From a bacterium (GTDB lineage: Bacteria > Patescibacteriota > Minisyncoccia > Moranbacterales > UBA2206): a stretch of 64,000 nt of DNA. Each line of letters opens with the position of its first letter. The first letter of the stretch is position 1. Where the stretch lies: NCBI GenBank assembly GCA_021788105.1, contig JAJYKZ010000002.1, forward strand, positions 3,320 through 67,319. The letters are read 5' to 3'. Below the pieces are notes generated by a model, which was given only the letters and a program-made list of their open reading frames with translations, searched no databases and was not told the origin of the DNA. Of the stretch, positions 1 through 64,000 are shown one piece after another. The position numbers were made by a program, and so were the translations under genes.

Positions 1-12
1 GCGGAAGCACAA

Positions 13-513
13 ATGATTCTCAATCATAAAAAAGCCTTGGATTTCATTTTGGAAAATCCGAATTTCTTTTTCGAATTTGAAACGGAAAAAATCAAAAAGA
101 TGCACGCCATTTTGGTTGAGGGACTTGATGTTAAGGAAGACTTTCGTTCGCACGGAGTAGGCATTGGCGGAACGCTCTATCGTCCGCCAGCTAACCAAAA
201 AGAATTGTCTCGAATGACAGACAAACTTTCCGAAACAGTCAGGAATATAAGAAGTCCTTTCGCCAAGGCCTTGGTTGCTCTCCTTATGATTTCATATCTC
301 CAGCCGTTTGAAGACGGAAACAAACGCACAGCTCGCATCGTAGCCAATGGAATTCTACATTCCCATCGAAAAGCCATGCTGTCCTATCGCGATGTGGATG
401 TCTTGGAATACAAAAAAGCAATCCTATTGTTTTACGAACAAAATAATATTTCATATTTCAAGGAATTATTTTTGAAGCAGTTTGAGTTTGTCGTGGAAAA
501 TTATTTCGGGTAA
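13..513 (+). CDS. Fic/DOC family protein with degenerate Fic motif; possibly 5'-truncated at window edge
   Basis: The translation has QPFEDGNKRTAR where the canonical Fic motif is HPFx[D/E]GNGRxxR. The frame stays open back to base 1. Confidence 0.6.
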   Translation: MILNHKKALDFILENPNFFFEFETEKIKKMHAILVEGLDVKEDFRSHGVGIGGTLYRPPANQKELSRMTDKLSETVRNIRSPFAKALVALLMISYLQPFEDGNKRTARIVANGILHSHRKAMLSYRDVDVLEYKKAILLFYEQNNISYFKELFLKQFEFVVENYFG

Positions 514-691
514 ACTAGGTATTAGATATGCAAATGAATTTTTTCCAGCTATTCACTAGAATCATAGTATAAATTTACAATTTAATTTCATTGCGATAAC
601 GGCAGACTTAATTTCCAATTTTTGTTGAAAACAAGCCATTATTTGACTGAACTGCAACACCTCCAGACTGCGGCATTACTAAGAAAATAAT

Positions 692-717
692 AGCCTAAAT
701 AAAGGCTGTTTTTTTAT
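692..717 (+). terminator. Putative rho-independent terminator (hairpin agcct-aaataa-aggct followed by a T-run)
   Basis: Inverted repeat plus TTTTTTTATTT seen directly. AT-rich stem, so weak. Confidence 0.35.
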
Positions 718-803
718 TTCAATCTGGGCTATAATTAAAATGCTTTCCAGTGAATAAAGATAATAAAGTAATATGAATTTGATAAGCATACTTTAACTAA
801 ATT

Positions 804-956
804 ATGATCACAAAAAACGTAAAATTAGTAGTTTTTACCCCAATATCTCACGCTGATATTGTCCGCAAAGCGTTGGGAGAGGCGGGTGCTGGTAAAATCG
901 GCAATTATGATTTTTACTCTTTTTCTTCCCGTGGAAAATTCCACCCATACAAATAG
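804..956 (+). CDS. Small ORF (50 aa), possible remnant resembling the PII-like insert domain of NIF3/YqfO-family proteins
   Basis: The translation is MITKNVKLVVFTPISHADIVRKALGEAGAGKIGNYDFYSFSSRGKFHPYK. The AGAGKIGNYD stretch recalls, from memory, the NIF3/YqfO insert domain. The ORF is below the track's 60-aa cutoff. Confidence 0.3.
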   Translation: MITKNVKLVVFTPISHADIVRKALGEAGAGKIGNYDFYSFSSRGKFHPYK

Positions 957-1000
957 GTGGCGTATGATATTTATTCTATAGAAAATTAACTTACATTTTT

Positions 1001-1567
1001 ATGGTATCAATAATTGAAAAAGCAAAAGCAGAATTTCTTAAAATGGTCGGTGATTTCGGTTCTGATCCATGGCATCTTTTGTCTCATGTTCCCGAAGCGG
1101 AAAAGTGGGCAAAATTAATGCTTAAAAAATATCCCGAGGCTAATAAAGAAGTCGTGTTTTTAGCAGTATGGCTTCATGATTTTGGGCATTATCCTGTTCC
1201 AGCAGAAGTTGACCATGCAATCAGGGGAGAAGAAAGAGCTAGAAAATTTTTGGAACAAGAAAGCTATCCAAAAGAAAAAATGGACAAAGTGCTTCATTGT
1301 GTTAGATCGCACCGATGCAAGGATGTTATGCCTGAAACGCTTGAGGCAAGGATTATGGCTTTTTGTGATTCGGCTAGCCATATGACCGACACAATTTATT
1401 TTGATATGGTTAGAACAGGTGAAGACGGAAGATTTCCAAGAGCTTATGCGAAAATGAAAAGAGATTTTCGGGATTTGGCCATGTTTCCTGAAATGCAAAA
1501 AGAATTGTCTGAAATATATGAAGCCTGGCAGACTCTTTTGAAAGCATATGAAAAAATTAATTTATAA
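1001..1567 (+). CDS. HD-domain metal-dependent phosphohydrolase
   Basis: The WLHDFGHY motif (HD dyad) sits in a ~190-aa protein. Confidence 0.7.
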   Translation: MVSIIEKAKAEFLKMVGDFGSDPWHLLSHVPEAEKWAKLMLKKYPEANKEVVFLAVWLHDFGHYPVPAEVDHAIRGEERARKFLEQESYPKEKMDKVLHCVRSHRCKDVMPETLEARIMAFCDSASHMTDTIYFDMVRTGEDGRFPRAYAKMKRDFRDLAMFPEMQKELSEIYEAWQTLLKAYEKINL

Positions 1568-1585
1568 ACTTTAATTTTTAATATT

Positions 1586-2152
1586 ATGAAAATCGCAGTC
1601 ATCTCTGATATCCACGAAAACAGAAGAAATCTTCAGATGGCTTTAAATGAGATTGAAGAGCGTGGTATCGAACAAATAATCTGTCTCGGTGATTTTATAA
1701 ACCCAGGTATTGCGAGAGTTTTGGCAGATTCAAAAATTCCAGTTTTCGCTATCTGGGGCAATAACGATGGCGATGTCGCAAAGATTTTGAATATTGCTTC
1801 CGGTGAGGGCAGCAATTTGAAAATGAGCGAAAATACGTTTGATAAATTGGAATTGGGCGGAAAGAAAATATTCATTACTCATTACGAAGACTTCGCTGAA
1901 TCAATTGCAAAATCGGGCGACTACGACGCCGTGTTTTATGGTCATACACACAACAAAGATAAGAAAAATATTGGAAATTGCTTGCTCCTGAATCCAGGAG
2001 AACTTTCTACCCATAAAACTGGCATTGCGAGTTATGCAATCTATGATACTGAAACCAATAATGCTGAAATATTTGATTTAGAAAATTCATTTAACACGAA
2101 ATGGGAAGATGTGGACTATAATGAAAAAGGAAGATTTGTGGGTAAAAAATAA
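1586..2152 (+). CDS. Metallophosphoesterase, YfcE/MJ0936 family
   Basis: It has the family's metal-binding motifs in order: ISDIHEN, LGDF, GNND and GHTH. Confidence 0.75.
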   Translation: MKIAVISDIHENRRNLQMALNEIEERGIEQIICLGDFINPGIARVLADSKIPVFAIWGNNDGDVAKILNIASGEGSNLKMSENTFDKLELGGKKIFITHYEDFAESIAKSGDYDAVFYGHTHNKDKKNIGNCLLLNPGELSTHKTGIASYAIYDTETNNAEIFDLENSFNTKWEDVDYNEKGRFVGKK

Positions 2153-2176
2153 TCATTTATAGGCGAATATTTTTAT

Positions 2177-2800
2177 ATGACCGAAGATTTTATCAGAATC
2201 AACATAGCTTTCAAACCGCCCATTGAAATTGCGGAGCAAATGGCAAAACTTAGCCAAGAGGTATCTAAAAAAGAAGACGCCTACTTCGCTATTGATAACT
2301 TAAATTTCTATCCACATATCACAATTTATTCTCCGAAATATCCGAAACACAACGAGGATAAAATATTTAAGGCTATTGATGAATTGGTAAAAAAATTTTC
2401 TTCAATAAAGTTTATTCCTAATGGGATAAATACAAACCAGGGATATATTGGAATAGGAGCTGAATATTCAGACGAAATTAAAAATATTCATGAAAAGATT
2501 GTTGAAAAACTAAATCCATTGAGGGAAGGTCATTTGCGGGCAAAATATGCCAATGCTTATAATATGCAGTTCTCTGAAGAAAAACTACAGAATATCCAAA
2601 AATACGGCTATCCTGATTCGATGAATTTTTATCATCCGCATATGACAATAACCAGATTGAAGGATGAAAAACTTGCCGAAAGAGTGGCTAAAGAAATTCA
2701 AATTTCATTTAAGGAATTTACCATTGATAAAATCGGAGCCTTTAAGATGGGAGAAAACGGAACTTGCGTTGAATTAATCAAAGAATTTAAATTAGGATAA
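2177..2800 (+). CDS. 2H phosphoesterase superfamily protein (LigT / 2'-5' RNA ligase-like)
   Basis: Two HxTx motifs are present (PHITIY and HPHMTIT). Confidence 0.65.
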   Translation: MTEDFIRINIAFKPPIEIAEQMAKLSQEVSKKEDAYFAIDNLNFYPHITIYSPKYPKHNEDKIFKAIDELVKKFSSIKFIPNGINTNQGYIGIGAEYSDEIKNIHEKIVEKLNPLREGHLRAKYANAYNMQFSEEKLQNIQKYGYPDSMNFYHPHMTITRLKDEKLAERVAKEIQISFKEFTIDKIGAFKMGENGTCVELIKEFKLG

Positions 2801-2804
2801 TTTT

Positions 2805-3401
2805 ATGACCAAATATATCTTAAATTCAGGAGGATTGAAAAATAAACCAGAAAAAGCCAAAAAGTTTTTCGAAGAGATTTTGAAAGATTCCAAACAGAAT
2901 CCAAAGATGCTACTCTGTTTTTTTGCTCAGCCACGGGAAGATTGGGAAGGTAAATTTGAAGAATACAAATTAGGATTTTTGGAATTTTCAAATGAACTTA
3001 ATCCTATTTTTGAATTGGCAATGCCAGATAAGTTTGAAGAGCAAGTAGGAAATTCTGACATTATTTTTATTTACGGTGGAGATGATCATCTTTTGTGGTA
3101 TTGGCTGAAACAATACAACTTGCCAGAAATATGGAAAGGCAAAGTTGTTGTAGGCAGTTCGGCTGGTTCTGATGTTTTGGTCAAATCTTTTTGGACTTGT
3201 GATTGGCGACAATGTATGGATGGTCTTGGTTTGGTTTCGATAAAATTTATTCCTCATTACAAATCAACGGAATATGGCAAAGGCGACCCACGTGGCTCAA
3301 TAGACTGGAATATGGCTTATGAAGAATTAAAAGAATATGGAGATAAAAATCTTCCAATTTATGCCTTAGAAGAAGGTGATTATCAAGTTTTTGAAATTTA
3401 A
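2805..3401 (+). CDS. Peptidase S51 (dipeptidase E-like) / class I glutamine amidotransferase-like protein
   Basis: GGDDHLLWYW plus a GSSAGS nucleophile-elbow motif. Confidence 0.55.
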   Translation: MTKYILNSGGLKNKPEKAKKFFEEILKDSKQNPKMLLCFFAQPREDWEGKFEEYKLGFLEFSNELNPIFELAMPDKFEEQVGNSDIIFIYGGDDHLLWYWLKQYNLPEIWKGKVVVGSSAGSDVLVKSFWTCDWRQCMDGLGLVSIKFIPHYKSTEYGKGDPRGSIDWNMAYEELKEYGDKNLPIYALEEGDYQVFEI

Positions 3402-3416
3402 CTAATCACAAAAGTT

Positions 3417-3818
3417 ATGGCAAACAAAAAAATTAACCCAATTTCTCTGAGAATCCCTACAAAAGCTTACAGCCAAGGAGTACTTGTGCCCTGCGGAGAC
3501 AGTAACTTGCTTTTTATTACGGGGCAGTTACCTCAGGACATCGATGGCACAATCATCCATCAAGGTGATGTAGAGAAGCAAGTCAGGCTCGTTTTCTCTA
3601 GAATTTCTGAGATATTGAAAGAAGCAGATATGACCTTCGATGATGTAGTCAAGCTCCAGATTTATGTAAAAAATATCAGTTATGCGAAAACCGTATCCTC
3701 TATAAGGGATGAACTCTTCGCAAATAGCAAGCCAGCCAGCACGCTTGTAGAAGTATCTGGTTTTGTCAAAGAAGGTTGTAGTATTGAAATTGATGCAGTG
3801 GCAGCGAAAACTGTCTAA
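3417..3818 (+). CDS. ridA: RidA/YjgF/L-PSP family reactive-intermediate deaminase
   Basis: Family-typical size (133 aa) and the pattern FITGQLP ... VKLQIYV ... EIDAVA. Confidence 0.7.
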   Translation: MANKKINPISLRIPTKAYSQGVLVPCGDSNLLFITGQLPQDIDGTIIHQGDVEKQVRLVFSRISEILKEADMTFDDVVKLQIYVKNISYAKTVSSIRDELFANSKPASTLVEVSGFVKEGCSIEIDAVAAKTV

Positions 3819-3937
3819 TCTGGAGAACCTGATTGCCGAAAAATAATTGGAGCTTATTCCAATATACCTCAAGAAGTTCGAGATAAATATAAAGGATATA
3901 TTTCTGAATATCTAACAAAATGATTCAATAATTTATT

Positions 3938-4534
3938 ATGAAAATCTTAATCGGCACAAATAACGAAAACAAACTGAAACAATTCAGAAGAATATTTCAA
4001 AATCTCGGTTCGGATATTGAATTAGTTTCCCTAAAAGATGTTGGCATAACTGATGATGTAGAAGAAGATGCTGATAATCTCTTGGAAAATGCCAAAAAGA
4101 AAGCCAAATTTTATGGCGATAAGTCTAATTTGCTTACTTTGGCTGACGATACCGGATTATTCGTTGACCCATTAAACGGAGAACCTGGCATTCACGCCAA
4201 AAGATGGCACGACGGCACGGAATTAGACAGATGTCATAAACTATTAGAAAGACTAAAAAATATTCCGGAAGAAAAAAGAACCTGCCGATACACTGGCGTT
4301 TTGGTTATTTACAATCCAAAAACTAAAGAATTTTGGAATTATGAAAATAATATCGAAGCAGTGATTTCCGATGAATTCAAGGGCGAATTAGGTTTTGGCT
4401 ATGATCCGATTTTTAAACTGAAAAACGGAAAACATTATGCCGAGCTTACCGATGAAGAACGGGACGCGATAAGCCATAGAGGGTTAGGGGTTAAAGAATT
4501 AATAAAATATTTAAGAGAAAATCAATGGACCTAA
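3938..4534 (+). CDS. Non-canonical purine NTP pyrophosphatase (Ham1/RdgB ITPase)
   Basis: Has TNNENKLKQF, DDTGLFVD and FGYDPIF motifs. Confidence 0.8.
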   Translation: MKILIGTNNENKLKQFRRIFQNLGSDIELVSLKDVGITDDVEEDADNLLENAKKKAKFYGDKSNLLTLADDTGLFVDPLNGEPGIHAKRWHDGTELDRCHKLLERLKNIPEEKRTCRYTGVLVIYNPKTKEFWNYENNIEAVISDEFKGELGFGYDPIFKLKNGKHYAELTDEERDAISHRGLGVKELIKYLRENQWT

Positions 4535-4848
4535 AAGATTTACTTGATTTTATAAGTCTCGAAGACCAAAGACTCAAAACGAGCCACGAAATTTATCCTG
4601 ACCAAGAAAAAAGAATCCTGGCTCGCACGGTAAAACTTTCCGAAGAAGTGGGAGAGCTTTGCGATGAAGTTTTGTCGTTCAATGCAATGCAAAGAAAGGA
4701 TAAGCAAAAAGATTATGATGGGAAAAATCTTCCTAATGAAATTGCTGATGTGTTAATAGTTACCTTGCTTTTGGCTAAAGCGATGAATGTGGACATAGAA
4801 AAAGCTTTGGAAAATAAGATTGAAAAAATTAATAAAAGATATGAATAA
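4525..4848 (+). CDS. MazG-like nucleotide pyrophosphohydrolase
   Basis: EEVGELCDEV and EIADVLIVTLLLA motifs. It overlaps the preceding gene by 10 nt. Confidence 0.7.
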   Translation: MDLKDLLDFISLEDQRLKTSHEIYPDQEKRILARTVKLSEEVGELCDEVLSFNAMQRKDKQKDYDGKNLPNEIADVLIVTLLLAKAMNVDIEKALENKIEKINKRYE

Positions 4849-5497
4849 TATCAAAGCTCTAATATTCGATATGGACGGAGTTATTGTTAACTCCGAACCT
4901 ATCCACGAAAAAGCGGAAATGGAAACTTGCCGCGAGTTCGGCATGATAGTTCCTAAACTTGAATGGGATGGTTTTCGGGGCAAAAAACTGGAAGACATTT
5001 TTTCTTATGCCAGCAAAAAATATGGAAAAGGAAATGAACCCATTGAAAAAATGATTAAGAAGAAAATAAATCTGTATCTCCAATATGCCTTAAGTGATAT
5101 GCAATTAGTTTCCGGAGCTTATGAATTTCTACAAGAACTAAAAAGAAATCAAAGATACCGTTATGCGTTGACTACTTCTGGCAGAAGATATCAGCAAGAC
5201 AAAATTCTAAATAAATTCAATCTTGCCAATTTCTTTGATATTATGGTTACAGGCGACGAGGTGAAAAACGGCAAACCGCATCCTGAACCCTACGCAAATA
5301 CGGTTAAAAAACTGAATGAAAATCCAAATGAGTGTCTGGTTATTGAGGATTCTGACAATGGCATTTTTTCCGCCAAAGCGGCTGGTTGCCAGGCTTGCGG
5401 AATAACTACTACTTTCACTAAAGATAGACTCCAATCAGTCGGAGCAGATATGGTAATAAATGACTTTTTTGAATTAGCTAAAATTTTATTTAATTAA
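4841..5497 (+). CDS. HAD-IA family hydrolase (beta-phosphoglucomutase-like)
   Basis: ALIFDMDGVIV (HAD motif I) ... EDSDNG near the C-terminus. The start is ambiguous; the alternative is 4820. Confidence 0.7.
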   Translation: MNNIKALIFDMDGVIVNSEPIHEKAEMETCREFGMIVPKLEWDGFRGKKLEDIFSYASKKYGKGNEPIEKMIKKKINLYLQYALSDMQLVSGAYEFLQELKRNQRYRYALTTSGRRYQQDKILNKFNLANFFDIMVTGDEVKNGKPHPEPYANTVKKLNENPNECLVIEDSDNGIFSAKAAGCQACGITTTFTKDRLQSVGADMVINDFFELAKILFN

Positions 5498-5498
5498 T

Positions 5499-5600
5499 AT
5501 GGAACAATTTAAACATTTTGAAACAAATTTGGAAAAAGAAAACGAATACCCGAAACTGGTGAGGGATAACATTCCTGAAGTAGAACGTTGGAAATTTTAG
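5499..5600 (+). pseudogene. Truncated MazG-like NTP pyrophosphohydrolase N-terminal fragment (33 codons)
   Basis: MEQFKHFETNLEKENEYPKLVRDNIPEVERWKF then stop. KLVRDNIPE is the conserved N-terminal signature of small MazG-like NTP-PPases. Confidence 0.35.
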
Positions 5601-5953
5601 AATTAAGCTAAAATACAAAGATCCGATCGCGATGATGCTTTTCGCGGAATTAAAAGATCCGGTAACTCAAAAATTGCAAAACCAGTATCGTGGAACGCCA
5701 GACAAAGTTGCTCCTCCGAATTTGCAGTTTAAAACAGGAAAGGATAAGTAAATAATCTATAAAATTTAATCATAATATGAAAATAACGATCTGCGGAAGC
5801 CTGAATTTTACTTATGAAATTAAAGAACTGGCCGATAAGCTTCAAGCTCCTGTATACAAGCGGGCAACTTAAATAAGATGCTTGCCATCCCATAATTTCT
5901 ACGCTAGCCTTAATGTGTGTGTTATAATTAAAAAGTAAAATTTAAGACTTTTT

Positions 5954-6490
5954 ATGAACAAAAAAATCATCATTCTTGTTGTGGCGATTCTTATGGTTTT
6001 GGGAGTTATTATCATTCGTGACAAAAGCATCGCGCCGACTACAGAAACGGATAAATCCAACCAGGCAGATCAATCACAGTCCCGATCACAATCTCAATCT
6101 CAGACAACACCGCAACAGACCGATCAGAATTCCAATAATAATTCTAATAATCAAAATTCTATGAAACTAAAAATTGAAACGACACAGCCGGGAACCGGCA
6201 ATCAGGTCGTAAAAAACGGCGACACAGTTTCCGTGCAGTACACGGGAAAACTTACGGACGGGACGGTGTTTGATTCTACCGCCAATCACGGCGGACAACC
6301 GTTCACTTTTACGGTCGGCGCAGGGCAGGTGATTCAGGGTTGGGATCAGGGGCTTCTGGGAATGAAGGTGGGAGAAAAAAGGACGCTTACGATTCCGCCG
6401 AGTCTTGGTTATGGGGAGAGCGGGGTGCCCGGAGTGATTCCGCCAAATGCGACGCTTATCTTTGACATCCAGTTGGTTTCGATCAAATAG
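5954..6490 (+). CDS. FKBP-type peptidyl-prolyl cis-trans isomerase, membrane-anchored, with Q/S/N-rich linker
   Basis: N-terminal TM helix, a low-complexity SQSQSQ/NNNSNN linker, then an FKBP domain ([20 protein letters not shown] ... [15 protein letters not shown] ... [13 protein letters not shown]). Confidence 0.85.
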
Positions 6491-6494
6491 GAAA

Positions 6495-7073
6495 ATGAAA
6501 AAATGGAATTTTAAATTGTCGACTCCCGAGAAAATTATTCTTTTTGCAGCCGTAATTTTTGTTTTAGTTCTCAGTTATGGCGTTCCCGAGCTGATTTTTA
6601 AAAATAAAATAAAAACTGCCAGCGAAGCCGGTTTGCAAAACACATATCATGTTATGAAAGTGGTTGACGGCGATACGATTGATGTTGATATTGACGGAAA
6701 GAAAGAATCAGTGCGGCTTATCGGGATCAATACGCCCGAAACCGTCGATCCGAGAAAACCGGTCCAATGTTTCGGCGTTGAAGCTTCCGATAAAGCGAAA
6801 GAAACGCTAAACGGAAAAAATGTTACATTAAAAGCGGACGCGACTCAATCTAACCGGGACAAATATGGAAGGCTCCTTCGTTATGTTTATTTGGAAGACG
6901 GAACAAATTTCAACGAAATGATGGTCAGGGACGGTTATGCTTATGAATATACTTATGATGTTCCATATGAGTATCAAGCCGAATTCATGGCTGCACAACA
7001 GGAAGCTAAAAATGAAGAGCGGGGATTGTGGGCAAAAAATACTTGCGACGGAAAACTGGCCAAAACAAAATGA
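6495..7073 (+). CDS. Thermonuclease / staphylococcal nuclease (SNase) homolog, membrane-anchored or secreted
   Basis: VVDGDTIDV ... VRLIGINTPE ... YGRLLRYVY ... EMMVRDGYAY match the SNase fold signatures. The internal Met at 6495 is preferred because the upstream part overlaps the FKBP gene. Confidence 0.8.
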   Translation: MKKWNFKLSTPEKIILFAAVIFVLVLSYGVPELIFKNKIKTASEAGLQNTYHVMKVVDGDTIDVDIDGKKESVRLIGINTPETVDPRKPVQCFGVEASDKAKETLNGKNVTLKADATQSNRDKYGRLLRYVYLEDGTNFNEMMVRDGYAYEYTYDVPYEYQAEFMAAQQEAKNEERGLWAKNTCDGKLAKTK

Positions 7074-7093
7074 AAAAATTAACAAAAATAAAA

Positions 7094-7119
7094 AGCCTCG
7101 CCCGAAACGAGGTTTTTTG
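7094..7119 (+). terminator. Rho-independent terminator (cctcg-cccgaaa-cgagg + TTTTTT)
   Basis: Hairpin and T-run seen directly after the nuclease gene. Confidence 0.6.
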
Positions 7120-7163
7120 GTATAATAATAAAAAGAACAACAAATAGCCGCAAAAGCTTCTTA

Positions 7164-8378
7164 ATGAAAAAAAGGAAAGCAAAAATTTTTTCAATTATTC
7201 TGGCCAGTTTTTTTATTTTTGTGCTGGCATTTTTCGTCGCGGAAAAAATGAATCGGCCGGTCCATGCGGATAGCGAAAGTGATGGCGGCGAATCGGACGA
7301 CGGACATTTCCAGGTTATTAACACTAATCCTTCCAATGACAAGCCTCAAAAAACAGAAACCAAAACCATTACAACCAGGCTTAGTCCGACAGTCACTCAG
7401 ATAGTAACTACGACGACTCGCCATGATACCGATGGCGACGGTTTGTACGACGATGTGGATCCGCACCCGACGATCAATGAAAATTTCATAGTTAAAGATA
7501 ATAATCTGGACGGAATCGACGACAACTTTGAAACTCCGGATCAATTGAAAAACGTTGGCGTGCCAGGAACTGGTCAAAAAGTGGATTATAAAGGACAGGT
7601 CATTGTGGACAGTGATCTGGATGGACTGACTGATCAAGGAGAAATTCAAATTTATCATACCGACCCGGGCAATCCGGATTCGGACGGAGATGGATATTTG
7701 GACGGAGCGGAAATTTTAGCGGGAACCAATCCGCTGGATTCGAGCGATTATCCCGGCAATTCCAAACAGCAAGTAGATTCGGTCATTCAAAATTTGAGCA
7801 AAGGAACTCCCTGGGTTTGGTATGTTTCGCGCGCTTCCGGAATGATCGGTTTTATTTTTCTTTGGCTGACGGTTTTTTTGGGATTGGCGATTCGCAATCC
7901 TCTTCTCAAAAAAATTATCCAGCCCATATACAGTTTCGGCCTGCATGCGTTCGCGGGGGCGATGGCGATTTTTTGGAGCCTGGTGCACGGAACAAGCTTT
8001 CTTTTTCACGGAAGTTTCGCCCTGAGTTTTAAGGAAGTGGCCATTCCCTTTTATTCCCATACCGCCCTGGTTAATCCGACCTACATGAGCCTCGGTATTA
8101 TCGCTTTCTATCTTATGGTCATTATGGCGGTCACTTCTTTTCTTCGCTCGCATATGAATCACTGGCTTTGGAGGGTTTTGCATTTTTTGAATCCAGTCGC
8201 GTTTATTTTTGTGGTGGTACACGGATATTTCAACGGGACCGATATCAATAATAATTTTTATGTCGGCAGCGCCTTTTTGTTTTCTTCGTTTATTTTGGTG
8301 GTGATATATCTTATAAGTTTGGGGGCGGCGCTCGCTCAAAAGTTTGGCCGGGATCCGGTTTTAAATCAAGACAATTAA
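7164..8378 (+). CDS. Membrane protein: signal anchor + thrombospondin type-3-like Ca-binding repeats + C-terminal ferric-reductase-like (MsrQ/YedZ-like) heme-binding TM domain
   Basis: DTDGDGLYDDVD and DSDGDGYLDGAE Asp-rich repeats. The C-terminal 6-TM region has conserved His in GLHAFAG and VVVHGYF, typical of ferric reductase / MsrQ-like heme b domains. Confidence 0.5.
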   Translation: MKKRKAKIFSIILASFFIFVLAFFVAEKMNRPVHADSESDGGESDDGHFQVINTNPSNDKPQKTETKTITTRLSPTVTQIVTTTTRHDTDGDGLYDDVDPHPTINENFIVKDNNLDGIDDNFETPDQLKNVGVPGTGQKVDYKGQVIVDSDLDGLTDQGEIQIYHTDPGNPDSDGDGYLDGAEILAGTNPLDSSDYPGNSKQQVDSVIQNLSKGTPWVWYVSRASGMIGFIFLWLTVFLGLAIRNPLLKKIIQPIYSFGLHAFAGAMAIFWSLVHGTSFLFHGSFALSFKEVAIPFYSHTALVNPTYMSLGIIAFYLMVIMAVTSFLRSHMNHWLWRVLHFLNPVAFIFVVVHGYFNGTDINNNFYVGSAFLFSSFILVVIYLISLGAALAQKFGRDPVLNQDN

Positions 8379-8383
8379 AAAAT

Positions 8384-8743
8384 ATGGTTGCAAAAAATAA
8401 ATTGGAAAAATTCCTCATTGGTTTATCGGGACTTCTTGCTTTGTTTATTTTTGCGATGGGAATAAGAATTGAAGACGGCAATGGAAAATTGGCCGATATT
8501 CGGAATGATCTGGCTTCCGATTCCGACAGTCCGAATCCGGGTGCTGTTATTCAAAATGAAATCAGCGCGTCGCGGGACAGCATTCTAAACAAGGCGGCGC
8601 ATTCTCCGCTGACGGATGTGGCCCAGAATACGACCATTAAAACCGTAATTCCGGGAAAAATAATCACACAGGTCGTGCCTGTCACAACAAGCAGTTCGAA
8701 AACTTCTTCCAAATCTTCGAACAAAAAAACCAAGACATCATAA
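8384..8743 (+). CDS. Hypothetical membrane-anchored protein with Ser/Thr/Lys-rich tail
   Basis: N-terminal TM helix with a low-complexity C-terminus. Confidence 0.4.
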   Translation: MVAKNKLEKFLIGLSGLLALFIFAMGIRIEDGNGKLADIRNDLASDSDSPNPGAVIQNEISASRDSILNKAAHSPLTDVAQNTTIKTVIPGKIITQVVPVTTSSSKTSSKSSNKKTKTS

Positions 8744-8763
8744 CAGACCTAGGCGCATCAAAT

Positions 8764-9708
8764 ATGGATAAAAATAATCGACAAACCTTCAAGACGGAAT
8801 TCAGGGCAATGGGAACAACCGTATCGGCAGACATAGTTTTAGAAAAAACGAAAGAGGATTCGGCGCGGAAAGCGTTCCGGGAAATCCGGACAATTTTTGA
8901 GAAAAACGAAAAAATCTTCAGCCGGTTCCGGCCGGACAGCGAACTTTCAAAAATCAATCAGAATCTTGGAAAAGAAATCCGGGTTTCTCCGGAGATGCTG
9001 GAAGTTTTGGAATTATGCCTTAAGTTTAACAAAATTTCCGAAGGCTATTTTGATCCGCGGGTAATTGAAAATCTGGAGCGCATCGGTTATGACAAAGATT
9101 TTAAAAGCCATGATTTTAACGATCGGAGCGGAAAAGAAATTTTTTTGGAAAAAATTGAAGGCGGTCTGGAAGATGATTTGATCATAGACGCAAGAATGCG
9201 GGCAGTCACAATCAAAAAAAGAATCGATACGACAGGCATCGCCAAGGGCTATACGGTGGACGAAGCGGCAAACTATCTTTCAGAAAAAGGATTTCAGAAT
9301 TTTATCGTGGATGCCGGAGGCGATATGCTTGCGCAAGGCGTTAATGATGAGGGTGAAGACTGGCGGATCGGGATCGAGGGATTGGAAGATGATCGGCTGA
9401 TGTTGAAACTGAAGAATGAAGGCATTGCCACTTCGGGAATCAGTCGGAAGCGCTGGACGATCGGAGGCAGAAAATTTCATCATTTGGTCAATCCCAAAGA
9501 TCCGGAAAATTTTTCCTACGAAATAAAAACTGTGACGGTGATCGCGGAAAAAACCGTTGAGGCGGACGGGCGCGCCAAAGTTCTGGTGCTTATGGGAAAA
9601 GAAAAAGGATTGGAATTTGCTGACCGCCATGACTTGAAAGCCTTGTTCTTGGATTACAAGGGAAACATTTATCTTTCACGAAGAATGAAAGAAAATATTT
9701 TAAGTTAA
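8764..9708 (+). CDS. apbE: FAD:protein FMN transferase (ApbE family)
   Basis: FRAMGT ... FRPDSELS ... TTGIAKGYTVD ... VDAGGD are ApbE signatures. No signal peptide or lipobox is apparent. Confidence 0.75.
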   Translation: MDKNNRQTFKTEFRAMGTTVSADIVLEKTKEDSARKAFREIRTIFEKNEKIFSRFRPDSELSKINQNLGKEIRVSPEMLEVLELCLKFNKISEGYFDPRVIENLERIGYDKDFKSHDFNDRSGKEIFLEKIEGGLEDDLIIDARMRAVTIKKRIDTTGIAKGYTVDEAANYLSEKGFQNFIVDAGGDMLAQGVNDEGEDWRIGIEGLEDDRLMLKLKNEGIATSGISRKRWTIGGRKFHHLVNPKDPENFSYEIKTVTVIAEKTVEADGRAKVLVLMGKEKGLEFADRHDLKALFLDYKGNIYLSRRMKENILS

Positions 9709-9738
9709 TTTTTAGCTTACTCGGAATGTATTAGGAGT

Positions 9739-10206
9739 ATGTCGACAGATACTCCTTTTAATTTTTTAAATTTCATCGGGTTGTTTTTGCTTCTGGCCGG
9801 TTTTGTTGTCGGTCTGGGATCCGTTACGGTTATTGAATTCCACGGCCTCTTGGGCCGACGGTCTTCATATTGGACCGAAGCAACTATCCGCGCGCACAAA
9901 GTGACGAAGCCGCTCATCTGGGCGGGCGTTTTTCTGGCGATCGTTGGCGGTCTGATTTTTTATCGCCACGCGAATTTTGTCGGCATTCCGCTTGCGCATG
10001 CCTTGATTGCAATTATTCTTATTGCCAACGGTTATTATCTTTCTTTCAAAGTCAGTCCATTTTTGCTGGAACGGGAAAAGGAGGGCTGCGCCGGAGAAAC
10101 TCTGCCGGGCTTGTTGCAGAAAAAAATAACCCTGAGCTTTATCGTGTCTGATTTGGGCTGGTGGGGCGCGCTGGCCTTGCTGGTCATTTATTTGTTGCGC
10201 CATTGA
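9739..10206 (+). CDS. Hypothetical 4-TM membrane protein
   Basis: Hydrophobicity pattern only. Confidence 0.4.
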   Translation: MSTDTPFNFLNFIGLFLLLAGFVVGLGSVTVIEFHGLLGRRSSYWTEATIRAHKVTKPLIWAGVFLAIVGGLIFYRHANFVGIPLAHALIAIILIANGYYLSFKVSPFLLEREKEGCAGETLPGLLQKKITLSFIVSDLGWWGALALLVIYLLRH

Positions 10207-10343
10207 GTTTTAAAAGATAATTCGGTTGTAGTAATAACAAGAGATATTTTAGAAATTAAATTAAAGAAATAAAGAAAGCGGGGTTTTGTAATAAAAATTA
10301 CGTTGTTAATAAATTAAAAATCAATCAAGAAGGAGGTGATTTT

Positions 10344-10721
10344 ATGGCTGATAGAACTCAATCTACAACTGCCAGCATTATAAACATCATATTGGGCGTA
10401 TGGCTGATTATTTCTCCGCTGGTTATAATTTTTCCCAATTCGGGACAAGCCACCAATGCGGTGATTGTGGGTATAATCGTTGCGGTTTTGTCCTTAATAC
10501 GGGCATTCACCCCGGAAACAACCGCGGGACTTAATTGGATTAATATTGTTTTGGGTGCGTGGCTTATAATTTCCCCTTTCTTGTTCGGAAGCAACATCAG
10601 TGTTCTTTGGAGCGACATCGTGTCGGGCATTCTCGTAATAGTTTTCAGCGGCTGGAGCGGATCGGCGGCGATGGTGCATGCCGGACATAAAGAGGACAAG
10701 GATAAAGAAGATAGAAAATAA
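10344..10721 (+). CDS. SPW-repeat membrane protein
   Basis: Two copies of LG(V/A)WLIISP(L/F) are present. A strong RBS (aaggaggtg) lies 8 nt upstream. Confidence 0.7.
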   Translation: MADRTQSTTASIINIILGVWLIISPLVIIFPNSGQATNAVIVGIIVAVLSLIRAFTPETTAGLNWINIVLGAWLIISPFLFGSNISVLWSDIVSGILVIVFSGWSGSAAMVHAGHKEDKDKEDRK

Positions 10722-10740
10722 TGAATTTAGAGAAACAAAA

Positions 10741-10770
10741 AGCCGGGCAGGAGGAACCCGGCCTTTTGTT
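10741..10770 (+). terminator. Rho-independent terminator (gccggg-caggaggaa-cccggc + TTTTGTT)
   Basis: GC-rich hairpin plus T-run seen directly. Confidence 0.65.
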
Positions 10771-10854
10771 GAAAAAAAACTTAAATATTTTTATTCCGCA
10801 AAAATTTTCAAAGTGATATAATAGAAATAATTAATAATTAAAATAATAAAAATT

Positions 10855-11253
10855 ATGAAGGGTTATGTGGCAAATATTGAAAAAGCGGCCGAAGAAAATG
10901 GCAATTTTCGCAAAGTTCTCTACACGGGAAAAAACAGCCAGCTGGTTCTGATGAGTCTTTTGCCAGAAGAGGAAATCGGCGAAGAGGTGCATGCGCTTGA
11001 CCAATTCATCCGCATCGAAAAAGGGATGGGCAAAGCAAGTCTGAACGGCGTAGAGCATGAGATTGCGGATGGCTTTGCCGTTGTCATTCCGGCCGGAACC
11101 AGGCACAACATCATTAATACTTCCGGCGACGAACCAATGAAACTTTATACGATTTATTCTCCGCCGGAACATCGCGATGGCGTGACGCACGCCACAAAAA
11201 ATGACGCGATGACGGACAAAACCGACGAGTTTGACGGCAAGACGACTGAATAA
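10855..11253 (+). CDS. Cupin-domain protein
   Basis: EEVHALDQFIRIEKG ... VVIPAGTRHNIINTSGDEP is a cupin motif pattern. Confidence 0.6.
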   Translation: MKGYVANIEKAAEENGNFRKVLYTGKNSQLVLMSLLPEEEIGEEVHALDQFIRIEKGMGKASLNGVEHEIADGFAVVIPAGTRHNIINTSGDEPMKLYTIYSPPEHRDGVTHATKNDAMTDKTDEFDGKTTE

Positions 11254-11299
11254 AAGAGTCTTTGCTTTTTTGTCCGGCATATGGGAAAATAGATAAATT

Positions 11300-12496
11300 A
11301 TGTCCAGAAAAATTATTTTTATCGCTCTATTTTCTTTTATTTTGGCGCTTTTTGCGGCCGGCGTGATTTTTTATTCCGCAAGTAAAAATAATCCTGATCT
11401 TTCTTCGGAGAAAAAAAGTTCCACAGTATCCGATACTAAAAAAATAAATTCGCCTTCTTTGAATAGCGCGCCTTTTTTTGTGTCCGGCTGGATCCCGTAT
11501 TGGCGGAAAAGCGAAGGCGCGGATTCACTGAGTAACAATCTGAATCTTTTCAGCGAGCTCAATCCTTTCGCTTTCGGAGTTTCTTCTGATGGTGATCTCA
11601 TCGATACGGCAAAAATAAATTCGGCGCCCTGGCCGAAACTTTTTCGGGAAGCTAGAACGGAAAATGTGCGCATCGTACCGACGATCTTGTGGACCGATGC
11701 TTCCGCAATGCACGAAGTTTTTGCCAGCCCGGCATTACTAAATAAGCATGTCGATGCGATTGCCGGCATGCTTCAAGAAAATAATTTTTCGGGAGCAGAC
11801 ATTGATTATGAAGGAAAAAATATTTCTGATCGCGATAATTTTTCTCTGTTTCTCAAAGATCTCCACCAAAAATTACAACCTCTCGGCAAAAGTTTGAATT
11901 GCACGGTAGAAGCGCGTACCGATGATTTGCCGCCGGCCGGATGGACCGGCACGCGGGCGATGAGCTGGGCCAACGATTATCCGGCGCTCAATGAGTATTG
12001 TGACAGCGTGCGAATCATGGCTTACGACGAAGTTTTTCAAGTCTATCGGTCGCAGACATTTGAGAACGCGGCATCAAGTCCAACCGCGTCCAACGCGGAC
12101 AATCGATGGGTGGAACAAGTGATGCAATACGCGCTTCGCTATATTTCTCCGCAAAAATTGATCTTGGGAATCCCGACTTACGGCTGGGAATTTCGAGTTG
12201 TGAAAAATGCCGGCGGTTTTCGCTATACTAATATCGGCAGCATTAGCTATTCGGCGGCAATGGCCGAAGCGACGTCTGAAAAAGTCATTCCAAAAAGAAC
12301 GGACGGCGGAGAACTTTCTTTTGCGTATCAAACAAACGATGGCGAGCATTTGGTAACTTTTGAAGACGCGGAATCTATTCGGCAAAAAATTTCTATTGCG
12401 CAGAAACTGCGCCTTGGAGGAATAAGTTTGTTCAAGATCGACGGTTCGACTGATCCGCAATTTTTTTCCGCGCTAACCGGATTGGTTTCAAATTAG
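11300..12496 (+). CDS. Glycoside hydrolase family 18-like protein (chitinase-like), N-terminally membrane-anchored
   Basis: SGADIDYEG matches the GH18 DxxDxDxE catalytic motif. N-terminal TM helix. Confidence 0.55.
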   Translation: MSRKIIFIALFSFILALFAAGVIFYSASKNNPDLSSEKKSSTVSDTKKINSPSLNSAPFFVSGWIPYWRKSEGADSLSNNLNLFSELNPFAFGVSSDGDLIDTAKINSAPWPKLFREARTENVRIVPTILWTDASAMHEVFASPALLNKHVDAIAGMLQENNFSGADIDYEGKNISDRDNFSLFLKDLHQKLQPLGKSLNCTVEARTDDLPPAGWTGTRAMSWANDYPALNEYCDSVRIMAYDEVFQVYRSQTFENAASSPTASNADNRWVEQVMQYALRYISPQKLILGIPTYGWEFRVVKNAGGFRYTNIGSISYSAAMAEATSEKVIPKRTDGGELSFAYQTNDGEHLVTFEDAESIRQKISIAQKLRLGGISLFKIDGSTDPQFFSALTGLVSN

Positions 12497-12500
12497 GTCA

Positions 12501-12737
12501 GAAACTTTTAACTCGGTCGGTCGTTTTATTATAAAGCCAGAATGCCAAGAAATAGGAAATCAGGGTGGCGGGAATTCCGATGTAAATCCAGGCCGAGCCG
12601 AACATGGCGGAAATATTATTCAAAAAATGGAGGCCGACTGCGATAAGATAAAACGCACGCTGATAACCATTCCGGAAAACAGAAAAAACAAGTTTTCTTT
12701 CCAGTCCGGTCTGTGGAGCGTCGGATTTTCCATCATT
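12501..12737 (-). pseudogene. Possible C-terminal remnant of a CPBP (CAAX protease) family membrane protein
   Basis: The minus-strand translation ...GLHFLNNISAMFGSAWIYIGIPATLISYFLAFW contains an HxxxN motif (CPBP motif 3). There is no plausible N-terminus, and the upstream ORF 12620..12808 is in a different frame. Confidence 0.25.
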
Positions 12738-12866
12738 TTATATTCTTTAAGCTGCGTGAAAGATAATACAAGCGAAGGCAGCTTTACTTCAAAATCAATG
12801 CCGGCCATATTTCAATATTTGTCCGGTTTTTTTGTATTAAAATATTAAACCAATCGTATAAATGTT

Positions 12867-13976
12867 ATGACAAAGAAACATTTGCAGTTGGATCTGAAGT
12901 TTTCTGCCATAGACCACAGCGCCGATTATGCCGCCTTGAGCGGCGCGAAAAGGCTGCGCAGGCTTTATTCGGACTTGCGCCAAGAAGGGATTAAGTCGGT
13001 TCATTACGACTGGCATTGGAAAAGGATTGAGCCGGAACCGGGAAATTACAATCGCGTCCAGCTTGCGCGCTATAAAATGGCAAAGGATCAGATGAAAAAA
13101 GCGGGCTTGGAACCGCCAGCCATTATCCTTTCCAATCCGCCGCGCTGGGCAGTCAGACTTTATAAAAAAGACAAAGAAAAATTTTTTACGGCCTATAAAA
13201 AATATATCGAGGAAGTGCGAAAATATTTGGAAACCGATTTTGATTTCAAGATTGAAAAAATCCAAATTCTGAATGAATTGAATAATTTTGTTTACAACCC
13301 GATTGCCGCCGAAGACCTGCCCAAGCTTTGCCGCATAACCAGAAAAGTTTTTTTTGAATATAATCCCGACATTAAGCTTGCGGCATCGATGCTTGTCGGA
13401 AATTTGACGCCGGCTTTCCGGCTGGGCATCCGGATTGACAGCTATCTTAAAAAATTTGAAAAAATAAAAGACAACTTCGATATCATCAGCCTTAATTATT
13501 TTCCCGGTCTTTGGTATTGGCCGATCCGGGAAGCCGGATGGAAATATAAAAGCTGGTTTGGCCAGCTCGGGAAACTTCAGGAAGTTTTCAGAATAGTTTC
13601 TGGCTGGGGCTTCGACTATGAATTGGGCGAAGTGGGATTTCCAACTAACGGTTTTTGGGGGAACGAGGAAAAGCAAGTAAGATTTTACGAATCTTTTTTT
13701 GACGCATTGCGTCCGATGCTGGAAGATCTGAAAAATAACGGAGCGCGTCTGCCGTGCGAAATATGTTTTTTTGAAGCGTCCGATGAAGAGCCGGAAAATT
13801 GTTTCGGAAAAATTATCGGCAAAAATTTTTCTCCCGAATATAACTTCGGACTTTTCAGAAGCGATGGAAAAAGAAAATTGATTCTTCAGGAAACGCCAGA
13901 TCCGCCGGGCGAAAAAACAGTTTTGAAATCGAGACTGGGGAACATATTAAATCGATTTAAAAGCAAGGGCAATTAA
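12867..13976 (+). CDS. Putative clan GH-A (GH5-like) TIM-barrel glycoside hydrolase
   Basis: DWHWKRIEPEPGNYN (the W..IEP..G.Y pattern), ILNELN (acid/base NE) and ELGEVGFP (candidate nucleophile Glu). Confidence 0.45.
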   Translation: MTKKHLQLDLKFSAIDHSADYAALSGAKRLRRLYSDLRQEGIKSVHYDWHWKRIEPEPGNYNRVQLARYKMAKDQMKKAGLEPPAIILSNPPRWAVRLYKKDKEKFFTAYKKYIEEVRKYLETDFDFKIEKIQILNELNNFVYNPIAAEDLPKLCRITRKVFFEYNPDIKLAASMLVGNLTPAFRLGIRIDSYLKKFEKIKDNFDIISLNYFPGLWYWPIREAGWKYKSWFGQLGKLQEVFRIVSGWGFDYELGEVGFPTNGFWGNEEKQVRFYESFFDALRPMLEDLKNNGARLPCEICFFEASDEEPENCFGKIIGKNFSPEYNFGLFRSDGKRKLILQETPDPPGEKTVLKSRLGNILNRFKSKGN

Positions 13977-14033
13977 CTTGAATATTTCCAAATGCTTTCG
14001 TCATAACCGGAATTTTTTGACAGGTTTTTCAAA

Positions 14034-14062
14034 TTGACAAAAAGCAAAAAAACCCCTATTAT
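14034..14062 (+). promoter_or_regulatory. Sigma70-like promoter: TTGACA -17- TATTAT, upstream of rnpB
   Basis: Perfect -35 with a 17-nt spacer and a near-consensus -10, seen directly. Confidence 0.5.
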
Positions 14063-14104
14063 AAAGGTGTTGCTTTAACATTGAATTTAGGCTTTATCAA
14101 GGCA

Positions 14105-14403
14105 AATTAGGCAATCGCAGTCCCGCTCAGCGGGATTGAGGAAAGTCCGGACATTCAGTCTCGCTTGGCGGGACAAGGGTAGTGGGTAACGCCCATCCAG
14201 GGTAACTTGCGAGGTGCGAACAGAGACGCTGTGGCTGAGAAGACCACGGATCCCTTCGGGGATAGCTCCGGTGGAAACGCCGGAGGTGAAACGGCTAAAT
14301 CCTTACCTGAATGCAAGGCCGTGTCTAGCTCTCCCCTAGGAAGCGCTAGAAGTGCCGCTCGATCCTGCCAGTAATGACAGGACCAGATAAATGATTGCTT
14401 CAA
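14105..14403 (+). ncRNA. rnpB: RNase P RNA (bacterial type)
   Basis: It has the conserved GAGGAAAGTCCGGAC and GGGTAACGCC elements and an ACAGAGACGCTGTGGC hairpin. Local GC is markedly higher than surroundings. A P1 helix can be formed between aggcaatc (5') and gattgctt (3'). Confidence 0.8.
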
Positions 14404-14496
14404 TTTTGTTTATGAGCAATTCGCTCAGACAATTTTGGCACAAAATCCGGCTTATAGGTTTGCTTTGATAAATCCTGGATTCAATTTTCATAAATT

Positions 14497-15912
14497 ATGA
14501 AAAGATCCGAATTATTTTTTAGCGCAATTCAGGTTCCTGTTGATTTTGTTATGATAGTCTTGGCGGCTGTGACCGCTTTTTCGGTTAGAAATGTGCCGGA
14601 AATTCTTGCTTTGAAACCTATTTTGTACAAATTTCCCTTCAGCATTTACATCAAAGTCGTTTTGGCAGTCGTTCCGCTGTTTCTGATAATCTATGCGCTT
14701 GAAGGACTTTATGACATCCGGGTTACCAGAAAATTTTGGAAAGAATCTCTCAAAGTTTTCAATGCCACTTCGATCGGACTGGTGGTCATAATTGTCGCCA
14801 TCTTTTTGCAGCGCGAGTGGTTCTCTTCGCGTTTTATTATTTTAAGCGCCTGGGGCTTGGCAGTCATTTATGTTGTTGTGGCAAGATATTTTCTTCAATT
14901 GGTGCAAAAAGGATTGTTGCGCGGACGGGGAATCGGCGTGCATCGCGTATTGCTTATCGGAAGAAATGGCAAGATGGATACGGTTTCTAAATTGATCAGG
15001 CATAATAAAAATTTGGGATACCGGGTCGTTGATCAGATTGAAACAGCTCATCTCAAAGTGATTAAAGGCATAAAGCAGGAAATGGGAATCGATGAGATGA
15101 TTTTATGCGAGCCGTCCGTTACGGATGACGAGCAGGAAAAACTGGTCGATTATTGCGCCATCAATAACATTGTCTATAAATATATTCCGACAACTCTTCA
15201 AACTTCGCGTTTCGAAGTCGGAGTTTTAAACGGAGAACCCCTGATTGAAGTGAAAAGCACTCCTCTAGACGGTTGGGGCAGAATTTTGAAAAGAATTTTC
15301 GATGTTTTGGTTTCGATTGCCGGGATTATCATTACTTCGCCGGTCATGCTGGGCGCTGCTTTGGCCATTTGGCTGGAAGACGACGGCCCGATCATCTATA
15401 AAAACGAACGGGTGGGAAACGACGGAAAAAAATTTTTCGTCTATAAATTCCGCTATATGAAATGGCAGTATTGCGTAACGAAAGAAAATCCCAATTTGGG
15501 AGAGGCGCTTAAATTTGAAAAAGAACTGATTGAAAAGCAGAGCGTTCGAAGGGGTCCGCTATATAAAATTAAAAACGATCCGCGCAAAACGCTTGTCGGA
15601 AGTTTTATTGAGAAATATTCCATCGACGAACTGCCGCAATTTTTCAACGTGCTTTTCGGATCGATGAGCTTGGTCGGTCCCCGGCCGCACCAGAAAAGGG
15701 AAGTGGAAAAATATATGGATTATCACCGGCGGCTTCTGACGATTAAGCCGGGCGTGACGGGAATGGCGCAAGTTTCCGGGCGGTCTGAATTGGATTTCGA
15801 AGACGAATACAAGCTGGATCTTTATTATATCGAAAATTGGTCTCTTTGGCTGGATATTCAGATTTGTTTGAAAACAATCGGCGTTTTGTTTCGCAAAAGG
15901 CAAAACTCGTAA
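14497..15912 (+). CDS. Undecaprenyl-phosphate sugar phosphotransferase (WbaP/exopolysaccharide priming glycosyltransferase family)
   Basis: Multiple N-terminal TM helices. The C-terminal sugar-transferase domain has KRIFDVL, YKFRYM, IDELPQFFNVL, MSLVGPRP and GVTGMAQV. Confidence 0.85.
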   Translation: MKRSELFFSAIQVPVDFVMIVLAAVTAFSVRNVPEILALKPILYKFPFSIYIKVVLAVVPLFLIIYALEGLYDIRVTRKFWKESLKVFNATSIGLVVIIVAIFLQREWFSSRFIILSAWGLAVIYVVVARYFLQLVQKGLLRGRGIGVHRVLLIGRNGKMDTVSKLIRHNKNLGYRVVDQIETAHLKVIKGIKQEMGIDEMILCEPSVTDDEQEKLVDYCAINNIVYKYIPTTLQTSRFEVGVLNGEPLIEVKSTPLDGWGRILKRIFDVLVSIAGIIITSPVMLGAALAIWLEDDGPIIYKNERVGNDGKKFFVYKFRYMKWQYCVTKENPNLGEALKFEKELIEKQSVRRGPLYKIKNDPRKTLVGSFIEKYSIDELPQFFNVLFGSMSLVGPRPHQKREVEKYMDYHRRLLTIKPGVTGMAQVSGRSELDFEDEYKLDLYYIENWSLWLDIQICLKTIGVLFRKRQNS

Positions 15913-15948
15913 AAAATAAATATGTGAAAAGGTTAAATAATTTATTTT

Positions 15949-16965
15949 ATGAATACACAAGAAATTATCAAAAAAATTGAGCAAAAAAGAGGTTCCAAGG
16001 TCATAACCTATGTAACCAGTGACCGCCAAGGTCCGGTTAATGCTCGGGTAGCAATGGATATTATTCCGATTATTAGCTCACAGTTGCGAAAAATAGGAAA
16101 ACAGGAAAAAATCGACCTGGTTTTGTATAGCGCCGGTGGCGACACCATGGTGCCTTGGCGCTTGGTTTCAATGATTCGTGAATATTGTGATAAGTTTTCA
16201 GTGATCATTCCTTACAAAGCTCACAGTGCCGCAACCATGATTTCACTCGGTGCTGATGAAATTGTAATGAGTGATATGTCCGAGCTTTCACCAATTGATC
16301 CGTCGACCTCAAACTTTTTCAATCCAGTCGATCCGCAAAATCCGCAGAATAGGATTCCAATTTCCGTGGAAGAAGTAATGAGCTATTTTGATCTGGCAAA
16401 AAATAAGTTTGGCATTAAAAGTGACGAAGACTTGACCAAGATTTTTAATAAGTTTGTGGAAAGCAACCCATCGATCCATCCTTTGGCGTTGGGCAATATT
16501 AACCGCACGCACAACCTGATCAAGATTTTGGCCAAAAGATTGCTCAAGAGCCACAAGGAACCGATGAAGGAGGATGAAGTGGAAAAAGTGATTGAATTTC
16601 TAACGGAAAAATTATATTCGCATCAATACTACATCGGACGCAAAGAAGCCAAAGAAGATTTGGGAATCAAGTCTGTGGTTCTTGCCGACAAGGAGCTTTC
16701 TGATCTGATGACGGAAATTTATGAGGAATACGCTAAAGAAATGAATATGCGGACAATCTGGAATCCGGAAATGGAATTCGCCAAAGGCCAGAACCAAGAA
16801 TACAAGATTGCCTTCGTGGAAAACGCTGAAGGCGGCAGTCATTTCGGAATCAATATGGAATTTAAAAAAGTCCAGCAAAACATCCCGCAACAAACGCAAG
16901 TAGGAATAATTAATATTCCACAGGAACAGATTGTGTGGAGGATTATTGGTCAAGGATGGAAATAA
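15949..16965 (+). CDS. SDH-family ClpP/crotonase-fold serine protease (PF01972-like)
   Basis: VITYVTSDRQG, LVLYSAGGD and YKAHSAATMISLGADEIVMSDMSELSPIDP match, from memory, the serine dehydrogenase proteinase family. It is the first gene of a tightly spaced 7-gene operon. Confidence 0.6.
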   Translation: MNTQEIIKKIEQKRGSKVITYVTSDRQGPVNARVAMDIIPIISSQLRKIGKQEKIDLVLYSAGGDTMVPWRLVSMIREYCDKFSVIIPYKAHSAATMISLGADEIVMSDMSELSPIDPSTSNFFNPVDPQNPQNRIPISVEEVMSYFDLAKNKFGIKSDEDLTKIFNKFVESNPSIHPLALGNINRTHNLIKILAKRLLKSHKEPMKEDEVEKVIEFLTEKLYSHQYYIGRKEAKEDLGIKSVVLADKELSDLMTEIYEEYAKEMNMRTIWNPEMEFAKGQNQEYKIAFVENAEGGSHFGINMEFKKVQQNIPQQTQVGIINIPQEQIVWRIIGQGWK

Positions 16966-16969
16966 AAAT

Positions 16970-17659
16970 ATGGAATTTTTAGATACAAATACAAATTACT
17001 CAAATACAACTTATTACGCCGTTGATTCATCGGTTTATTTCTCTTTTCAAAGGGTAGATAAATTGGATTTGTTATTTTCTTTTTGTAAAGGAAATGCGGT
17101 CATAACTCCGAAAATCGAGGGAGAAATTTTTGGTCAAAGTATTTTTTCATATTCTTATGTCGGATTGTTTGAGCCATGGCTGCGAACTCCAAAAAAGAAC
17201 GATTCAACTTTGGTATGGGATAATTCGTATTTTAACAATATTACCTCAACCATATCTACTGATAAATATAGAAGTTCCTTTTATTTGGCTAATGTTGATT
17301 ATCATTCAATTACTTCAACGATAAATACTTCGTCTTGGCAATATGATTTTTCAAAACTTAAATCAGAGGCAGATAGAGAAATCGCCAGGTGGACAGTATT
17401 AAATTCCGGAAGTGTTTTATTGACCAATGATCAGCCAATCAGGACATTTTTCAAAAATTCTAAAATTAATGTTGTGGGAGCCATCGGCATTCTGATTGAG
17501 TTGGTTAAAAAGGGATTGCTAACGTTGCAAATAGCCGAGAGTATTTACAATAAATGGAGTGAAATTGATCCGGGATGTTGTAAATGGAAAAAAATAAACA
17601 AAGTTAGGCATCTTGTTGAATTTAATGAAATTTATCTAAGTTTTAATTTTCAAAAATAA
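16970..17659 (+). CDS. PIN-like domain protein (VapC-like) with N/S/T-rich insert
   Basis: EFLDTNT at the N-terminus, AVITPKIEGEIFG (PIN-like Glu region) and DREIARWTVLNSGSVLLTNDQPIRTF (PIN C-terminal TxD motif region). The start is 4 nt after the upstream stop. Confidence 0.45.
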   Translation: MEFLDTNTNYSNTTYYAVDSSVYFSFQRVDKLDLLFSFCKGNAVITPKIEGEIFGQSIFSYSYVGLFEPWLRTPKKNDSTLVWDNSYFNNITSTISTDKYRSSFYLANVDYHSITSTINTSSWQYDFSKLKSEADREIARWTVLNSGSVLLTNDQPIRTFFKNSKINVVGAIGILIELVKKGLLTLQIAESIYNKWSEIDPGCCKWKKINKVRHLVEFNEIYLSFNFQK

Positions 17660-17663
17660 ATTT

Positions 17664-18302
17664 ATGACAAAAGAAATTATACAAGTGCAGCTGGCGTGGT
17701 TTTTCGAAAGTGAATACAATGAAAGTTTCGAAAAAATATCATTTAAGCTGAAAGAGAAGATTGGCAATAGTGAGCAAACTCAATATATTCCAGTTCCAAA
17801 TGGCGCTCCCAGTGAATTGCCTAGACTCTTTCTGAAGTACAAAGATTTTAATTTAACTTTTTCAAAAACTCGTGCAGATATATATATATTAAAAAATCAC
17901 AAAGAAATATCAACTATTGAAAATATTAGAAAAATAACAGAGTTGATTATTGATGACTTGCATATAAAAGTTGTTCGAATAGGCTATGTGAAAAGTTTTT
18001 TTGTAGAAGAAACGCTCGAGTATGTAAAAAAAATGTTTAAAGAAGAAAAAATTGCAGGCTTAGATATAAAAGAAATTGGTTTTAATCTTAATGTTCCTAA
18101 GGAAATTGCAGGTATGAAATGTAATAATATAGAAAATTTAGCAATGGGAAACGCTACAAAAAATGGAGAAGTTAAAAACGGATTGATTATAAATCGTGAT
18201 GTTAATAACATTATCGGAGAAAAAAGTGATTTTGATAAAACTGATAAAGTAATTACCGCGATAATTGCATTTGATACAGAAGCGGATAATTTTCTAGTGT
18301 AA
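17664..18302 (+). CDS. Hypothetical protein (no recognisable domain)
   Basis: ORF in operon. 4-nt gaps both sides. Confidence 0.5.
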   Translation: MTKEIIQVQLAWFFESEYNESFEKISFKLKEKIGNSEQTQYIPVPNGAPSELPRLFLKYKDFNLTFSKTRADIYILKNHKEISTIENIRKITELIIDDLHIKVVRIGYVKSFFVEETLEYVKKMFKEEKIAGLDIKEIGFNLNVPKEIAGMKCNNIENLAMGNATKNGEVKNGLIINRDVNNIIGEKSDFDKTDKVITAIIAFDTEADNFLV

Positions 18303-18306
18303 TAAT

Positions 18307-18807
18307 ATGTCTGATGTCTTTATTTATAAAAGAACAGAATCCAGTACGGGAGCTTACTGGGAAAAAGAAAAGTATCAGGCCGAAGGGGCTGATCCTTTTA
18401 CGTACATAAGTCGTATATCTCAAATGGCGAAGGATATAGAAGAGGATTTTAAGAAGAAGTCTGAAAAAATTAAAGATGAAATCAAAACAAGCGAGGATAG
18501 GCTTAATAAAAAAATTGATGATAGTAAATTGAAAATCATTGAAACCCTTGGAATTTTTGTTGCATTATTTACTTTTGTTTCAATAGATTTTCAGGTTTTT
18601 CGAGCATATAAAAATCCATGGTCCATTGGTGGATTAATCCTTATTCTTTTAGGTTCTTTGACGATGTTTTTGATTCTATTGGATTATCTAATTATAAATA
18701 GTTATGCAAATAATAAAATAAAAAAGAAAATTCAATCAGAACTTTGGTTAGTAAATATTGTCTTTCTTGTCATTGGTTTTTTTCTGTTTATAATATCAAA
18801 AAAATAA
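18307..18807 (+). CDS. Hypothetical coiled-coil protein with three C-terminal TM helices
   Basis: Charged, K/E-rich helical N-half. Hydrophobic segments are IFVALFTFVSIDFQVF, LILILLGSLTMFLILLDYLII and LVNIVFLVIGFFLFII. Confidence 0.5.
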   Translation: MSDVFIYKRTESSTGAYWEKEKYQAEGADPFTYISRISQMAKDIEEDFKKKSEKIKDEIKTSEDRLNKKIDDSKLKIIETLGIFVALFTFVSIDFQVFRAYKNPWSIGGLILILLGSLTMFLILLDYLIINSYANNKIKKKIQSELWLVNIVFLVIGFFLFIISKK

Positions 18808-18814
18808 ATTTTTT

Positions 18815-20794
18815 ATGAAAAATTCACTTATATATGAACTTCCTAAAATTGTCGATGAAGGCAAGAGGGAAGTTGAAAAAATATTGGAACGACTTTCAAG
18901 TCAGAATAAATTGGGATTGCAGACCAATGAGTTGGTTTTGCCAGCAAAAGATTCAGCCGGACTTTTTTCCGGTCAAATGCCGAATGCGGATGAAAAGGAA
19001 TGGATGAATCGCTTGGTGTATGGTGACAATCTTTTGGTGATGCAGGCGCTTTTGGCTGGCGACCCGGAGAGTGGACTGCCTTCAATGCGCGGGAAAATTG
19101 ATTTGATCTACATTGATCCGCCGTTTGATTCCAAAGCGGACTATCGCACGAAAGTTACATTGCCCGGCGTTAATTTGGAACAAAAGCCGACCGTCATTGA
19201 ACAATTTGCCTATGCGGACACTTGGAAAGACGGGACGGTTTCATATCTCAAAATGCTTTATCCGCGTTTGGCTTTGATGAAGGAACTTTTATCGGACAAG
19301 GGGTCAATTTATGTTCATATTGATTGGCATGTCGGACATTATGTGAAAATTTTGTTGGATGAAATATTCGGAAAGAATAATTTTAGGAACGAAATAACTT
19401 GGAAAAGTGGCGTTGTTAAAGGGGCTAAAACCACTTCTGATAAATATGGCAGAGTAACTGACTCAATATTTTTTTATACTAAGTCCGATGATTATTTTTT
19501 CAAAACACCATTTAAGCCAATCGACTTAAACAGTCCGAACAATAAATTTATTCATAGAGATAAGGATGGCCGTTTGTATAGCCGTGATAATCCTCTTGGT
19601 GATTATAGTCAAGAATCAATTGATAAATTTGAAAAAGAAGGAAGAATATATCATACAAAGAATGGAAAAAAGCAGCTAATTCGATATTACGACGAAGTTA
19701 AGGGTATTGCTGTTGGCAATCTATGGGATGATATTAACTTTATAAACCAAGTCGCAGATGAAAGACTTGATTATAATACACAGAAGCCCGAAAAATTATT
19801 AGAAAGAATAATAGAAGCATCTTCTCAAGAAAATTCTGTAATTGCTGATTTTTTTGCTGGCTCGGGGACGACTGGAGCGGTGGCGGAAAAATTAAATCGC
19901 AAGTGGGTCATGTCCGATTTGGGTAAGCCGGCGAGCTTGGTGATGCGGAAAAGATTAATTGATCAGAATGCCAAACCTTTTTTCTATCAATCCATCGGCG
20001 ACTATCAAAAAGAAACTTTCGCTTCGGGAAAACTTTTTCGCCGCGTCGGCGATTTGGCCAATGTGGTTTTGCAGCTTTTCGGCGCGATTCCGTTTACCGA
20101 TGACCAAAATCCCAACAGAAATATCGGCTACATAAAAGAAAGCCGGACTTTGGTGCTGGTGGATTCGCCGAGCAAGCTCACCGGCCTTTCCACGCTCAAG
20201 CGCGCGCAGGAGCTCAAAATTTCTTTCATGGGCGGCTGGAATAAGGTTGTGGTATTGGGCTGGAATTTCACTTTTGACATCACCGAAGCCATTCAGAGTT
20301 TGAGCGACAAAGATTTGGAAGTGCTGGTCATTCCGCCGGATCTTTTGGACAAACTTAAGACCAAAGCCAGCTATAAGGACTTGATTGAAAAAAGGAAAAT
20401 CCGCTTTTCGTCTTTGCAATACCTGTCGTTGAAGCCGGTCGCCAAAGAAAATATTTCTGAAAGCGAAGAGAAATTGGAGATTGAGCTGGACAACTATGTT
20501 TTGCTTTCGCCTGACAATATTCCTCTGGACGATAAAGACAAAGAAAAATTGCGCGACATCATCGCCAAAGATCCGCTCTCGCTCATTGAATATTGGAGTA
20601 TCGATCCGGATTATGATGGTGTGACTTTTCGTTCTCGCTGGCAGGATTATCGCGGTAATACCGAAAATGATAGCGATTCTTTGCATGTCATTCGCAAAGC
20701 GCAACTTACCGTTCCGAAAGTTCAAAATCGAAAAGTATGCATCAAAGCAGTGGATGTTTTTGGATTTGAAAGCATCGTTTTGGAAAATTTATAA
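18815..20794 (+). CDS. mod: Type III restriction-modification Mod subunit (beta-class N6-adenine DNA methyltransferase)
   Basis: NRLVYGDNLLVMQALL ... IDLIYIDPPFDS (motif IV) precedes FFAGSGTTG (motif I). This is the beta-class order, in a ~660-aa protein typical of type III Mod. Confidence 0.85.
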   Translation: MKNSLIYELPKIVDEGKREVEKILERLSSQNKLGLQTNELVLPAKDSAGLFSGQMPNADEKEWMNRLVYGDNLLVMQALLAGDPESGLPSMRGKIDLIYIDPPFDSKADYRTKVTLPGVNLEQKPTVIEQFAYADTWKDGTVSYLKMLYPRLALMKELLSDKGSIYVHIDWHVGHYVKILLDEIFGKNNFRNEITWKSGVVKGAKTTSDKYGRVTDSIFFYTKSDDYFFKTPFKPIDLNSPNNKFIHRDKDGRLYSRDNPLGDYSQESIDKFEKEGRIYHTKNGKKQLIRYYDEVKGIAVGNLWDDINFINQVADERLDYNTQKPEKLLERIIEASSQENSVIADFFAGSGTTGAVAEKLNRKWVMSDLGKPASLVMRKRLIDQNAKPFFYQSIGDYQKETFASGKLFRRVGDLANVVLQLFGAIPFTDDQNPNRNIGYIKESRTLVLVDSPSKLTGLSTLKRAQELKISFMGGWNKVVVLGWNFTFDITEAIQSLSDKDLEVLVIPPDLLDKLKTKASYKDLIEKRKIRFSSLQYLSLKPVAKENISESEEKLEIELDNYVLLSPDNIPLDDKDKEKLRDIIAKDPLSLIEYWSIDPDYDGVTFRSRWQDYRGNTENDSDSLHVIRKAQLTVPKVQNRKVCIKAVDVFGFESIVLENL

Positions 20795-20804
20795 AAAGAT
20801 AAAA

Positions 20805-22499
20805 ATGACAAGAGAAGAGTTAGAAAAATTATTGGCAGCCGACAAGGAAACCGAACATCTTGAATTCAAAGAGATGTCCGGGCAGATTTCTATTTTGGGA
20901 AAAGATGAGAGCAAGAAGGGCAATACACAAAAGAAATCACTGTTTGGATATTGTGTTGCAATTGGAAATGAAGGTGGCGGTAAGATAATTTTTGGAGTCA
21001 AAGATAAGATAAACCAAAAAACCGGAAAGCGCGATATTGTTGGAACAGATGCTTTGCCGAATATGCAAAAAGCCAAAGAGCGAATTTATGAGGTTTTAGG
21101 CAGGAGGATAGATATTGAAAATATGCAAACAGAAGATGGATTGGTTCAGATTGTAACGGTTCCGACGCATCCTATTGGAGAACCTTTTGATTTTTATGGA
21201 TTGTATCTGATGAGAAATGGGGAGAAATTGGAAAAAATGGACACTGGAACCTTGGCAAAAATTATCAATGAAGGCAGTCCGGACTTCTCCTCTTTAGAAA
21301 ATGAGAAAGCTGCATGGGATGATTTGGACAGTAAGGCTGTCGAAATCTTGAAGCAAAAATGGATTGAAAAATCCAAAAACTCGGATTTGGTGGATTGCGA
21401 TCATAGAGAAATACTTGAAAAATTAAGACTTGTCACAGGAAAGGGAATAACTAATGCTTGTCTTTTGTTGGTTGGGAAAGAGGATTCGCTTGCGAGACTG
21501 ATTCCAAATTCAGAAATTTTTTTAGAGTGGCGATTGAATGGTAAAAAAGCAGAATATGATCTGAGAAAAATACTTAGAAAACCGTATTTAATTGCTGATG
21601 AAGAAGTTTGGAATTTTGTAGACAGCAGGAATACGCGAGTACCATTCAAGCAAGGATTTTTCGAATTGGATATTTGGTCTTATGATAAGCAAACTATACG
21701 CGAGGCTGTTTTAAATGCATTTGCTCATCGAGAATATTGCAATAGAACTGAGCCGATTTATGTGCGTGTTTCTCCTAATAAAGTTATTGTTAAAAGTGCT
21801 GGCGGATTCGTTTCCGGCGTTACCGTGGAGAATATTTTTGATGTTGAGGGGAAATGGAGGAATTATTTGCTTATGGATGTGCTTGGAAAAATTGGTTTGG
21901 TTGAGCGAGCCGGATTTGGCCTGGATAGAATATATAAAACTACAATTGCGCAGGGCAAGGGTGCGCCTAATTTTGATGGAACTACTAACGAATATGTCAT
22001 ATTGAACATACCGACTAAAGTTCGGGATATAAATTTCGTTTATTTTTTGCAAAAGATAGAAAAGGAAAAACAGTTGGGTATTGATGCTACAAAAGACTTT
22101 GTTGAATTAGAGAAAATAAGAGAAGGTGAAAAAAATTACGACAAGAAAAGACTTAAATTATTTATGGATAATGGTATTGTTGAAAAAATTGGACAAGGCA
22201 AGGGAACCAAATATGTGCTAGCAAAAAAATTCTATGATTTTATTGATAATCAAAGCGAATATACTAGAAAAAAATGGTTAAGTAAGGAACAACAAAAAGA
22301 GGTTTTGATGAATTTTTTTAGACAACATAAAAAAGGACGGATGACGGACTTTTCAAAATTATTTGAGAATAAGTTGAATAATAATCAAATTTTTACTTTA
22401 CTGAGCGAGCTTAGAAGTGATGATTTTGTATATTTTGATGGCAAACAAAGATCTAGTAAGGGCTTTTGGAGACAGAAAAGAGAAGCTGTTAATAAGTAG
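20805..22499 (+). CDS. Schlafen/AlbA_2 DNA-binding domain + HATPase_c_4 (divergent ATPase) protein, RecG-like 'putative transcriptional regulator' family
   Basis: N-terminal ETEHLEFKE (the AlbA_2 ExxLEFK signature) and C-terminal REAVLNAFAHREY ... GLVERAGFGLDRIYK (HATPase_c_4 signature). It is inserted between mod and res. Confidence 0.7.
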   Translation: MTREELEKLLAADKETEHLEFKEMSGQISILGKDESKKGNTQKKSLFGYCVAIGNEGGGKIIFGVKDKINQKTGKRDIVGTDALPNMQKAKERIYEVLGRRIDIENMQTEDGLVQIVTVPTHPIGEPFDFYGLYLMRNGEKLEKMDTGTLAKIINEGSPDFSSLENEKAAWDDLDSKAVEILKQKWIEKSKNSDLVDCDHREILEKLRLVTGKGITNACLLLVGKEDSLARLIPNSEIFLEWRLNGKKAEYDLRKILRKPYLIADEEVWNFVDSRNTRVPFKQGFFELDIWSYDKQTIREAVLNAFAHREYCNRTEPIYVRVSPNKVIVKSAGGFVSGVTVENIFDVEGKWRNYLLMDVLGKIGLVERAGFGLDRIYKTTIAQGKGAPNFDGTTNEYVILNIPTKVRDINFVYFLQKIEKEKQLGIDATKDFVELEKIREGEKNYDKKRLKLFMDNGIVEKIGQGKGTKYVLAKKFYDFIDNQSEYTRKKWLSKEQQKEVLMNFFRQHKKGRMTDFSKLFENKLNNNQIFTLLSELRSDDFVYFDGKQRSSKGFWRQKREAVNK

Positions 22500-22618
22500 A
22501 TAGGGAGTAGTTTTGGGTAGTTTTATTATATATTTTGGCTTATTAGCACAATTTTAAGGTATTTTATATAAGTAGACAATAAGTAGAACAAGAGTAGATA
22601 ATTCATTATTCTAAAAAT

Positions 22619-25537
22619 ATGCCGTCACCGATTAGCATTGGAACGAGATCAGTTCCGCTTAAATTAGCAAATAGCATTACGCAAAAAGTGAATGATTCTT
22701 GGGCGAGCGGAGAAATGCTGTCCAAGGTGTCTTTGGTGACGCAAGACTTGCTCAAATTTTGGTTTCGCGAGCCGCATACGGAAACGAGATATGTCAATTT
22801 CCATGAAGGGCAAAGGCAGGCGATTTCGAACGCGATTTATTTGCATGAAATTGTCGGAGTGAAAAACGTCAAAGAAATTTATGACAACATTGAGTTTGAG
22901 CTTTTGGCGGATATTGATTCGGCGGAACTGCGCAAGGCAAAATATGAAATTCCCAAATATGCCATTAAGATGGCCACCGGAACCGGCAAGACTTGGGTGA
23001 TGCACGCGCTTTTAATCTGGCAATATCTTAACGCTAAATTTGAAACGGAAAAATCCGGCCGGTTCACTAAAAATTTTTTACTGGTCGCGCCGGGCATTAT
23101 TGTGTATGAACGGCTTTTAGATGCGTATCTCGGCAAGGAAAATGAAAATCAAGAGAGACAATTTGAGCAATCTGATTTTTTCAAATTCAAGGATCTTTTT
23201 ATTCCTCAGCAATATCGCGAGGATGTTTTTGGTTTTATTCAAAATAGTGTAGCAAGAAAACAAGAAATTGGGACCAAAACGACTGGCGATGGTCTGATTG
23301 CGATTGCTAATTGGCACTTGTTTATAGACAAAGAAGATCAGGAAGAAAGCCTTGATTCACCAATGGATGACATAAGTTCGATTGTAAGAGATATCCTTCC
23401 AATTCGTCCGGGAATTTCCGGTGGCAACGCACTAGACTCGCTGGACGCCAATTATTTGAGCGGTCGGGAAGTTAGTTTTTTGGCAGAGCTGTCGGATTTG
23501 ATGGTGATTAATGATGAAGCGCACCACATCCATGAGAACAAAATTTACGGTGAAATTAAGGAGGTTGAATGGCAAAGAAGTCTGAACAGAATTGCCAAAG
23601 GGAAGAATGAAAAATTTATCCAGATAGACTTTTCTGCGACTCCATACGATGTTACCGGCAGCGGACAAAAAAGAGTAAAACATTATTTCCCGCATGTAAT
23701 TGTTGATTTTGATTTAAAGAATGCGATCAGAAAAGGGCTGGTCAAAACGATTGCAATAGACAAGAGAAAGGAATTGACTGACATGGCTTTGGACTATAAC
23801 GCAATTCGCGAAGGTAATAAGGTTGTTGGTTTGTCTGACGGCCAAAAGTTAATGATTCGCGCCGGTTTGAACAAATTGAAAATATTGGAAAACAATTTCG
23901 TTGATTTTGCGAAAGACAAAAACGGAATTTCGGACAAATATCCAAAAATGCTTATCATGTGTGAGGACAAAAGTGTCTCGCCTTTGGTTGAAACTTTTGT
24001 GCGGGAGGAAGGTTTTTCTGAAGGAGATGTGCTGAGAGTCGATACTGGCAAGAAAGGCGAGATTCCTGAAAGTGAGTGGCTGACATTGAAACAAAAACTT
24101 TTTAATATAGACAAACACCAGAGTCCGAGAGTGATAGTTTCAGTTCTTATGCTTCGGGAAGGTTTTGATGTGAGCAATATTTGCGTTATTGTGCCATTGC
24201 GTTCTACGCAAGCGCCTATCCTACTTGAACAGACAATCGGTCGCGGATTACGTTTGATGTGGCGCGAGCCGGAATTTTTAGACATAAAGCAGGACAATAT
24301 AAAAAGGCTCTTGGTTGAGAAAAAGGAGCCAAACAATTACCTTGATTTGCTGACGATTATTGAACATCCTTCGTTTGTTCAGTTTTATGATGATTTATTG
24401 GCGGAGGGATTATTGGGAGAGCTAGAGCATGATCCAGCTGACAAAGAAGGCGTGCTGGGCGATATCATAAAAGTGGGGTTGAAAAGCAATTACAAAGAAT
24501 ATGATTTGTATTGGCCTATAATCATTAGGGAGTCAGAAGAAGAATTAGCAGTCAGCGAAGTTGGGGTTGAAAAATTGGAACCATTTGTCCATTTTCCCTT
24601 GGAAGATCTGCAGAAATTTTTTCAAAAAGAAGGGGAAAGCTTTGTTTCTGAAGAGATGACCGTTAAGACCAGATTTGGAGAATATTCAGTTGATGCTAAT
24701 TTGTTTAAGTCGCAGAGCTATAATGAATATTTAGAAAAAATTCTCAATGTGGTTGTGAATCGCATGGCTCGCGTGAGCGCTCGAAAAACAAAAACTTTCC
24801 CAGTTATGCAGATCAATAATCTCGAGGTGGCCAAGGTTATTGATAAATACATCAAAACAAAATTATTTGGAAAACCATTCGATCCATTTTTTGAAAATAA
24901 CTGGAAAGTTTTGCTAATGAAAAATGGAATTGTGACAGAGCATATCGTGAAAGAAATCAGTAAGATAATCATTGAGATGCAAAATTCTGTCGAAGTGAGT
25001 GAGGCGAAAATCGAGAAGCGATATTTTTCAGAAGTGCCGGAGTTGCGAATGCGCGAAAATTATTCTTTGGAAATCGCCAAAACAATTTACGAAAGGTTAC
25101 CATATCCTTCAAACAAGGGCGGATTCGAGAAGGCTTTTTTGGAATATGCAGATGCGGATTCCGGAGTGGAGTCAATTATGAAAGTCAACGAATATTTCCA
25201 TAATTTTGCTAACGTGACGTATATCAGGACTGACGGATTTTTATCGTTGTACTATCCGGACTTCATCGTGAAAACAGCAGATAAAGTTTATTTTATAGAA
25301 ACAAAATCAGAAAAAGATTTAAATGATCCGAATGTAAAGCAGAAACAATTAGCAACTTTGGATTTTCTTAGTCGTATAAACAAATTAGGAACAGAAGATA
25401 GGATGGACAGGACTTGGGAATATATTTTGATGGGCGAAAATAATTTCTATAGCTTACAAGGCAATAATGCCTCAATTGATGAAATTTGTCAGTTGACAAA
25501 AATGACGCAAGCTAAGGCAGAAGGAAAATTGTTGTAA
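22619..25537 (+). CDS. res: Type III restriction enzyme Res subunit (SF2 helicase + C-terminal PD-(D/E)xK nuclease)
   Basis: Walker A MATGTGKTW and the DEAH box VINDEAHHI. The C-terminal YPDFIVKTADKVYFIETKSEKD matches the PD...ExK endonuclease motif. Length 972 aa. Confidence 0.85.
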   Translation: MPSPISIGTRSVPLKLANSITQKVNDSWASGEMLSKVSLVTQDLLKFWFREPHTETRYVNFHEGQRQAISNAIYLHEIVGVKNVKEIYDNIEFELLADIDSAELRKAKYEIPKYAIKMATGTGKTWVMHALLIWQYLNAKFETEKSGRFTKNFLLVAPGIIVYERLLDAYLGKENENQERQFEQSDFFKFKDLFIPQQYREDVFGFIQNSVARKQEIGTKTTGDGLIAIANWHLFIDKEDQEESLDSPMDDISSIVRDILPIRPGISGGNALDSLDANYLSGREVSFLAELSDLMVINDEAHHIHENKIYGEIKEVEWQRSLNRIAKGKNEKFIQIDFSATPYDVTGSGQKRVKHYFPHVIVDFDLKNAIRKGLVKTIAIDKRKELTDMALDYNAIREGNKVVGLSDGQKLMIRAGLNKLKILENNFVDFAKDKNGISDKYPKMLIMCEDKSVSPLVETFVREEGFSEGDVLRVDTGKKGEIPESEWLTLKQKLFNIDKHQSPRVIVSVLMLREGFDVSNICVIVPLRSTQAPILLEQTIGRGLRLMWREPEFLDIKQDNIKRLLVEKKEPNNYLDLLTIIEHPSFVQFYDDLLAEGLLGELEHDPADKEGVLGDIIKVGLKSNYKEYDLYWPIIIRESEEELAVSEVGVEKLEPFVHFPLEDLQKFFQKEGESFVSEEMTVKTRFGEYSVDANLFKSQSYNEYLEKILNVVVNRMARVSARKTKTFPVMQINNLEVAKVIDKYIKTKLFGKPFDPFFENNWKVLLMKNGIVTEHIVKEISKIIIEMQNSVEVSEAKIEKRYFSEVPELRMRENYSLEIAKTIYERLPYPSNKGGFEKAFLEYADADSGVESIMKVNEYFHNFANVTYIRTDGFLSLYYPDFIVKTADKVYFIETKSEKDLNDPNVKQKQLATLDFLSRINKLGTEDRMDRTWEYILMGENNFYSLQGNNASIDEICQLTKMTQAKAEGKLL

Positions 25538-25651
25538 AAAGGAAAAATGGATATAATTGAATAATTGAATTTGTTTGCTACGGGGATAGTTGCGATTGCG
25601 GTGAAGAATGTCGCGAAGATGATTTGTAAATAAACTGTTGTAATATTTTTT

Positions 25652-26749
25652 ATGAAAATCGCGCTGGTACACGACTATTTGGTCCAATACGGGGGAGCGG
25701 AAAGAGTTCTGGAGTGTTTTACGGAGCTTTTTCCTGGCGCGCCGATTTACACTCTGGTTTACAATAAAAAATTGATGCACGGAGTTTTTGAAAATAAAAA
25801 TATCAAAACCTCTTTCATTCAGAAAATTCCGTTCGCCAAAAATTATCATCGTATCTTCCCTCAATTGATGCCGATGGGCATCGAACAGTTTGATTTTTCC
25901 GGCTACGACATCGTTCTTTCCGATTCTTCGAGTTATGCCAAGGGAATAATTACCGGACCGGAAACGCTGCATATCTGCTATATGCATACGCCGATGCGTT
26001 ACGCCTGGGACGATTGTCAGAAATACACCCATGATTTCAGCTTTCCCGGATTTATCAAAAAAACTATTCCGCTGGCGATGAACTACATCCGCATTTGGGA
26101 CCGGGTGAGCGCAGAAAGGCCCGATCGCCTGATTGCCAATTCCAATTTCGTGTCTAAAAGAATCAAAAAATATTATAAAAAAGACAGCGTTGTCATTCAT
26201 CCGCCGGTGAACATAAATAATTTTTATATCGACGAAAGTGAGGAGGATTATTTTTTGATCGTCGCGCGTCTTCTGGCGTACAAGCGCGTGGACATTGCAA
26301 TCGAGGCTTTTAACAAATTAGGATTGAAATTGAAAATTATCGGACGCGGTCCGGAAATGAAGCGGCTCAAAAAAATGGCCGGACAAAATATTGAATTTCT
26401 GGGAAGAGTTCCGGATCATGAATTGGCGCAATATTATGCCAAATGCCGGGCCTTTGTTTTTCCGCAAGAAGAAGATTTCGGGATAGTGGCGATCGAGGCT
26501 ATGGCTTCCGGAAAACCGCTTATCGCTTTCCGGGGCGGAGACATTCCGGAGCATGTGGAAAACGGCAAGACGGGAATATTTTTCGATAAGCAAAATCCGG
26601 AGAATATCATTGAAGCGGTTGAAAAATTCGGCAGTTTTGATTTCGATCCCAAATACATACGGGAACAGACAAGGAAATTTGACAGAGAGATTTTTAAGGA
26701 TAAAATAAAGGAATATATCGAAAATTCCTTTCGGGAATTTAAAATGTAG
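25652..26749 (+). CDS. Glycosyltransferase family 4 (GT-B fold)
   Basis: MKIALVHDYLVQYGGAERV N-terminus and a GT4 EX7E-like region (FPQEEDFGIVAIEAMASGKPLIA). Confidence 0.8.
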   Translation: MKIALVHDYLVQYGGAERVLECFTELFPGAPIYTLVYNKKLMHGVFENKNIKTSFIQKIPFAKNYHRIFPQLMPMGIEQFDFSGYDIVLSDSSSYAKGIITGPETLHICYMHTPMRYAWDDCQKYTHDFSFPGFIKKTIPLAMNYIRIWDRVSAERPDRLIANSNFVSKRIKKYYKKDSVVIHPPVNINNFYIDESEEDYFLIVARLLAYKRVDIAIEAFNKLGLKLKIIGRGPEMKRLKKMAGQNIEFLGRVPDHELAQYYAKCRAFVFPQEEDFGIVAIEAMASGKPLIAFRGGDIPEHVENGKTGIFFDKQNPENIIEAVEKFGSFDFDPKYIREQTRKFDREIFKDKIKEYIENSFREFKM

Positions 26750-26752
26750 AAT

Positions 26753-27358
26753 ATGGAACTTAAAGAATATTTGAAAATTTTCAAAGCTAATATTAAAATT
26801 TTTCTTATTGCGGTTATTTTGATTGTGGTTGGAAGCTTTGTTTATTTTGGGACCAAACCAGTTTCTTACAACAATTCGCTCACCTTGAACATTACCCGGA
26901 TGGGCGAGCAAAAAACCAATGCCTATCAGTACGATGATTATTATCGGCTGCAGGCTGATGACCAATTTTCCGATACGATAGTGGAATGGCTGAAAGATCC
27001 GCGAACAGTTGCCAATATTTATGCCGATGCCAAAGTCGATGCGGGCAAATTTTCCATGAAACAACTTTCCGGAAGTTTTGGCGTCGAAAAACTTTCTTCT
27101 CAAATAGTTTCCGTTTCTTTTTCTGCTCCGACTGTCGAGCAGGGGGAAAAAATTTCCGGCGCGATCGTAAGAGAAATTTCAAAAAATACCGATATGCTGA
27201 ATCAGAGCCAAAATGAGGAAAATTGGTTCAAGATAGTCGCTCAAGATCCGGTAATTATCCGGTGGCACATCAGCCCGTTCCTGATTTTTTTGGCCTCGCT
27301 TTTGGCAGGAATTTTTGTGGCATTCTGGCTGGTGCTGGTTGTCCATTATTTGAAATAA
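26753..27358 (+). CDS. Wzz-like polysaccharide co-polymerase / chain-length determinant-like protein (short)
   Basis: Two TM helices (N- and C-terminal) flank a ~130-aa extracytoplasmic domain. It sits in a polysaccharide locus. Confidence 0.35.
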   Translation: MELKEYLKIFKANIKIFLIAVILIVVGSFVYFGTKPVSYNNSLTLNITRMGEQKTNAYQYDDYYRLQADDQFSDTIVEWLKDPRTVANIYADAKVDAGKFSMKQLSGSFGVEKLSSQIVSVSFSAPTVEQGEKISGAIVREISKNTDMLNQSQNEENWFKIVAQDPVIIRWHISPFLIFLASLLAGIFVAFWLVLVVHYLK

Positions 27359-27376
27359 GCAACTGAAATAAAAGTT

Positions 27377-28537
27377 ATGGCAAGGATCGGAATTGATATC
27401 AGGTGTCTGGCGGAAGGCCGAAGGACGGGAGTGGAGGAATATACGCTTAATCTTTTGGCCCATCTTTTTGAAATCGACAAGGAGAACGAATATGTTCTTT
27501 TTTTTAATTCGTTTCGCTCTTCCAAAACGGATTTTTCTTGGTTGAAAAAATATTCCAATGCGTCCTTGAAGAAATTCAGTTTTCCCAACAAACTTTTAAA
27601 TTTCTTGTTTTGGTATCTGGATTGGCCGAAAATCGACAGGATGATCGGCGGCGCCGACATAATTTTTATGCCTAACATCATTTTTGGAAGCGTCAGCCGG
27701 AAAACAAAATTAATTTTGACAATTCACGATCTTTCATTCGAACGTTATCCGGAAACTTTTTCCCGAAAAAGAAGGCTTTGGCACATATTTATCAACACCA
27801 GAAAAATTTGCCGGCGGGCCGACCGGATTATTGCCGTTTCAGATTCGACTAAAAACGACCTGGAATCGCTTTATAAGATTCCATCCGAAAAAATCCAAAC
27901 GATCCATAGCGGGATATCGGATAAATTTAGAATCATCGACCGGAATGACGAAAAGCTCATTAAAGTTAAGGAAAAATACAATCTGCCGTACAAATTTATT
28001 TTATATTTGGGCACGATTGAACCGCGAAAGAATATTGTCGGAATAATCAAAGCTTTCGACCAGCTTCAAAAATTTGCCGAAAAGAATAATTTGGAGGAAA
28101 TTTCCAAATATAAATTGGTGATTGCCGGATCGAAAGGTTGGATGCCGAAAAAAATATTTTCTGAAATTGAAAAAAGCGCCTGCCGGGATAAAATAATCAG
28201 AGCCAGTTTTATTGCAGACGAAGACAAGGAATATGTTTTTAATCTTGCCTCGCTTTTCGTCTATCCGTCTTTTTTTGAAGGCTTCGGTTTTCCGTCTCTG
28301 GAAGCGATGCGCTGCGGCGTGCCAGTCATCGTTTCCAATAATTCTTCTCTTCCGGAAGTGGTTGGAAGAGCGGGAATCCTGATTGATCCGGACAAGCCCG
28401 GTGAAATTTATGCGGCGATGAAAGAAATTATTTCAAACAGGGAACTGAAAGAAAAGTTAGTTGCCGAAGGCTTGAAACAGGCTGAAAAATTCAATTGGAA
28501 AAAAACGGCGGAAGAGTTTCTCGAGGTTTTAAAATAA
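27377..28537 (+). CDS. Glycosyltransferase family 4
   Basis: EGFGFPSLEAMRCGVPVIVSNNSSLPEVVG is the GT4 catalytic region. Confidence 0.8.
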   Translation: MARIGIDIRCLAEGRRTGVEEYTLNLLAHLFEIDKENEYVLFFNSFRSSKTDFSWLKKYSNASLKKFSFPNKLLNFLFWYLDWPKIDRMIGGADIIFMPNIIFGSVSRKTKLILTIHDLSFERYPETFSRKRRLWHIFINTRKICRRADRIIAVSDSTKNDLESLYKIPSEKIQTIHSGISDKFRIIDRNDEKLIKVKEKYNLPYKFILYLGTIEPRKNIVGIIKAFDQLQKFAEKNNLEEISKYKLVIAGSKGWMPKKIFSEIEKSACRDKIIRASFIADEDKEYVFNLASLFVYPSFFEGFGFPSLEAMRCGVPVIVSNNSSLPEVVGRAGILIDPDKPGEIYAAMKEIISNRELKEKLVAEGLKQAEKFNWKKTAEEFLEVLK

Positions 28538-28543
28538 AAAACG

Positions 28544-28583
28544 ATATTCCGGCACACTTCATAAAGCCGGAATATATTTTTAA
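28544..28583 (+). terminator. Rho-independent terminator (atattccggc-loop-gccggaatat + T-run)
   Basis: 10-bp inverted repeat followed by ATTTTTAAT. Confidence 0.55.
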
Positions 28584-28679
28584 TGCGGGGTTCTGCATTT
28601 TTTATTTTTTTTTAAGGCTTTTTTTGTTTGTCGATTTCAGATATAATTAAACCAAGGTTGTATTATATTTAAGTTTAAT

Positions 28680-29813
28680 ATGCGCATTGGCATCGACGCC
28701 CGTTTTTTCGGAGTCAGAAGAAAAGGATTGGGGCGTTATACTCAAAAATTAATCGAGAATTTGGAAAAGATTGATTCCGACAATCAGTATTTTATTTTTC
28801 TTCAGCGGGTCAATTACGAAGAATACGAACCGAAAAATCCGAATTTCATCAAGATTTTGGCCGACTTTCGCTGGTATTCTTTGAAAGAGCAATTTGAATT
28901 TCCCGGACTTTTGAACAAATACAAGCTGGACCTCGTGCATTTTCCGCATTTCAATGTTCCTATTTTTTATTTCCGCAAATTTATCGTGACAATCCACGAT
29001 TTGATTCTGATCTATTTTCCGACTCGCCGGAGTTCTACTCTTCACCCGATAATTTATTGGTTTAAATTTCTAATGTACCGATTGGTCATCAGATCAGCCA
29101 TCTTGCGCTCCAAACATTTAATAACTGTTTCGAATTTCACCAAAGACGATATTTTAAAAAACTACAAATCGGTTTTACCAACAAAAATCACGGTAACCTA
29201 CGAAGCCTGTGAAGATTTCTGCATGCTCAGCCCCAATAAGGATGAAGAAATATTGTCGCGATATGGTATAATGAAGCCGTATATAATGTATGTCGGAAAT
29301 GCCTATCCGCACAAAAACTTAGAGCGGCTGGCGCATGCGTTCGACCGATTGCGAAAAAGTCCGGGAAGGGAAGAAATGAAGCTGGTCTTTGTAGGCAAAG
29401 AAGATTATTTTTACGTCCGGCTCAGAAAAATGGTCGAAGACGAGCACATCGGAAATGTCATCTTTACCGGTTATGTTCCCGATCACGATCTGGATATTTT
29501 TTTCCATAATGTTTCGGTCTATGTCTGGCCGTCTTTATATGAAGGCTTCGGGCTTTCGCCGCTGGAAGCGATGGCAAAAGGCGCGCCGGTCGTTTCTTCC
29601 GATCATCCGTGCATGCGCGAGATCCTTGAAGACAGCGCCTATTATTTCGACGCCAAAGATCCGGAAGTAATGGCCCGGTCGATCGAAAAAGTCTTGGCTG
29701 ACGAAAATTTGCGCGCCGAACTGGTAAAGAAAGGCTACCAGCAGATCAAAAAATACAGCTGGAAAAGAATGGCCGAGCAAACCTTGGAAGTTTACAAAAA
29801 ATTCAAAAACTGA
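28680..29813 (+). CDS. Glycosyltransferase family 4
   Basis: EGFGLSPLEAMAKGAPVVSSDHPCMREIL. Confidence 0.8.
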   Translation: MRIGIDARFFGVRRKGLGRYTQKLIENLEKIDSDNQYFIFLQRVNYEEYEPKNPNFIKILADFRWYSLKEQFEFPGLLNKYKLDLVHFPHFNVPIFYFRKFIVTIHDLILIYFPTRRSSTLHPIIYWFKFLMYRLVIRSAILRSKHLITVSNFTKDDILKNYKSVLPTKITVTYEACEDFCMLSPNKDEEILSRYGIMKPYIMYVGNAYPHKNLERLAHAFDRLRKSPGREEMKLVFVGKEDYFYVRLRKMVEDEHIGNVIFTGYVPDHDLDIFFHNVSVYVWPSLYEGFGLSPLEAMAKGAPVVSSDHPCMREILEDSAYYFDAKDPEVMARSIEKVLADENLRAELVKKGYQQIKKYSWKRMAEQTLEVYKKFKN

Positions 29814-29860
29814 TTGGAAATCCGAATAACTCCGCGCCTTCCGAAAAAATCAAAGACAAA

Positions 29861-32353
29861 ATGACAATGGAAAATAAAAAGAAAAACAAAATCATTCCCC
29901 AGATGTTCGATGTGCGGCCGGTTACGGAAACCGGCGATTTGGATTTGGAGAAAATAAAAAATATTGAAAAAATTCTGAAACTCGAACGGCAAAAAAATGA
30001 GGAGAAAAAAAACAGCTTGTCCGGCGCCGGTGTTTATGACATAAAAATTCCGGATACTATCGATAGGGAAATTGCGAGGTTCCAAAAAATGGTGCCGGAA
30101 GAAAAAGTCAAAGTGCATCAATTGGACAGAACATTCGAAAACGAAAATGTTCCGATAATGTACGAAGTGGAAAAAGAATTTCCTATAGCCGCGCGCGTCG
30201 AACATCATTTTGAAAAAAATACCGAAGGTGAAATATTTTGGAATTCGAGATATTTGGAAAATCAGAAAAAAAAGCCGGAAGAAGAAATACAGACCAAGCG
30301 GAACAAAAAAGAAAAAATCAAAAAAATTCAGCGCGAAAAGAAAAAAAGACGGAAGCGGGAGTTTACGGCGCGCAATTACAAAAAAATAATTCTTTCTTTT
30401 TCCGGCGCTTCATTGGTTGTTTTTGCCTCAGTCTTCGGTTTTGGTTTCGCCAAAAAAGGCTTAGCAATAAAAAATTCCGTGACCGGGCAGGGGCAGGCGG
30501 CCTATGTCGCGCTGGCGCAGGCCAAAGATAATATTTTAAATCAAAATTTCCAACAATCAATGACGGATTTCAGCGATGCTTACGGCAAGTTTAATGAAAT
30601 TTCGGGCGAAATAAACAGTTTGGGAGGGGTGCTGGTCAAGGTTTCGCAATATCTTCCGTTTTTATCAAAACTTTCCAGCGGGAACGCTTTGGCGCAAGCC
30701 GGAAAAGATGTTTCGCAAATGGGAATATTGGCCGGACAAGTGGCGCAGGAATTGGATAATCTTAAAAATCCTTTGCCGGGAACCGGCAATGGTTCGAATC
30801 CGGTTTCTCTTTTGAAAATTTTTCAGGAAATTGACGGCAATGCCAAACAGATCGATGCGCTTCTGAAAGATACGGAAAATAATTTGTCGCTGGTTAATGT
30901 GGATGATATTCCCGCCGACCAGCGCGACACCTTTGTTGCGCTAAAAGGAAAGCTTCCGGAGATTGAAACCTATGTCGACAGTTTTGTCAATAACAGCCAG
31001 ATTTTCACCGATGTGCTCGGCGGCAATGGTCCGAGGAAATATTTGTTTCTTTTTCAGAATAATCAGGAAATGAGGGCGACCGGAGGATTTATCGGCACTT
31101 ACGGCGAACTGGATATTTTCAACGGCAAGGTGGATAAATTTTTTATGGACGGCATCTACGATCCGGACGGCCAGCTGACTGAAAAAATAGTGCCGCCAGT
31201 TCCAATCCAAAAGATTAGCGCGGCTTGGAGCCTGCATGACAGCAATTGGTTTCCCAATTTTCCGACTTCGGCGGAAGAGGCGATGTCTTTTTATGAAAAA
31301 GACGGCGGTCCGACAGTGGACGGCGTGATCACGATGACGCCGGTCGTGATGCAGAAACTCCTGGCTGTTGCCGGACCGATCGATATGCCGGATTACGGAG
31401 TGACGGTTGATCAGAATAATTTTTACAGCCTGATCGAACAGGAAGTGCAAGTGGATTACAATAAAACCGAAAACAAACCGAAACAAATTTTATCCGACTT
31501 GGCGCCGAAAATTATGAATAAATTGTTCAGCGCCAAAGATTTTTCCACGCTTTCCAAAGTTGCCGAAGCCTTAGTGGAAAGTCTTAATGAAAAACAAATA
31601 CTTCTCTATTCGTCCAATTACGGCATCGAACAGAAAATTTCCCAAGCCGGCTGGTCGGGAGAAATTTTAAATGCGCCCAAAGATTATCTGAGCGTCATCA
31701 ATACGAATATCAACGGTTACAAAACAGACGGGGTAATTGATGAGACGATCGATCATAGCGCTGAAATCCAGCCGGACGGTTCGATTATTGATACTGTGAC
31801 GGTCACGCGGCACCATAATGGAGGCAACACGCCGTTTGATTGGTATAATAAAGTTAATGCCGATTATGTCCGCGTGTATGTGCCGCAGGGCTCGCAATTA
31901 ATCTCGGCCGAGGGGCAGACGCGGGAGTTTGATTCGCCTCCGCTGGATTATGACGCGCTGGGATTCAAGCGCGATCCGCAGGTTCAGATGGAAGAGGATT
32001 CCATGAAAATCGACGACGCGACCGGAACGCGGATTTATGACGAAGACAATAAAACCGTTTTTGCCAATTGGACGTATGTCAGCCCGCAAGAAACGGTTGT
32101 ACTAAAATACAAATATCTGCTACCATTCAAAATTGCAATGTCGGGCGCCAGCCCGGCGGACAATTATTCGCTGCTGGCCCAAAAACAATCTGGCAGCCTG
32201 GGCGATAAATTCACTTCCAAATTGTCGTTTCCTGAAAATTATAATGTCATTTGGAAATATCCGGACGACGCGGCGCAAGCGGGAAACTCCATTGAATTAA
32301 ACACCGATTTGGAGACAGATAAATTTCTCGGAGCAACATTTACTAAGAAATAG
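29861..32353 (+). CDS. DUF4012-domain protein (large, membrane-anchored; basic/charged N-terminal region)
   Basis: RKYLFLFQNNQEMRATGGFIGTYGELD matches, from memory, the DUF4012 signature. Single TM around residue 170. K/E-rich N-terminal 160 aa. Confidence 0.6.
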   Translation: MTMENKKKNKIIPQMFDVRPVTETGDLDLEKIKNIEKILKLERQKNEEKKNSLSGAGVYDIKIPDTIDREIARFQKMVPEEKVKVHQLDRTFENENVPIMYEVEKEFPIAARVEHHFEKNTEGEIFWNSRYLENQKKKPEEEIQTKRNKKEKIKKIQREKKKRRKREFTARNYKKIILSFSGASLVVFASVFGFGFAKKGLAIKNSVTGQGQAAYVALAQAKDNILNQNFQQSMTDFSDAYGKFNEISGEINSLGGVLVKVSQYLPFLSKLSSGNALAQAGKDVSQMGILAGQVAQELDNLKNPLPGTGNGSNPVSLLKIFQEIDGNAKQIDALLKDTENNLSLVNVDDIPADQRDTFVALKGKLPEIETYVDSFVNNSQIFTDVLGGNGPRKYLFLFQNNQEMRATGGFIGTYGELDIFNGKVDKFFMDGIYDPDGQLTEKIVPPVPIQKISAAWSLHDSNWFPNFPTSAEEAMSFYEKDGGPTVDGVITMTPVVMQKLLAVAGPIDMPDYGVTVDQNNFYSLIEQEVQVDYNKTENKPKQILSDLAPKIMNKLFSAKDFSTLSKVAEALVESLNEKQILLYSSNYGIEQKISQAGWSGEILNAPKDYLSVINTNINGYKTDGVIDETIDHSAEIQPDGSIIDTVTVTRHHNGGNTPFDWYNKVNADYVRVYVPQGSQLISAEGQTREFDSPPLDYDALGFKRDPQVQMEEDSMKIDDATGTRIYDEDNKTVFANWTYVSPQETVVLKYKYLLPFKIAMSGASPADNYSLLAQKQSGSLGDKFTSKLSFPENYNVIWKYPDDAAQAGNSIELNTDLETDKFLGATFTKK

Positions 32354-32362
32354 ACATTTTTT

Positions 32363-34012
32363 GTGATCAAAAAAATTTTAAAAGGCAAATTTCTCGCTTC
32401 CAAACCGTCGCAATCGGTAATCTCGGCCGCTTTCATCATTACGATGGCCGGTGTTGTCAGCAATGTGATGGGACTTTTTCGCGATCGCTTGCTGGCCTCC
32501 AGTTTCGGTGCGGGCGATACGCTGGATGTTTATTACGCCGCATTCCGAATTCCGGATTTGATTTATAATCTCCTGATTCTGGGTGCGTTGAGCGCGGCGT
32601 TTATTCCGGTTTTTACCGGACTCATCAGCAATGAAAAAGATGATGAAGCGTGGGAATTGGCCAGCGGCATAACTAATCTGGCTATTTTTTCAATCGTCAT
32701 ATTTTCAATTATTTTTGCGATTTTCGCGCCATTTTTAATGAAGCTGATAACACCCGGTTTTTCTCCGGAGAAAATGACGCGCGTCGTTCTTTTCACCCGT
32801 ATAATGTTTTTAAGTCCTTTGTTCCTGGGATTCAGCGGAATTATGGGCGGCATCCTGACTTCGTTTAAGAATTTTTTGATCTATTCGATCGCCCCTCTTC
32901 TTTATAATCTGGGAATTATTATCGGAATCTTGGTTTTTGTGAAATTTATGGGTCCGGCCGGACTGGCTTGGGGCGTAGTGTTTGGCGCGTTTATGCATAT
33001 GGCGCTTCAATATTTGGCGGCGCGCAATCTGGGTTTCAAGCATCACTGGGGACTTTGGGAGTATTGGAAAAATCACGACGTCAAAAAAGTGATGACATTG
33101 ATGCTTCCGCGAATGACCGGCATCGCAATCAGTCAGTTTAATCTAATGGTCATAACAGTATTTGCTTCGACATTGGCGGCTGGAAGTTTGGCGATTTTTA
33201 ATTTTTCCCAAAATCTGCAGAGCGTTCCGCTTTCTCTTTTTGGAATATCTTTCGCGCTGGCCGTATTTCCGACTCTTTCTGCGTACGCCGCTCGCAACGA
33301 ACATGAAAAATATATCAAAAGTTTTTCGGAGACGTTCCGCCAAATTATGTTTTTTGTGATTCCGGCGAGCGTTGTTATGCTGGTGCTGCGGGCGCAAATT
33401 GTGCGCGTAGTGCTGGGTGCCGGGAAATTCGATTGGAATGATACGATTCTGACTTTCCAATCGCTGGGAATTTTTGCAATCAGTCTTTTTGCGCAGAGCA
33501 TCGTGCCGCTTCTAACTCGTTCGTTTTATGCCATTCATGATACCAAGACGCCTTTTTACATTGCGATCGCGACTGAAGCGGTGAACATCGGAACAGTTTT
33601 GCTTCTTATTCATCGTTATCAAGTCTTGGGTTTGGCAGTCGCTTTTTCGGCGGCCAGCGTTTTCCAAATGTTGGTGCTTCTTTTTTTCCTGCGAATGCGT
33701 TTTGAAAATTTGGACGATCGAAACATAATAAAATCTGTTGTAAAAATTTCTATTGCCTCCTTCGCGGCCGGTCTTGTCATTCAGATTGCGAAAAATTTCA
33801 CCGGTTCTTGGTTTAATCTTAACAAATTTGTCGGAGTATTTTCCCAATTGGCAATTTCTTCTTTAGTCGGATTGTTAATTTTCATCGCGGCCTGCTATTT
33901 CTTGAAGCTGGAAGAATTTTTCGTTTTCAAAAATTCTCTGACCAAAAAACTTTTCAAAAACCGGCGGATGGCAGTCATTATCGAGAACACGGATGAAGTG
34001 AGCGGAATGTAA
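32363..34012 (+). CDS. murJ: Lipid II flippase MurJ (MviN)
   Basis: GTG start. LFRDRLLASSFGAGDTLDVYYAAFRIPDLIYNLLILGALSAAFIPVF is the classic MurJ N-terminal region. ~14 TM helices. Confidence 0.85.
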   Translation: MIKKILKGKFLASKPSQSVISAAFIITMAGVVSNVMGLFRDRLLASSFGAGDTLDVYYAAFRIPDLIYNLLILGALSAAFIPVFTGLISNEKDDEAWELASGITNLAIFSIVIFSIIFAIFAPFLMKLITPGFSPEKMTRVVLFTRIMFLSPLFLGFSGIMGGILTSFKNFLIYSIAPLLYNLGIIIGILVFVKFMGPAGLAWGVVFGAFMHMALQYLAARNLGFKHHWGLWEYWKNHDVKKVMTLMLPRMTGIAISQFNLMVITVFASTLAAGSLAIFNFSQNLQSVPLSLFGISFALAVFPTLSAYAARNEHEKYIKSFSETFRQIMFFVIPASVVMLVLRAQIVRVVLGAGKFDWNDTILTFQSLGIFAISLFAQSIVPLLTRSFYAIHDTKTPFYIAIATEAVNIGTVLLLIHRYQVLGLAVAFSAASVFQMLVLLFFLRMRFENLDDRNIIKSVVKISIASFAAGLVIQIAKNFTGSWFNLNKFVGVFSQLAISSLVGLLIFIAACYFLKLEEFFVFKNSLTKKLFKNRRMAVIIENTDEVSGM

Positions 34013-34078
34013 TTGGGATATGCGCCGTTTAATTTAGAGCTTGAAATTTCAAGCTTTTTATTATACAATTGAAAATAT

Positions 34079-35878
34079 ATGGACCAAAAAAACGTACGAA
34101 ATTTTTGCATCATCGCTCACATAGATCATGGAAAATCCACTTTGTCGGATCGGCTTTTGGAAGCGACAAAGACAGTGGAAATGCGAAAGATGAAAGAACA
34201 ATTGCTCGACCAAATGGATTTGGAACGCGAGCGCGGAATAACGATCAAATTGCAGCCGGTCCGAATGAAATATGTCCAAGCAGGTGTTGAATATATTCTG
34301 AACTTGATTGACACTCCCGGACACGTTGATTTTAATTACGAAGTTTCCCGGTCATTGGCGGCAGTGGAGGGCGCGGTGCTTTTGGTAGACGCGACCAAGG
34401 GCGTGCAGGCGCAAACGCTTTCCAATTTATATCTGGCGATCGAACAAGGTTTGGAGATTATTCCGGTCGTCAATAAAATCGATCTGCCCAATGCTGATGT
34501 TGCAAAAACCAAAAAAGAAATCATCCACATTCTCGGCTGCAAAGAAGAAGAAATTTTGGAAGTTTCAGGAAAGACCGGATTAGGCGTGGAAAAACTTTTG
34601 GAAAAAATTATTGAAATAATCCCTTCGCCGAAGGGAATGGCGGAAAGGCCTTTGCGGGCGCTTATTTTTGATTCCAAATACGATACCTACAAAGGCGTTG
34701 TTGCCTATGTCCGCATCGTTGACGGCGAAGTGAAGCGCGACGATAAAATTTCTATGATGGCGGTCGGATCGGAAAGCGGCGTGGTGGAAGTGGGATTTTT
34801 CAAACCCGATCTCCAGCCGGTTGAAAATTTAGCGGCGGGCGATATCGGCTATATAGCAACCGGTTTTAAAAGCGTAGGGGATTGCCGCGTGGGCGATACG
34901 GTTACTTCATCGAATCTAAAATCAGGGGTCGCAAGTCTTCCCGGTTACAAACAGGTCGTGCCGATGGTCTATGCTTCTTTTTATCCGATTGAAGGCGATG
35001 ATTATAACCTGATGCGCGATGCGTTGGATAAATTGAAACTTAACGATGCGGCTTTTACTTTCGAACCGGAAAGCAATGTGGCGCTGGGGCGCGGATTTCG
35101 TTGCGGATTTCTGGGAATGCTTCATCTGGAAATCATTCAATCGCGATTGGAGCGCGAATTCGATATTAGTCCGACCATCACGACGCCAAGCGTTGTTTAT
35201 GAAATTGAAATGCGCGGAAAGCCGGATAAGAAGCTGAAAATTTATTCTCCAACCGAAATGCCCGATCCGGCGATGATCGAAAAAATTTACGAACCATACG
35301 TTAAATTGGATATTATTTCTCCCAGCGCTTATTTGGGCTCGATTATGGAAGTGATGAAAAATACTCGAGCGGAATATTTAAACACGGAATATATCGATTC
35401 TGAGCGGATGATCTTGATTTTTAATTGCCCGCTGACCGATGTAATTACCAATTTGCACGATGATTTGAAAAGCGCTTCGTCCGGTTATGCTTCGATGAAT
35501 TATGAAATTAAAGATTACAAGCCCTACGATTTGGTAAAATTGGATATCATGGTAGCGGGAGAAAAAGTCGACGCTTTCGCGCGGATTGTTCCCAAAGAGA
35601 AGGCCTTTGGTGAGGGCAAAAGGACGGTGGAAAAATTGAAAGATTCCATTCCGCGCCAGAATTTCCAGATTGCGCTTCAGGCGGCGATCGGCGGAAAGGT
35701 GATTGCTCGCGAAACAATCAAGGCTTTCCGGAAAGATGTTACAAGCGGTTTGTACGGCGGCGATGTGACGCGGAAGCGAAAACTTTTGGAAAAACAGAAA
35801 AAAGGAAAGAAAAAAATGAAGAGCATCGGCCGAGTCGAAATTCCATCCGAAGCTTTTTTGGCGGTGTTGAAAAAATAA
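34079..35878 (+). CDS. lepA: Translation elongation factor 4 (LepA)
   Basis: NFCIIAHIDHGKSTLSDRLL, the G domain DTPGHVDF and NKIDL, plus the LepA-specific C-terminal region. Confidence 0.95.
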   Translation: MDQKNVRNFCIIAHIDHGKSTLSDRLLEATKTVEMRKMKEQLLDQMDLERERGITIKLQPVRMKYVQAGVEYILNLIDTPGHVDFNYEVSRSLAAVEGAVLLVDATKGVQAQTLSNLYLAIEQGLEIIPVVNKIDLPNADVAKTKKEIIHILGCKEEEILEVSGKTGLGVEKLLEKIIEIIPSPKGMAERPLRALIFDSKYDTYKGVVAYVRIVDGEVKRDDKISMMAVGSESGVVEVGFFKPDLQPVENLAAGDIGYIATGFKSVGDCRVGDTVTSSNLKSGVASLPGYKQVVPMVYASFYPIEGDDYNLMRDALDKLKLNDAAFTFEPESNVALGRGFRCGFLGMLHLEIIQSRLEREFDISPTITTPSVVYEIEMRGKPDKKLKIYSPTEMPDPAMIEKIYEPYVKLDIISPSAYLGSIMEVMKNTRAEYLNTEYIDSERMILIFNCPLTDVITNLHDDLKSASSGYASMNYEIKDYKPYDLVKLDIMVAGEKVDAFARIVPKEKAFGEGKRTVEKLKDSIPRQNFQIALQAAIGGKVIARETIKAFRKDVTSGLYGGDVTRKRKLLEKQKKGKKKMKSIGRVEIPSEAFLAVLKK

Positions 35879-35924
35879 TTTCAAATGAATTGTCTTTTCT
35901 TGTCATTTTTAGTAAAATAATATT

Positions 35925-36038
35925 ATGAGCATAAGCAAGCACAGAAAAAGAATGCACGTGATCTGGATTGTGATCACTGTCATCGGAGTTTTGGCAATGC
36001 TGGCCTTTACGTTGGCGCCGGCTTTTATGTACAGATAA
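35925..36038 (+). CDS. Small hydrophobic ORF (37 aa), possible small membrane protein
   Basis: MSISKHRKRMHVIWIVITVIGVLAMLAFTLAPAFMYR. Sits between lepA and ftsB-like. Below the track cutoff. Confidence 0.25.
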   Translation: MSISKHRKRMHVIWIVITVIGVLAMLAFTLAPAFMYR

Positions 36039-36054
36039 AAAAACGGCATTTAAA

Positions 36055-36480
36055 ATGCGGATAAAAACAAAAAACTTTTCGGCCGGCCGGCCGAAGAAAA
36101 AATCGATACTGGTAAAAATCGGCCTGGTCGCGGGAACGGTTGTTTTGGTCCTCATAATAATTTCCATCGCGAAAGAAATTTATCAAAAAAATCAAATTCA
36201 GAAACAAATCGACGAACTTCAACAGGAAGCGGAAAAAATCAACAAGAACAATTCTTCTCTCCAGGATAAAATCGCCTATTTAGGAAGCCAGGATTACCAG
36301 GAAAAAGAAGCCAAGGATACGCTTGATCTCCAGAGTCCCGGCGAGAACGTCGTTGTCGTCCAACCGAGCGCCGCCAAAGAAAGCCTTGATAATAATCCTG
36401 AAGCTGTTCCAAATATTCCGGCTCCGCAAGCCGCGGAAACATCCAATCCGGTCAAATGGTGGAATTATTTCTTTAAATAG
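36055..36480 (+). CDS. Septum formation initiator family protein (FtsB/DivIC-like)
   Basis: TM helix plus coiled coil, and the DKIAYLGSQDYQEKEAKDTLDLQSPGENVVVV signature. Confidence 0.65.
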   Translation: MRIKTKNFSAGRPKKKSILVKIGLVAGTVVLVLIIISIAKEIYQKNQIQKQIDELQQEAEKINKNNSSLQDKIAYLGSQDYQEKEAKDTLDLQSPGENVVVVQPSAAKESLDNNPEAVPNIPAPQAAETSNPVKWWNYFFK

Positions 36481-36502
36481 GGCCATAGAGCTTATTAAAA
36501 AA

Positions 36503-37588
36503 ATGGAAGAAAAAAAACACAACAACAAAAAATCGGAGCGCACGGGGGATGAAAGAAAAGTGAAGCTGTCCACGATAATTTATTCAATTTTGATTCTTAT
36601 CGCGGCCTATTTGATCGTTATCGCGATCTTGATTTACGGCTTCAAGATGGACAATAAAGTTATCCGCAAGACGTCGCAAATTATTCCTTATCCCGCGGCC
36701 CTCATCAATTACACGCGCGTGATTACCTATGATGAACTGAAAAGCGACTTGGATGCCATCAAACAATTTTACACCAGCCAGAATTTTTCCAGTTTGGGAC
36801 TGAAGGTGGATTTTAATTCGGTTGACGGCCAAAAGCGCTTGGAGGTAAAAGAAAAAGAACTTTTGAACAAATTGATCGAAAATAAAATTATCGAGATGCT
36901 GGCCAGGCAGCGGGGAATTAGCATAACTTCGGCGATGGTTGCCGCACAAGTGAACAATAAGATTGCCCAATATGGAAACAGCGACACCAACGTTCTGGAC
37001 AATTTAAAGCGGCTGTATGGATGGAATTTGAATGATTTTGAAAATCAGATCGTGAAGCCCGATCTTTATCGGGAAGCGCTGAGTCAAAAATTCCGCGACA
37101 CCGATCAAAGCTCAATCGCTGCCAAAAAGAAAATTGAAGCGGCGCAGGCAGCTTTGAAAAACGGCCAGAATTTCGGAGAAGTCGCCAAACAATATTCCGA
37201 AGGCGCCAGTGCCAAGAATGGCGGAGAGCTGGGTTGGTTCAGTGCGAATCAGATGCTTCCGGAAGTGGCAGCGGCCGCTTTCATTATGAACAAAGGCGGC
37301 ACGAGCGATGTGATTGAGAGTTCGATCGGATACCATATTATCAACATTGAAGATAAGCGGACGGAAAATGGCGCGGACCAGGTGAAAATTCGACAGATTT
37401 TTGTTCGGACCGAGAGTTTTTCCGATTGGTTGCTTGCCCAGGAAAAAAATGTTAAAATATTTATACCGCTTAAGGAATTTTATTGGGACAGTGGAACGGC
37501 GCAGGTGAAATTCCGGGATCAGCAAATGACTAATTTTGAAAATAATCTCAGCAAAAACTCTCCCGATGACGCCTCAATGCTGTTTTAA
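36503..37588 (+). CDS. Membrane-anchored PpiC-type (parvulin) peptidyl-prolyl isomerase, PrsA/SurA-like
   Basis: TM helix, a chaperone-like region, and the PpiC domain (GGELGWFSANQMLPEVAAAAF ... SSIGYHII). The internal start is chosen to avoid overlapping the upstream gene. Confidence 0.7.
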   Translation: MEEKKHNNKKSERTGDERKVKLSTIIYSILILIAAYLIVIAILIYGFKMDNKVIRKTSQIIPYPAALINYTRVITYDELKSDLDAIKQFYTSQNFSSLGLKVDFNSVDGQKRLEVKEKELLNKLIENKIIEMLARQRGISITSAMVAAQVNNKIAQYGNSDTNVLDNLKRLYGWNLNDFENQIVKPDLYREALSQKFRDTDQSSIAAKKKIEAAQAALKNGQNFGEVAKQYSEGASAKNGGELGWFSANQMLPEVAAAAFIMNKGGTSDVIESSIGYHIINIEDKRTENGADQVKIRQIFVRTESFSDWLLAQEKNVKIFIPLKEFYWDSGTAQVKFRDQQMTNFENNLSKNSPDDASMLF

Positions 37589-37633
37589 TTTTCGAAAGCA
37601 GGCAAATCTAATAATTAATTTCAAATAAAAAAT

Positions 37634-37816
37634 ATGTCAAAAGCGAGCGTTAATCATGATTTGTGCATCGGCTGTGGAACTTGCGAATCCATCTGCCCGA
37701 AAGTTTTTAAGGTTCAGGAAGATGGAAAATCCCATGTGATCGCGGAAGACTGCGGCGACTGCAATTGCCAAGAGGCGGTCGACAGCTGCCCGGTCAGCGC
37801 CATTTCTTTGGAATAA
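37634..37816 (+). CDS. Small single-cluster [4Fe-4S] ferredoxin
   Basis: CIGCGTCESICP ... CGDCNCQEAVDSCP in 60 aa. Confidence 0.75.
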   Translation: MSKASVNHDLCIGCGTCESICPKVFKVQEDGKSHVIAEDCGDCNCQEAVDSCPVSAISLE

Positions 37817-37941
37817 GCCCTTTCAAAGAGTGTAATAAAAACAAGTTTTACCAGTTATTCTTATAGGAAATACGCATTTCTTATATCCAAGTAACCTAAA
37901 GTAACTCTTGTTTTTTTGTTAGGCATGAGTTTCCGGAAAAT

Positions 37942-38838
37942 ATGGGCGACGAAACTGAAAAAATAATAAAAGACAATTCGACAGGCAATAGGCCTGACGG
38001 ATTGAGAAATTTCGGTTTGAAAAAATATAGCCTGGGATTGACGATTGTAATTGCAATCCTGATGTCGGTTTTTGCCGGTTCTGTTTTTGGTTTTATGGCC
38101 GGCGGAATGGCGGAAAAGGTTTATCCCAATCTGGCCCAGAAATTTCCGGCGCTTTTTTTGCAAAATGCCAGCGGCATGCATCAGCAAGTTGTTCAGGAAG
38201 ATTCAGCTGTGATCAATGTTGTGAAAAAAGCTTCACCGGCCGTGGTGAGTATTGTTGTTTCAAAAAATCCCGGCAACGCTCAGGGCGGGATGACGCAAGA
38301 AGAGATTGCCGGCGGTTCAGGATTTTTAGTGACTGCGGATGGAATTATCGTAACCAACAAACATGTCGTTTCCGATCCGACCGCGACTTATACGGCTATC
38401 GCCAATAATGGAAAAAAATATCCGGCAAAAATTTTGGCGACCGATCCGGCAAATGATGTGGCTCTCATAAAGATCGACGGCGGAAATTTTCCGACGTTAA
38501 AACTGGGCAATTCCAGTTCGCTGCAGATCGGACAGACGGTTGTCGCAATCGGAAATTCACTGGGACAATTTTCCAATACGGTCAGTAAGGGCATTGTTTC
38601 TGGACTGGGGAGAAATCTGACTGCTTCGGGAGGATTCGGAGAATCTGAACAGTTGACTAACATTATCCAGACCGACGCGGCAATCAATCTGGGGAATTCT
38701 GGCGGTCCGCTCTTGGACATAGATGGAAATGTGATCGGAGTGAATGTGGCGATGGCGCAAGGCGCCCAGAACATCGGATTCGCTTTGCCGTCCGATCAGA
38801 TTAAAAAAATCATCCTTTCAATTAATGAAAGATATTGA
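37942..38838 (+). CDS. HtrA/DegP-like S1C serine protease, membrane-anchored, no PDZ domain
   Basis: Catalytic triad motifs intact: TNKHVV, NDVALIKI and GNSGGPLLD. The protein ends right after the protease domain. Confidence 0.8.
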   Translation: MGDETEKIIKDNSTGNRPDGLRNFGLKKYSLGLTIVIAILMSVFAGSVFGFMAGGMAEKVYPNLAQKFPALFLQNASGMHQQVVQEDSAVINVVKKASPAVVSIVVSKNPGNAQGGMTQEEIAGGSGFLVTADGIIVTNKHVVSDPTATYTAIANNGKKYPAKILATDPANDVALIKIDGGNFPTLKLGNSSSLQIGQTVVAIGNSLGQFSNTVSKGIVSGLGRNLTASGGFGESEQLTNIIQTDAAINLGNSGGPLLDIDGNVIGVNVAMAQGAQNIGFALPSDQIKKIILSINERY

Positions 38839-38959
38839 AATTGCGCTTGCGCAAATGGATTAAGCAAGTCCGTCTTTTTTTCAAGAACTTCGCACTTATT
38901 GCCGACGCACCATTTTACTATGTTTGTTTGGTTTAATAATTGCACCAAGCAACAACTTT

Positions 38960-41566
38960 ATGGATTTGGGAAAACTTACAATCAAAAGCCAGGAAGCTTT
39001 GCGCAATGCCCAGGAAATTGCGATTGCGAAAAGCCAGCAGCAAGTGGATGCTTTCCATTTGCTCTATGCCTTGCTTTCCCAGGAAGATTCAATCGTTCCA
39101 GTGATTCTCCGCAAGATCGAAATCGATATTGAAGCTTTGAAAATAAGCGTTATGGATAAAATGAACAGTTATCCCAAAGCGGCTGGAACGCCCGGACAGA
39201 TTTTTGTTACTCCGGATCTGGTCATCATTTTGAATGCGGCGGAAGAAGAGGCTCGACGCATCGGCGATGAATTTGTTTCTACGGAACATATTCTGCTGGC
39301 CTTTTTGAGCGCCGATACAATAGTGAAAAATTTTTTGGAAAAGTATAAAATAAGTTATGATAATGTTTTAAAAATTATGTCTCAAGTGAGAGGTTCGCAG
39401 CGTGTGGATACGCAGGAGCCGGAAAGCAAATTCCGGGTGCTGGAAAAATATACGATCAATCTGACCGAACTGGCCCGCAACAAAAAGCTGGATCCGGTCA
39501 TTGGACGGGACGCGGAAATCCGGCGCGTGATGCAGGTGCTGAGCCGCCGGACAAAAAACAATCCGGTCTTGATCGGCGAAGCCGGAGTTGGCAAGACAGC
39601 AATCGTGGAGGGTTTGGCGCAGCGTATTGTCGATGGCGATGTGCCTGAAACGCTCAAAAACAAGGAATTGATTTCGCTCGATCTGGGTTCTCTTTTGGCC
39701 GGGACAAAATTTCGCGGAGAATTTGAAGAGCGGTTAAAAGCAATCATCAATGAAATTGACCGGACAGCCGGAAAATACATATTGTTTATCGATGAAATTC
39801 ATACTTTAGTCGGTGCCGGCGCGACGGAAGGGGCAATGGATGCTTCCAATATGCTAAAGCCGGCTTTGGCGCGCGGACGCATCCGGATGGTCGGTGCGAC
39901 TACGACAAAGGAATACCAAAGATATATCGAGAAAGACGCGGCGTTTGAAAGGCGCTTCCAGCCGATTATTGTTGAAGAACCTTCGATCGAAGATGCGATC
40001 GCCATCTTGCGCGGCTTGAAAGAAAAATATGAAGTTCATCACGGCGTAAGGATAACTGATGCGGCTATTCAGGAAGCGGCGCGGCTATCCGATCGATATA
40101 TTACCGACCGCTTTCTGCCCGACAAAGCGGTGGATCTTATCGATGAGGCGGGCAGCGCGCTCCGGATGGAGATTGATTCGATGCCGGCGGAGATTGACGG
40201 GATGGAACGCTCGATTCGAAGGATGGAAATCGAAAGAAAGGCGCTGGAAAAAGAAAAAGACCCGGCTTCTAAAAAAAGGATCAGAGAATTGGATAAAAAA
40301 CTTTTTGAACTGAAAAAAAATTTCGAGCGCCTTTCATTGCAGTGGAAAACGGAAAAAGATCTGATAACCAACATTCGCAAACACACGGCCGGCATTGAAA
40401 AATTGAGGTCGGAGGCGGAAATTTCGGAAAGGAAATCGGAATTGGAAAAAGTTGCCGAGATCCGTTACGGAAAAATTCCGGAACTGGAAAAAAAGATTAA
40501 GGATGAAAAGAAAAAGTTGGATAATATCCAGAGCCAGAGTCCCATATTGAAAGAAGAAATTACGGAAGAGGATGTGGCAAAAGTCGTTTCGCGCTGGACC
40601 GGAATTCCGGTTTCCAAGATGCTGGCCAGCGAAGCGCAAAAATTGGCGAACATGGAAACGGAGCTTGAGAAGCGAGTGGTCGGGCAAAAGGAAGCCATTC
40701 AATCAGTCGCCAATGCAATTCGGCGGTCGCGCGCCGGCATCGCCGAAAAGCAGCGCCCGATCGGGTCATTCATTTTTCTCGGTCCGACCGGCGTGGGAAA
40801 AACCGAACTGGCCAAAGCTTTGGCGCAATTTATGTTCAACGACGAACAGGCGATGATCCGAATTGATATGAGCGAATATATGGAAGCGCATTCAACCGCC
40901 AAAATTATCGGTTCGCCGCCCGGCTATGTCGGTTATGAAGAAGGCGGCCAGCTTACGGAATTGGTTCGGAGAAAACCGTACAGCGTCATTCTTTTTGATG
41001 AAATTGAAAAAGCGCATCCGCAAGTTTTTAACATTATGCTGCAGATTTTGGATGACGGAGCTCTGACCGATGCCAGAGGCAAAAAAGTTAATTTTAAAAA
41101 TGCGGTCATCATCATGACTTCCAATGTCGGTTCGGAAATAATTTATCGGAGCGGGCTTGGTTTCAGGGAATCGCAGGGCGAGGAAATGGCAACCGAAGAA
41201 GAAATGCGGGAAAAAGTTCTTGGAGCGCTGCGGGAAAATTTTAAGCCGGAATTTTTGAACCGGCTGGACGAGATCATTATTTTTCATCCGGTCAGCCGGG
41301 AGATGCTCAAAAAAATTGTTGAACTCCAGCTTGATCTGGTGCAGGAGCGCCTGGATGAAAAAAATATAAAATTATTATTGACGTCGGCAGCCAAAGAATA
41401 TCTGAGTGAAAAAGGCTATGACCCCAGCTATGGCGCCCGCCCGCTGAAACGCGTTATTCAAAATGAAATTCTGGATGAACTGGCGCTTCGGATCATTGAG
41501 GGAAAAATAAAAGAAGGCGATAAGATTGAAATTGACAGCCGGAGAAATAAAATTGTCTTCAAATAA
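38960..41566 (+). CDS. clpB: Chaperone ClpB (AAA+ disaggregase with long M-domain)
   Basis: Clp N-domain, two Walker A sites (GEAGVGKTA and GPTGVGKTE), and a long coiled-coil middle domain between NBD1 and NBD2. Confidence 0.9.
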
Positions 41567-41606
41567 GCGGCGTGGTATACTGGATGCAATGTAAAACGCA
41601 ATTCAA

Positions 41607-42344
41607 ATGTTTCTCAGGCTGAAACCTTTTTTATACAGTTTAGTTTTTCTTTTGAGTCTTGAACTGATTTCTTTCAGGGCCGATCTTGTATTTTTAATCG
41701 CGGTTATTTTCTTTTTCATCTCGCTTTTTACCGGGAAAAAATTGGGCGGCCGCTGGCTGTTTTCAATTCTGCCGGCATTTTTTACGATTTTTTCAGTCGC
41801 GCTTCTCTATTTAATTTCCGATTTTACCGAACAGCAGATTTTCATCTTGCTGGCTTTTTTTATGTATTATCTGGCCTGCCTGGGCGCCTTTCGATTGGGG
41901 GAATATAAAGGAGATTTGACGGCGCGGGGAATGATCATGGCCGCTTCAATGGCGACGATTTTTTTTGCTTTCACCGCTTCCTACGGATTCTATTTGAATT
42001 TTCTCGTTCCGCTTTATTCCCTGATGATTGTTTATCTGGTTGTGGCCCTGCTGGTAAGTTATCAATATTTCCGCATCATCAATGACAACAAAAAATCGGT
42101 ATGGATTTATAGTTTTCTTTTGGCGCTGATAATGGCGGAACTGATTTGGACGATGGATTTCTGGCCGTTCGGATATTTGACGACCGGAGTAATTGCTCTT
42201 ATACTGTACTATGTTTTGTGGGACCTTGCCCAAAGCTATTTTCTCAATTTGCTCAGCCGGAAAAGAGTAGTGGCCAACATGGTATTTTTTTCTGTTTTGA
42301 TAATTCTGGTTCTGCTGAGCTCCAAATGGCTGCCGGTCATATAA
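41607..42344 (+). CDS. Hypothetical polytopic membrane protein (~7 TM)
   Basis: Hydrophobicity only. Confidence 0.45.
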   Translation: MFLRLKPFLYSLVFLLSLELISFRADLVFLIAVIFFFISLFTGKKLGGRWLFSILPAFFTIFSVALLYLISDFTEQQIFILLAFFMYYLACLGAFRLGEYKGDLTARGMIMAASMATIFFAFTASYGFYLNFLVPLYSLMIVYLVVALLVSYQYFRIINDNKKSVWIYSFLLALIMAELIWTMDFWPFGYLTTGVIALILYYVLWDLAQSYFLNLLSRKRVVANMVFFSVLIILVLLSSKWLPVI

Positions 42345-42387
42345 CATTAAATATCAAATCTTAAATCTTAAATCTCAAAAAAGATTC

Positions 42388-43524
42388 ATGGCTAAAAAAA
42401 TCATTAGAAAAATAATTTTTATCATCGGAATAATTGTCCTGGGCGGATTGGGCGGCATCATTATGGACCGCTATCTTTTTCCCTATCTCAGCACAATGAG
42501 CTTTTTTTCCAACATCGGTTTTTTGAAAAAATCCACCGAGGACGTGACAGTCATCAACAGGACGGAGCAAGTTACCGTCAAAGAAGAAACCTCGATGGCC
42601 AACATTGCGAGCAAGGCGACCTCATCCGTTGTGAATATTATCGTTCTGCCCGGCAATTCCCAGCCGAAAAACACGGCCGTTGAAAATATCACCGGAGAAA
42701 TTGTGACGAGCGACGGACTGATCATGACTTATGCTCCCAATCTCACTGCCAACTCAAAATACAAAGTAATGCTTTATGATGGCAATGTTTACGATGCCAA
42801 TTTTATCGGAGTTGACGCGTACAGCAATTTGGCTTTCTTGAAAATCAACGCCAGCAATCTTCCGGTCATTTCGTTCGGCGACTCAGGCAGCATTACGCCG
42901 GGAGAAAAAGTGATCGCTATTGCCAACGATTCCGGATCCTATCTCAACGCCTATGATTCCGGAATTATGACCGCCTATCTCCCGACTTTCAATCTGGGCG
43001 GAGCGGCGCTTTCTTCTTCTGAAAATCTGGAAGGCGTGTATGGCGTCGATTTTAATTTTCCGTCCGATTATGTCGGCGGTCCGGTCGTGGACTTCAACGG
43101 CGACACGATCGGAATTCTGGGTTCCGTTTCCACGAATAATTCCAATCAATATTTTGTGATTCCGGTTGACAAGGCGGAAGCGGTGATGAGCAAAGCGATG
43201 GGCAATTCCTTGTCCTCCGATCCGGTCTTGGGAATATATTTTGTTCCTATCACCAAAACTTTCGCGCTGGCGAATAATATCAATGCGGACAAAGGAGCGA
43301 TGATTTATTCTTCTTCCGGCCAGCAAGGCTTGGCGATAATTTACGGTTCGCCGGCCCAGAAAGCGGGATTGAAAATAAACGACATCATAACGGCGATCAA
43401 TGGCACGCAAATTGATCTTAATCACAGCTTGCCGCAACTGCTTTATTCGTTCAAAAAAGGCGATAAAATCACGCTAACAATCAGCCGGAACGGACAGGAA
43501 ACAAAAGTTCCGGTTCAACTCTGA
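42388..43524 (+). CDS. Catalytically inactive HtrA-like pseudo-protease with C-terminal PDZ domain, membrane-anchored
   Basis: Alignment with the neighbouring HtrA shows the triad replaced: His to Pro (TYAPNL), Asp to Asn (SNLAFLKI), Ser to Val (YVGGP). A PDZ-like C-terminus is retained. Confidence 0.6.
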   Translation: MAKKIIRKIIFIIGIIVLGGLGGIIMDRYLFPYLSTMSFFSNIGFLKKSTEDVTVINRTEQVTVKEETSMANIASKATSSVVNIIVLPGNSQPKNTAVENITGEIVTSDGLIMTYAPNLTANSKYKVMLYDGNVYDANFIGVDAYSNLAFLKINASNLPVISFGDSGSITPGEKVIAIANDSGSYLNAYDSGIMTAYLPTFNLGGAALSSSENLEGVYGVDFNFPSDYVGGPVVDFNGDTIGILGSVSTNNSNQYFVIPVDKAEAVMSKAMGNSLSSDPVLGIYFVPITKTFALANNINADKGAMIYSSSGQQGLAIIYGSPAQKAGLKINDIITAINGTQIDLNHSLPQLLYSFKKGDKITLTISRNGQETKVPVQL

Positions 43525-43558
43525 TTACTCGAGAATAAAGACCTGTAGGGATTGTATA

Positions 43559-43581
43559 AGACGCAATAAGCGTCTTTTTTG
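43559..43581 (+). terminator. Rho-independent terminator (agacgc-aataa-gcgtct + TTTTTT)
   Basis: Seen directly. Confidence 0.6.
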
Positions 43582-43589
43582 CGCAAGTA

Positions 43590-43618
43590 TTGACAAAATT
43601 TCGTTTTATGCTAAGCTA
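43590..43618 (+). promoter_or_regulatory. Putative promoter TTGACA -16- (TGc)TAAGCT
   Basis: Consensus -35 and an extended -10-like TGnTAAGCT. It would give a ~150-nt leader for the downstream secreted-protein gene. Confidence 0.3.
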
Positions 43619-43771
43619 TGCAGTTCTCTTTGTATCCGTATTTCTGTGTTTATCCGTATTCAACTCGGCGCTGGTCCCGCTTTTGTGGGACAAGCTCCGT
43701 TAGAATATAGAGGAGTTTCTTAAAAATTAAAATTCAGTTTAACTGAAAATAAAAGACCAAGGAGGTCAGAG

Positions 43772-45106
43772 ATGAAAAGGAAAATGTTGTTCGTAGTGAT
43801 CGCCATTCTGATGGCGATTGGCGTGCCTGCGATTTCGTTCGCGGGTGGAGGCGGGCATGAGGAGGGAGTTCACGTCGACACAGATGTGAATTCATCCTCG
43901 AGCTCAAGTTCAAGCTCGAGTTCAAGCTCAAACAGCACAAATACCGCCTATGGCGGTGAAGGCGGACAGGGTGGAAACGGAGGAGAGGGTGGCCATGGTG
44001 GTAAAGGCGGAAACGCTACTGCCACAGGTGGAAATGCCAGCAATGGCAATCAGACCACCACTGTCGGCGGGCAAAACGTGGAGATAAAAACTCCGCGCGA
44101 GTTTCTGCAGACTCCAATTTCCGGGGAATTTGTAAATCCGGGTATCTCAATCGAAAGTACTAAATGGCGTATTTACTGCCCGGCAGTGTATCGGACACTT
44201 TCAGCGTCCGAGGTGCAGGAAATGGAACGGAAATTCCAGCTTGGGGATATTCTCCCCTGGAACTGGAAAAGCCGCGTCCACATAGTAAATGTGAACAATC
44301 GGCTTCCGGGAAATCCGAGCTCGATTTCCTGTATGAGTTACTGGCCGAAAGCCGAAGCTCTTGCGGGAGACAAAGTTATCGCCGCTGTCACGGTTGATGG
44401 CGACAGCGAGTGGAACGAGGAATCGTTTCTGGGTCTCGCGGCGGATGCATGTCTGCAGGTGGGATCTAGCCGTGTAGCCATATTGGAAAGAACCAGATTT
44501 GCTGGAGTCACTTCAGGTATGGCTTTAGGCTTCGGGGGCGGCGCTTCGCAAGTGCGCGGAAGTACCGGAATGGTTTTTAGCACAACGCCGCAGATTGGAA
44601 CGACAAAAATAACTACCGAAGACCAGGTGCAGTTTCAGGCGCTCTGCATGAACAATGGCCCGCTCGAATTACCGCGGGTGCAGGTATCAACTCCATCACC
44701 GGTCATCAAACCGGCACCGAAGCCAGCGCCCAGTTGCAATCCGGATGAGATTCAGACAAGAATAAATATCGATCTCGAGGCTTGTAGTTATTGTCCTCAT
44801 CCGTGCTTAAACAATGAAGAGCATAGGATATGGGCAGGCCTTGGCTACATCAACAAGTACGTTTGCACACACGACATGGTCTATCTCCTGAACGCCATCG
44901 AACAGTTTCAAATAGCCGAAAGGGATTATCTGCGCGGCTATGAACCGAACGGAGTAAAAACCCGGAAATTAGTAGGAGCGCAGGAGCTGATGCACCAGGC
45001 ATACCAAGCCTGGACTACAGCGATTTACATCCTGAATGGCAAAGAGGCCACGGACAGCTTTGCCAGGATGCATGGGGTAACAAAATATCACACCGAATTC
45101 AAATAA
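43772..45106 (+). CDS. Secreted hypothetical protein with poly-Ser and Gly-rich low-complexity region (GC-richer island gene 1)
   Basis: Signal peptide MKRKMLFVVIAILMAIGVPAISFA, a 13-Ser run, GGEGGQGGNGGEGGHGGKGG, and a Cys-containing C-terminal domain. Strong RBS (aaggaggtc). Confidence 0.6.
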   Translation: MKRKMLFVVIAILMAIGVPAISFAGGGGHEEGVHVDTDVNSSSSSSSSSSSSSNSTNTAYGGEGGQGGNGGEGGHGGKGGNATATGGNASNGNQTTTVGGQNVEIKTPREFLQTPISGEFVNPGISIESTKWRIYCPAVYRTLSASEVQEMERKFQLGDILPWNWKSRVHIVNVNNRLPGNPSSISCMSYWPKAEALAGDKVIAAVTVDGDSEWNEESFLGLAADACLQVGSSRVAILERTRFAGVTSGMALGFGGGASQVRGSTGMVFSTTPQIGTTKITTEDQVQFQALCMNNGPLELPRVQVSTPSPVIKPAPKPAPSCNPDEIQTRINIDLEACSYCPHPCLNNEEHRIWAGLGYINKYVCTHDMVYLLNAIEQFQIAERDYLRGYEPNGVKTRKLVGAQELMHQAYQAWTTAIYILNGKEATDSFARMHGVTKYHTEFK

Positions 45107-45124
45107 AGAAAGGCAGGAAATGAA

Positions 45125-46018
45125 ATGAAAAGGATTTTGGCTTTGTTGTCTGTATTCTTTTTTGTAATCTGTGCTGTTCCTGTTGCCCACGCGTTTGAGT
45201 ACGCGGGACAGGAGCAGGTTGTACCGGCTCAAACGTCGATTGCGGTCGACCAAACCGCCAACGAGTTGAAAAAGCTTCGCGGCGAGCTCGGAGGAACAAA
45301 GAGGGTTGTCTCGGCCCTCAAAAAAGAAGAGGCGAAGAGAACGGCTTCCGAGGAAAACTTGGCGAAGCAGACCAAGGAACTCGGAGAAACAGCCGTATCC
45401 TCTTTGCAGCAAAACGCCGCGGCGAATGCGGCGATGACGAATTCAGTTGCCAGCCTGAAAACCAACCTGAACAAGTTTGGCAGCAAGGTTGATGAGGTGA
45501 ATTCCTCTGTCTATGGCGATTACATAGTATTAGGTTTTATAATTATCGTGGCGCTGGTGACCATCCTTTTTGTGCTCGTATCGCTTCAGAGAAATCTGAG
45601 GCGTGAAATAAGGGAAAGTGCGACGGCCGTCGAACAGGCTGTCGAACAAGTCGTAGTGCAAGCCAGGGACCACATCGTAAACGAGGTTCCGAACCGCACG
45701 GCGACCGCAATCCGCACCCTCGATTCTTCGCCCTTCGAGTTTGAAGCGGCGGGGCATCAGGTTACGTACAAGTCGCCGGCGGAAGGAATAGCGGAGGGGT
45801 ATTATTTAACCCTCCATGTTCCCAAGGACATGGCGGGAGACGCAGCCATCTATCACCGCGACCACGAAACAAATCGCGGGGTGGCGCGGAGAAACATTCG
45901 CAAAACAATGCAACAATATTTCGAGGGCAAGTTTGATGCCCCCGAGTACGAGTTGCAGAAAAAGCTGATTGAGCATTTGAAGAGTACGGGAGAAATCTCG
46001 TATCGCAAGATCAGCTAG
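45125..46018 (+). CDS. Hypothetical bitopic membrane protein: signal peptide, extracellular coiled-coil, TM, cytoplasmic domain (GC-richer island gene 2)
   Basis: Signal peptide ending VAHA, an Ala/Lys/Glu-rich helical region, then a TM helix (YIVLGFIIIVALVTILFVLV). Confidence 0.55.
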   Translation: MKRILALLSVFFFVICAVPVAHAFEYAGQEQVVPAQTSIAVDQTANELKKLRGELGGTKRVVSALKKEEAKRTASEENLAKQTKELGETAVSSLQQNAAANAAMTNSVASLKTNLNKFGSKVDEVNSSVYGDYIVLGFIIIVALVTILFVLVSLQRNLRREIRESATAVEQAVEQVVVQARDHIVNEVPNRTATAIRTLDSSPFEFEAAGHQVTYKSPAEGIAEGYYLTLHVPKDMAGDAAIYHRDHETNRGVARRNIRKTMQQYFEGKFDAPEYELQKKLIEHLKSTGEISYRKIS

Positions 46019-46025
46019 GCTGTAC

Positions 46026-46057
46026 GGGAGCTTGGACGAAGTTATGTCCAAGCTCCC
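46026..46057 (+). terminator. Perfect 12-bp stem hairpin (gggagcttggac-gaagttat-gtccaagctccc) 8 nt after stop; no T-run
   Basis: Seen directly. Could be a terminator or an RNA-stability / processing hairpin. Confidence 0.35.
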
Positions 46058-46085
46058 GCCCAAACCACCAAGTTTCAATATCAAG

Positions 46086-46180
46086 CTGCGATAGCAGTTT
46101 GATATGTCAGAGAACTTCGATAGAAGTCTCTGAACTGGCACTGCGATAGCAGTCCAAAATACATTCCTCTGCGATAGCAG
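46086..46180. repeat. Array of a 12-bp near-palindromic motif CTGCGATAGCAG (3 exact copies at 46086, 46141, 46169; variant CTTCGATAGAAG at ~46115)
   Basis: Exact repeats seen directly in a non-coding stretch. Confidence 0.7.
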
Positions 46181-46472
46181 GCGGAAAGTATGTCTTAATT
46201 GGCGCAACTTAAGATTTAATTGCTTCAATTGTCTCAAATTGAATTAGAAAACAAACCGGAAAAATTTCCGGATGACATAAATAGGCGTCGTATCAACATA
46301 CGCGCCTTTTAATTTTGCAAAAAAATATAATCCCGGTAGTAATACATTAATGGCATTTTTTGAAACATTGACCGGCCGGCCGGAAGGTGCTACGCTCAAA
46401 GACTTGACGGAAATGAAAAAATAGCCTATCTATTGAATAACGCCATTTACGGCAAATTATTGGATTAATTCA

Positions 46473-47375
46473 ATGCAAACCCTGAAATCAAAACTATTTT
46501 GGACTCTGAGCATAATCGCGGTCGCGATTATTTTCACCGTGTTTTATAATTCCAACAAAACCTTTGTCGGCGAGACGCAGATTTTGCTTCTGCCCAAAAG
46601 CGACGCGACTTCCCGGAATATTGAACAAATTATTGCCAATGCCCGGGTGATTCCCAAATCGCTTTCTTTTTATAACGCTATGCTGACTGAGAATTCCGAC
46701 ATTGAAGATGGCGCGGCACAATTGCCGGACGCCCAGCGGAAAATATATTGGGATTCCAAAATAAATATCGATCGCATCGGCCGGAGCGGCATTTTGGAAA
46801 TTTCCGTTTTTGACAAAAGCCCGATGCAGGCGCAGATCATTTCCGAGCAAACAGCAGCCGACATCGCGGTCGTTCTCAGCCGCTATTATAATATCAAGAC
46901 CGAACTCGATGTCCGGTTCACGGAAGGAACGATCGTCAGCAACACGGTGCCTGTGAATTTTTGGAGCGAGGCGGTTGCGGCGAGTGTCGTTCTGGGATTT
47001 ATTTTGGGAGCGGCGATTGCCAATATTATTTTTTCCTTGCAAAGAAAACGCGAAGTTTTTTATAAAGAAAAAATAGAATCAATATTCAGATTCCGAAAGA
47101 CCGAAGAAGAAATGGTCCATAAACCAGAACCGAAAAAAGAAATTAAAATTGAAGAACCGGTTAAGCCAGCAGCAAAAAAAGTGCCGCCAATTTCCTCAGA
47201 AAGAAAAGCGGCGGCGCCTTTCAATCTTCCGATTGGCGAAGGGTCTGAAATTAAAACCGGAACAGTGAGTTTTGCGCCGGGCGAGGGAAAACAGGAAAAA
47301 GCCGACCATACGCGCGAAGCAACGGCTGAAGAAGTGAAAGAAAGACTGAACAAGCTTTTGAAAGGAAATTTCTAG
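46473..47375 (+). CDS. Wzz-like polysaccharide co-polymerase-like protein with K/E/P-rich cytoplasmic tail
   Basis: TM1 near the N-terminus, a ~160-aa periplasmic domain, TM2, then a charged tail. Confidence 0.35.
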   Translation: MQTLKSKLFWTLSIIAVAIIFTVFYNSNKTFVGETQILLLPKSDATSRNIEQIIANARVIPKSLSFYNAMLTENSDIEDGAAQLPDAQRKIYWDSKINIDRIGRSGILEISVFDKSPMQAQIISEQTAADIAVVLSRYYNIKTELDVRFTEGTIVSNTVPVNFWSEAVAASVVLGFILGAAIANIIFSLQRKREVFYKEKIESIFRFRKTEEEMVHKPEPKKEIKIEEPVKPAAKKVPPISSERKAAAPFNLPIGEGSEIKTGTVSFAPGEGKQEKADHTREATAEEVKERLNKLLKGNF

Positions 47376-47401
47376 ACTTTATTAAATTTTTGTCGCAAAA
47401 G

Positions 47402-47430
47402 CGGCGGTAAGAAGCCCGCCCTTTTATTTT
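47402..47430 (+). terminator. Rho-independent terminator (ggcgg-taagaagc-ccgcc + CTTTTATTTT)
   Basis: Seen directly. Confidence 0.45.
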
Positions 47431-47519
47431 GTCCAAAAATATATTATGATTAATATGTGTAAAAAGTTAAATTTTGCATTTTTGTAAATTTGTAGTTTAT
47501 TTGTAAGTTTGTAGAAGTT

Positions 47520-48071
47520 ATGGAATTTCAAAAAACAACCCTAAAAGACGCCTATTTGATCAAGACCAAAGTCTTTCAAGACGAGCGGGGATTTTTTCTG
47601 GAGTCTTATTCCAAAAAAGAATTTGAAAACGCCGGGATTATGGCGAATTTTGTCCAAGATAACCATTCAATGTCGGTAAGCAAAGGTGTCCTGCGCGGTC
47701 TGCATTTCCAATTGCCTCCGCACACGCAGGCGAAATTTGTGCGCGTCGTGAAAGGTTCGGTCTATGATGTCATCGTTGATCTGCGGAAAGATTCTCCGAC
47801 ATTCGGAAAATGGGAAGGTTTCAATTTGTCAGCGGAAAATTTTTTGATGCTTTATGTCCCGCGCGGCTTCGCGCACGCTTTCTGCACATTGAAAGACAAT
47901 ACGGAATTTTTATACAAGACCGACAATTTTTACGCTCCGCAAAGCGACAGCGGAATAATTTGGAATGATCCTAGTTTAAAAATCGACTGGCCGATTGAAA
48001 ATCCAATTCTGTCTGAGAAAGACCAGAAACTGCAAACATTCGAAGAGTTAATAAAAAATAATCCTTTTTAA
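47520..48071 (+). CDS. rfbC: dTDP-4-dehydrorhamnose 3,5-epimerase
   Basis: RGFFLESY ... LRGLHFQ ... KFVRVVKGSVYDVIVDLR ... YVPRGFAHAF. Confidence 0.9.
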   Translation: MEFQKTTLKDAYLIKTKVFQDERGFFLESYSKKEFENAGIMANFVQDNHSMSVSKGVLRGLHFQLPPHTQAKFVRVVKGSVYDVIVDLRKDSPTFGKWEGFNLSAENFLMLYVPRGFAHAFCTLKDNTEFLYKTDNFYAPQSDSGIIWNDPSLKIDWPIENPILSEKDQKLQTFEELIKNNPF

Positions 48072-48074
48072 TTT

Positions 48075-49082
48075 ATGAAATTACTCATTACCGGCGGAGC
48101 TGGGTTTATTGGTTCCAATTTTATCCGTTACTGGCTGAAAAATAATCCTGATGATCAGATAGTTAATCTTGATGCTTTGACTTATGCGGGAAATCTGGAA
48201 AATTTAAAGGACGTTGATGCCAATCCGAATTATAAATTTGTAAAAGGGGACATTTGTGATCAGAATTTGGCGAACGAACTGGTTAAGGAGGCGGATGTGG
48301 TTGTAAACTTTGCCGCCGAGACTCATGTTGACCGGTCAATTATGGGAAGTGCTGATTTCATTCGAACTAATGTCGAAGGTACGCGCGTACTTTTGGATGC
48401 GGCAAAAAATAATGGCGGAAAAAGATTCCATCATATTTCCACAGACGAAGTTTTTGGCGCGCTTCAAATGGGCGATCCGAAATTCAATGAAAATACGCCC
48501 TACGACCCACGCAGTCCGTACAGCGCTTCCAAGGCTTCGTCCGACCATTTGGTGCGGGCATATTTTCACACGCACAATTTGCCGATTACGATTTCCAATT
48601 GTTCCAATAATTACGGCCCATACCAGTTTCCGGAAAAATTAATTCCTTTATTTGTGACCAACTTGATTGAAAATAAAAGAGTTCCGGTTTATGGCAAAGG
48701 TGAAAATGTGCGTGATTGGATTTATGTTGATGATCATAATGCCGGCGTGGAAGCGATTATAAAAAAAGGAAAAATTGGAGAAACGTATTGCTTGGGCGGC
48801 GGCAATGAGAAAAGCAATATGGAAATTACCAAACTTATTTTGGATGCTATGGGACGCGGAGAAGATATGATTGAATATGTTGCCGATCGCAAGGGACATG
48901 ATTTGCGTTATGCGATTGATTATACAAAAGCTAAAAACGAACTGGGATGGGAACCGAGAACAGATTTTGCAACCGGATTAAAAGACACGATCGAATGGTT
49001 CAAAAACAATGAAAACTGGTGGAAAAACATCAAGAACGGTGATTATAAAAATTATTACGCGAAACAATATGGAGAAAAATAA
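48075..49082 (+). CDS. rfbB: dTDP-glucose 4,6-dehydratase
   Basis: LITGGAGFIGSNF, the SDR catalytic PYSASKASSD(H) region, and typical RmlB length. Confidence 0.9.
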   Translation: MKLLITGGAGFIGSNFIRYWLKNNPDDQIVNLDALTYAGNLENLKDVDANPNYKFVKGDICDQNLANELVKEADVVVNFAAETHVDRSIMGSADFIRTNVEGTRVLLDAAKNNGGKRFHHISTDEVFGALQMGDPKFNENTPYDPRSPYSASKASSDHLVRAYFHTHNLPITISNCSNNYGPYQFPEKLIPLFVTNLIENKRVPVYGKGENVRDWIYVDDHNAGVEAIIKKGKIGETYCLGGGNEKSNMEITKLILDAMGRGEDMIEYVADRKGHDLRYAIDYTKAKNELGWEPRTDFATGLKDTIEWFKNNENWWKNIKNGDYKNYYAKQYGEK

Positions 49083-49998
49083 AGTTTTAATAATCGGCGC
49101 CAAAGGAATGCTGGGGCAAGAGTTGATGAAAGTTTTCAAAAAAGATAAAGACTATGAAGTTTTCGGCTGGGATCGGGAAGAGATCGATATCACGAACGAG
49201 AAGGAAGTTAATTCCAAAATCACCAAGCTGAAACCAAAAATAATAATCAATGCGACCGGCTATAATGCGGTTGACAAAGCGGAGGAGCCGAAAGAATTTT
49301 TGCTGGCCAAAAAATTAAACGGCAAAGCGCCGGGAAATTTGGCAAAGCTTTCGGCAAAAATAAGCGCGACTTTTGTGAACTATTCCACGGATTATGTTTT
49401 TGACGGCCAGCCGGAAATTCCGGAACCGGCCGGCTGCACCCATTCCTGCGGCACCTGCGCTCTTCACGAAAATTTCGTTCCGGAAATCGGTTTCGATGAA
49501 GACGCCAAAACCAATCCTTTGAGCAATTACGGAAAATCAAAAGTGCTGGGCGAGAAAGAAGTAAAGAAAAACGGAAAAAAATATTATATCCTTCGTTTGT
49601 CTAAACTTTTCGGCAAGCCGGCCAAATCAGAAGCGGCAAAAAGAAGTTTCTTTGATGTTATGTTAGAAGCAGGTAAGAAAAACAAAGAAGTGAAAGTGGT
49701 GGATGAGGAAACCAGTTGTTTTACTTACGCGCCGGATTTGGCGAAAAAAACCAAAGAAATCATTGAAGCCAAAAAGCCGTACGGCATCTATCACGTTGTG
49801 AATAGCGATCCTTGCACTTGGTACGAGGCTGTTCTAGAATTGTATAAACAGGCTAAGATAAAAACAAAAGTCATTCCGGTAAGCTCAACTGAATTTCCCC
49901 GTCCGGCAGAACGTCCGTACTATTCGGCTCTCATCAATACAAAATTAAATCCGATGCGCAGTTGGAAAGACGCTTTAAAAGAATATTTAAAAAAATAA
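49069..49998 (+). CDS. rfbD: dTDP-4-dehydrorhamnose reductase with a Cys/His-rich insertion
   Basis: VLIIGAKGMLG ... NPLSNYGKSK, and the C-terminal RmlD region PAERPYYSAL. A ~30-aa insert is present (PEIPEPAGCTHSCGTCALHENFVPEIGF). It overlaps rfbB by 14 nt. Confidence 0.8.
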   Translation: MEKNKVLIIGAKGMLGQELMKVFKKDKDYEVFGWDREEIDITNEKEVNSKITKLKPKIIINATGYNAVDKAEEPKEFLLAKKLNGKAPGNLAKLSAKISATFVNYSTDYVFDGQPEIPEPAGCTHSCGTCALHENFVPEIGFDEDAKTNPLSNYGKSKVLGEKEVKKNGKKYYILRLSKLFGKPAKSEAAKRSFFDVMLEAGKKNKEVKVVDEETSCFTYAPDLAKKTKEIIEAKKPYGIYHVVNSDPCTWYEAVLELYKQAKIKTKVIPVSSTEFPRPAERPYYSALINTKLNPMRSWKDALKEYLKK

Positions 49999-50123
49999 AT
50001 AAATCATTTTTTGTCTCGAATACATTTTTTCTTTTTGCTAAATTGCACTAAATTAAATCGGATTAAAGATTTGCAATTAACGCAAAAAGGGGGAAATATT
50101 CTCGCCCAAAAATTAATTATGTT

Positions 50124-51368
50124 ATGAAAAATTTAAAAAAACAAGATCCGCAAGTTTACAAAGCAGTGCTGGGGGAAATCAAGAGGCAGCAGGAAGGAAT
50201 GGAGTTGATTGCGTCGGAAAATTATGTTTCCGAGGCGGTTTTGGAAGCACTGGGAACGGTTTTTACCAACAAATATTCGGAAGGCTATCCCGGCCGCAGA
50301 TATTACGGCGGACAAGAATATACCGATGTCGTGGAAAACTTGGCGATCGAGCGGGCGAAGAAACTTTTTGGCGCGGAACATGTGAACGTCCAACCGCTTT
50401 CCGGCGCGCCGGCCAATATGATCGCATACAGCGCCGTTCTGAAACCGGGCGACAAAGTTTTGGGAATGGATCTTTCTCACGGCGGCCATTTGACTCATGG
50501 CCATCCCGTGACGCTTTCAGCCAAAGTCTATAATTTTGTCCGCTACAAAACAGATGCTTCCGGAAAAATTGACTATAAGCAATTGGAAGAGATGGCAATT
50601 AAAGAAAAGCCACAAATGATTCTGGCGGGATTTTCCGCATACACTCGGCAATTGGATTACAAAAAATTCCAACAGATTGCCAAGAAAGTCGGCGCAATCA
50701 CGATGATTGACATCGCCCACATCGCAGGACTCATTGCCGGCCAAGCCGTTCCAAACCCGGTGCCGTATTTCGATATCGTCACGACGACCACTCACAAAAC
50801 TTTGCGCGGACCGCGCGGGGGAATGATTCTTTGCAAAAAGAAATATGCCGAGGCGATCGACAAAGCGGCCTTTCCAGGATTCCAAGGCGGGCCGCATATG
50901 AATAATGTCGCGGCCAAAGCGGTGGCATTCGGCGAAGCCCTGAAGCCTAGTTTTAAAAATTATGCCAAACAAGTGATCAAGAACGCCAAAGTTTTGGAAG
51001 TCGAACTTATGAAATACGGATTCAAAATTATGTTCGGCGGAACCGAAAACCATATGGTTCTGGTTGATGTTTTTGGTTCGAAAGGCGTTTCCGGCAAAGA
51101 GGCGGAGAAGGCGTTGGACAAAGTTGGTATCACGATTAATAAAAATATGATTCCGGATGATCCGCGAAAACCGATGGATCCGAGCGGCGTGCGTATCGGC
51201 GTGCCGGCAATTACGACGCGCGGAATGAAAGAAAAAGAAGTGAAGATGATTGCCAACTGGATCAATGCGGCCATTGAAAGCCATGACAACGAGAAAGTGC
51301 TGAAAGAAATTCACCAGGCGGTCATAAATCTTTGCAAAAAATTTCCAATTTACAAAAATTTAAAATAA
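50124..51368 (+). CDS. glyA: Serine hydroxymethyltransferase
   Basis: ELIASENY, GYPGRRYYGG, and TTTTHKTLRGPRGG (PLP-binding Lys region). Confidence 0.95.
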   Translation: MKNLKKQDPQVYKAVLGEIKRQQEGMELIASENYVSEAVLEALGTVFTNKYSEGYPGRRYYGGQEYTDVVENLAIERAKKLFGAEHVNVQPLSGAPANMIAYSAVLKPGDKVLGMDLSHGGHLTHGHPVTLSAKVYNFVRYKTDASGKIDYKQLEEMAIKEKPQMILAGFSAYTRQLDYKKFQQIAKKVGAITMIDIAHIAGLIAGQAVPNPVPYFDIVTTTTHKTLRGPRGGMILCKKKYAEAIDKAAFPGFQGGPHMNNVAAKAVAFGEALKPSFKNYAKQVIKNAKVLEVELMKYGFKIMFGGTENHMVLVDVFGSKGVSGKEAEKALDKVGITINKNMIPDDPRKPMDPSGVRIGVPAITTRGMKEKEVKMIANWINAAIESHDNEKVLKEIHQAVINLCKKFPIYKNLK

Positions 51369-52186
51369 TGAGTACAGGAAATAAAAAAATGAAAGGAATA
51401 ATTTTATCCGGCGGAACGGCGACAAGGCTTTTTCCGTTGACCGCGACTACCTCCAAGCAGTTGTTGCCGGTTTACAATAAGCAGATGATTTTTTATCCTC
51501 TCAATACTTTAATTAAGGCCGGAATCAAAGACATTTTAATTATTGTGACTCCCGAACACAGCGGCCAGTATCTTAATTTGCTTGGTTCCACTTTCAAAAA
51601 ACACGGCATTAACATTTATTTTGAAGTTCAGAAAATTCCGCGCGGTCTGGCCGACGCTTTCATTTTGGGAGAGGGATTTATCGGAAAAGATTGCGCTACA
51701 ATGATTTTGGGCGACAACATCTTCGAAGATGACTTTTCGGACGCCATTAAAAATTTTCAATCCGGCGGACATGTTTTTGCCAAAAAAGTTTCCGATCCGG
51801 AAAGGTTCGGCGTGGTGAAATTTGATGAAGCTGGCAGGGCGGTTCAGATTGTGGAAAAGCCGCAGGAGTGGATTAGTGACTATGCAGTGACCGGTCTTTA
51901 CATTTATGATAACCGCGTGATTGAAGCGGCCAAGGGCACCCAGCCGTCCGAGCGGGGAGAGATCGAGATAACCTCGCTCCACAACTATTATCTTGAAAAA
52001 GGCGAACTTAAAGTCAGCACTTTTAACGGAGAGTGGCTGGACGCGGGAACTTTCGATACTCTCCTGGAGGCCGGAAAGATTGTCAAAGAAAAAAAGATTT
52101 ATGAAAATTTCGATCCGATGATTGATAAGGCAATCGAAGAGTTCAATGCGGATTTGAAAGCTTTGGCAAAAAAAAGACTTCTGTAA
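51368..52186 (+). CDS. rfbA: Glucose-1-phosphate thymidylyltransferase
   Basis: MKGIILSGGTATRLFPLT...KQLLPVYNKQMIFYPL. The true start may be the internal ATG at 51389 (MKGIIL). Confidence 0.9.
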   Translation: MSTGNKKMKGIILSGGTATRLFPLTATTSKQLLPVYNKQMIFYPLNTLIKAGIKDILIIVTPEHSGQYLNLLGSTFKKHGINIYFEVQKIPRGLADAFILGEGFIGKDCATMILGDNIFEDDFSDAIKNFQSGGHVFAKKVSDPERFGVVKFDEAGRAVQIVEKPQEWISDYAVTGLYIYDNRVIEAAKGTQPSERGEIEITSLHNYYLEKGELKVSTFNGEWLDAGTFDTLLEAGKIVKEKKIYENFDPMIDKAIEEFNADLKALAKKRLL

Positions 52187-52241
52187 TTTAACCAGCTCTG
52201 ATTTCGATCAGGGCTGATTTTTTAAACTAACGAACAAGAAT

Positions 52242-53108
52242 ATGAAAATCAAAAAAGCAATTTTGCCGGTCGCTGGTTTTGGAACGAGATTTTTGCCGGC
52301 TACCAAATCCCAGCCGAAAGAAATGCTTCCGGTCGTGGACAAACCGGTTATTCAATATTTGGTTGAAGAGGCGGTTGAGTCGGGAATTGAGGAAATTATT
52401 TTTGTTACCGGGCGCGGCAAGCGCGCCATCGAAGATCATTTCGATGTTTCCTATGAGCTGGAAGACACGCTGGTGGAGAAAAACAAGCATGATCTTCTGG
52501 AAGCGGTACGAACAATTTCCGGTTTGGCAAAATTTTCTTATGTCCGACAGCCGATGCCGCTGGGCGATGGACATGCCATTCTGCAAGCCGCGCACATCGT
52601 GGATAATGAACCAGTCCTGGTCCTCTTTGGCGATTGTCTTTATGACAGCAAGGTGCCGGCCTCCAAGCAGTTGGTCGAGACGTACGAAAAGTACGGTGAC
52701 AGCGTGATCGGACTCAGCCACGTGGAAAAAGAAGAAGTTTCCAAATTCGGAGTGATTGAAGGAATTTCTTTGGGAGAAAATAATTTCGAGGTAAAGAATA
52801 TCGTCGAGAAACCGAAGCCGGAAGACGCCAAATCGGATATGGTGGCGGTCGGGAAATATATCATCACGCCGGAAGTGATGGAGGTTTTGGCAACAATGAA
52901 ACACGGCAAATCCGGAGAAATCAGATTGGCTGATGCGTTTGAGATTATGCTTGGCAATAACCGCCCGCTTTACGGAAAAGTTTTGGACGGCGAATGGCTC
53001 GACACGGGTGATAAATTCAACTTTCTCAAAGCCTCGATCAAACTCGGTCTGAAGCATCCGGAAATCGGAGAGAAGCTTAAAAATTTTCTAGGAGAACTAA
53101 AAGATTAA
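52242..53108 (+). CDS. galU: UTP--glucose-1-phosphate uridylyltransferase
   Basis: KAILPVAGFGTRFLPATKSQPKEMLPVVDKPVIQY. Confidence 0.9.
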   Translation: MKIKKAILPVAGFGTRFLPATKSQPKEMLPVVDKPVIQYLVEEAVESGIEEIIFVTGRGKRAIEDHFDVSYELEDTLVEKNKHDLLEAVRTISGLAKFSYVRQPMPLGDGHAILQAAHIVDNEPVLVLFGDCLYDSKVPASKQLVETYEKYGDSVIGLSHVEKEEVSKFGVIEGISLGENNFEVKNIVEKPKPEDAKSDMVAVGKYIITPEVMEVLATMKHGKSGEIRLADAFEIMLGNNRPLYGKVLDGEWLDTGDKFNFLKASIKLGLKHPEIGEKLKNFLGELKD

Positions 53109-53154
53109 ACTAAACCACGGCGAATTCCAAATAAAACAAGCCTTTTATCTCTAG

Positions 53155-53186
53155 CTTACTACCGTATTCTAGTATACGGTAGTAAG
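53155..53186. repeat. Palindromic repeat copy 1: cttactaccgta-ttctagta-tacggtagtaag (12-bp arms), 27 nt upstream of ATG 53214
   Basis: Perfect inverted repeat seen directly. Two further degenerate copies lie downstream. Confidence 0.75.
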
Positions 53187-53213
53187 TAAAAATCAACATA
53201 AAAACAAAAAAAG

Positions 53214-53648
53214 ATGGCGGGAAAAGTGAAATATCACGAACTGTCGGAAAATGAAAAGAAAAAATATCTGGGAGATTTTTATTCGATGGTGGCTTCGTTG
53301 CAAGATCGCGATGAAGTAAAAAATTTTTTCAAAGATCTTCTGACTTTGAGCGAGATTGTTATGATTTCCCGCCGGATTCAGATTGCGCGGATGCTTTTGG
53401 AAAATAAGACGCATGAAGAAATTAGAAGAACCCTGAAGGTCGGTTTTAATAATATCAGCCAAGTGGAGAGATGGTTGTACAACGGTTTCGGAGGATACAA
53501 AACGACGGTTGGAAAATATAATAAAAAACAAAAGCAGAAAGAACGGGATGCGTTTGAGAAATACGGCTATCCTGCTTTTTCTAAAGATTGGGTCCGCAAA
53601 AAATATCCATTACACTATTTGTTGACCAATATGCTGAATAAAAAATAA
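53214..53648 (+). CDS. TrpR-like / YerC-YecD family HTH protein
   Basis: LLTLSEIVMISRRIQIARMLLENKTHEEIRRTLKVGFNNISQVERWL resembles the Trp-repressor-related YerC/YecD family. Confidence 0.5.
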   Translation: MAGKVKYHELSENEKKKYLGDFYSMVASLQDRDEVKNFFKDLLTLSEIVMISRRIQIARMLLENKTHEEIRRTLKVGFNNISQVERWLYNGFGGYKTTVGKYNKKQKQKERDAFEKYGYPAFSKDWVRKKYPLHYLLTNMLNKK

Positions 53649-53657
53649 ATTTTATAA

Positions 53658-53688
53658 TACTACCGTATTCTAGTATATGGTAGTAAGT
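53658..53688. repeat. Palindromic repeat copy 2 (one arm mismatch), 18 nt upstream of ATG 53707
   Basis: atactaccgtattctagtatatggtagtaag. Confidence 0.7.
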
Positions 53689-53706
53689 AAGATTAAACAT
53701 AAAATT

Positions 53707-54786
53707 ATGTTAGAACAATTTGATTTCTCAAAAATTGAAGATCAGAAAAAGTTTGAAAAATTTCCAAAACAAGAAAAGGAGAAAAATGTTGATGATGCCC
53801 ATAAAGAAGCTCTGGGTATAAAAGAATTTGCAACCGAACTTGTCAGACGCAAGGGAAAATCTTTAGTTTTGGCTCAAGATTATGAAAATGCAATTGATTC
53901 TATTGGTTGGATAGATTATGGATTTGACGCATATGAAGAAACTGAAGCTGAGAATAAAATCAATGAATTGACTGAAGAATTACCTCCAGAGATTATAGAT
54001 TCGATAATGGATAAAGTTCAAGATTTAAATCGAAAAGGGGTTATATATACCAATTTAAGATCACATATAAATTCTCATAACAATTCTAATAAATCTTACG
54101 ATACAAAAACAGAATTTAGAAAAACGATGCAAGAAGGGCTTCTTGGAAAAAATTTTATTGATCGGGGTGAAGTTACAAAAGAATTATGGGCAAAACATGT
54201 TAGAGATAAGGAGTGGAAAGGTCAATGGCGTGGAGCTGGTATATGGTTTAATATTGTGGGAAGAGTGGCTCCAAATTTTATAGATGATCAGTTGTTGGAA
54301 TATGATACAAAAAAGGACATTGTACGTTCTCCGTTAACGATTTTTAAAACAGGAGAAAGTTACGGCAATGGTTTGCCGACGTTAATTTTTGAATTGCCTA
54401 ATAGTAAGGAAGTAAATGAGATAAATGAGTTTGGATGGAGAAATGAGAGTGGATATAATAATTATAGAGTTATGGAAGAACGAAAAGTAAATAAGTATGG
54501 GGTTAATAATAAAAATGAAGAGTTAGTGGATCCTAGTCATGGTTTTGTGCTAACAGGACGGGTAGCGCCTAGATTTTTTAAAGGTCTAATAGTAGAAAAT
54601 TCAGCCTATAGTTGTTATCCATTTTTAGTTAATATGGCAGAAGTCAATAAAAATAATCCTAAAAATCTATTTCCAGTATACAATGAATTTGGAGATTTAC
54701 TTTGGCCAAAAAAGTTAAGCTATGAAGAAGTTAAAAAACAAATAGCCGAAAAAGAACAGATCAAAAAAGAACATACTGAAAAATAA
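53707..54786 (+). CDS. Hypothetical protein with internal duplication (GRVAPNF / GRVAPRFF)
   Basis: WFNIVGRVAPNFIDDQLLEY and GFVLTGRVAPRFFKGLIVEN are repeated. No recognisable domain. Start chosen downstream of the palindrome; the track ORF begins at 53677 inside the repeat. Confidence 0.45.
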   Translation: MLEQFDFSKIEDQKKFEKFPKQEKEKNVDDAHKEALGIKEFATELVRRKGKSLVLAQDYENAIDSIGWIDYGFDAYEETEAENKINELTEELPPEIIDSIMDKVQDLNRKGVIYTNLRSHINSHNNSNKSYDTKTEFRKTMQEGLLGKNFIDRGEVTKELWAKHVRDKEWKGQWRGAGIWFNIVGRVAPNFIDDQLLEYDTKKDIVRSPLTIFKTGESYGNGLPTLIFELPNSKEVNEINEFGWRNESGYNNYRVMEERKVNKYGVNNKNEELVDPSHGFVLTGRVAPRFFKGLIVENSAYSCYPFLVNMAEVNKNNPKNLFPVYNEFGDLLWPKKLSYEEVKKQIAEKEQIKKEHTEK

Positions 54787-54796
54787 CTTATGTTTT

Positions 54797-54826
54797 TACT
54801 ACCGCATTCTAGTATACGATAGTAAA
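54797..54826. repeat. Palindromic repeat copy 3 (two mismatches), 36 nt upstream of GT4 gene start 54862
   Basis: ttactaccgcattctagtatacgatagtaa followed by a T-run. Confidence 0.6.
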
Positions 54827-54861
54827 TGTAAGTTTGATTTTTTAAACTCAAAAAAATAATA

Positions 54862-55992
54862 ATGAAAATTGCCATCCAAGCGGCGGATCTTGATGCTTCG
54901 CGCATCGACGGCACGCGGGTCTATATCTTGAATCTTTTGAAACATTTCGGCAAACTGGATCCGGCCAGCGAGTTTTTGATTTACCATAAAAAAAATTTCA
55001 ATCCGGAACTCATGCCGCCGGATTTTTCCAATTACAAAATCAAACAGAAGTCTTTTCCATTCGCCTGGACGCAGACGCGCTTCGCATTTGAGATTTGGAA
55101 AGAGCGGCCAAACGCGCTTTGGATGCCGATGCATGCTTTGCCGGCGCTCCGCCGAAAAAATTTAAAGACCGTCGTGACGATCCATGATCTGGCGTTTAAA
55201 TATTTTCCCGATCATTTTCCCAAAGAAGATTTGCGCAAATTAAATTTGTTTACGGATTTTGCGGTGAAAAATGCGACGAAGCTCATCGCTATCTCCGAAG
55301 CGACTAAAAGGGATATATTGAAATTTTATCCGGAAGCGGAAGAAGAAAAAATAAGAGTGATTCATCACGGTTTCGATCCGGAAGTTTTTTCCCGGTCGCG
55401 CGAACTCGAGAAAGAAAATGAAATCAAAAAGCGTTTGGAAATTACCAAACCGTACATTTTATATATCGGCGCAATCCAGCCGCGCAAAAATTTAGAAACC
55501 TTGATCAAAGCTTTTGAAAAACTTAAAAGCCAAGCACAAAAGGAGCTAAGCTCCTTGAAAGATCTGCAATTGGTTTTGGTCGGAGAAAAAGCCTGGTTAA
55601 GCGAGACGACAGTCAAAAAAGCTCAAAACAGTCTATTTTCAATGGATATTAAGATGCCCGGAAAGCTCAAATTTGACGATTTGGGGCATCTTACCAGGGG
55701 AGCTGACATCTTTGCTTTCACGGCGCTTTACGAGGGTTTTGGGATTCCAATTTTGGAAGCGTTCGCGGCCGGTGTGCCAGTCGTCTGCGCTAAAAATTCC
55801 AGTTTGCCGGAAGTGGCCGGGGAGGCGGCGTTATTTTTTGAAAAAGGGGCGGAAGAATTGGCCGGGCAGATCAAAAAAGTTTTGGAAGATGAAAATTTGC
55901 GCCAGGATTTGATTGCCAAAGGCAAGGACCAGATCAAAAAATTCTCTTGGGAAAAATGCGCCCGGGAAACTTTGAAATATATTAAAGATTGA
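54862..55992 (+). CDS. Glycosyltransferase family 4
   Basis: EGFGIPILEAFAAGVPVVCAKNSSLPEVAG. Confidence 0.8.
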   Translation: MKIAIQAADLDASRIDGTRVYILNLLKHFGKLDPASEFLIYHKKNFNPELMPPDFSNYKIKQKSFPFAWTQTRFAFEIWKERPNALWMPMHALPALRRKNLKTVVTIHDLAFKYFPDHFPKEDLRKLNLFTDFAVKNATKLIAISEATKRDILKFYPEAEEEKIRVIHHGFDPEVFSRSRELEKENEIKKRLEITKPYILYIGAIQPRKNLETLIKAFEKLKSQAQKELSSLKDLQLVLVGEKAWLSETTVKKAQNSLFSMDIKMPGKLKFDDLGHLTRGADIFAFTALYEGFGIPILEAFAAGVPVVCAKNSSLPEVAGEAALFFEKGAEELAGQIKKVLEDENLRQDLIAKGKDQIKKFSWEKCARETLKYIKD

Positions 55993-55993
55993 C

Positions 55994-56398
55994 TTACTCC
56001 TCAAAAAATAAAGTATTGTACAGTAATATAAAAATAGCAATTGTTGAAACGGTGGTGATGATAATTTCAAAAATTCCCATTCCCTGTTGGGCGCTGGCAA
56101 TCAGCGCGACCGCAATCAAAAACAGCAGAAGCACAAACTTGTTTTTAATAATTTCTTTTCCTTTCGGCAAGTTGTAGGTGATATTGTTTCGCTTGCCAAT
56201 GTAAGCGACGACTGCGATCAGGGCGAAAAGAATAATGATTGCTTTTGTGAAACTTAAATGAGAGGTGAGAAATCCCGGCAAAATGCTTTCCGAAACCAGC
56301 AGCGCGAAAAAAATGACAAGCCACAAAAAAAGCAGATCGTGCAGGAATTTATAGAGCAGCAGTTCAAGCTGTTTTTTTGTTTTAGTTGGAATTCGCAT
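55994..56398 (-). CDS. Hypothetical 4-TM small membrane protein
   Basis: Hydrophobic ORF, last gene of a minus-strand operon. Confidence 0.4.
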   Translation of the reverse strand: MRIPTKTKKQLELLLYKFLHDLLFLWLVIFFALLVSESILPGFLTSHLSFTKAIIILFALIAVVAYIGKRNNITYNLPKGKEIIKNKFVLLLFLIAVALIASAQQGMGIFEIIITTVSTIAIFILLYNTLFFEE

Positions 56399-57704
56399 GG
56401 CCGAATTTTGCTAAAATATTATGTTTGATTCCGGAAAGAGTATCGCGCATATTGCTCCAGTTGATGTCGCGGCTGAAGTCTGCCGAGATTTCCGAAAGAG
56501 TGTTGCCGACAGTTCCGGCCATTTCCAGTTGGTAGTAATTTCCCGGGAAAGAAGCAAGGTTTGCAACCGGAATGCTGCAATGATATTCCGAAGAAAAAAG
56601 CGAAAAGCTCTTTTTGAGCCGGCAAGAATCGAAATTCAAACTGCGGCTGTCAACCATGATCGGCGCGGAGCTTCTTGTGTAGGCTTTCAAAATATCGGCG
56701 CCTTTTATTTCCTCTTTCTGATTGTTCTCAATCAAATAATATTTCCCGGTCGCGCTATCCGAAAAAACCGTGCCATTGGGATGCGGGTCGTTCATTGTGA
56801 ACAGTTGCGCGTGCTGGTATTGGTAAAAACTTATTTCATCCTCGCCGGACGGAATGATGTTGCTCCAACTGTAGCCGAGCGCGAGGAAAGTGTTCGGATT
56901 ATCAAAAGCCCGGACAGTGTTTCCCGAAACGACGAAAACCGTGCCGCCGAAAGAAAGCAGCGTGCCGTCGGCAAAACCGATTTGATTCTGGCTTGTTTGA
57001 TAGCCGGAGAGAAATGAACTGTCTTTGACAATGGCCGCAGTTTGGCTGTAGCGGGATTTAAAAGCGTTGCCGCTCAAAAAAGGAACAAGCGCGTTGCCAT
57101 TTTGAAGCTGGTAATAATTATTATCTATTGAAAACAACGAGCCGTCCGGATAGGATGCGCCGTTCGTAATATTGCCGCCCTTTTTATTGTAGGTCAATTC
57201 GTCTGCCGTAACGCCGGTAAACGAACGGGATGCGTAGCCCAGCTCTTGGGCAACAGCAAGAGAGGAAAATTTCCTAAGCGCGCCGTCGGAAATAATGTAA
57301 TAACCGCCGTTGTTTTGCAGCAAGCTTCCGTCCGGAAAAACGGCTGGCTGGGCGGATTCGGGATAGGCGAAGGCTTTGTAAGTTTTCCTGATTTTGACGG
57401 TGTTGTTGCTGAAGTTCAATTTTTTCGTATTGGGTGAAAGCGTAATGCCGGCGCGGGAAAAATTTTCCGGAGAAAAAATATCGGAAGTCAGCAGTCCCGC
57501 TCCTCCGGAGACATTGAATATGGTATTTTTATTGGAATTGGGATTAGAAAAATCAAAAGAAAAAAGTTGCGAAGGAAAAAGAATGAGATAGATGGCATAA
57601 ATTCCCGCACAAACGGCCAAAAGATACAAGACCAGGCGGGAATACGAATATCTTTTCTGCCACTGGGGTTCAAGCGCTACGTTTTTGGTAAAATCAAATT
57701 TCAT
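56382..57704 (-). CDS. Hypothetical secreted or membrane-anchored repeat protein (PDGSL/NGG repeats)
   Basis: N-terminal TM anchor. AYPESAQPAVFPDGSLLQNNGGYYIISDG, GASYPDGSLFSIDNNYY and GFADGTLLSFGG are internal repeats. Confidence 0.5.
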   Translation of the reverse strand: MKFDFTKNVALEPQWQKRYSYSRLVLYLLAVCAGIYAIYLILFPSQLFSFDFSNPNSNKNTIFNVSGGAGLLTSDIFSPENFSRAGITLSPNTKKLNFSNNTVKIRKTYKAFAYPESAQPAVFPDGSLLQNNGGYYIISDGALRKFSSLAVAQELGYASRSFTGVTADELTYNKKGGNITNGASYPDGSLFSIDNNYYQLQNGNALVPFLSGNAFKSRYSQTAAIVKDSSFLSGYQTSQNQIGFADGTLLSFGGTVFVVSGNTVRAFDNPNTFLALGYSWSNIIPSGEDEISFYQYQHAQLFTMNDPHPNGTVFSDSATGKYYLIENNQKEEIKGADILKAYTRSSAPIMVDSRSLNFDSCRLKKSFSLFSSEYHCSIPVANLASFPGNYYQLEMAGTVGNTLSEISADFSRDINWSNMRDTLSGIKHNILAKFGHANSN

Positions 57705-57711
57705 CTTGTTG

Positions 57712-59508
57712 CTATTGTTTTAACATATAAATTTTACCATAAACGGCCAGATTTTCCATGGCCGGAAGTTTTACCGGAGAAGCGAAAGCCTGTTGAGGTT
57801 CGGTCGGCGTGGCTTCCAAGGCAGTCGTGGCGATTTGATAATTTTTGACCGGAACAAGGCGCGCCAAGAGACCGCTCTGGCGATATGTCTCCAAATCATC
57901 GTTCGGAATGATGAAATAGATGTTGGAAAATTTTGAGCGGTCGATTTTGGCCAGGTCGTTCGGATTGAAAAAATACACCGCCTGCTTGCCGAAAAGAAAA
58001 TTCATCGGCCCAGTCATCATGGACCAGCCGTCGCCGGTCGCTTTGGAATCGACCAGGACAAGATCGGTGCTGCTGAAATTGCTGCTGATAGTTTTGATTT
58101 GGGGAAGCAAATTTTGATTCGAAGAAAAAGCAAGATACGGGACAAACACCAAAAGATTGGCCAGCAAAAGAAGAGAGGAAAAAATATAAAAATAACCGCG
58201 CTTCTTGAAAAACAAATCCAGAAACCAAACGGTGTAAAGAATGCTCACCGGCACTACGGCGAACAAAAAGCGGCGGAGCATCCAAGGATGATCGGAGGAA
58301 ATTCCCGGATACACGATGTAGGCAAATGTCGGAAGAACAATGAGAAACGGCACAAGAATTTCGAATTTTTTATGTTTAAAAAGATAGACGAAGCCGACGA
58401 TTCCAAAAACGAGAAAATTCAAAAGTCCGTAGGCGGAAAAAACGCGCAGAATGTAATAAGTCGACGCCAGCATTCCGCCGGAGGATGAAACCACATCATT
58501 TTTATAGGACAGAAAAGGCAGAACCAAATCTTTCAAAAAAACGATATAAAAACGGCTGTCCACGGTAATGTTAAAAATATAGAGCAGAATCATGCCGCCG
58601 ATAACCGCCAGGATTTCTTTTCCGATGACGGCAAAAAGCAGATATTTCCAATCTTTGTACCGGATAAGCAGGATGGCGACAATGATTGCCAGAAAAGCCA
58701 GCGCTTCCGGACGGGCAAAGACCAAAAGTCCGAATGAAAGAAAAGAAGCCAGTAGATAGAAACGTTCTTTTCGCCGCGTAAAAAGAACGAATTCATAAAT
58801 TCCAAACCAGGTAAGCGCCAAAGCCAGATTTTCGCTCAGTGTGAATTTGAAGAACCAGGAAAAAATAAAAGAGGTAATGACCAAAAGAAACGCCATGACC
58901 GCGGACGAGGATCGGAGATAATAGCGCGCGGTCAAATAGAAAGAGAAAAGGAAAATGAAAAAAGTGATGCCGTTGGCGATCGCGAACCCGTTGAGGCTGA
59001 AGATGGAATAAAAGATGGCTAGCCAGGCGCTGTAGCCGATGGGGAATTGAGTGATGAGGTTTCCGTTTTGCATGTAACTAAAACCGGGAAAATTCAAAGC
59101 TTTGCCCGGACCGTAAATATGAAAAAAGGCGCGCGAAGCATCAAAAGAAAATTCCAAGCGGTGATTCTGGGACAGTTGAATGGCAGTTTCGCTGAGCGAA
59201 CCCTGATCGCGGCCGGAAAAAACAGTCGGCGTTGTATAAAAAGCAAAAACAAAAATGGCAACCAGCGTTAAAAGAAAAATTAGAAAAAAACGGTGGTTGA
59301 TTTCAATTCGGTTTTTATTGAAAGCTATTAAATATAAAAGCATAACCGCGCCTGATAAAATATAGACGGTCAAAATAACATCATAAAAAATTCCGGTCAG
59401 CGCCAGAAACAGCCCCAGCCAGCCCAGACCGATAAAAAACAGAACGAAAAGAGTAAACAGTTGGTATTTGTTTAAGTTTACGGTAAATCGGGAAATGAAA
59501 TTCTTCAT
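57712..59508 (-). CDS. GT-C fold polytopic membrane glycosyltransferase-like protein (ArnT/PMT family-like)
   Basis: ~12 TM helices in 598 aa. The first extracytoplasmic loop has FSGRDQGSL, which resembles the GT39/GT83 acidic motif. Confidence 0.4.
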   Translation of the reverse strand: MKNFISRFTVNLNKYQLFTLFVLFFIGLGWLGLFLALTGIFYDVILTVYILSGAVMLLYLIAFNKNRIEINHRFFLIFLLTLVAIFVFAFYTTPTVFSGRDQGSLSETAIQLSQNHRLEFSFDASRAFFHIYGPGKALNFPGFSYMQNGNLITQFPIGYSAWLAIFYSIFSLNGFAIANGITFFIFLFSFYLTARYYLRSSSAVMAFLLVITSFIFSWFFKFTLSENLALALTWFGIYEFVLFTRRKERFYLLASFLSFGLLVFARPEALAFLAIIVAILLIRYKDWKYLLFAVIGKEILAVIGGMILLYIFNITVDSRFYIVFLKDLVLPFLSYKNDVVSSSGGMLASTYYILRVFSAYGLLNFLVFGIVGFVYLFKHKKFEILVPFLIVLPTFAYIVYPGISSDHPWMLRRFLFAVVPVSILYTVWFLDLFFKKRGYFYIFSSLLLLANLLVFVPYLAFSSNQNLLPQIKTISSNFSSTDLVLVDSKATGDGWSMMTGPMNFLFGKQAVYFFNPNDLAKIDRSKFSNIYFIIPNDDLETYRQSGLLARLVPVKNYQIATTALEATPTEPQQAFASPVKLPAMENLAVYGKIYMLKQ

Positions 59509-59536
59509 TGCCTAATTATACCGCCGAAAAAACCTT

Positions 59537-59565
59537 TTGCAAAGGTTATGTTTATAGGGTAGAAT
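59537..59565 (+). promoter_or_regulatory. Sigma70-like promoter TTGCAA -17- TAGAAT. Predicts a (near-)leaderless transcript for the GT4 gene at 59575
   Basis: Spacing measured directly. The -10 ends 9 nt before the ATG. Overlaps the inverted repeat aacctt-ttgca-aaggtt. Confidence 0.4.
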
Positions 59566-59574
59566 GGCATTGAT

Positions 59575-60789
59575 ATGGCAAAGATTTTAGTCGTGGCTCC
59601 GACTCCGTTTTTTTCCGACCGGGGAGCGCATATCCGGATTTTGGAAGAATCGCTGGCATTGGAAAAGTTGGGCCATCAAGTGACAATTGCAACGTATCAT
59701 ATTGGCAAGGATATTTCCGATAAAATTGATACGCAAATCGATGTGAGGCGTGTCAGGCGCTTGCTTTTTTGGTATAAAAAACTGGAAGCCGGTCCGGACT
59801 GGCAAAAAGTGCTTCTCGACATAATGCTTATCCGCAAAGTTTTCAATCTGGCGCGCACGCAAAAACCGGACATCATTCATAGCCATCTCCACGAAGGGGT
59901 CCTGATTGGCTGGATCGTTCAGAAAGTTTTGTTTTGGAGAAAAATAAAGCTGGTTTCCGATTTTCAAGGCAGCCTGACCAAGGAAATGGTGTCGCACGGA
60001 TATTTGCACGGCGAATTGAAAAGAATATTTTCCCGGATCGAAAGAATTATCGATCGGATGGGTGATTTTGCCGTTGCCAGCTCTTGGGAAGGAACAGAGG
60101 CAATCGAAAAAATTCGAACAGACGGGAAGATTGAAACGGCTTCAGACGGAATCAATTCCGACAGTTTTAATATTCGAAAAACAAAAGAAGAAATCAGAAA
60201 AGAATTGGAGTTGCCATCGGACAAATTTATCATCGGCTATACCGGCGGCCTGGTCGCCAACAAAGGCATCAGCTACCTCTTCAATGCGATTATTTCGATT
60301 TTGGAAAAACGCAAGGATGTGTATTTTTTGCTGGGCGGATTTCCGGCCAATGAAGCGGAAAAATTTATTGCGGAAAATAATTTGCAGGATTTTGCGCGAT
60401 TAGCAAGTCCGCTGGACTATTTCAAGCTTCCGGAATTTTTGTCTGCTTGCGATTTGGCGATTGATCCCAAAGACAGCGGCGTCGCGCAGGCCAGCGGCAA
60501 GATGTTAAACTATATGGCAGCCGGACTGCCGGTAGTTTGCTTCGATAAATCCAATAACCGTCGTTTTCTTGACGGCGCCGGATATTACGCTTCGGAAATT
60601 TCCGGAAAAAGCTTGGCGCTGGCAATTGAAGAAGCATTGAACGATCCGGGGCTTCGGGAAAAAGGAAAAATCAACAAAGAACGGGCGAAAGAATTCAGCT
60701 GGGAGAAGTCCGGAGAGAAGATTGATAAAATCTATAAAAATTTAATTTCTGAAAATAATACAAGCCGGGCGGCGGAAGAAATTTTTTAA
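59575..60789 (+). CDS. Glycosyltransferase family 4
   Basis: GT-B fold. The N-terminus is MAKILVVAPTPFFSDRGAHIRILEE. Confidence 0.7.
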   Translation: MAKILVVAPTPFFSDRGAHIRILEESLALEKLGHQVTIATYHIGKDISDKIDTQIDVRRVRRLLFWYKKLEAGPDWQKVLLDIMLIRKVFNLARTQKPDIIHSHLHEGVLIGWIVQKVLFWRKIKLVSDFQGSLTKEMVSHGYLHGELKRIFSRIERIIDRMGDFAVASSWEGTEAIEKIRTDGKIETASDGINSDSFNIRKTKEEIRKELELPSDKFIIGYTGGLVANKGISYLFNAIISILEKRKDVYFLLGGFPANEAEKFIAENNLQDFARLASPLDYFKLPEFLSACDLAIDPKDSGVAQASGKMLNYMAAGLPVVCFDKSNNRRFLDGAGYYASEISGKSLALAIEEALNDPGLREKGKINKERAKEFSWEKSGEKIDKIYKNLISENNTSRAAEEIF

Positions 60790-60796
60790 TTTTAGT

Positions 60797-62029
60797 ATGA
60801 AACTATTTTTGATAAAATTAGGCAAAGCTTTTACGACTATCAAACGCGACGGGATTATTGTCGGCGGAAAGAGAATTTTTAATTATCTGTTTTTGTTTAT
60901 AAAAACAATTCTTGCCGCCAAGCCGGGCGACATCTTGATTATTACCGGCGGCGTCGGCGACAGCGCGCATTACCGCACCCACAACCAGGCGGAAGAATTC
61001 AATTTGCACGGACTGAAAACTTCCGTGATGCTGCAAGACAATCCTTTGTTGCCGCGCTACGCGGACAAATACAAAATTTTCATTTTTCACCGCACGATCG
61101 TCACGCCGACGATCGCCAAGCTGATTGCAAATATCAAAAAACAGAACAAGGAAATTATTTTTGAAACGGACGATCTGGTTTTTGACGCCAAGCACATCCA
61201 AAGCACCGACCTCTACAAGAACAAAATGACCTATTTCGAAAAGAAGCAGTATGAAAAAGGAGTGGGAGAAGAGATTTTGAAAGATCCGTACGTCAAAGTT
61301 TGTTCCACGACGACGGCATATCTGGCGAAGATTTTAGAAGGCTACGGAAAAAAAGTTTTTATCAACAAAAACAAAATTGACAATCACGAGCTGGAAATCG
61401 CGGAAAATATTTTAAAAACTGACGAAAAAAAATTTCCTCAGGAGCTAAGCTCCTGGAATTCCAGGAGCTTAGCTCCTGAGGAAAAAAATATTTATCTGGG
61501 ATATTTTTCCGGAACGGCCAGCCACAATCGGGATTTCGCGACGATCACGGACGCGCTGGTGGAAATTATGAAAAAACATCCGCAGGTGAAATTGCTGTTA
61601 GCCGGACCCTTGGATACCGATAACATATTGAACAAATTTAAAGACAGAATTATCCGTCTGCCGTTTGTTTCGCGCGATAAATATTTTGGGAATGCCTATA
61701 AGGCTGATATTGTCTTGGCACCATTGGAACTTGGAGTGCCGTATTGTGAAGCAAAATCTGAGTTGAAATTTTTTGAAGCGGGCATTTTGAAAATTCCGAC
61801 CGTGGCGGTTGCCAACCAAACTTTCAAAGAAGCGATTGAGGATGGAGTGGACGGATTTTTGGCCAGCACGACGAACGATTGGATTTTCAAATTGGAAAAA
61901 TTAATCGCGGACGAAAAATTGCGCCAAGAGATGGGCGGGAGAGCCCGCGCGAAAGTAATGGCGGAATATACCAATCGCAACAGTCATAATGAAGAATATT
62001 ATAATTATTTAAAATCAAAACTAGTATGA
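60797..62029 (+). CDS. Glycosyltransferase with GT4-like C-terminal half and unknown N-terminal domain; contains in-frame palindromic insert
   Basis: The C-terminal KFFEAGILKIPTVAVAN ... DGVDGFLA resembles a GT-B C-domain. A 52-bp perfect palindrome encodes KFPQELSSWNSRSLAPEEK. Confidence 0.55.
   Translation: MKLFLIKLGKAFTTIKRDGIIVGGKRIFNYLFLFIKTILAAKPGDILIITGGVGDSAHYRTHNQAEEFNLHGLKTSVMLQDNPLLPRYADKYKIFIFHRTIVTPTIAKLIANIKKQNKEIIFETDDLVFDAKHIQSTDLYKNKMTYFEKKQYEKGVGEEILKDPYVKVCSTTTAYLAKILEGYGKKVFINKNKIDNHELEIAENILKTDEKKFPQELSSWNSRSLAPEEKNIYLGYFSGTASHNRDFATITDALVEIMKKHPQVKLLLAGPLDTDNILNKFKDRIIRLPFVSRDKYFGNAYKADIVLAPLELGVPYCEAKSELKFFEAGILKIPTVAVANQTFKEAIEDGVDGFLASTTNDWIFKLEKLIADEKLRQEMGGRARAKVMAEYTNRNSHNEEYYNYLKSKLV
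61433..61484. repeat. 52-bp perfect palindrome centred on GAATTC inside a CDS; contains the 13-mer GGAGCTAAGCTCC and its complement
   Basis: tttcctcaggagctaagctcctggaattccaggagcttagctcctgaggaaa, seen directly. The same 13-mer recurs at 55542..55554. Confidence 0.8.
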
Positions 62030-62979
62030 AGATTCTAATCACCGGAGGCGCCGGTTTCATTGGCGCGCACACGGCGCAAAAATTGATCGAGAGGGGAGAC
62101 CGGGTTGTTCTTGTCGACAACTTTAATGATTATTATGATCCGCAGCTCAAGCGGGACCGCGTCAAAACTTTGCTGAAGGGAAAAAAATTCAAACTGTACG
62201 AAGCGGACATCCGGAATTATGCTGAGATGGAGAAAATTTTCAAAAAGGAAAAACCGGACAAAATTTTGCATCTGGCGGCAATGGCCGGCGTGCGCTATTC
62301 TTTGGAGAAACCTTTGCTTTACGCAGAAGTGAATGTGATGGGAACGCTCAATCTTTTGGAACTTTCCAGAATCTGCAAGGTTAAAAATTTTGTTTACGCT
62401 TCCTCGTCTTCGGTTTACGGCGTGAATAAAAAAGTGCCGTTTGCCGAAACGGATTTTGTCGACAATCCGATTTCGCCCTACGCGGCCAGCAAAAAATCGA
62501 CTGAGCTTCTGGCGCATGTTTATAGCCATGTCTATGGCCTCAAAACGACCGGTCTGCGTTTCTTCACGGTTTACGGTCCGTGGGGCCGGCCGGATATGGC
62601 GTACTTCAAATTTTCCAAAGCGATGCTGGCCGGAAAACCGATCGACGTCTACAACCACGGCAAGATGCTGCGCGATTTTACCTACATCGACGACATCGTG
62701 GCGGGAACGATCAAGGTTGTTGATGCTGATTTGAAATACGCGGTGATGAATATCGGGGCGGACAAGCCGGAAAAGCTTGGAAAGTTCATTGCGGCACTGG
62801 AAAAAAGTTTGGGCGTCAAGGCGGAAAAGAATTATATGCCGATGCAGCCGGGCGATGTGCCGCGAACGATGGCCGATATCAGCAAATTGCGCAAGCTCGG
62901 ATGGAAACCGAAAGTGCGGATCGAAGAAGGCTTGCAAAATTTCGCGGATTGGTACCGGGAATATTACAAAGTCGAATAG
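62026..62979 (+). CDS. NAD-dependent epimerase/dehydratase, UDP-glucuronate 4-epimerase-like
   Basis: ILITGGAGFIGAH, YAASKKSTE (the YxxxK region) and LRFFTVYGPWGRPDMA, typical of UDP-GlcA epimerases. Confidence 0.75.
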   Translation: MKILITGGAGFIGAHTAQKLIERGDRVVLVDNFNDYYDPQLKRDRVKTLLKGKKFKLYEADIRNYAEMEKIFKKEKPDKILHLAAMAGVRYSLEKPLLYAEVNVMGTLNLLELSRICKVKNFVYASSSSVYGVNKKVPFAETDFVDNPISPYAASKKSTELLAHVYSHVYGLKTTGLRFFTVYGPWGRPDMAYFKFSKAMLAGKPIDVYNHGKMLRDFTYIDDIVAGTIKVVDADLKYAVMNIGADKPEKLGKFIAALEKSLGVKAEKNYMPMQPGDVPRTMADISKLRKLGWKPKVRIEEGLQNFADWYREYYKVE

Positions 62980-63022
62980 AATGGTGGAAAGTTTAACGAA
63001 AATATAGTACAATAATTTTTGT

Positions 63023-63802
63023 ATGGCAAAGAAACATGAAAATTACAAAGAGCTGGTCTGGACTTTGGCCAAAACTGATTTTAAGCTTCGGTATCACGGG
63101 AGCGTTCTGGGTTACATCTGGGCGATTCTGAAACCGCTTCTGCTTTTTGCTATTTTGAATTTCGTGTTTTCTTCCATTTTCAATCCGAAAGGCTCGGGAG
63201 CGCATTATTATTCCATTCAGCTGTTGGTTTCCATTATGCTCTGGACTTTTTTCGCGGAAGGATCTTCGGCCGGCATGGGCTCGCTTCTTTCAAAGGCGCA
63301 GCTGGTTACCAAAATCTATGTTCCGCGCTGGACAATCATCGTCGCTTCAACCATCAACGCAACTCTGGTCTTTTTGATGAACCTCATCGTAATAGTTGTC
63401 TTTTTTGCGATATATCATTTTATGCCCAGCATTGGATCGATTCTTTTTTTCGCACTTTATATTTTTCTCACCTATGTGCTTATTGTTTCTTTTTCGCTTT
63501 TTACCGCGCCGTGGTATGTGAAGCTGCGCGATCTTTCGATGATTTGGGAAGTCGCGCTATCCGCTTTGTTTTACGCGGCGCCGATCGTTTATCCGCTCCA
63601 AATTTTGCCCGCCCGCATCCAAAAAGTCGTGCTCATTAATCCGATGGCTTTTATGATCAATTTTAATAAAGAAGGATTGATTAGTGATCATTTCGCAAAC
63701 GGATATCAGAACATCGGCCTCGTCCTCGCCATTGCCGCTGTGTTTTTCATCAGCATTCTTTCATACAGAAAATTTTCCAAGAGAATAGCGGAAGATATTT
63801 AA
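63023..63802 (+). CDS. ABC-2 type polysaccharide/teichoic-acid export permease (Wzm/TagG-like)
   Basis: The KTDFKLRYHGSVLGYIWAILKPLL signature and 6 TM helices. Confidence 0.8.
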   Translation: MAKKHENYKELVWTLAKTDFKLRYHGSVLGYIWAILKPLLLFAILNFVFSSIFNPKGSGAHYYSIQLLVSIMLWTFFAEGSSAGMGSLLSKAQLVTKIYVPRWTIIVASTINATLVFLMNLIVIVVFFAIYHFMPSIGSILFFALYIFLTYVLIVSFSLFTAPWYVKLRDLSMIWEVALSALFYAAPIVYPLQILPARIQKVVLINPMAFMINFNKEGLISDHFANGYQNIGLVLAIAAVFFISILSYRKFSKRIAEDI

Positions 63803-63810
63803 AAGATTTA

Positions 63811-64000
63811 ATTTCCTTCAATTATGTCCTGCCCTATCCTGTTTTGGCAGGTTTGTTTGACGTTGATGTCGTTGATCTGGTTGCAGATCGAAGAAGCCTT
63901 TTTGGTGACGGCCAAGTCTTTCAAGCAATAGTCTTTTTCAATGCCGCCCTGGCCGTCGCAGTTTGAAACATTTTTCACCGGAATGATGCCGCAAACTTGC
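63811..64000 (-). CDS. 3' end of a minus-strand ORF encoding a Cys-rich protein (partial, continues beyond window)
   Basis: The minus-strand translation ...QVCGIIPVKNVSNCDGQGGIEKDYCLKDLAVTKKASSICNQ...GQDIIEGN ends at a stop. No domain recognised. Confidence 0.25.

Follow-up and report, generated by a model that had tools for sequence, protein, structure and literature searches.

A dedicated protease licenses an adjacent effector by cleavage in gasdermin systems with a caspase-like protease, in CalpL-CalpT-CalpS and in Craspase, and the ClpP-fold relatives SppA and NfeD act on membrane proteins. Accessory genes may also be embedded in a restriction operon as a second line, as with PrrC in the EcoprrI locus and with PARIS (PMC12707154), and in type IA and IB systems ClpXP degrades HsdR, providing restriction alleviation and establishment (PMC12707154). 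Among the Patescibacteria, LdgA and DdgA ('Dallas') have been described as defence proteins without recognisable homology (PMC12366544). The locus considered here lies in a patescibacterial stretch of 64,000 nucleotides, the whole of which is referred to as the window, and comprises seven co-directional genes running from 15949 to 25537 with intergenic gaps of 4, 4, 4, 7, 10 and 119 nt (ORF table):

15949..16965, + strand: g1, SDH-type ClpP-fold serine protease, 338 aa
16970..17659, + strand: g2, PIN-like protein, 229 aa from ATG (the listed ORF begins at TTG 16931)
17664..18302, + strand: g3, soluble alpha/beta protein (unannotated family), 212 aa
18307..18807, + strand: g4, small membrane protein, 166 aa
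18767..18794, + strand: promoter-like site within the 3' end of g4, TTGTCA-16-TATAAT, 11/12 matches
18815..20794, + strand: Mod, type III restriction-modification (R-M) methyltransferase, 659 aa
20805..22499 (from ATG), + strand: g6, Schlafen/AlbA_2 and HATPase_c_4 protein, 564 aa
22619..25537, + strand: Res, type III R-M restriction subunit, 972 aa

The likeness to PrrC and PARIS lies in putatively second-line accessory genes within a restriction operon, with a candidate nuclease effector beside R-M genes; the window genes differ in lacking homology to these systems (PADLOC), in having a ClpP-fold protease as their constant element and R-M genes of type III, and in pairing that protease with membrane proteins and with a PIN-like protein. 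The parallel with ClpXP is a Clp-type protease that acts on a restriction enzyme there and is encoded beside R-M genes here, but ClpXP is a housekeeping, ATP-dependent and unlinked enzyme, whereas g1 is an SDH-family, operon-encoded protease with type III neighbours and no adjacent ATPase. Protease-activated systems likewise place a protease gene next to a gene for a membrane-active or other effector, although cleavage in the window is conjectural and their proteases have caspase, Lon or CHAT folds rather than the ClpP/crotonase fold of g1; unlike a gasdermin, the membrane protein g4 is small and has three helices, and no cyclic-nucleotide or CRISPR sensor is present at the window.

The preliminary description of this DNA had reported tightly packed co-directional genes, and both the packing and the gene positions hold; its end point at 22499 does not, as Res was left out. 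Its remark that the block is free of terminators stands apart from one weak stem of 5 bp within Mod, at 20324, which is the sole + strand terminator-like site in a block where counts of such sites were not higher than in a shuffled control. Short gaps and a common strand make co-transcription of g1 to g4 with the restriction genes likely, as had been claimed, but not certain, because the promoter-like site, at the 3' end of the g4 reading frame, precedes the Mod start codon by 21 nt; this site is a consensus match only. GC content is 0.30-0.31 over 17001-19000 as against 0.41-0.44 on both flanks.

The identification of g1 as an SDH/ClpP-fold serine protease, its activity predicted from sequence, agrees with the original call. 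It matches PF01972 (SDH_protease) at 64.8 bits (cutoff 31.3; 8e-18), over model positions 37-162 only, and phrog_11747 over its full length (4e-44), whilst its match to NF047768 (71.3 bits, 8e-20) falls below the equivalog cutoff of 250 bits and thus places it in a divergent subfamily rather than with the curated equivalog. An N-terminal Clp-fold domain (about residues 3-123) is followed by a helical C-terminal half. Homologs as distant as 26% identity all keep S93 (HSAAT), D117 (PIDP) and R186, and GG 63-64 is retained in five of six of them and missing from the L094 protein; S93 is the predicted Ser nucleophile and GG 63-64 the predicted Gly-Gly oxyanion hole. A hydrophobicity scan found no transmembrane or other hydrophobic segment and no signal peptide, and we regard g1 as cytoplasmic and as the constant anchor of the locus. 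Homologs number 2340 at E<=1e-10, the best 120 of these 2340 all being at least 71% identical. The N-terminal domain also matches phage head-maturation proteases (NF045542, 8e-9; phrog_1684, 3e-9), but no capsid, portal or scaffold genes lie near g1, and an NfeD/STOPP-stomatin pairing is likewise not seen, g1 having no transmembrane segment and the neighbouring genes no SPFH match.

Residue conservation speaks for the PIN-like assignment of g2, which is tentative at the level of fold and fails at the level of profiles. PIN domains are the best match to its predicted fold, in a model built on shallow alignments, and D19, E50/E52, D135 and D154 are invariant among five homologs, with D135 and D154 also invariant in family c11; these acidic residues are probably equivalent to PIN catalytic positions. 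No Pfam match was found for g2 at E<=10, its relative P0008 reaches E 0.22 against DUF3368 across 19 residues, and the PIN-type matches recorded for g2-related proteins are only faint. Of the motifs first cited, 'TNDQ' (N153-D154) is indeed invariant, whereas D5 of 'DTN' varies; the Asp that is conserved near the N-terminus is D19, part of 'AVDSS'. The fold is split by residues 47-123, a Ser/Thr/Asn/Tyr-rich region of about 75 aa that is modelled as disordered. g2 resembles VapC and COG2405 nucleases in its quartet of conserved acidic residues, in a C-terminal 'LLTND...G..G.L' segment like that of DUF3368 and, tentatively, in a predicted fold for which PIN is the best match, but it lacks a Pfam-level match, carries the disordered insert and has a protease gene upstream. 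A VapB-type antitoxin is absent there, as g2 begins 4 nt past the protease with no small ORF between; MazE/AbrB-like genes occur upstream of the protease at some loci, not in the window. Across loci g2 is an optional 'position +1' gene behind the protease, its usual companions being DUF6941 and a one-helix membrane protein.

The third and fourth genes form a pair with a life of its own. As initially noted, g3 has no recognisable domain: its family is unannotated, comprises about 378 clusters and has no counterpart in Pfam, NCBIfam, PHROGs or PADLOC, the predicted fold of g3 has no close match, and profile searches of the PDB with the g3 and DUF6941 families returned none. Kinship between these two families was considered, but profile-profile comparison was not significant beyond a short common '(F/A)P..xPR' motif and relatedness is therefore not claimed. 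In g4, a charged, helical, coiled-coil-like N-terminal part precedes the three C-terminal transmembrane helices already described, which correspond to hydrophobic segments 75-93, 107-125 and 146-164; profile matches (Pfam, PADLOC, PHROGs) are weak and of the coiled-coil or membrane noise type. Across the g4 family E79, G82 and F84 at the start of the first helix are conserved and the N-termini hypervariable, and g4 is a candidate membrane effector or anchor. It accompanies g3 in 15 of 17 g3-bearing loci, and the pair, mostly found in the absence of g2, is free of the protease at L097 and probably also at L096, and is thus independent of it. As to whether g3 homologs co-occur with such proteases, the protease lies directly upstream at L010, L098 and L100 in a g3-seeded test of just five or six loci. 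In outline the pair resembles RexAB, a two-gene abortive-infection system with a soluble sensor and a multi-pass membrane protein: the gene for a soluble protein precedes that for a small membrane protein with several helices, and the two can stand alone, but without sequence similarity (no PADLOC match).

Profiles confirm all three downstream genes as first named. Mod matches PF01555 (N6_N4_Mtase, 2e-42) and PADLOC MTase_III (5e-73), and Res matches PF04851 (ResIII, 2e-13) and PADLOC REase_III (4e-22), with a further match to NF046055 (BPTD_3080 family; 7e-58) that is below the family cutoff, whilst g6 matches PF04326 (SLFN_AlbA_2, 2e-7) and PF13749 (HATPase_c_4, 8e-12). Co-directional Mod and Res constitute a type III R-M system with g6 inserted between them; g6 is missing from the orthologous operon at L023, where Mod and Res are spaced by 17 nt. 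Various loci carry other genes inserted between Mod and Res.

Scans of genomes and metagenomes gathered 142 unique protease loci, about 90 of them usable for context. An operon frame recurs among them and has spread horizontally, and the window carries one filling of it: behind a conserved protease come small genes that are exchanged between loci, from none to four in number, and often a type III Mod, in most cases together with Res. Many independent contigs share this arrangement, which is more than chance. Proteases of these loci are 67-91% identical (median 73%). The proposed link to type III R-M is not only upheld but polar, with a co-directional Mod downstream of the protease at 31 of 89 loci as against 3 of 73 upstream (Fisher p=6e-7); between protease and Mod the median gap is 6 nt, with frequent overlaps, and 30 of the 31 loci have all genes of this interval on one strand. 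Identity of the linked Mods ranges over 21-78% (median 35%) and is uncorrelated with that of the proteases (Spearman 0.07). About 65% of protease loci (two thirds) have no Mod inside five genes, and about half have no recurrent partner family. Partners that recur are g3 with g4, DUF6941 with a membrane protein of one helix, and c6, whose transmembrane segment is N-terminal, jointly found at 43 of 92 loci; PIN-like g2/c11 and RhuM-Fic (Pfam) also occupy slots, as do a candidate HEPN/MNT-like pair and a DinD-like gene that were named by sequence inspection, without profile search. Among the approximately 90 usable loci, the combination of g2, g3 and g4 is confined to the window and a duplicate assembly of it, and g3 and g4 are separable from the protease, so that the fixed four-gene cassette originally envisaged must be abandoned.

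Comparison of individual loci illustrates this modularity. Relative to L023, which lacks g2 and has another membrane partner, the window is 86% identical in protease, 78% in Mod, 91% in Res and 27% in g3; relative to L012, protease (91%) and Mod (74%) are close and the slot genes wholly different; and relative to L014, the protease (88%) is shared along with a sugar transferase upstream of it (71%), and the downstream genes differ. At L148 the protease abuts Mod-Res with nothing between, which makes its link to R-M independent of slot genes, and at L065 and L086 it lies directly before c11-Mod. Other restriction types also stand behind the frame: EcoRII-C, Dcm and Vsr (L007, L015) and DpnI (L098). 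Seven protease loci sit between grpE and dnaK, and genes upstream of the protease are as variable as those downstream. Enrichment of membrane proteins after the protease was considered and dropped because the crude predictor scores 37% of all genes positive, and gene clusters near the protease suspected of being R-M were, on sequence inspection, DnaK/DnaJ and UvrA/UvrB.

The defence-rich setting anticipated in the preliminary description is evident near related loci, whose neighbours include type III and type II R-M, DpnI, AbiEii, HEPN/MNT-like, RhuM-Fic, RadC and MazE-like genes. The protease recurs in more than a hundred uncultured bacteria and the frame occurs mostly in Patescibacteria (CPR) genomes, with protease relatives of 62-70% identity in Omnitrophota, Smithella, Nitrospirae and Bacteroidota metagenome-assembled genomes. 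An E. coli phage-plasmid holds a solitary, 39.5% identical copy in an accessory position between the Q antiterminator and holin genes, and the remote homologs on plasmids (Chlorohelix, Rhizobium, Agrobacterium) lie in unrelated settings. Low GC over g2 to g4, relatives across phyla and the phage-plasmid copy are signs of horizontal origin. Scans of viral contigs for a phage-borne or prophage origin of the protease were negative (no close relatives in IMG/VR, and only 23-37% identical proteins in a phage collection), and such an origin is therefore rejected. As first suspected, no named defence system was matched by g1 to g4: against PADLOC-DB v2.0.0 g1 and g3 gave nothing, g2 gave PDC-S70 at E 0.002 and g4 only E 0.004 or weaker; a g4-family member gave coiled-coil-type matches only, at E 1e-4 or weaker; and partners c11, DUF6941, c6, c4/c14 and c105 had no match. 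The literature searched on SDH/ClpP-like proteases or DUF6941 with defence or R-M described no such system.

The layout observed in the window is thus confirmed and its earlier interpretation partly supported. The genes that fill the slots resemble those that serve as effectors in conflict systems, and we tentatively put forward, as a possibility, a protease-centred module of abortive-infection type coupled to restriction. The frame would then be a second-line defence that backs up or guards restriction, with the protease as constant hub. We infer a defence function, activation by proteolysis and a direction of signalling in which a phage cue would cause the protease to cleave or turn over a partner, for example g3 or the variable cytoplasmic N-terminal part of g4, so freeing slot effectors, with membrane damage by g4 and RNA or DNA cleavage by g2. 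Against such a hub one must set the very high conservation of the protease, which is unusual for defence genes; the grpE-dnaK loci, which hint at a role in proteostasis; the loci without Mod or recurrent partners, and g3 with g4 lacking the protease; the arrangement at L148 and a promoter-like site that would allow separate transcription of the restriction genes; and weak PADLOC matches, with no identified sensor or trigger. It is more doubtful that the protease is the hub of a modular anti-phage family widespread in CPR, licensing interchangeable effectors (g3 with g4, DUF6941 with its one-helix protein, PIN-like, HEPN/MNT-like and Fic proteins) and coupled to type III restriction, which it would guard from phage anti-restriction or tune; such a family would be previously undescribed, unless its genes correspond to LdgA or DdgA.

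The polar order of protease, Mod and Res (31 of 89 loci), the protease placed directly before Mod-Res or c11-Mod, and the co-conservation of protease, Mod and Res between the window and L023 with the middle genes replaced would also fit a protease that degrades Res or stalled Mod-Res, with g2 to g4 as unrelated cargo. Such an enzyme would delay restriction in a new host or relieve self-restriction, as a dedicated analogue of the ClpXP alleviation for which HsdR in type IA and IB systems is the precedent (PMC12707154). This is unlikely, given that some two thirds of protease loci lack a Mod inside five genes, that restriction genes of unrelated types (EcoRII-C/Dcm, DpnI) also follow the frame, that protease and Mod identities are uncorrelated, that recurrent membrane-protein partners go unaccounted for, and that the literature searched described no proteolytic alleviation of type III systems. 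Alternatively, the protease gene or its 3' flank may mark a recombination or integration site at which modules that work alone accumulate, the role of the protease being separate. Combinatorial slots, a combination unique to the window, the autonomy of g3 with g4 at L097, insertions between Mod and Res at various loci (g6 included) and the likeness of window and L014 upstream but not downstream all suit a hotspot, yet upstream genes vary as much as downstream ones, which indicates that the protease travels with the slot and is not the marker of a fixed chromosomal site. The very short, often overlapping gaps on one strand resemble one transcription unit rather than independent insertions, and the ORF tables show no integrase, repeats or attachment-like sites (repeats without a dedicated search); a hotspot is accordingly rather doubtful. 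Least probable is a housekeeping protease of SppA/NfeD-like quality control, with small membrane adaptors or substrates and no relation to phage. The extreme conservation of g1, the seven loci between grpE and dnaK and the recurrence of small membrane-protein neighbours speak for it, but the spread is patchy across phyla at 62-70% identity and genomic positions vary, neighbours include defence genes, with a polar R-M linkage, partners are hypervariable and g2 to g4 low in GC, and the protease has neither a transmembrane segment or signal peptide nor an SPFH/stomatin partner.

To our knowledge, the CPR/Patescibacteria represent a large share of bacterial diversity, mostly without CRISPR and with few recognised defence systems. 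Should the protease-centred defence reading be true, a ClpP-fold protease would be a new enzymatic hub among defence architectures, in a frame found in more than 100 contigs, and functions would follow for two orphan families, that of g3 and DUF6941. The window would also offer a tractable example in which type III restriction and an accessory module are physically joined. If proteolytic control of restriction proved true instead, g1 would be the first dedicated operon-encoded protease governing a restriction enzyme.

The seven genes that the preliminary description had reported as a tightly packed block are present and co-directional in the ORF table, together with one promoter-like site:

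15949-16965, + strand, g1, SDH/ClpP-fold protease
16970-17659, + strand, g2, PIN-like protein
17664-18302, + strand, g3, soluble alpha/beta protein
18307-18807, + strand, g4, three-helix membrane protein
18767-18794, + strand, sigma-70-like promoter-like site (11/12 consensus match) inside the g4 3' end, 21 nt 5' of the Mod start codon
18815-20794, + strand, Mod, type III restriction-modification methyltransferase
20805-22499, + strand, g6, SLFN_AlbA_2 and HATPase_c_4
22619-25537, + strand, Res, type III restriction subunit

Intergenic gaps from g1 to Res are 4, 4, 4, 7, 10 and 119 nt, and the sole + strand terminator-like stem that a consensus scan returned within the block is weak and lies at 20324, inside Mod. 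Given this stem and the promoter-like site before Mod, the cassette and the restriction genes are probably, though not certainly, read as one transcript. GC content is 0.30-0.31 across 17-19 kb against 0.41-0.44 on both flanks, and the neighbours of the block are a sugar transferase (Bac_transf, 14497-15912) before it and an ORF of 365 aa (25652-26749) after it. Profile searches agree with the earlier calls for Mod, g6 and Res. In the orthologous operon of locus L023, g6 is missing and 17 nt separate Mod from Res; at the corresponding place in other loci there are different genes, such as an antisense ORF of ~130 aa or a 216-246-aa protein. The Mod-Res junction looks like a further insertion slot and recalls prrC in type I loci.

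The identification of g1 as an SDH-type ClpP-fold serine protease is borne out at the profile level by PF01972 (64.8 bits, cutoff 31.3) and a full-length match to phrog_11747 (4e-44), with NF047768 matching at 8e-20, under its equivalog cutoff. S93 (in HSAAT), D117 and R186 are invariant, and Gly-Gly 63-64 mostly retained, in homologs down to 26% identity. The protein is probably cytoplasmic, since no hydrophobic segment was found in it. Homologs number 2340 at E<=1e-10; the top 120 of these, each at least 71% identical, come mostly from Moranbacteria and other Patescibacteria. No close relatives occur in IMG/VR, and matches in the phage collection searched reach only 23-37% identity. A solitary homolog (331 aa, 39.5% identical) lies at 5971-6966 of L092, from the lambdoid phage-plasmid NZ_CP081794 of E. 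coli, in opposite orientation within the Q antiterminator/holin interval, a classic accessory-gene position.

Protease loci were sampled from species-representative genomes (80) and from metagenome relatives (80 of 551), with ORFs called and clustered afresh, giving 89 unique loci with at least 3.5 kb downstream, or 92 if three distant homologs on plasmids are counted. In 31 of 89 loci one of the five genes after the protease is a co-directional type III Mod, and Mod precedes the protease in 3 of 73 (Fisher p=6e-7); all intervening genes share one strand in 30 of the 31, gaps have a median of 6 nt (87 of 105 at most 30 nt), and Res lies within three genes behind Mod in 17 loci. Between protease and Mod, gene content is combinatorial. 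This slot may hold the g3 family (17 loci), with g4 or a different membrane protein behind it in nearly every case; DUF6941 (PF22091, 2e-22; 15 loci), followed by a one-helix membrane protein; 200-250-aa proteins with N-terminal transmembrane helices (cluster c6, 12 loci); or PIN-like proteins of g2 and its related family c11 (10 loci). A candidate HEPN/MNT-like pair, RhuM-Fic and a DinD-like gene also occur, of which only RhuM-Fic is profile-confirmed. In L148, Mod-Res directly follows the protease. Compared with the window, L023 has protease, Mod and Res 86%, 78% and 91% identical, a g3 only 27% identical, no g2 and another membrane partner; L012 has protease and Mod 91% and 74% identical with an entirely different slot; and L014 has a protease 88% identical and, upstream of it, the same sugar transferase at 71% identity, with other genes downstream. 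Across all linked pairs, proteases are 67-91% and Mods 21-78% identical, with no correlation between the two.

Upstream neighbours also vary. In 7 of 142 unique loci (L034, L036, L037, L039, L040, L134 and L180; protease at ~10001-11026 or 7001-8023) the protease and its variable partners sit beside the heat-shock operon: grpE directly precedes the protease, in four of the seven with dnaK also downstream, an arrangement that could reflect a lineage-specific insertion site or a proteostasis link. A MazE/AbrB-like gene (PF04014, 56-58 aa) without MazF directly precedes the protease in L001-L006 (8665-8835 and equivalents), L015 and L019, and in L007 follows the R-M genes (7150-7326); it may be an operon regulator, and the window has none.

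The nuclease assignment of g2 is tentative. Pfam gave no match even at E<=10, and a PIN-like fold is what three independent, individually weak indications have in common: a profile of the family, run against the PDB, aligned with the PIN protein 1o4w (E 0.55) at the 'SEaD...LLTND' segment; Foldseek with the AF2 model (pLDDT 60) returned nothing significant, its top-ranked matches being mostly PIN-like folds; and D19, E50/E52, D135 and D154 are invariant, D135 and N153-D154 also in c11 (hhalign 95%). These residues, and not the 'DTN' motif proposed earlier, are the conserved ones. Residues 47-123 form a low-complexity insert, disordered in the model. Close homologs are scarce (five proteins among 5.8 billion); elsewhere g2 pairs with DUF6941 and a one-helix protein, ahead of type III R-M in L001-L006 and of EcoRII-C, Dcm and Vsr in L007.

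As first described, g3 has no recognisable domain (no match in four HMM libraries), and g4 has three transmembrane segments behind a charged helical N-terminal part. Direct g3 homologs are likewise few (three among 5.8 billion), and a profile combining g3 with its pair of close homologs recovered 378 cluster representatives at E<=1e-3, each of ~200-240 aa; ten sampled representatives matched no Pfam family. The g3 AF2 model is good (pLDDT 80, pTM 0.78). In the g4 family, E79, G82 and F84 are conserved at the start of TM1 and N-termini are hypervariable. Loci seeded on g3 have the protease directly upstream in L010, L098 (then DpnI) and L100; L097 (a 5.3-Mb genome) has g3 and a g4-like three-helix protein without it, and in L096, a short contig, the fragment preceding g3 is something other than the protease. 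Judged by gene content, g3 and g4 are therefore an autonomous pair, often but not always joined to the protease, and g2, g3 and g4 occur together only in the window among the loci surveyed.

A conserved proline-rich motif occurs at a similar position in the two soluble partner families, 'NAPxEIPRL' in g3 (residues 46-55) and 'NFPAxHPR' in DUF6941 (~36-45); it is the only segment that hhalign aligns, not significantly, and could be a docking or cleavage site common to both, or a coincidence. A C-terminal Cys-pair motif, 'CIKNFGFTYKCFE' or 'C..KKYWQYEQCFK', is found in some three-helix proteins of the g4 family and in the one-helix family, which points to one extramembrane module exchanged among the membrane partners. 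Carriers of the motif are:

L087, 9700-10503
L041, 12189-12899
L001, 11066-11512
L007, 4310-4819
L098, 8626-9114

Elsewhere in the window, a same-strand run of six small hydrolase genes (1001-5497; HD, Metallophos_2, 2H/LigT-like DUF1045, Peptidase_S51, Ham1/ITPase and HAD) looks like a nucleotide-salvage or house-cleaning cluster; L098 has Peptidase_S51 and NUDIX genes near its protease. A second low-GC patch (53001-55000, 0.32-0.34) encodes a protein of 369 aa, for which a weak match to Lig_C was the only one, and a GT4 glycosyltransferase with a further match to the 'GT4-conflict' family (4e-9).

No PADLOC v2 model exists for any of the components or alternative partners, in keeping with the earlier view that this is no named system, and a literature search found no description of such a protease-anchored system. 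A 2025 functional screen reported the Patescibacteria-specific defence proteins LdgA and DdgA ('Dallas'), without recognisable homology (PMC12366544); overlap with these is possible.

The comparisons support an operon frame that is anchored by the protease, has a slot whose genes are swapped rapidly, and is often fused in a polar arrangement to restriction genes; a fixed four-gene system they do not support. The original observation holds, and its interpretation in part. We tentatively favour an abortive-infection-type module, in which the protease would license slot effectors and the whole would back up restriction, because a conserved hub with variable effector-like partners (here membrane proteins, PIN-like, HEPN/MNT-like and Fic) resembles known modular defence systems. 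It is conceivable, though unlikely, that the slot is a cargo hotspot without functional coupling. A dedicated restriction-control protease would be analogous to ClpXP, which degrades HsdR (review PMC12707154), and seems improbable; a housekeeping role, hinted at by the extreme conservation of the protease and by the seven grpE/dnaK loci, is very improbable. On the abortive-infection reading, a role in defence, licensing by proteolysis and any trigger are inferences, and the block in the window is a candidate protease-plus-effector defence architecture with good comparative support from sequence.

Follow-up and report, generated by a model that had tools for sequence, protein, structure and literature searches.

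The question raised by this locus is whether two adjacent genes, unusually rich in GC and encoding apparently secreted proteins, were acquired horizontally or belong to the lineage that carries them. CPR bacteria (Patescibacteria) form a very large and almost entirely uncultured group in which most envelope proteins are orphans and the cell surface is thought to mediate host dependence. The original prediction, made on the 64-kb window (the whole stretch of DNA that was analysed), had proposed horizontal acquisition, possibly of a surface or adhesion module. The two genes, here termed P1 and P2, are as follows.

43772..45106, + strand: P1, a secreted two-domain protein (open reading frame and family alignments), consisting of a signal peptide (aa 1-24), a Ser/Gly/Asn-rich spacer with an ATGGNA motif (aa 25-~104), an N-domain (aa ~105-300), a Pro-rich linker and a Cys-containing helical C-domain (aa ~321-444)
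45125..46018, + strand: P2, a type-I bitopic membrane protein (open reading frame, alignments and topology prediction), consisting of a signal peptide (aa 1-23), a conserved mature N-terminus AFEYAGQEQVV, a variable extracellular coiled coil, a transmembrane helix (aa ~133-155) and a conserved cytoplasmic alpha/beta C-domain (aa ~198-297)

The compositional part of the prediction was only partly confirmed. The GC profile is not uniform and peaks at the two listed open reading frames (444 and 297 aa), since P2 (0.516) and P1 (0.515) rank first and second among the 57 of the window against a window mean of 0.416 (z = 1.97 each). The codon usage, which had been described as different, is ordinary: in deviation of synonymous usage P1 ranks 27th and P2 15th of 57 genes, and in P1 the RSCU values of GCG and GGC do not differ from the average of the window. 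GC2 of P1 is 0.474 and GC3 is mildly raised (z = 0.99 in P1 and 1.82 in P2); the excess is mainly one of amino-acid composition, with a contribution from the mildly raised GC3. Because in each of the 12 loci measured the orthologues exceed their own locus in GC, the excess is a property of the genes and not a sign of recent import, and a GC bump alone can evidently mislead where it is a family trait. Two low-GC blocks elsewhere in the window (16.9-18.8 kb and 53.7-54.8 kb) are stronger compositional outliers than P1 and P2.

Gene order speaks more directly to the origin of the pair. Loci of relatives were collected from genome and metagenome collections with an eight-sequence P1 alignment, and the order ClpB, DUF5656, HtrA, (LPXTG protein and sortase), P1, P2, Wzz-like protein, rmlCBD and SHMT recurs in more than 20 related contigs of Patescibacteria. 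Wherever a related contig extends far enough, P1-P2 is flanked by htrA on one side and by the Wzz-like/rml genes on the other, the contigs being labelled Moranbacteria, Paceibacteria or Parcubacteria, and among related contigs spanning the htrA/Wzz-like junction none lacks the pair. The synteny break expected between 43524 and 46473 was looked for and is absent. A recently acquired island with a surface/adhesion module could draw on the highest GC content in the window, on a terminator/promoter border on one side with repeats on the other, and on products that appear orphan-like in word-indexed protein searches. However, the identical position in these contigs, the GC excess common to the orthologues and the unremarkable synonymous codon usage all argue against it, as does the absence of any integrase or transposase reading frame in 41-49 kb of the window and of direct-repeat borders around P1-P2, where only short chance matches were found; the conspicuous flanking repeats are a conserved RNA structure of the operon itself. 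Because synteny throughout the lineage, which the original prediction had itself named as evidence to the contrary, is found, the idea of a horizontal island is refuted, and we regard a recent acquisition as very unlikely. The explanation that we favour, and hold to be fairly probable, is that P1-P2 forms a cell-envelope operon which Patescibacteria of the Paceibacteria/Moranbacteria type inherit vertically and probably express strongly.

The region upstream of P1 contains the following elements.

43559..43580, + strand: terminator of the upstream htrA-like gene, AGACGC-aataa-GCGTCT followed by TTTTT, read in the sequence (hairpin 43559-43575 and T-run)
43590..43618, + strand: promoter of the P1-P2 operon, with a -35 TTGACA, a 17-nt spacer and an extended -10 TGCTAAGCT, read in the sequence (TTGACA-17-TGcTAAGCT)
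43666..43710, + strand: 5' leader RNA, a 12-bp stem (43666-43677/43688-43699) followed by near-invariant single-stranded GUUAGAAUAUAG, supported by covariation
43755..43767, + strand: ribosome-binding site AAGGAGG (43759-43765) in a small GACC/GGUC hairpin, from the sequence

The terminator and promoter predicted here were both missed by a promoter/terminator pattern scan but are plain on reading the sequence, and the promoter is conserved as a box TTGACAAAA...TGCTAnAnT upstream of P1 in 13 other loci. The predicted canonical AGGAGG is likewise present, as an AAGGAGG that ends 6 nt before the P1 ATG. Judging from the quality of promoter and ribosome-binding site, the operon is probably strongly expressed. 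By eye, the Shine-Dalgarno sequence is presented in a hairpin in a similar manner in other loci. In the leader stem, 83% of cells are paired across 13 sequences and both-sided changes occur in 10 of the 12 pairs; this score was matched by 0 of 500 shuffles, and slid controls were 35-47% paired. A covariance model of the leader matches once in each locus and nowhere but upstream of the P1 operon. No Rfam match at E <= 1 was found for the leader or for the 3' array described below (43400-46600, both strands), and the two are previously undescribed structured RNA elements, neither of them in Rfam.

The features ascribed to P1 beforehand, a Ser run of 13 residues, a GGxGG tract and a Cys-containing domain, are all present, with nine cysteines by sequence count, and P1 and P2 both begin with the expected signal-peptide-like segment. 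Word-indexed protein searches recovered only 3-5 homologues of P1 because low-complexity words swamped the candidate list, whereas an exhaustive profile search yielded a family of 205 clusters with a uniform architecture of 400-480 aa. Homology searches with both proteins, as had been proposed, supplied relatives but no known family or structure: P1 has no match in Pfam, NCBIfam, PHROG or PADLOC, P2 has no relative in Pfam, NCBIfam or the PDB, and PDB sequence/profile searches brought no significant match for either protein or for the C-domain of P2. In sister proteins the N-domain of P1 is fused to Pfam OmpA (PF00691; E = 1e-8 to 1e-17), one such fusion belonging to a CPR Portnoybacterium, and this exchange of the C-domain for OmpA suggests that this end of P1 serves in anchoring. 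The structure model of P1 is confident for the C-domain (pLDDT ~85) and unreliable for the N-domain (pLDDT below 50), and since only the former is reliable the Foldseek result is silent on the N-domain. The modelled C-domain looks TPR-like, Foldseek matching it to TPR and 14-3-3 proteins at probabilities as high as 0.96, although E exceeds 0.2; a Pfam TPR match in P1 was not found. P1 carries no sortase signal, its C-terminus (...GVTKYHTEFK) being devoid of a transmembrane segment or LPXTG.

The description of the second protein as a bitopic coiled-coil membrane protein agrees with a second hydrophobic helix in P2 (aa ~133-155), followed by QRNLRRE, and a long predicted helix (aa 44-124). P2 lies directly 3' of P1 in all loci, with a gap of 10-80 nt, and long and short forms of the protein share its conserved mature N-terminus. 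Its C-domain is not basic (pI 5.3-9.5), and a fold search with P2 returned nothing, leaving the C-domain without a recognised RNA-binding fold. The best PDB sequence match of the C-domain, to the ribosomal protein eL28 (eL28/Mak16-like RNA-binding domain), is non-significant (E = 0.21 over 75 residues) and serves as no more than a lead, the single one available; no Pfam match was found in eight members. Weak PADLOC and PHROG matches to P2, in or overlapping the coiled-coil/transmembrane region, were discarded, and the NCBIfam matches "ArsS" and "YajC" fell far below cut-off. There is no LPXTG ahead of the transmembrane segment.

The genomic context supports the notion of a surface module, through the signal peptides, the OmpA fusion of the P1 N-domain and a sortase system in relatives. 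A sortase gene is present in 11 of the relatives' loci; in relatives, a Pfam Sortase gene and a substrate with signal peptide, LPXTG, transmembrane segment and KK tail stand directly upstream of P1. These small upstream proteins have the C-terminal LPXTG, hydrophobic segment and basic tail of sorting substrates, and share the N-terminal low-complexity segment of P1. No sortase domain was found in the 64-kb window, and the sortase and LPXTG pair is lost or moved in this window. A sortase-like match at 7164-8378 concerned only the TSP3 repeats of sortase proteins, the reading frame encoding a ferric-reductase-type membrane protein.

One may envisage that P1 is exported by Sec, that its Ser/Gly/Asn spacer would span the wall and that its N-domain would work in the peptidoglycan compartment, where it is placed because sister proteins fuse it to OmpA. 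The TPR-like, disulfide-braced C-domain could then dock on the mature N-terminal peptide or the coiled coil of P2, which would hold P1 at the membrane. Alternatively, P1 may be the main surface-layer or wall-coat protein, with P2 an unrelated membrane protein that merely shares its operon. S-layer genes have a consensus-like promoter, a long structured leader and a strong ribosome-binding site, all of which are seen here, and P1, of ~42 kDa, is acidic and secreted. Many cysteines are, however, unusual for S-layer proteins, and seven of the nine in P1 are conserved among close homologues; the constant placement of P2 after P1, the conservation of its mature N-terminus and the anchoring role suggested by the OmpA exchange also speak against this alternative, which we consider unlikely.

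The operon in which P1 and P2 would act together continues beyond the P2 stop with three elements.

46025..46058, + strand: H0, a perfect 13-bp GC-rich hairpin located 6 nt past the P2 stop, without a U-tract
46078..46191, + strand: array of four RNA hairpins, each with a C-GAUA-G tip (h1 46078-46105, h2 46107-46133, h3 46136-46156, h4 46159-46191), from minimum free energy and covariation
46247..46316, + strand: 3' terminal element consisting of GAAAACAA, a small hairpin (46256-46271), UGACAUAAAUA and an intrinsic terminator (stem 46284-46306 and TTTTAATTTT)

The hairpin and the repeats that had been noted downstream of P2 both exist, but their description needs revision. The stem of H0 is of 13 bp and not 12, and three compensatory pairs occur among the window, L009 and L010. 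The CTGCGATAGCAG repeats (three exact copies and one variant, CTTCGATAGAAG, with none elsewhere in the 64 kb) are the tips of four tandem RNA stem-loops, whose outer stems differ in sequence yet stay complementary. The minimum free energy of the array has a z of -9.6 and its G-U pairs favour the + strand. Across 28 units from seven genomes the loop and the closing C-G are invariant and the stems covary; a conserved loop on covarying stems is what one usually sees where a protein specifically recognises the loop. Transcription-factor operator sites were dropped as a reading, and the array taken as RNA, because of the extended complementary stems and the G-U pairs. A CRISPR array was also rejected, given a conserved core of 6-12 nt, "spacers" that are the complementary outer stems, and no cas gene among nearby reading frames. 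No complementarity to GAUA that would pair the 5' leader with the 3' loops was found. Homologous GAAAAYAA-hairpin-terminator elements occur in L005, L007, L010, L013, L033 and L035.

The array is associated with one part of P2. It is present in 13 of 13 lineages with a long P2, that is, with the cytoplasmic C-domain, and in none of nine with a short P2, long and short forms being intermingled on the P1 tree. C-domains of the window's type occur with GAUA loops in 7 of 7 cases, including four loci fetched afterwards as a test, while divergent C-domains are paired with other loops (UAU, CAAG, AAUC, CCUU). These observations suggest, tentatively and at less than even likelihood, that the P2 C-domain is a new loop-specific RNA-binding module which reads C-GAUA-G, or other tetraloops elsewhere, in the 3' UTR of its own mRNA. 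In long-P2 lineages the C-domain, or a partner that it recruits, would then read the identical tetraloops, and this reading could let the status of the envelope act back on the fate of the mRNA, or keep the mRNA tethered to the membrane.

A simpler account is that the array is a generic, REP-like exonuclease block or termination aid in the 3' UTR, unlinked to P2 in function and travelling with it through adjacency. The array adjoins the C-domain coding region, and in L009, L018 and L019 the P1 proteins are 84-87% identical while the C-domains are only 31-39% identical; the 3' half of P2 and the UTR seem replaced like a cassette between genomes with 85% identical P1, and close relatives appear to exchange the C-domain coding region and the array as one. 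Because the two adjoin and appear co-exchanged, linkage alone could give most of the co-occurrence and co-variation. The variable copy number of four to eight and a C-domain that is neither basic nor of known RNA-binding fold also fit this account. On the other hand, a stabiliser requires stems and not a fixed loop, whereas in this case the stems drift while loop and closing pair stay invariant across genomes whose P1 is 40% identical, and loops are uniform inside each array but differ between C-domain types. Furthermore, L020 has lost both C-domain and array, as separate events, while the H0 between them is retained, and short-P2 operons manage with a plain terminator. We regard the generic account as possible, if short of likely. 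The array might also be a 3'-UTR-derived sponge or regulatory RNA for a protein encoded elsewhere, as CsrB/RsmZ are for CsrA, in view of its multiple identical loop motifs in tandem hairpins, its own terminator and the H0 that could mark a processing boundary. This is quite unlikely: H0 and h1 are too close together to accommodate a promoter, no candidate for the protein was found, and the strict co-occurrence with the C-domain would be coincidence or linkage.

Among known systems, CsrB/RsmZ (GGA loops for CsrA), phage boxB and the MS2 operator hairpins resemble the array in having stem-loops in tandem with a conserved loop and covarying stems. They differ in that the loop here is C-GAUA-G or a lineage-specific alternative with no Rfam family match, and in that the array lies in the 3' UTR of an envelope operon with a candidate reader that is membrane-anchored and of no known fold. 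Gram-positive sortase-dependent loci are comparable through the relatives' sortase and LPXTG substrate upstream of P1, the Sec export of all products and the neighbouring cell-wall polysaccharide genes, but P1 and P2 carry no LPXTG signal, the window has no sortase domain and the relatives' LPXTG partner is a low-complexity N/Q/S-rich chain and not an Ig-fold pilin. The likeness to OmpA/Pal-type proteins is confined to the fusions of the N-domain, since P1 itself has no OmpA domain and its Cys-containing TPR-like C-domain is found only in the P1 family. Pam pili, made of Ig-like pilins assembled by donor-strand exchange, are reported mainly from Saccharimonadia and Microgenomatia, beside ATP synthase genes, and show that orphan CPR operons can encode abundant surface structures (bioRxiv 10.64898/2026.03.03.709456). 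With Pam the present locus shares a CPR-restricted operon, proteins with signal peptides whose function was previously unknown, membrane-anchored helpers and paired cysteines, but the architecture and neighbours of P1 differ.

The locus defines a conserved operon of two unnamed protein families, neither in Pfam, the association of that operon with a sortase and LPXTG pair, two structured RNAs that have no Rfam entry, and a clean pattern in which a protein domain and an array of RNA hairpins are present or absent together and co-vary. If the C-domain does read the array, protein and RNA would form a fast-evolving matched cassette, and in CPR bacteria the state of a P1-P2 surface complex would be coupled to the fate of the mRNA or to its localisation at the membrane. 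This coupling is directly testable in vitro with a 100-residue domain and synthetic hairpins, without cultivation.

Beyond the terminator the conserved gene order resumes.

46404-46432: putative own promoter of the following gene, TTGACG-17-TATCTA
46473..47375, + strand: the gene that follows in the conserved order, encoding a Wzz-like membrane protein with two TM segments and a conserved C-terminal EEVKERLNKLLKG

The product of this gene has no Pfam match and we infer the Wzz-like label from its topology and neighbours; an orthologue is present in every locus.

P1 and P2, the two adjacent genes analysed here, belong to an uncharacterised surface operon that is conserved in the lineage and combines two undescribed RNA motifs with a testable co-variation of protein and RNA. 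Both open reading frames were borne out as real.

Features of the P1-P2 operon in the window
43590-43618: P1-P2 promoter, TTGACA-17-TGCTAAGCT
43772..45106, forward strand: P1, open reading frame of 444 aa, GC 0.515 (z = 1.97)
45125..46018, forward strand: P2, open reading frame of 297 aa, GC 0.516 (z = 1.97)

Contigs encoding P1/P2 relatives were retrieved and their genes mapped with HMMs built in this analysis. Wherever a contig was long enough the order was constant: ClpB, DUF5656, HtrA, (LPXTG protein, sortase), P1, P2, (glycosyltransferase), a two-TM Wzz-like protein, rmlC, rmlB, rmlD and SHMT, with P2 directly after P1 in every locus. The order in the window is identical, minus the LPXTG and sortase pair. 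The related contigs are labelled Patescibacteria, Paceibacteria, Moraniibacteriota or Parcubacteria in their records, and two Bdellovibrionales. The two-TM protein (46473-47375 and orthologues) has no Pfam family, is placed without exception between P2 and the rml genes, and ends in a strongly conserved C-terminal R-E-A-T-P-E-E-V-K-E-R-L-N-K-L-L-K-G; it is possibly akin to polysaccharide co-polymerases.

The original prediction had proposed horizontal acquisition of the pair on the basis of higher GC and different codon usage. The former holds, since P1 and P2 are the two GC-richest among 57 non-overlapping open reading frames in a window that is AT-rich as a whole (GC 0.416), but the latter does not: in a per-gene test of synonymous usage P1 ranked 27th and P2 15th of 57, and in P1 the codons GCG and GGC have the same RSCU as the average for the window. 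The GC excess is modest and mostly non-synonymous; GC2 of P1 reaches 0.474 because of its Gly, Ala and Ser content, and GC3 is raised with z = 0.99 (P1) and z = 1.82 (P2). In each of the 12 loci measured, P1/P2 orthologues are higher in GC than the locus around them, with a difference of about 2.5 to 11 points; the GC bump thus belongs to the genes themselves. This excess and the synteny kept across the lineage, the latter named in the original prediction as grounds for refutation, speak against horizontal acquisition, and P1-P2 is very probably a vertically inherited envelope operon.

Ten distinct related loci that reach upstream of P1 were checked at the first stage. All have a Pfam Sortase protein directly upstream of P1, and all but L009, where this stretch is broken by a run of N, have a small LPXTG substrate ahead of the sortase; L020, a later locus, gave no sortase match. 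The small LPXTG proteins consist of a signal peptide, a low-complexity chain (DVDxDxxNxNT...ATGG...QSQSQ), an L/VPxTG motif, a TM and a KKYS tail, and the P1 profile matches them in the N-terminal segment. The P1-P2 locus resembles Gram-positive sortase loci in context, but P1 and P2 are without a sorting signal. No sortase domain was found anywhere in the 64-kb window, and at 43472-43771 the LPXTG-sortase pair is absent, though present in nearly all related loci checked, and the htrA terminator directly adjoins the P1 promoter. An open reading frame at 7164-8378, with bacterial TSP3 repeats and a ferric-reductase-type transmembrane domain, was rejected as a sortase since its weak match to the sortase proteins of relatives is due to the TSP3 part. 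One clade carries an extra open reading frame directly before P1 (L009 ~6900-7830, L018 and L019 ~300-1230, L020 ~3300-4310), the product of which is Gly/Ala/Ser/Asn-rich and ends in ...SSSSKASSR.

In the conserved envelope operon a consensus promoter is followed by a structured leader and a strong ribosome-binding site, and the 3' UTR is structured as well. As predicted, an upstream terminator (htrA hairpin, 43559-43580) and a promoter are present, and a canonical AAGGAGG stands 6 nt before the ATG of P1. As judged by eye, a short conserved hairpin, e.g. GACC-AAGGA-GGUC, contains or immediately precedes this Shine-Dalgarno sequence at 43754-43767 and at equivalent sites in L008, L011, L012, L014, L024 and L026. 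The promoter box and the leader (43666..43710) are common to 13 further loci. The 12-bp leader stem is 83% paired over 13 sequences, with 10 of 12 pairs changed on both sides; its score was reached in 0 of 500 shuffles, slid controls were 35-47% paired, and a near-invariant GUUAAAAUAUAG follows 3' of the stem. A covariance model of the leader gave one match per locus, upstream of the P1 operon only. In the L009/L018/L019 clade weak matches (E = 0.02-0.6) were found upstream of the extra open reading frame, where the leader seems to be placed instead of before P1. Rfam gave no match for the 5' leader or the 3' array.

The hairpin predicted after P2 (H0, 46025-46058) is real, with a perfect stem of 13 bp rather than 12. 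The window contains the predicted repeat, CTGCGATAGCAG, in three copies and one variant, all of them at this one site, but the copies are the tips of four stem-loops (46078..46191) with a folding z of -9.6. Eight compensatory pairs were found in the 3' region by RNAalifold of the window, L009 and L010, and G-U pairs favour the + strand. The layout, seen again in nine lineages, is H0 (a GC hairpin with no U-tract), four hairpins, GAAAAYAA, a small hairpin and an intrinsic terminator. Seven genomes supplied 28 GAUA/GACA units, in all of which the G-A-Y-A loop and its closing C-G are unchanged while the stems covary, with a covariation score of 0.63 compared with 0.20 after shuffling. Selection of the units had made use of the inner four pairs but not of the outer three. 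GAUA-type hairpins occur in the window at the array site only. In L032 (3991-4300) and L034 (3826-4135) the array has grown to 7-8 C-GAUA-G units versus four elsewhere, and array copy number is therefore variable.

Neither P1 nor P2 matched a family in Pfam, NCBIfam, PHROG or PADLOC. Both have the predicted signal-peptide-like N-termini, and the 13-residue Ser run, GGxGG tract and Cys content (nine Cys) ascribed to P1 were confirmed; seven Cys are invariant in the four closest sequences. An exhaustive profile search for P1 yielded 205 cluster representatives at E <= 1e-3, among them 72 at E <= 1e-30, nearly all of 400-480 aa. P1 is composed of a signal peptide, an N/Q/T/S-rich spacer (ATGGNA frequent), an N-domain of ~200 residues, a Pro-rich linker and a C-domain of ~120 residues. 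The AlphaFold model (6-sequence alignment) is confident for the C-domain only (pLDDT about 77-92), which is all-helical and gave TPR and 14-3-3-like Foldseek matches with E-values that are not significant. One subfamily keeps the N-domain and has a Pfam OmpA domain at the C-terminal end (5 of 10 scanned; one from a Candidatus Portnoybacteria genome), a kinship of OmpA-fusion proteins to P1 via the N-domain only. By this fusion the N-domain is assigned to the peptidoglycan compartment, and the variable C-terminal end would serve as the anchor.

P2 fits its description as a bitopic coiled-coil membrane protein: a long helix is predicted, and QRNLRRE follows a second hydrophobic helix. Behind a cleavable signal peptide, the mature protein begins with a conserved N-terminus (A-F/V-x-x-x-G-E-E-x-V-V) and continues through a helical, variable ectodomain to a single transmembrane helix. 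In many lineages a conserved cytoplasmic alpha/beta domain of ~100 residues is added (long P2), whereas in others P2 ends just past the TM helix (short P2). P1 would be exported and work in the wall compartment, where its TPR-like C-domain may bind the conserved N-terminal peptide or the coiled coil of P2 and so become anchored, a model we put forward tentatively. The CPR Pam pilus, a recent discovery (10.64898/2026.03.03.709456), is a separate operon of other CPR classes.

The array was present in 9 of 9 first-round lineages with long P2 and in none of the nine with short P2, where a plain terminator takes its place, and the two states are interspersed on the P1 neighbour-joining tree. Loops are alike within one array and unlike between lineages.

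Loop types of the 3' arrays
C-GAUA-G: window, L009, L010
C-UAU-G: L013
CAAG-like: L018, L019
AAUC: L022
CCUU-like: L005
AAxU-type (AAU/AAC/ACU/AUG): L007

Four more loci with the window-type C-domain, fetched as a test, all carry H0 and C-GAUA-G arrays of 4 to 8 copies. L020 keeps H0 and the terminator and is missing both array and C-domain, two losses that are not contiguous. Much of this co-variation could stem from physical linkage, as the 3' half of P2 and the UTR behave like an exchangeable cassette: in L009, L018 and L019 P1 is 84-87% identical whereas the P2 C-domains are merely 31-39% identical and the loops differ, and the L009 C-domain most resembles its counterparts in the window and in L010, where the loop is GAUA as well. 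The C-domain lacks basic character, and neither fold nor sequence searches gave it a relative (best match eL28, E = 0.2). Direct reading of the array by the C-domain appears rather unlikely; if it occurs, the cytoplasmic domain might recognise the 3' UTR tetraloops, either for autoregulation or to tether the transcript to the membrane. The likeness of the array to protein-binding hairpin arrays (CsrB/RsmZ, phage operators) is one of logic only.

Two contigs from MAGs named "uncultured Bdellovibrionales", L012 (CAZFCX010000002.1) and L014 (CAZWRY010000001.1), show the full Patescibacteria-type synteny ClpB-DUF5656-HtrA-LPXTG-sortase-P1-P2-rml; they have probably been mis-binned or misclassified. 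The low-GC blocks at 16931-18807 and 53677-54786 (also 1-5500; GC 0.29-0.31 versus 0.416), whose open reading frames are true outliers in synonymous codon usage, are stronger candidates than the P1-P2 pair for DNA of foreign origin; three at 16.9-18.8 kb and one at 53.7 kb are without a solid Pfam family. Beside a low-GC block, an open reading frame at 20667-22499 (GC 0.35) with Schlafen/AlbA_2 and HATPase_c_4 domains may be defence-related.

Follow-up and report, generated by a model that had tools for sequence, protein, structure and literature searches.

A perfect 52-bp palindrome inside a glycosyltransferase gene belongs to a family of small hairpin repeats scattered through CPR (Patescibacteria) genomes

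Our analysis concerned two glycosyltransferase (GT) genes within a 64-kb stretch of DNA, referred to as the window, each of which encloses a short hairpin-forming sequence in its reading frame. The genes and the sequence features within them are as follows.

60797..62029, plus strand: host gene of the palindrome, a GT-B glycosyltransferase of 410 aa (Pfam Glycos_transf_1, ortholog alignments, predicted structure)
61433..61484, unstranded: 52-bp palindrome, a complete doublet of REPIN-like type within the reading frame of the GT gene (fold, open reading frame, inverted-repeat scan)
61433..61440, unstranded: outer left arm TTTCCTCA, by which the palindrome is lengthened in a locus-specific way (arm-extension statistics)
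61441..61453, unstranded: GGAGCT-A-AGCTCC, first of the two hairpin units (13 nt); this conserved, REP-like core is translated as ELSS
61454..61463, unstranded: central 10-nt spacer TGGAATTCCA, itself palindromic; it varies between genomes and is usually still palindromic
61464..61476, unstranded: GGAGCT-T-AGCTCC, second hairpin unit, which repeats the first in inverted orientation and is translated as SLAP
61477..61484, unstranded: outer right arm TGAGGAAA, complement of the left arm
54862..55992, plus strand: host gene of the single hairpin, a GT4 glycosyltransferase of 376 aa
55540..55556, unstranded: single hairpin AAGGAGCT-A-AGCTCCTT, translated as KELSSL within the GT4 reading frame

A re-scan of the window bore out the perfect 52-bp palindrome (TTTCCTCAGGAGCTAAGCTCCTGGAATTCCAGGAGCTTAGCTCCTGAGGAAA) that an earlier note on this DNA had described at 61433-61484 in frame within the GT gene. 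Its two arms of 26 nt each are 100% complementary with zero spacer, and no comparable inverted repeat was found elsewhere in the 64 kb, where the runner-up comprised 23 nt at 83%. By our own arithmetic (~64000 x 4^-26) a perfect palindrome of this length is expected about 1e-11 times in 64 kb, in agreement with the note's view that it is improbable by chance. Folded as single-stranded DNA, the sequence reached -29.8 kcal/mol with a z of -11.3 against 200 shuffles. It codes for residues 213-229 of ORF 60797-62029, namely FPQELSSWNSRSLAPEE, contains no stop codon in the frame translated and is bordered by runs of A8 and A7. The earlier note had missed the internal structure: each arm contains a hairpin of its own (CAGGAGCT-A-AGCTCCTG), and the palindrome is composed of a 13-17-nt stem-loop that is present twice, in opposite orientations, arranged as GGAGCT-A-AGCTCC, a palindromic spacer and GGAGCT-T-AGCTCC. 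An assembly or amplification artefact, namely a chimeric fold-back, is hardly credible as the source of this structure, although one related match (L023), a 142-bp palindrome at a contig end, does look artefactual. The window copy lies internal to a 69-kb contig with the host gene and its frame intact, it is found in both an NCBI and an ENA record (ENA contig ERZ27233565 k141_948134, L132, carries the identical 52 bp), and the related copies described below were drawn from many independent studies.

Comparison with orthologs of the host GT revealed that the palindrome-encoded segment is an insertion. Most orthologs are about 394 aa long and have a loop of 11 aa where the window protein has 26 aa, and alignments of 30 and 120 sequences placed the 11-aa loop as basal. 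The roughly 17 residues that had been noted as added in frame correspond to residues 213-229 and are missing from close orthologs. In an NJ tree calculated with the loop masked, the window sequence and P0002 were nested among orthologs with an empty site, and P0014 and P0079 carried the same element in two other clades beside empty sisters. From these sequences at least three apparently separate gains at the same loop are indicated. The DNA of P0014 and P0002 contains the same two 13-mers around another centre, so that the case envisaged in the earlier note, of distant orthologs having the peptide but no palindromic DNA, was not encountered. Other GT orthologs have a different palindromic element in the same loop; an Rfam search of the loci with this second element type returned nothing relevant. 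In the AF2 model of the host GT (pLDDT 86.3) the only segment below 50 comprises residues 215-228, and the encoded 17 residues are thus predicted to be located in the only disordered segment of the protein, a surface loop. Of the candidates put forward earlier, a miniature palindromic insertion in a tolerated loop therefore fits the ortholog alignments, the disordered loop and the dispersed family to which the palindrome belongs.

The second occurrence is a single hairpin in the GT4 gene. As had been noted earlier, the 13-mer GGAGCTAAGCTCC recurs at 55542-55554 in ORF 54862-55992, where it is again read as ELSS. The hairpin adds 6 aa relative to empty orthologs. One ortholog of the GT4 gene (L026) has a full doublet exactly at the singlet site, and three other orthologs are empty. 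Apart from the 13-mer, the two GT genes of the window share nothing further. The GT4 13-mer is a singlet of the same repeat family, and since L026 carries a doublet, other orthologs are empty and no wider sharing exists, the copies in the two GT genes are independent family members. Recombination or slippage between the two genes, as proposed in the earlier note, is not borne out by these data. Only three 13-mers of the family occur in the 64-kb window even when two mismatches are allowed, so the 13-mer is not frequent there (a high genome-wide frequency would, according to the note, have spoken against its reading), and GGAGCTAAGCTCC gave no matches in 100 shuffles. A DNA uptake sequence, for which about one copy per kb would be needed, was rejected at this density, as were a CRISPR array, the copies being isolated or irregularly spaced and not regular repeats with unique spacers, and an operator or parS-type site.

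Small hairpin repeats of the type found in the palindrome are dispersed across CPR (Patescibacteria) genomes, and the palindrome is a member of this family. The pattern GGAGCTWAGCTCC-N(0-30)-GAGCTWAGCTCC matched at least 116 stretches in contigs representing one genome per species, compared with a chance estimate of about 0.1, and at least 123 copies in about 60 genomes were counted among the matches listed. This sample was ascertained by the pattern itself, that is, an exact match was required in both 13-mers. Among the matches listed, the carriers belong mostly to the Parcu-, Moran-, Falkow-, Nomura-, Nealson-, Gribaldo- and Saccharibacteria. An inverted A..T or T..A arrangement was present in 112 of 120 copies, the unit GGAGCT-W-AGCTCC is lengthened to 17 nt in many of them, and the doublets measure 26-55 bp with a spacer of 0-10 nt in most copies. 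The hairpin sequences of the family include GGAGCTAAGCTCC and GGAGCTTAGCTCC. Related genomes contain from 4 to at least 12 doublets each, with a spacer variant that is genome-specific and common to several loci; the 64 kb of the window hold one doublet and one singlet, and no further copies of the hairpin were found there or in the 2.5 kb beyond. Among 2.9 M viral contigs none matched the general pattern. A search of JGI metagenome contigs did not find the window variant in its exact form and thus gave no sign of its recent transposition. A GTAG or CGTC tag was absent from the window copy and from the CPR copies; GTAG was present only in a variant from a Thermoanaerobaculia MAG (TGTAGGGGC-GGAGCTAAGCTCC-GCCC...). 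A literature search for the motif retrieved chance primer matches only, and no description of this repeat family was found. The size of the family bears on a purely local origin of the palindrome, in which native GT sequence was replicated or repaired by a fold-back or snap-back process, or the two GT genes exchanged sequence, with no family involved. Fold-back synthesis can make perfect palindromes, the outer arms are locus-specific and the 13-mer is common to two GT genes of one cluster. However, the identical pair of 13-mers at no fewer than 116 other places, the recurrence of the element in three separate clades of the GT, and the full doublet at the GT4 site of an ortholog of a gene that shares just the 13-mer with the host GT make such an origin highly improbable.

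Among the matches listed, 58 of 123 copies (~47%) were located in open frames of at least 200 codons, compared with 74% of random windows. Genes hosting intragenic copies include those for LeuRS, Ile/ValRS, ArgRS, MetRS, PolA, LigA, UvrC, Mfd, IF-2, PurH and TGT. For LigA and IF-2, alignment to solved structures placed the element peptide in a variable loop, with the E. coli proteins too distant for an insertion to be called. Many housekeeping genes contain the element, at positions unrelated to one another, and it occurs in intergenic DNA too. The earlier note had also considered a phase-variation or regulatory hairpin, and a gene-specific function on mRNA or DNA, such as translation attenuation, mRNA stabilisation or a phase-variation switch of the GT, would be consistent with the very stable structure, the adjacent A8 and A7 runs, the perfection of the palindrome and the compensatory arm changes seen in other copies, which point to maintained pairing. 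We regard it as very unlikely, since the same element is found in intergenic DNA and, at sites that do not correspond, in dozens of unrelated genes, is absent from most orthologs of the GT and is replaced by a different palindromic element in the same loop of others. Furthermore, no length variants were detected at the palindrome between the two records compared (window and L132).

The arms of the element extend beyond the conserved units. Outer-arm extensions of at least 3 nt were present in 63 of 120 copies, compared with about 2% of random controls. Between the orthologous copies L014 and L056 the gene-derived arms show two differences, both compensated on the opposite arm at synonymous sites, and the ArgRS copies L112 and L102 differ by a swap of C:G to G:C. 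The flanks of the element are inverted repeats and not direct ones, which no standard transposition model predicts. At the filled and empty sites of the GT and GT4 genes an A-rich left flank recurs (..CAAAAG / ..AAAAAA) and the right flank resembles an inverted copy of the left. The boundaries at these sites cannot be fixed because the sequences are only 61-78% identical, and no target-site signature or direct duplication was definable from them. A MITE was rejected as an explanation, given the inverted flanks, the lack of a direct target-site duplication and that no parent DDE element was seen.

In other genomes the hairpin is physically linked to a gene for a Y1/HUH transposase-like protein. 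This gene family was found via repeated flanks in genome ELA282, which contains several copies and fragments of the gene, and a local HMM identified it in 10 of about 60 sampled genomes. In all ten the element lies inside the variable loop of the gene or 11-171 nt from the gene ends, and in L110, L127, L128 and L059 hairpins flank the gene on both sides. The protein scored 31.8 bits with Pfam Y1_Tnp (cut-off 23), and its only NCBIfam match was the REP-associated tyrosine transposase (NF047646) at 20-31 bits, far under the 80-bit cut-off. An H-x-H motif and a Tyr are invariant in 52 homologs. A PDB sequence search gave no match, and the best Foldseek match in the PDB was 4ER8, the E. coli RAYT with a REP hairpin (E 1.6e-5, TM 0.65). 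More than 4300 homologs exist, one of them named 'REP element-mobilizing transposase RayT' by JGI. A separate regex search for HUH...YxxNP enzymes yielded one weak candidate in L125, which is not linked to the element and was discarded. No homolog of the transposase-like gene was detected in the 64 kb of the window, in the 2.5 kb beyond or in L132.

These sequence comparisons lead us to infer that a RAYT-like enzyme moves the element, probably via a single-strand mechanism. The family could also be real and owe its spread or persistence to something else, for example homologous recombination or gene conversion, another nuclease, or hairpin-seeded replication template switching, the transposase-like gene then being merely a frequent insertion host. 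That the gene may be target and not agent is suggested by KELSSF within its own coding sequence in about half of the top homologs, and the inverted, not direct, flanks and the GTAG cleavage tag missing from CPR copies point in the same direction. On the other hand, hairpins at 11-50 nt on both sides of the gene in several unrelated genomes correspond to the arrangement known for RAYT genes, which are flanked by their repeats (PMC3733652, PMC3337134). In addition, the gene was near the element in 10 of about 60 genomes, whereas we estimate about one such case for a single-copy gene placed at random, given the few kb sampled around an element, and the fold matches a hairpin-binding HUH enzyme. 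On balance we consider spread by other means unlikely.

In our opinion the palindrome is quite probably a REPIN-like doublet that a RAYT-like enzyme mobilised and that was retained by keeping the frame in a permissive loop. A copy would have entered the GT gene at the linker joining its two Rossmann domains, probably as single-stranded hairpin DNA handled by the RAYT-like enzyme, in an ancestor shared by the window lineage and an 89%-identical sister. It would have survived because the reading frame was kept, with no in-frame stop codon, in a disordered surface loop. Thereafter templated correction from arm to arm, or else selection for the hairpin, may have kept the palindrome perfect and lengthened it so that it reaches a few bases into the codons on either side, as the compensatory changes in other copies suggest. 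A farther-reaching idea, which we hold to be speculative and rather doubtful, is that hairpin and RAYT-like enzyme form an ancient, largely vertical CPR system, which time and again writes short translated palindromes into loops of essential genes (tRNA synthetases, PolA, LigA, IF-2) and then converts neighbouring codons to the complement of the opposite flank by hairpin-templated copying. If true, this would constitute a distinct source of protein insertions typical of CPR genomes, and the hairpin conserved within the gene of the enzyme itself might have a host function, e.g. autoregulation. CPR/Patescibacteria genomes are only about 1 Mb in size, and the repeat would offer a concrete source for some unexplained short insertions in their proteins. 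It would also carry associations of the REPIN-RAYT type into a broad section of the bacterial tree that has been little studied. The same GT loop, struck repeatedly by two unrelated elements, provides a natural experiment on insertion-tolerant protein loops, and the palindromic arms appear to co-evolve via synonymous sites of coding DNA. Furthermore, the repeats may be one cause of broken contigs and of low-complexity 'ELSS/GAKL/SLAP' peptides in the annotation of CPR genomes; most contigs with the transposase-like gene are short.

Several known systems resemble the repeat in part. RPE-1, described by Ogata et al. in 2000, is reportedly a palindromic selfish DNA of about 100-150 bp that is restricted to Rickettsia, where it is inserted in frame in genes and translated with the fold undisturbed; we know of no transposase identified for it. 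Both elements insert in frame in protein-coding genes at fold-compatible sites of a reduced genome. The CPR element, in contrast, is 26-55 bp long, shows no sequence similarity, has CPR hosts and is linked to a candidate enzyme, and the likeness is one of analogy only. For the IS200/IS605 family (IS608 and ISDra2 TnpA) recognition of subterminal hairpins in single-stranded DNA is an established mechanism. The CPR protein has the fold and the catalytic motifs of these enzymes, but outside ELA282 its gene does not belong to an IS that is present in many copies and bounded by defined left and right ends, and in CPR the hairpin is multiplied, not the gene. Quasipalindromes are said, from work by Ripley and by the Lovett laboratory, to be perfected by intramolecular template switching during replication. 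Such a process would account for outer arms that are both perfect and locus-specific and for changes that occur in pairs, and is, by analogy, a likely way of arm maintenance, although it is a mutational process and not an element. MITEs and PARCEL repeats (PMC10969869, PMC2996958) are likewise small non-autonomous or palindromic repeats that can occupy coding sequence. Unlike MITEs, the CPR element has no DDE-transposon terminal inverted repeats and no direct target-site duplication, and PARCELs differ from it in being longer tandem amphipathic coding repeats (PMC2996958, PMC10969869).

The closest counterpart is the REP/REPIN-RAYT system as defined previously (PMC3337134, PMC3116915, PMC3733652). 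Shared features are a short stem-loop found singly or as an inverted doublet folding into one long hairpin, dispersed copies with several per genome and genome-specific variants (seen in related genomes), a usually single Y1/HUH transposase-like gene with repeats on either side (in other genomes), the E. coli RAYT with REP hairpin as best structural match, and arms kept paired by compensatory changes. The CPR unit is only 13-17 nt long and whole doublets are mostly 26-52 bp; REPINs of Pseudomonas are much longer. REP units are quoted as 20-40 bp, and a GTAG or CGTC tag, which CPR copies lack, marks the two described REP superfamilies (PMC3733652). The location is not extragenic, the window copy and nearly half of all copies being intragenic and translated, and a hairpin copy is conserved inside the CPR transposase-like gene, whose protein stays under the NCBI RAYT cut-off. 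The host range, CPR, differs as well, and our literature search found no paper linking RAYT or REPIN to CPR. Intragenic REPs have been documented as GTAG repeats in Opitutus terrae and as CGTC repeats in Rickettsia conorii, where they correspond to RPE-4/RPE-6 (Di Nocera et al. 2013, PMC3733652). In-frame REP singlets and dimers were found there in known genes, many of them for replication and repair, e.g. uvrA and uvrB (PMC3733652). The intragenic fraction may be higher in our set, which was ascertained by pattern. Sequence family and phyla are different, and the tags are missing here; similar to those REPs, the CPR element resides in replication and repair genes, here PolA, LigA, UvrC and Mfd. 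The palindrome thus belongs to a kind of selfish DNA already known, represented by a family that is itself apparently undescribed.

Positions 61433-61484 of the window form a perfect palindrome of 52 bp, with arms of 26 nt, no spacer and GAATTC at the centre. We estimate a chance expectation of about 1e-11 for such palindromes, and an inverted-repeat search of the 64-kb window found no second one comparable to it. The palindrome is in frame with its host gene and encodes residues 213-229 (FPQELSSWNSRSLAPEE) of a glycosyltransferase (GT). One more site of its 13-mer GGAGCTAAGCTCC was found in a GT4 gene, where it also reads ELSS; allowing up to two mismatches gave no additional copies in the window. 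The in-frame palindrome and the recurring 13-mer had been described in an earlier note, and inverted-repeat and ORF analysis bears out both. A detail absent from that note is a hairpin within each arm, CAGGAGCT-A-AGCTCCTG, so that the element is a small stem-loop in two inverted copies (a doublet; a lone hairpin is called a singlet).

Features of the window.
60797-62029: GT gene (group-1 glycosyltransferase, 410 aa)
61433-61484: palindrome; outer arms of 8 nt each, TTTCCTCA / TGAGGAAA; centre of 10 nt, itself palindromic, TGGAATTCCA
54862-55992: GT4 gene
55542-55554: 13-mer in the GT4 gene
55650-55693: imperfect palindrome, 22+22 nt (77%), inside the GT4 gene, 100 nt past the singlet
53155-53186: palindrome, 16+16 nt, 94%
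46025-46058: inverted repeat, perfect 13-nt arms, loop of 8 nt (CGGGAGCTTGGAC / GTCCAAGCTCCCG)
44001-46000 (44-46 kb): GC 51%; most of the window has about 40-45%
1-6000 (1-6 kb) and 16-20 kb: GC 34-36%

The window belongs to a CPR bacterium, judging by the source names attached to the GT homologs (Moranbacteria / Parcubacteria). Most of the 120 best homologs are about 394 aa long. In these the N-terminal domain's last helix is joined to the first strand of the C-terminal Rossmann domain by a loop of 11 residues (consensus NIPKEKDxFVR); the alignment gives the window protein 26 residues at this place. An AlphaFold2 model of the window GT (pLDDT 86.3, pTM 0.84) contains a single segment with pLDDT <50, namely the inserted peptide at residues 215-228, flanked by helix 196-207 and strand 232-237. 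In a simple neighbour-joining tree with the loop masked, the window GT and its sister P0002 (89% identical) are nested among insert-free proteins (P0003, P0004, P0006-P0010). The homolog P0014 (66% identical) carries the window's element in a distant clade with an insert-free sister adjoining, and a decayed copy turns up in P0079, which belongs to a third clade. Comparison with orthologs identifies the segment as an in-frame insertion, and the model places it in a disordered loop. The earlier note had allowed that distant orthologs might carry the peptide without palindromic DNA; the P0014 locus (AAGGAGCTAAGCTCCTTGAGTTCAAGGAGCTTAGCTCCT) has it as palindromic DNA with both 13-mers and a centre altered on both arms (TGG/CCA to TTG/CAA), and at the P0002 locus both 13-mers persist, with a rearranged centre between them. 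This distribution implies that the loop gained the element at least three times, or else lost it many times.

An unrelated structured palindromic element, TGTCATTCTGAGCG...GGATGACA, encoding SERKRVEES..IRSL or CHSERSEES..GSF, occupies this loop in at least six other GT clades, which marks the loop as a place where insertions survive. This second element had no match in an Rfam search and is probably another family resembling REPs (short palindromic repeats). Its DNA reads TGTCATTCTGAGCG..GAAGAATC..GGATCC.TCG..CTC[AG]GGATGACA, with T-G wobbles in the terminal pairing (L007 2001-3236; L008 10001-11224; L009 3001-4257; L010 2417-3664). Near the GT cluster in related genomes we also observed PF05635 genes (23S_rRNA_IVP / bAvd-like four-helix bundle; L003 17048-17440 and 19608-19988, L009 4294-4656). 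The window lineage and the P0002 sister lineage were assembled from one sample (L002 and L132; ENA ERZ27233565), which is suited to a population-level view of the element.

The 13-mer in the GT4 gene of the window is a singlet of the same family and adds six residues relative to three empty orthologs. Precisely at its site the whole doublet, KELSSQAWELSSF, is present in a further GT4 ortholog (L026), and a GT4 paralog (L121) has a perfect doublet in a different loop. Another GT4 ortholog (L008 1179-2408) contains a 37-aa insert, IITLPFSPWIRRDVPEGQRGGDDASQDLPLAPSLSRRG, where this paralog (L121 3645-4778) has its ELSS doublet; the loop common to both is another insertion-collecting loop.

To assess dispersal we scanned GTDB representatives, one genome per species, for GGAGCTWAGCTCC-N(0-30)-GAGCTWAGCTCC. 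At least 116 stretches matched, against about 0.1 expected by chance (our own estimate); since both 13-mers had to be exact, the copy counts are minimum values and relatives that have diverged escape the pattern. The matches listed include 123 copies from about 60 genomes. By the labels of the source records, most of these genomes are Patescibacteria (CPR; Parcu-, Moran-, Falkow-, Nomura-, Nealson-, Gribaldo- and Saccharibacteria), and the other carriers listed are a few MAGs labelled Gammaproteobacteria/Bdellovibrionales (GC 32-46%) and one Thermoanaerobaculia MAG. A handful of pattern matches in other phyla proved to be tandem peptide repeats, not palindromes, and a search of 2.9 million viral contigs did not find family copies. 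The copies listed keep a constant order of hairpin, centre and inverted hairpin, with type A..T or T..A in 112 of 120, a centre of 8 nt as the commonest length (54/120) and a perfectly palindromic centre in 49/120. Centres differ between genomes (GAAGCTTC, TGTATACA, CAAGCTTG, CAGTACTG, TTCCGGAA and others) and one centre is common to several loci of the same genome, as in a family whose master copy is specific to each genome. The window palindrome is a member of this dispersed repeat family. Both the family and the GT4 orthologs contradict a local fold-back origin, as well as the exchange between the two GT genes that the earlier note had considered; the two genes share the 13-mer without exchange because the GT4 copy is a family singlet.

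The Thermoanaerobaculia MAG (JAYVQF01) has at least 12 copies, some in long ORFs, of a GC-rich hairpin variant that bears a canonical GTAG tag and whose centre is 28 nt long, TGTAGGGGC-GGAGCTAAGCTCC-GCCC..GGATCC..GGGC-GGAGCTTAGCTCC-GCCCCTACA (L036, L047, L050, L055, L066, L078, L088, L107, L113, L117, L122). This variant either connects the CPR family with classical GTAG REPs or is the result of horizontal transfer.

Open frames of at least 200 codons hold 58 of the 123 copies listed, compared with 74% for randomly placed 34-nt windows of that DNA; genes are therefore disfavoured as sites, yet far from excluded. The host genes are ordinary and often essential, and the encoded peptide is, by frame, always ELSS, GAKL or SLAP.

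Host genes by Pfam.
tRNA synthetases: leucyl-, isoleucyl/valyl-, arginyl-, methionyl-
DNA replication and repair: DNA polymerase I, NAD-dependent ligase, UvrC, Mfd
Other: IF-2, PurH, ELP3-like radical-SAM enzyme, TGT, Wzy ligase, flippase

Solved structures compared with LigA and IF-2 were too distant to prove insertion, and filled versus empty GT and GT4 sites defined no target-site preference. A gene-specific regulatory or phase-variable hairpin, also proposed in the earlier note, does not fit so many unrelated host genes and the insert-free GT orthologs. The remaining candidate of the earlier note, an insertion element tolerated in a loop, agrees with those orthologs, the dispersed family and the disordered loop. 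An assembly artefact does not fit a palindrome that lies in an intact gene within a 69-kb contig present in two repositories. A 142-bp perfect palindrome at the extreme end of another contig (L023 7794-7935), with an ELSS doublet in its middle, is probably an assembly fold-back artefact.

The palindrome extends at least 3 nt past the 13-mers in 63 of 120 copies listed, against about 2% of random controls, and this extension is locus-specific: it varies among the loci of a single genome and also among copies that share one site of a transposase-like gene. A methyltransferase-like gene offers an orthologous pair of copies (L014, L056; 78-90% nucleotide identity); two gene-derived arm positions differ between them, at synonymous sites, and each difference is matched on the opposite arm (GCA/GCG with TTT/TTC; CTC/CTT with GCG/GCA). 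Copies in ArgRS genes (L112 vs L102) show a C:G to G:C swap. The arms have evolved in pairs, so that something keeps them complementary. Quasipalindrome template switching is a known process, and upkeep may proceed by hairpin selection or by templated correction between arms, either of which would account for the perfect window copy. Directly after the element in the L112 ArgRS gene a 12-nt direct duplication (CTCCTTTTTGAG x2; 305-360) is slippage beside a hairpin.

In other genomes the hairpin is linked to a Y1/HUH gene. Element copies in genome ELA282 share a long left flank, a 247-aa ORF matching Y1_Tnp (PF01797; 31.8 bits, cut-off 23). A local HMM of this protein found the gene in 10 of about 60 sampled genomes, and in all ten an element lies inside its variable loop (between YHIYNRG and PNH[YF]HLIL) or 11-171 nt off the gene ends. 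Specifically, L110 has the gene between two copies of ACCCAC-GGAGCTTAGCTCC-N-GGAGCTAAGCTCC-GTGGGT; L127 and L128 have single hairpins directly upstream of the start codon, within the gene and right after the stop codon; and L059 has singlets on both sides and a doublet within. The gene was not found in the window's 64 kb or 2.5 kb beyond. The protein family has more than 4300 members (E <1e-10), most on short contigs, named 'transposase' by NCBI and, for one, 'REP element-mobilizing transposase RayT' by JGI. Its sole NCBIfam match is the REP-associated tyrosine transposase (RAYT), with a score far under the cut-off. Among PDB structures the AlphaFold model (pLDDT 88.5) best matches 4ER8, the E. 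coli RAYT bound to a REP hairpin (E 1.6e-5, TM 0.65), followed by ISDra2 TnpA and IS608 TnpA. Residues H87, H89 and Y147 do not vary across 52 sequences. KELSSF occurs in the loop of 48 of the 96 top homologs with a delimitable loop; the two copies examined as DNA (AAG GAG CTA AGC TCC TTT) are the hairpin.

This conserved hairpin within the gene itself (KELSSF = AAGGAGCTAAGCTCCTT, located after the first strand and before the HUH motif; L061 6690-7430, L127 4001-4654, L128 4001-4663, P0123 and others) is decayed (KELGSF, KELNFF, KELRSF) or expanded to a doublet in other homologs, and could serve autoregulation or be an ancient self-insertion. One copy of the gene (L126 6704-7363), with Cys for the otherwise invariant catalytic Tyr (LSCCINGN vs LSAYVNxN), may, by its sequence, be inactive. 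Moraniibacteriota ELA282 (JBAXFX01) carries the gene at least six times, fragments included (L052, L058, L061, L063, L109), several ending exactly at the palindrome with unrelated sequence beyond (junctions A|B, A|C, A|D, E|C), which suggests that the palindrome acts as a rearrangement breakpoint there.

Like IS200/IS605 TnpA, for which such a mechanism is established, and RAYTs, for which it has been proposed (PMC3479197, PMC3116915, PMC3733652), the Y1 enzyme would bind the hairpin in single-stranded DNA and move singlets or doublets. Intragenic copies would be those that passed selection by keeping the frame open and lying where they do no harm. The most serious rival accepts the family as real and takes the Y1 gene for a favoured target, not the agent; we consider it improbable.

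Neither the motif string nor any paper linking RAYTs or REPINs (inverted REP doublets) with CPR was found in the searchable literature, whose coverage is incomplete, so an earlier description of the family is possible. The element would work in the manner of REP/REPIN and RAYT systems, and its intragenic habit resembles that of the intragenic REPs of Opitutus terrae and Rickettsia conorii and of the Rickettsia palindromic elements (PMC3733652). It departs from textbook REPs in two respects, the CPR copies being without a GTAG or CGTC tag and the element not being extragenic, and the protein falls under NCBI's RAYT threshold; for these reasons we do not class it with the canonical GTAG-REPs. 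The most fitting description is an element of the REP/REPIN-RAYT kind that is very short, about half intragenic, present as a copy in the enzyme's own gene, and CPR-wide.
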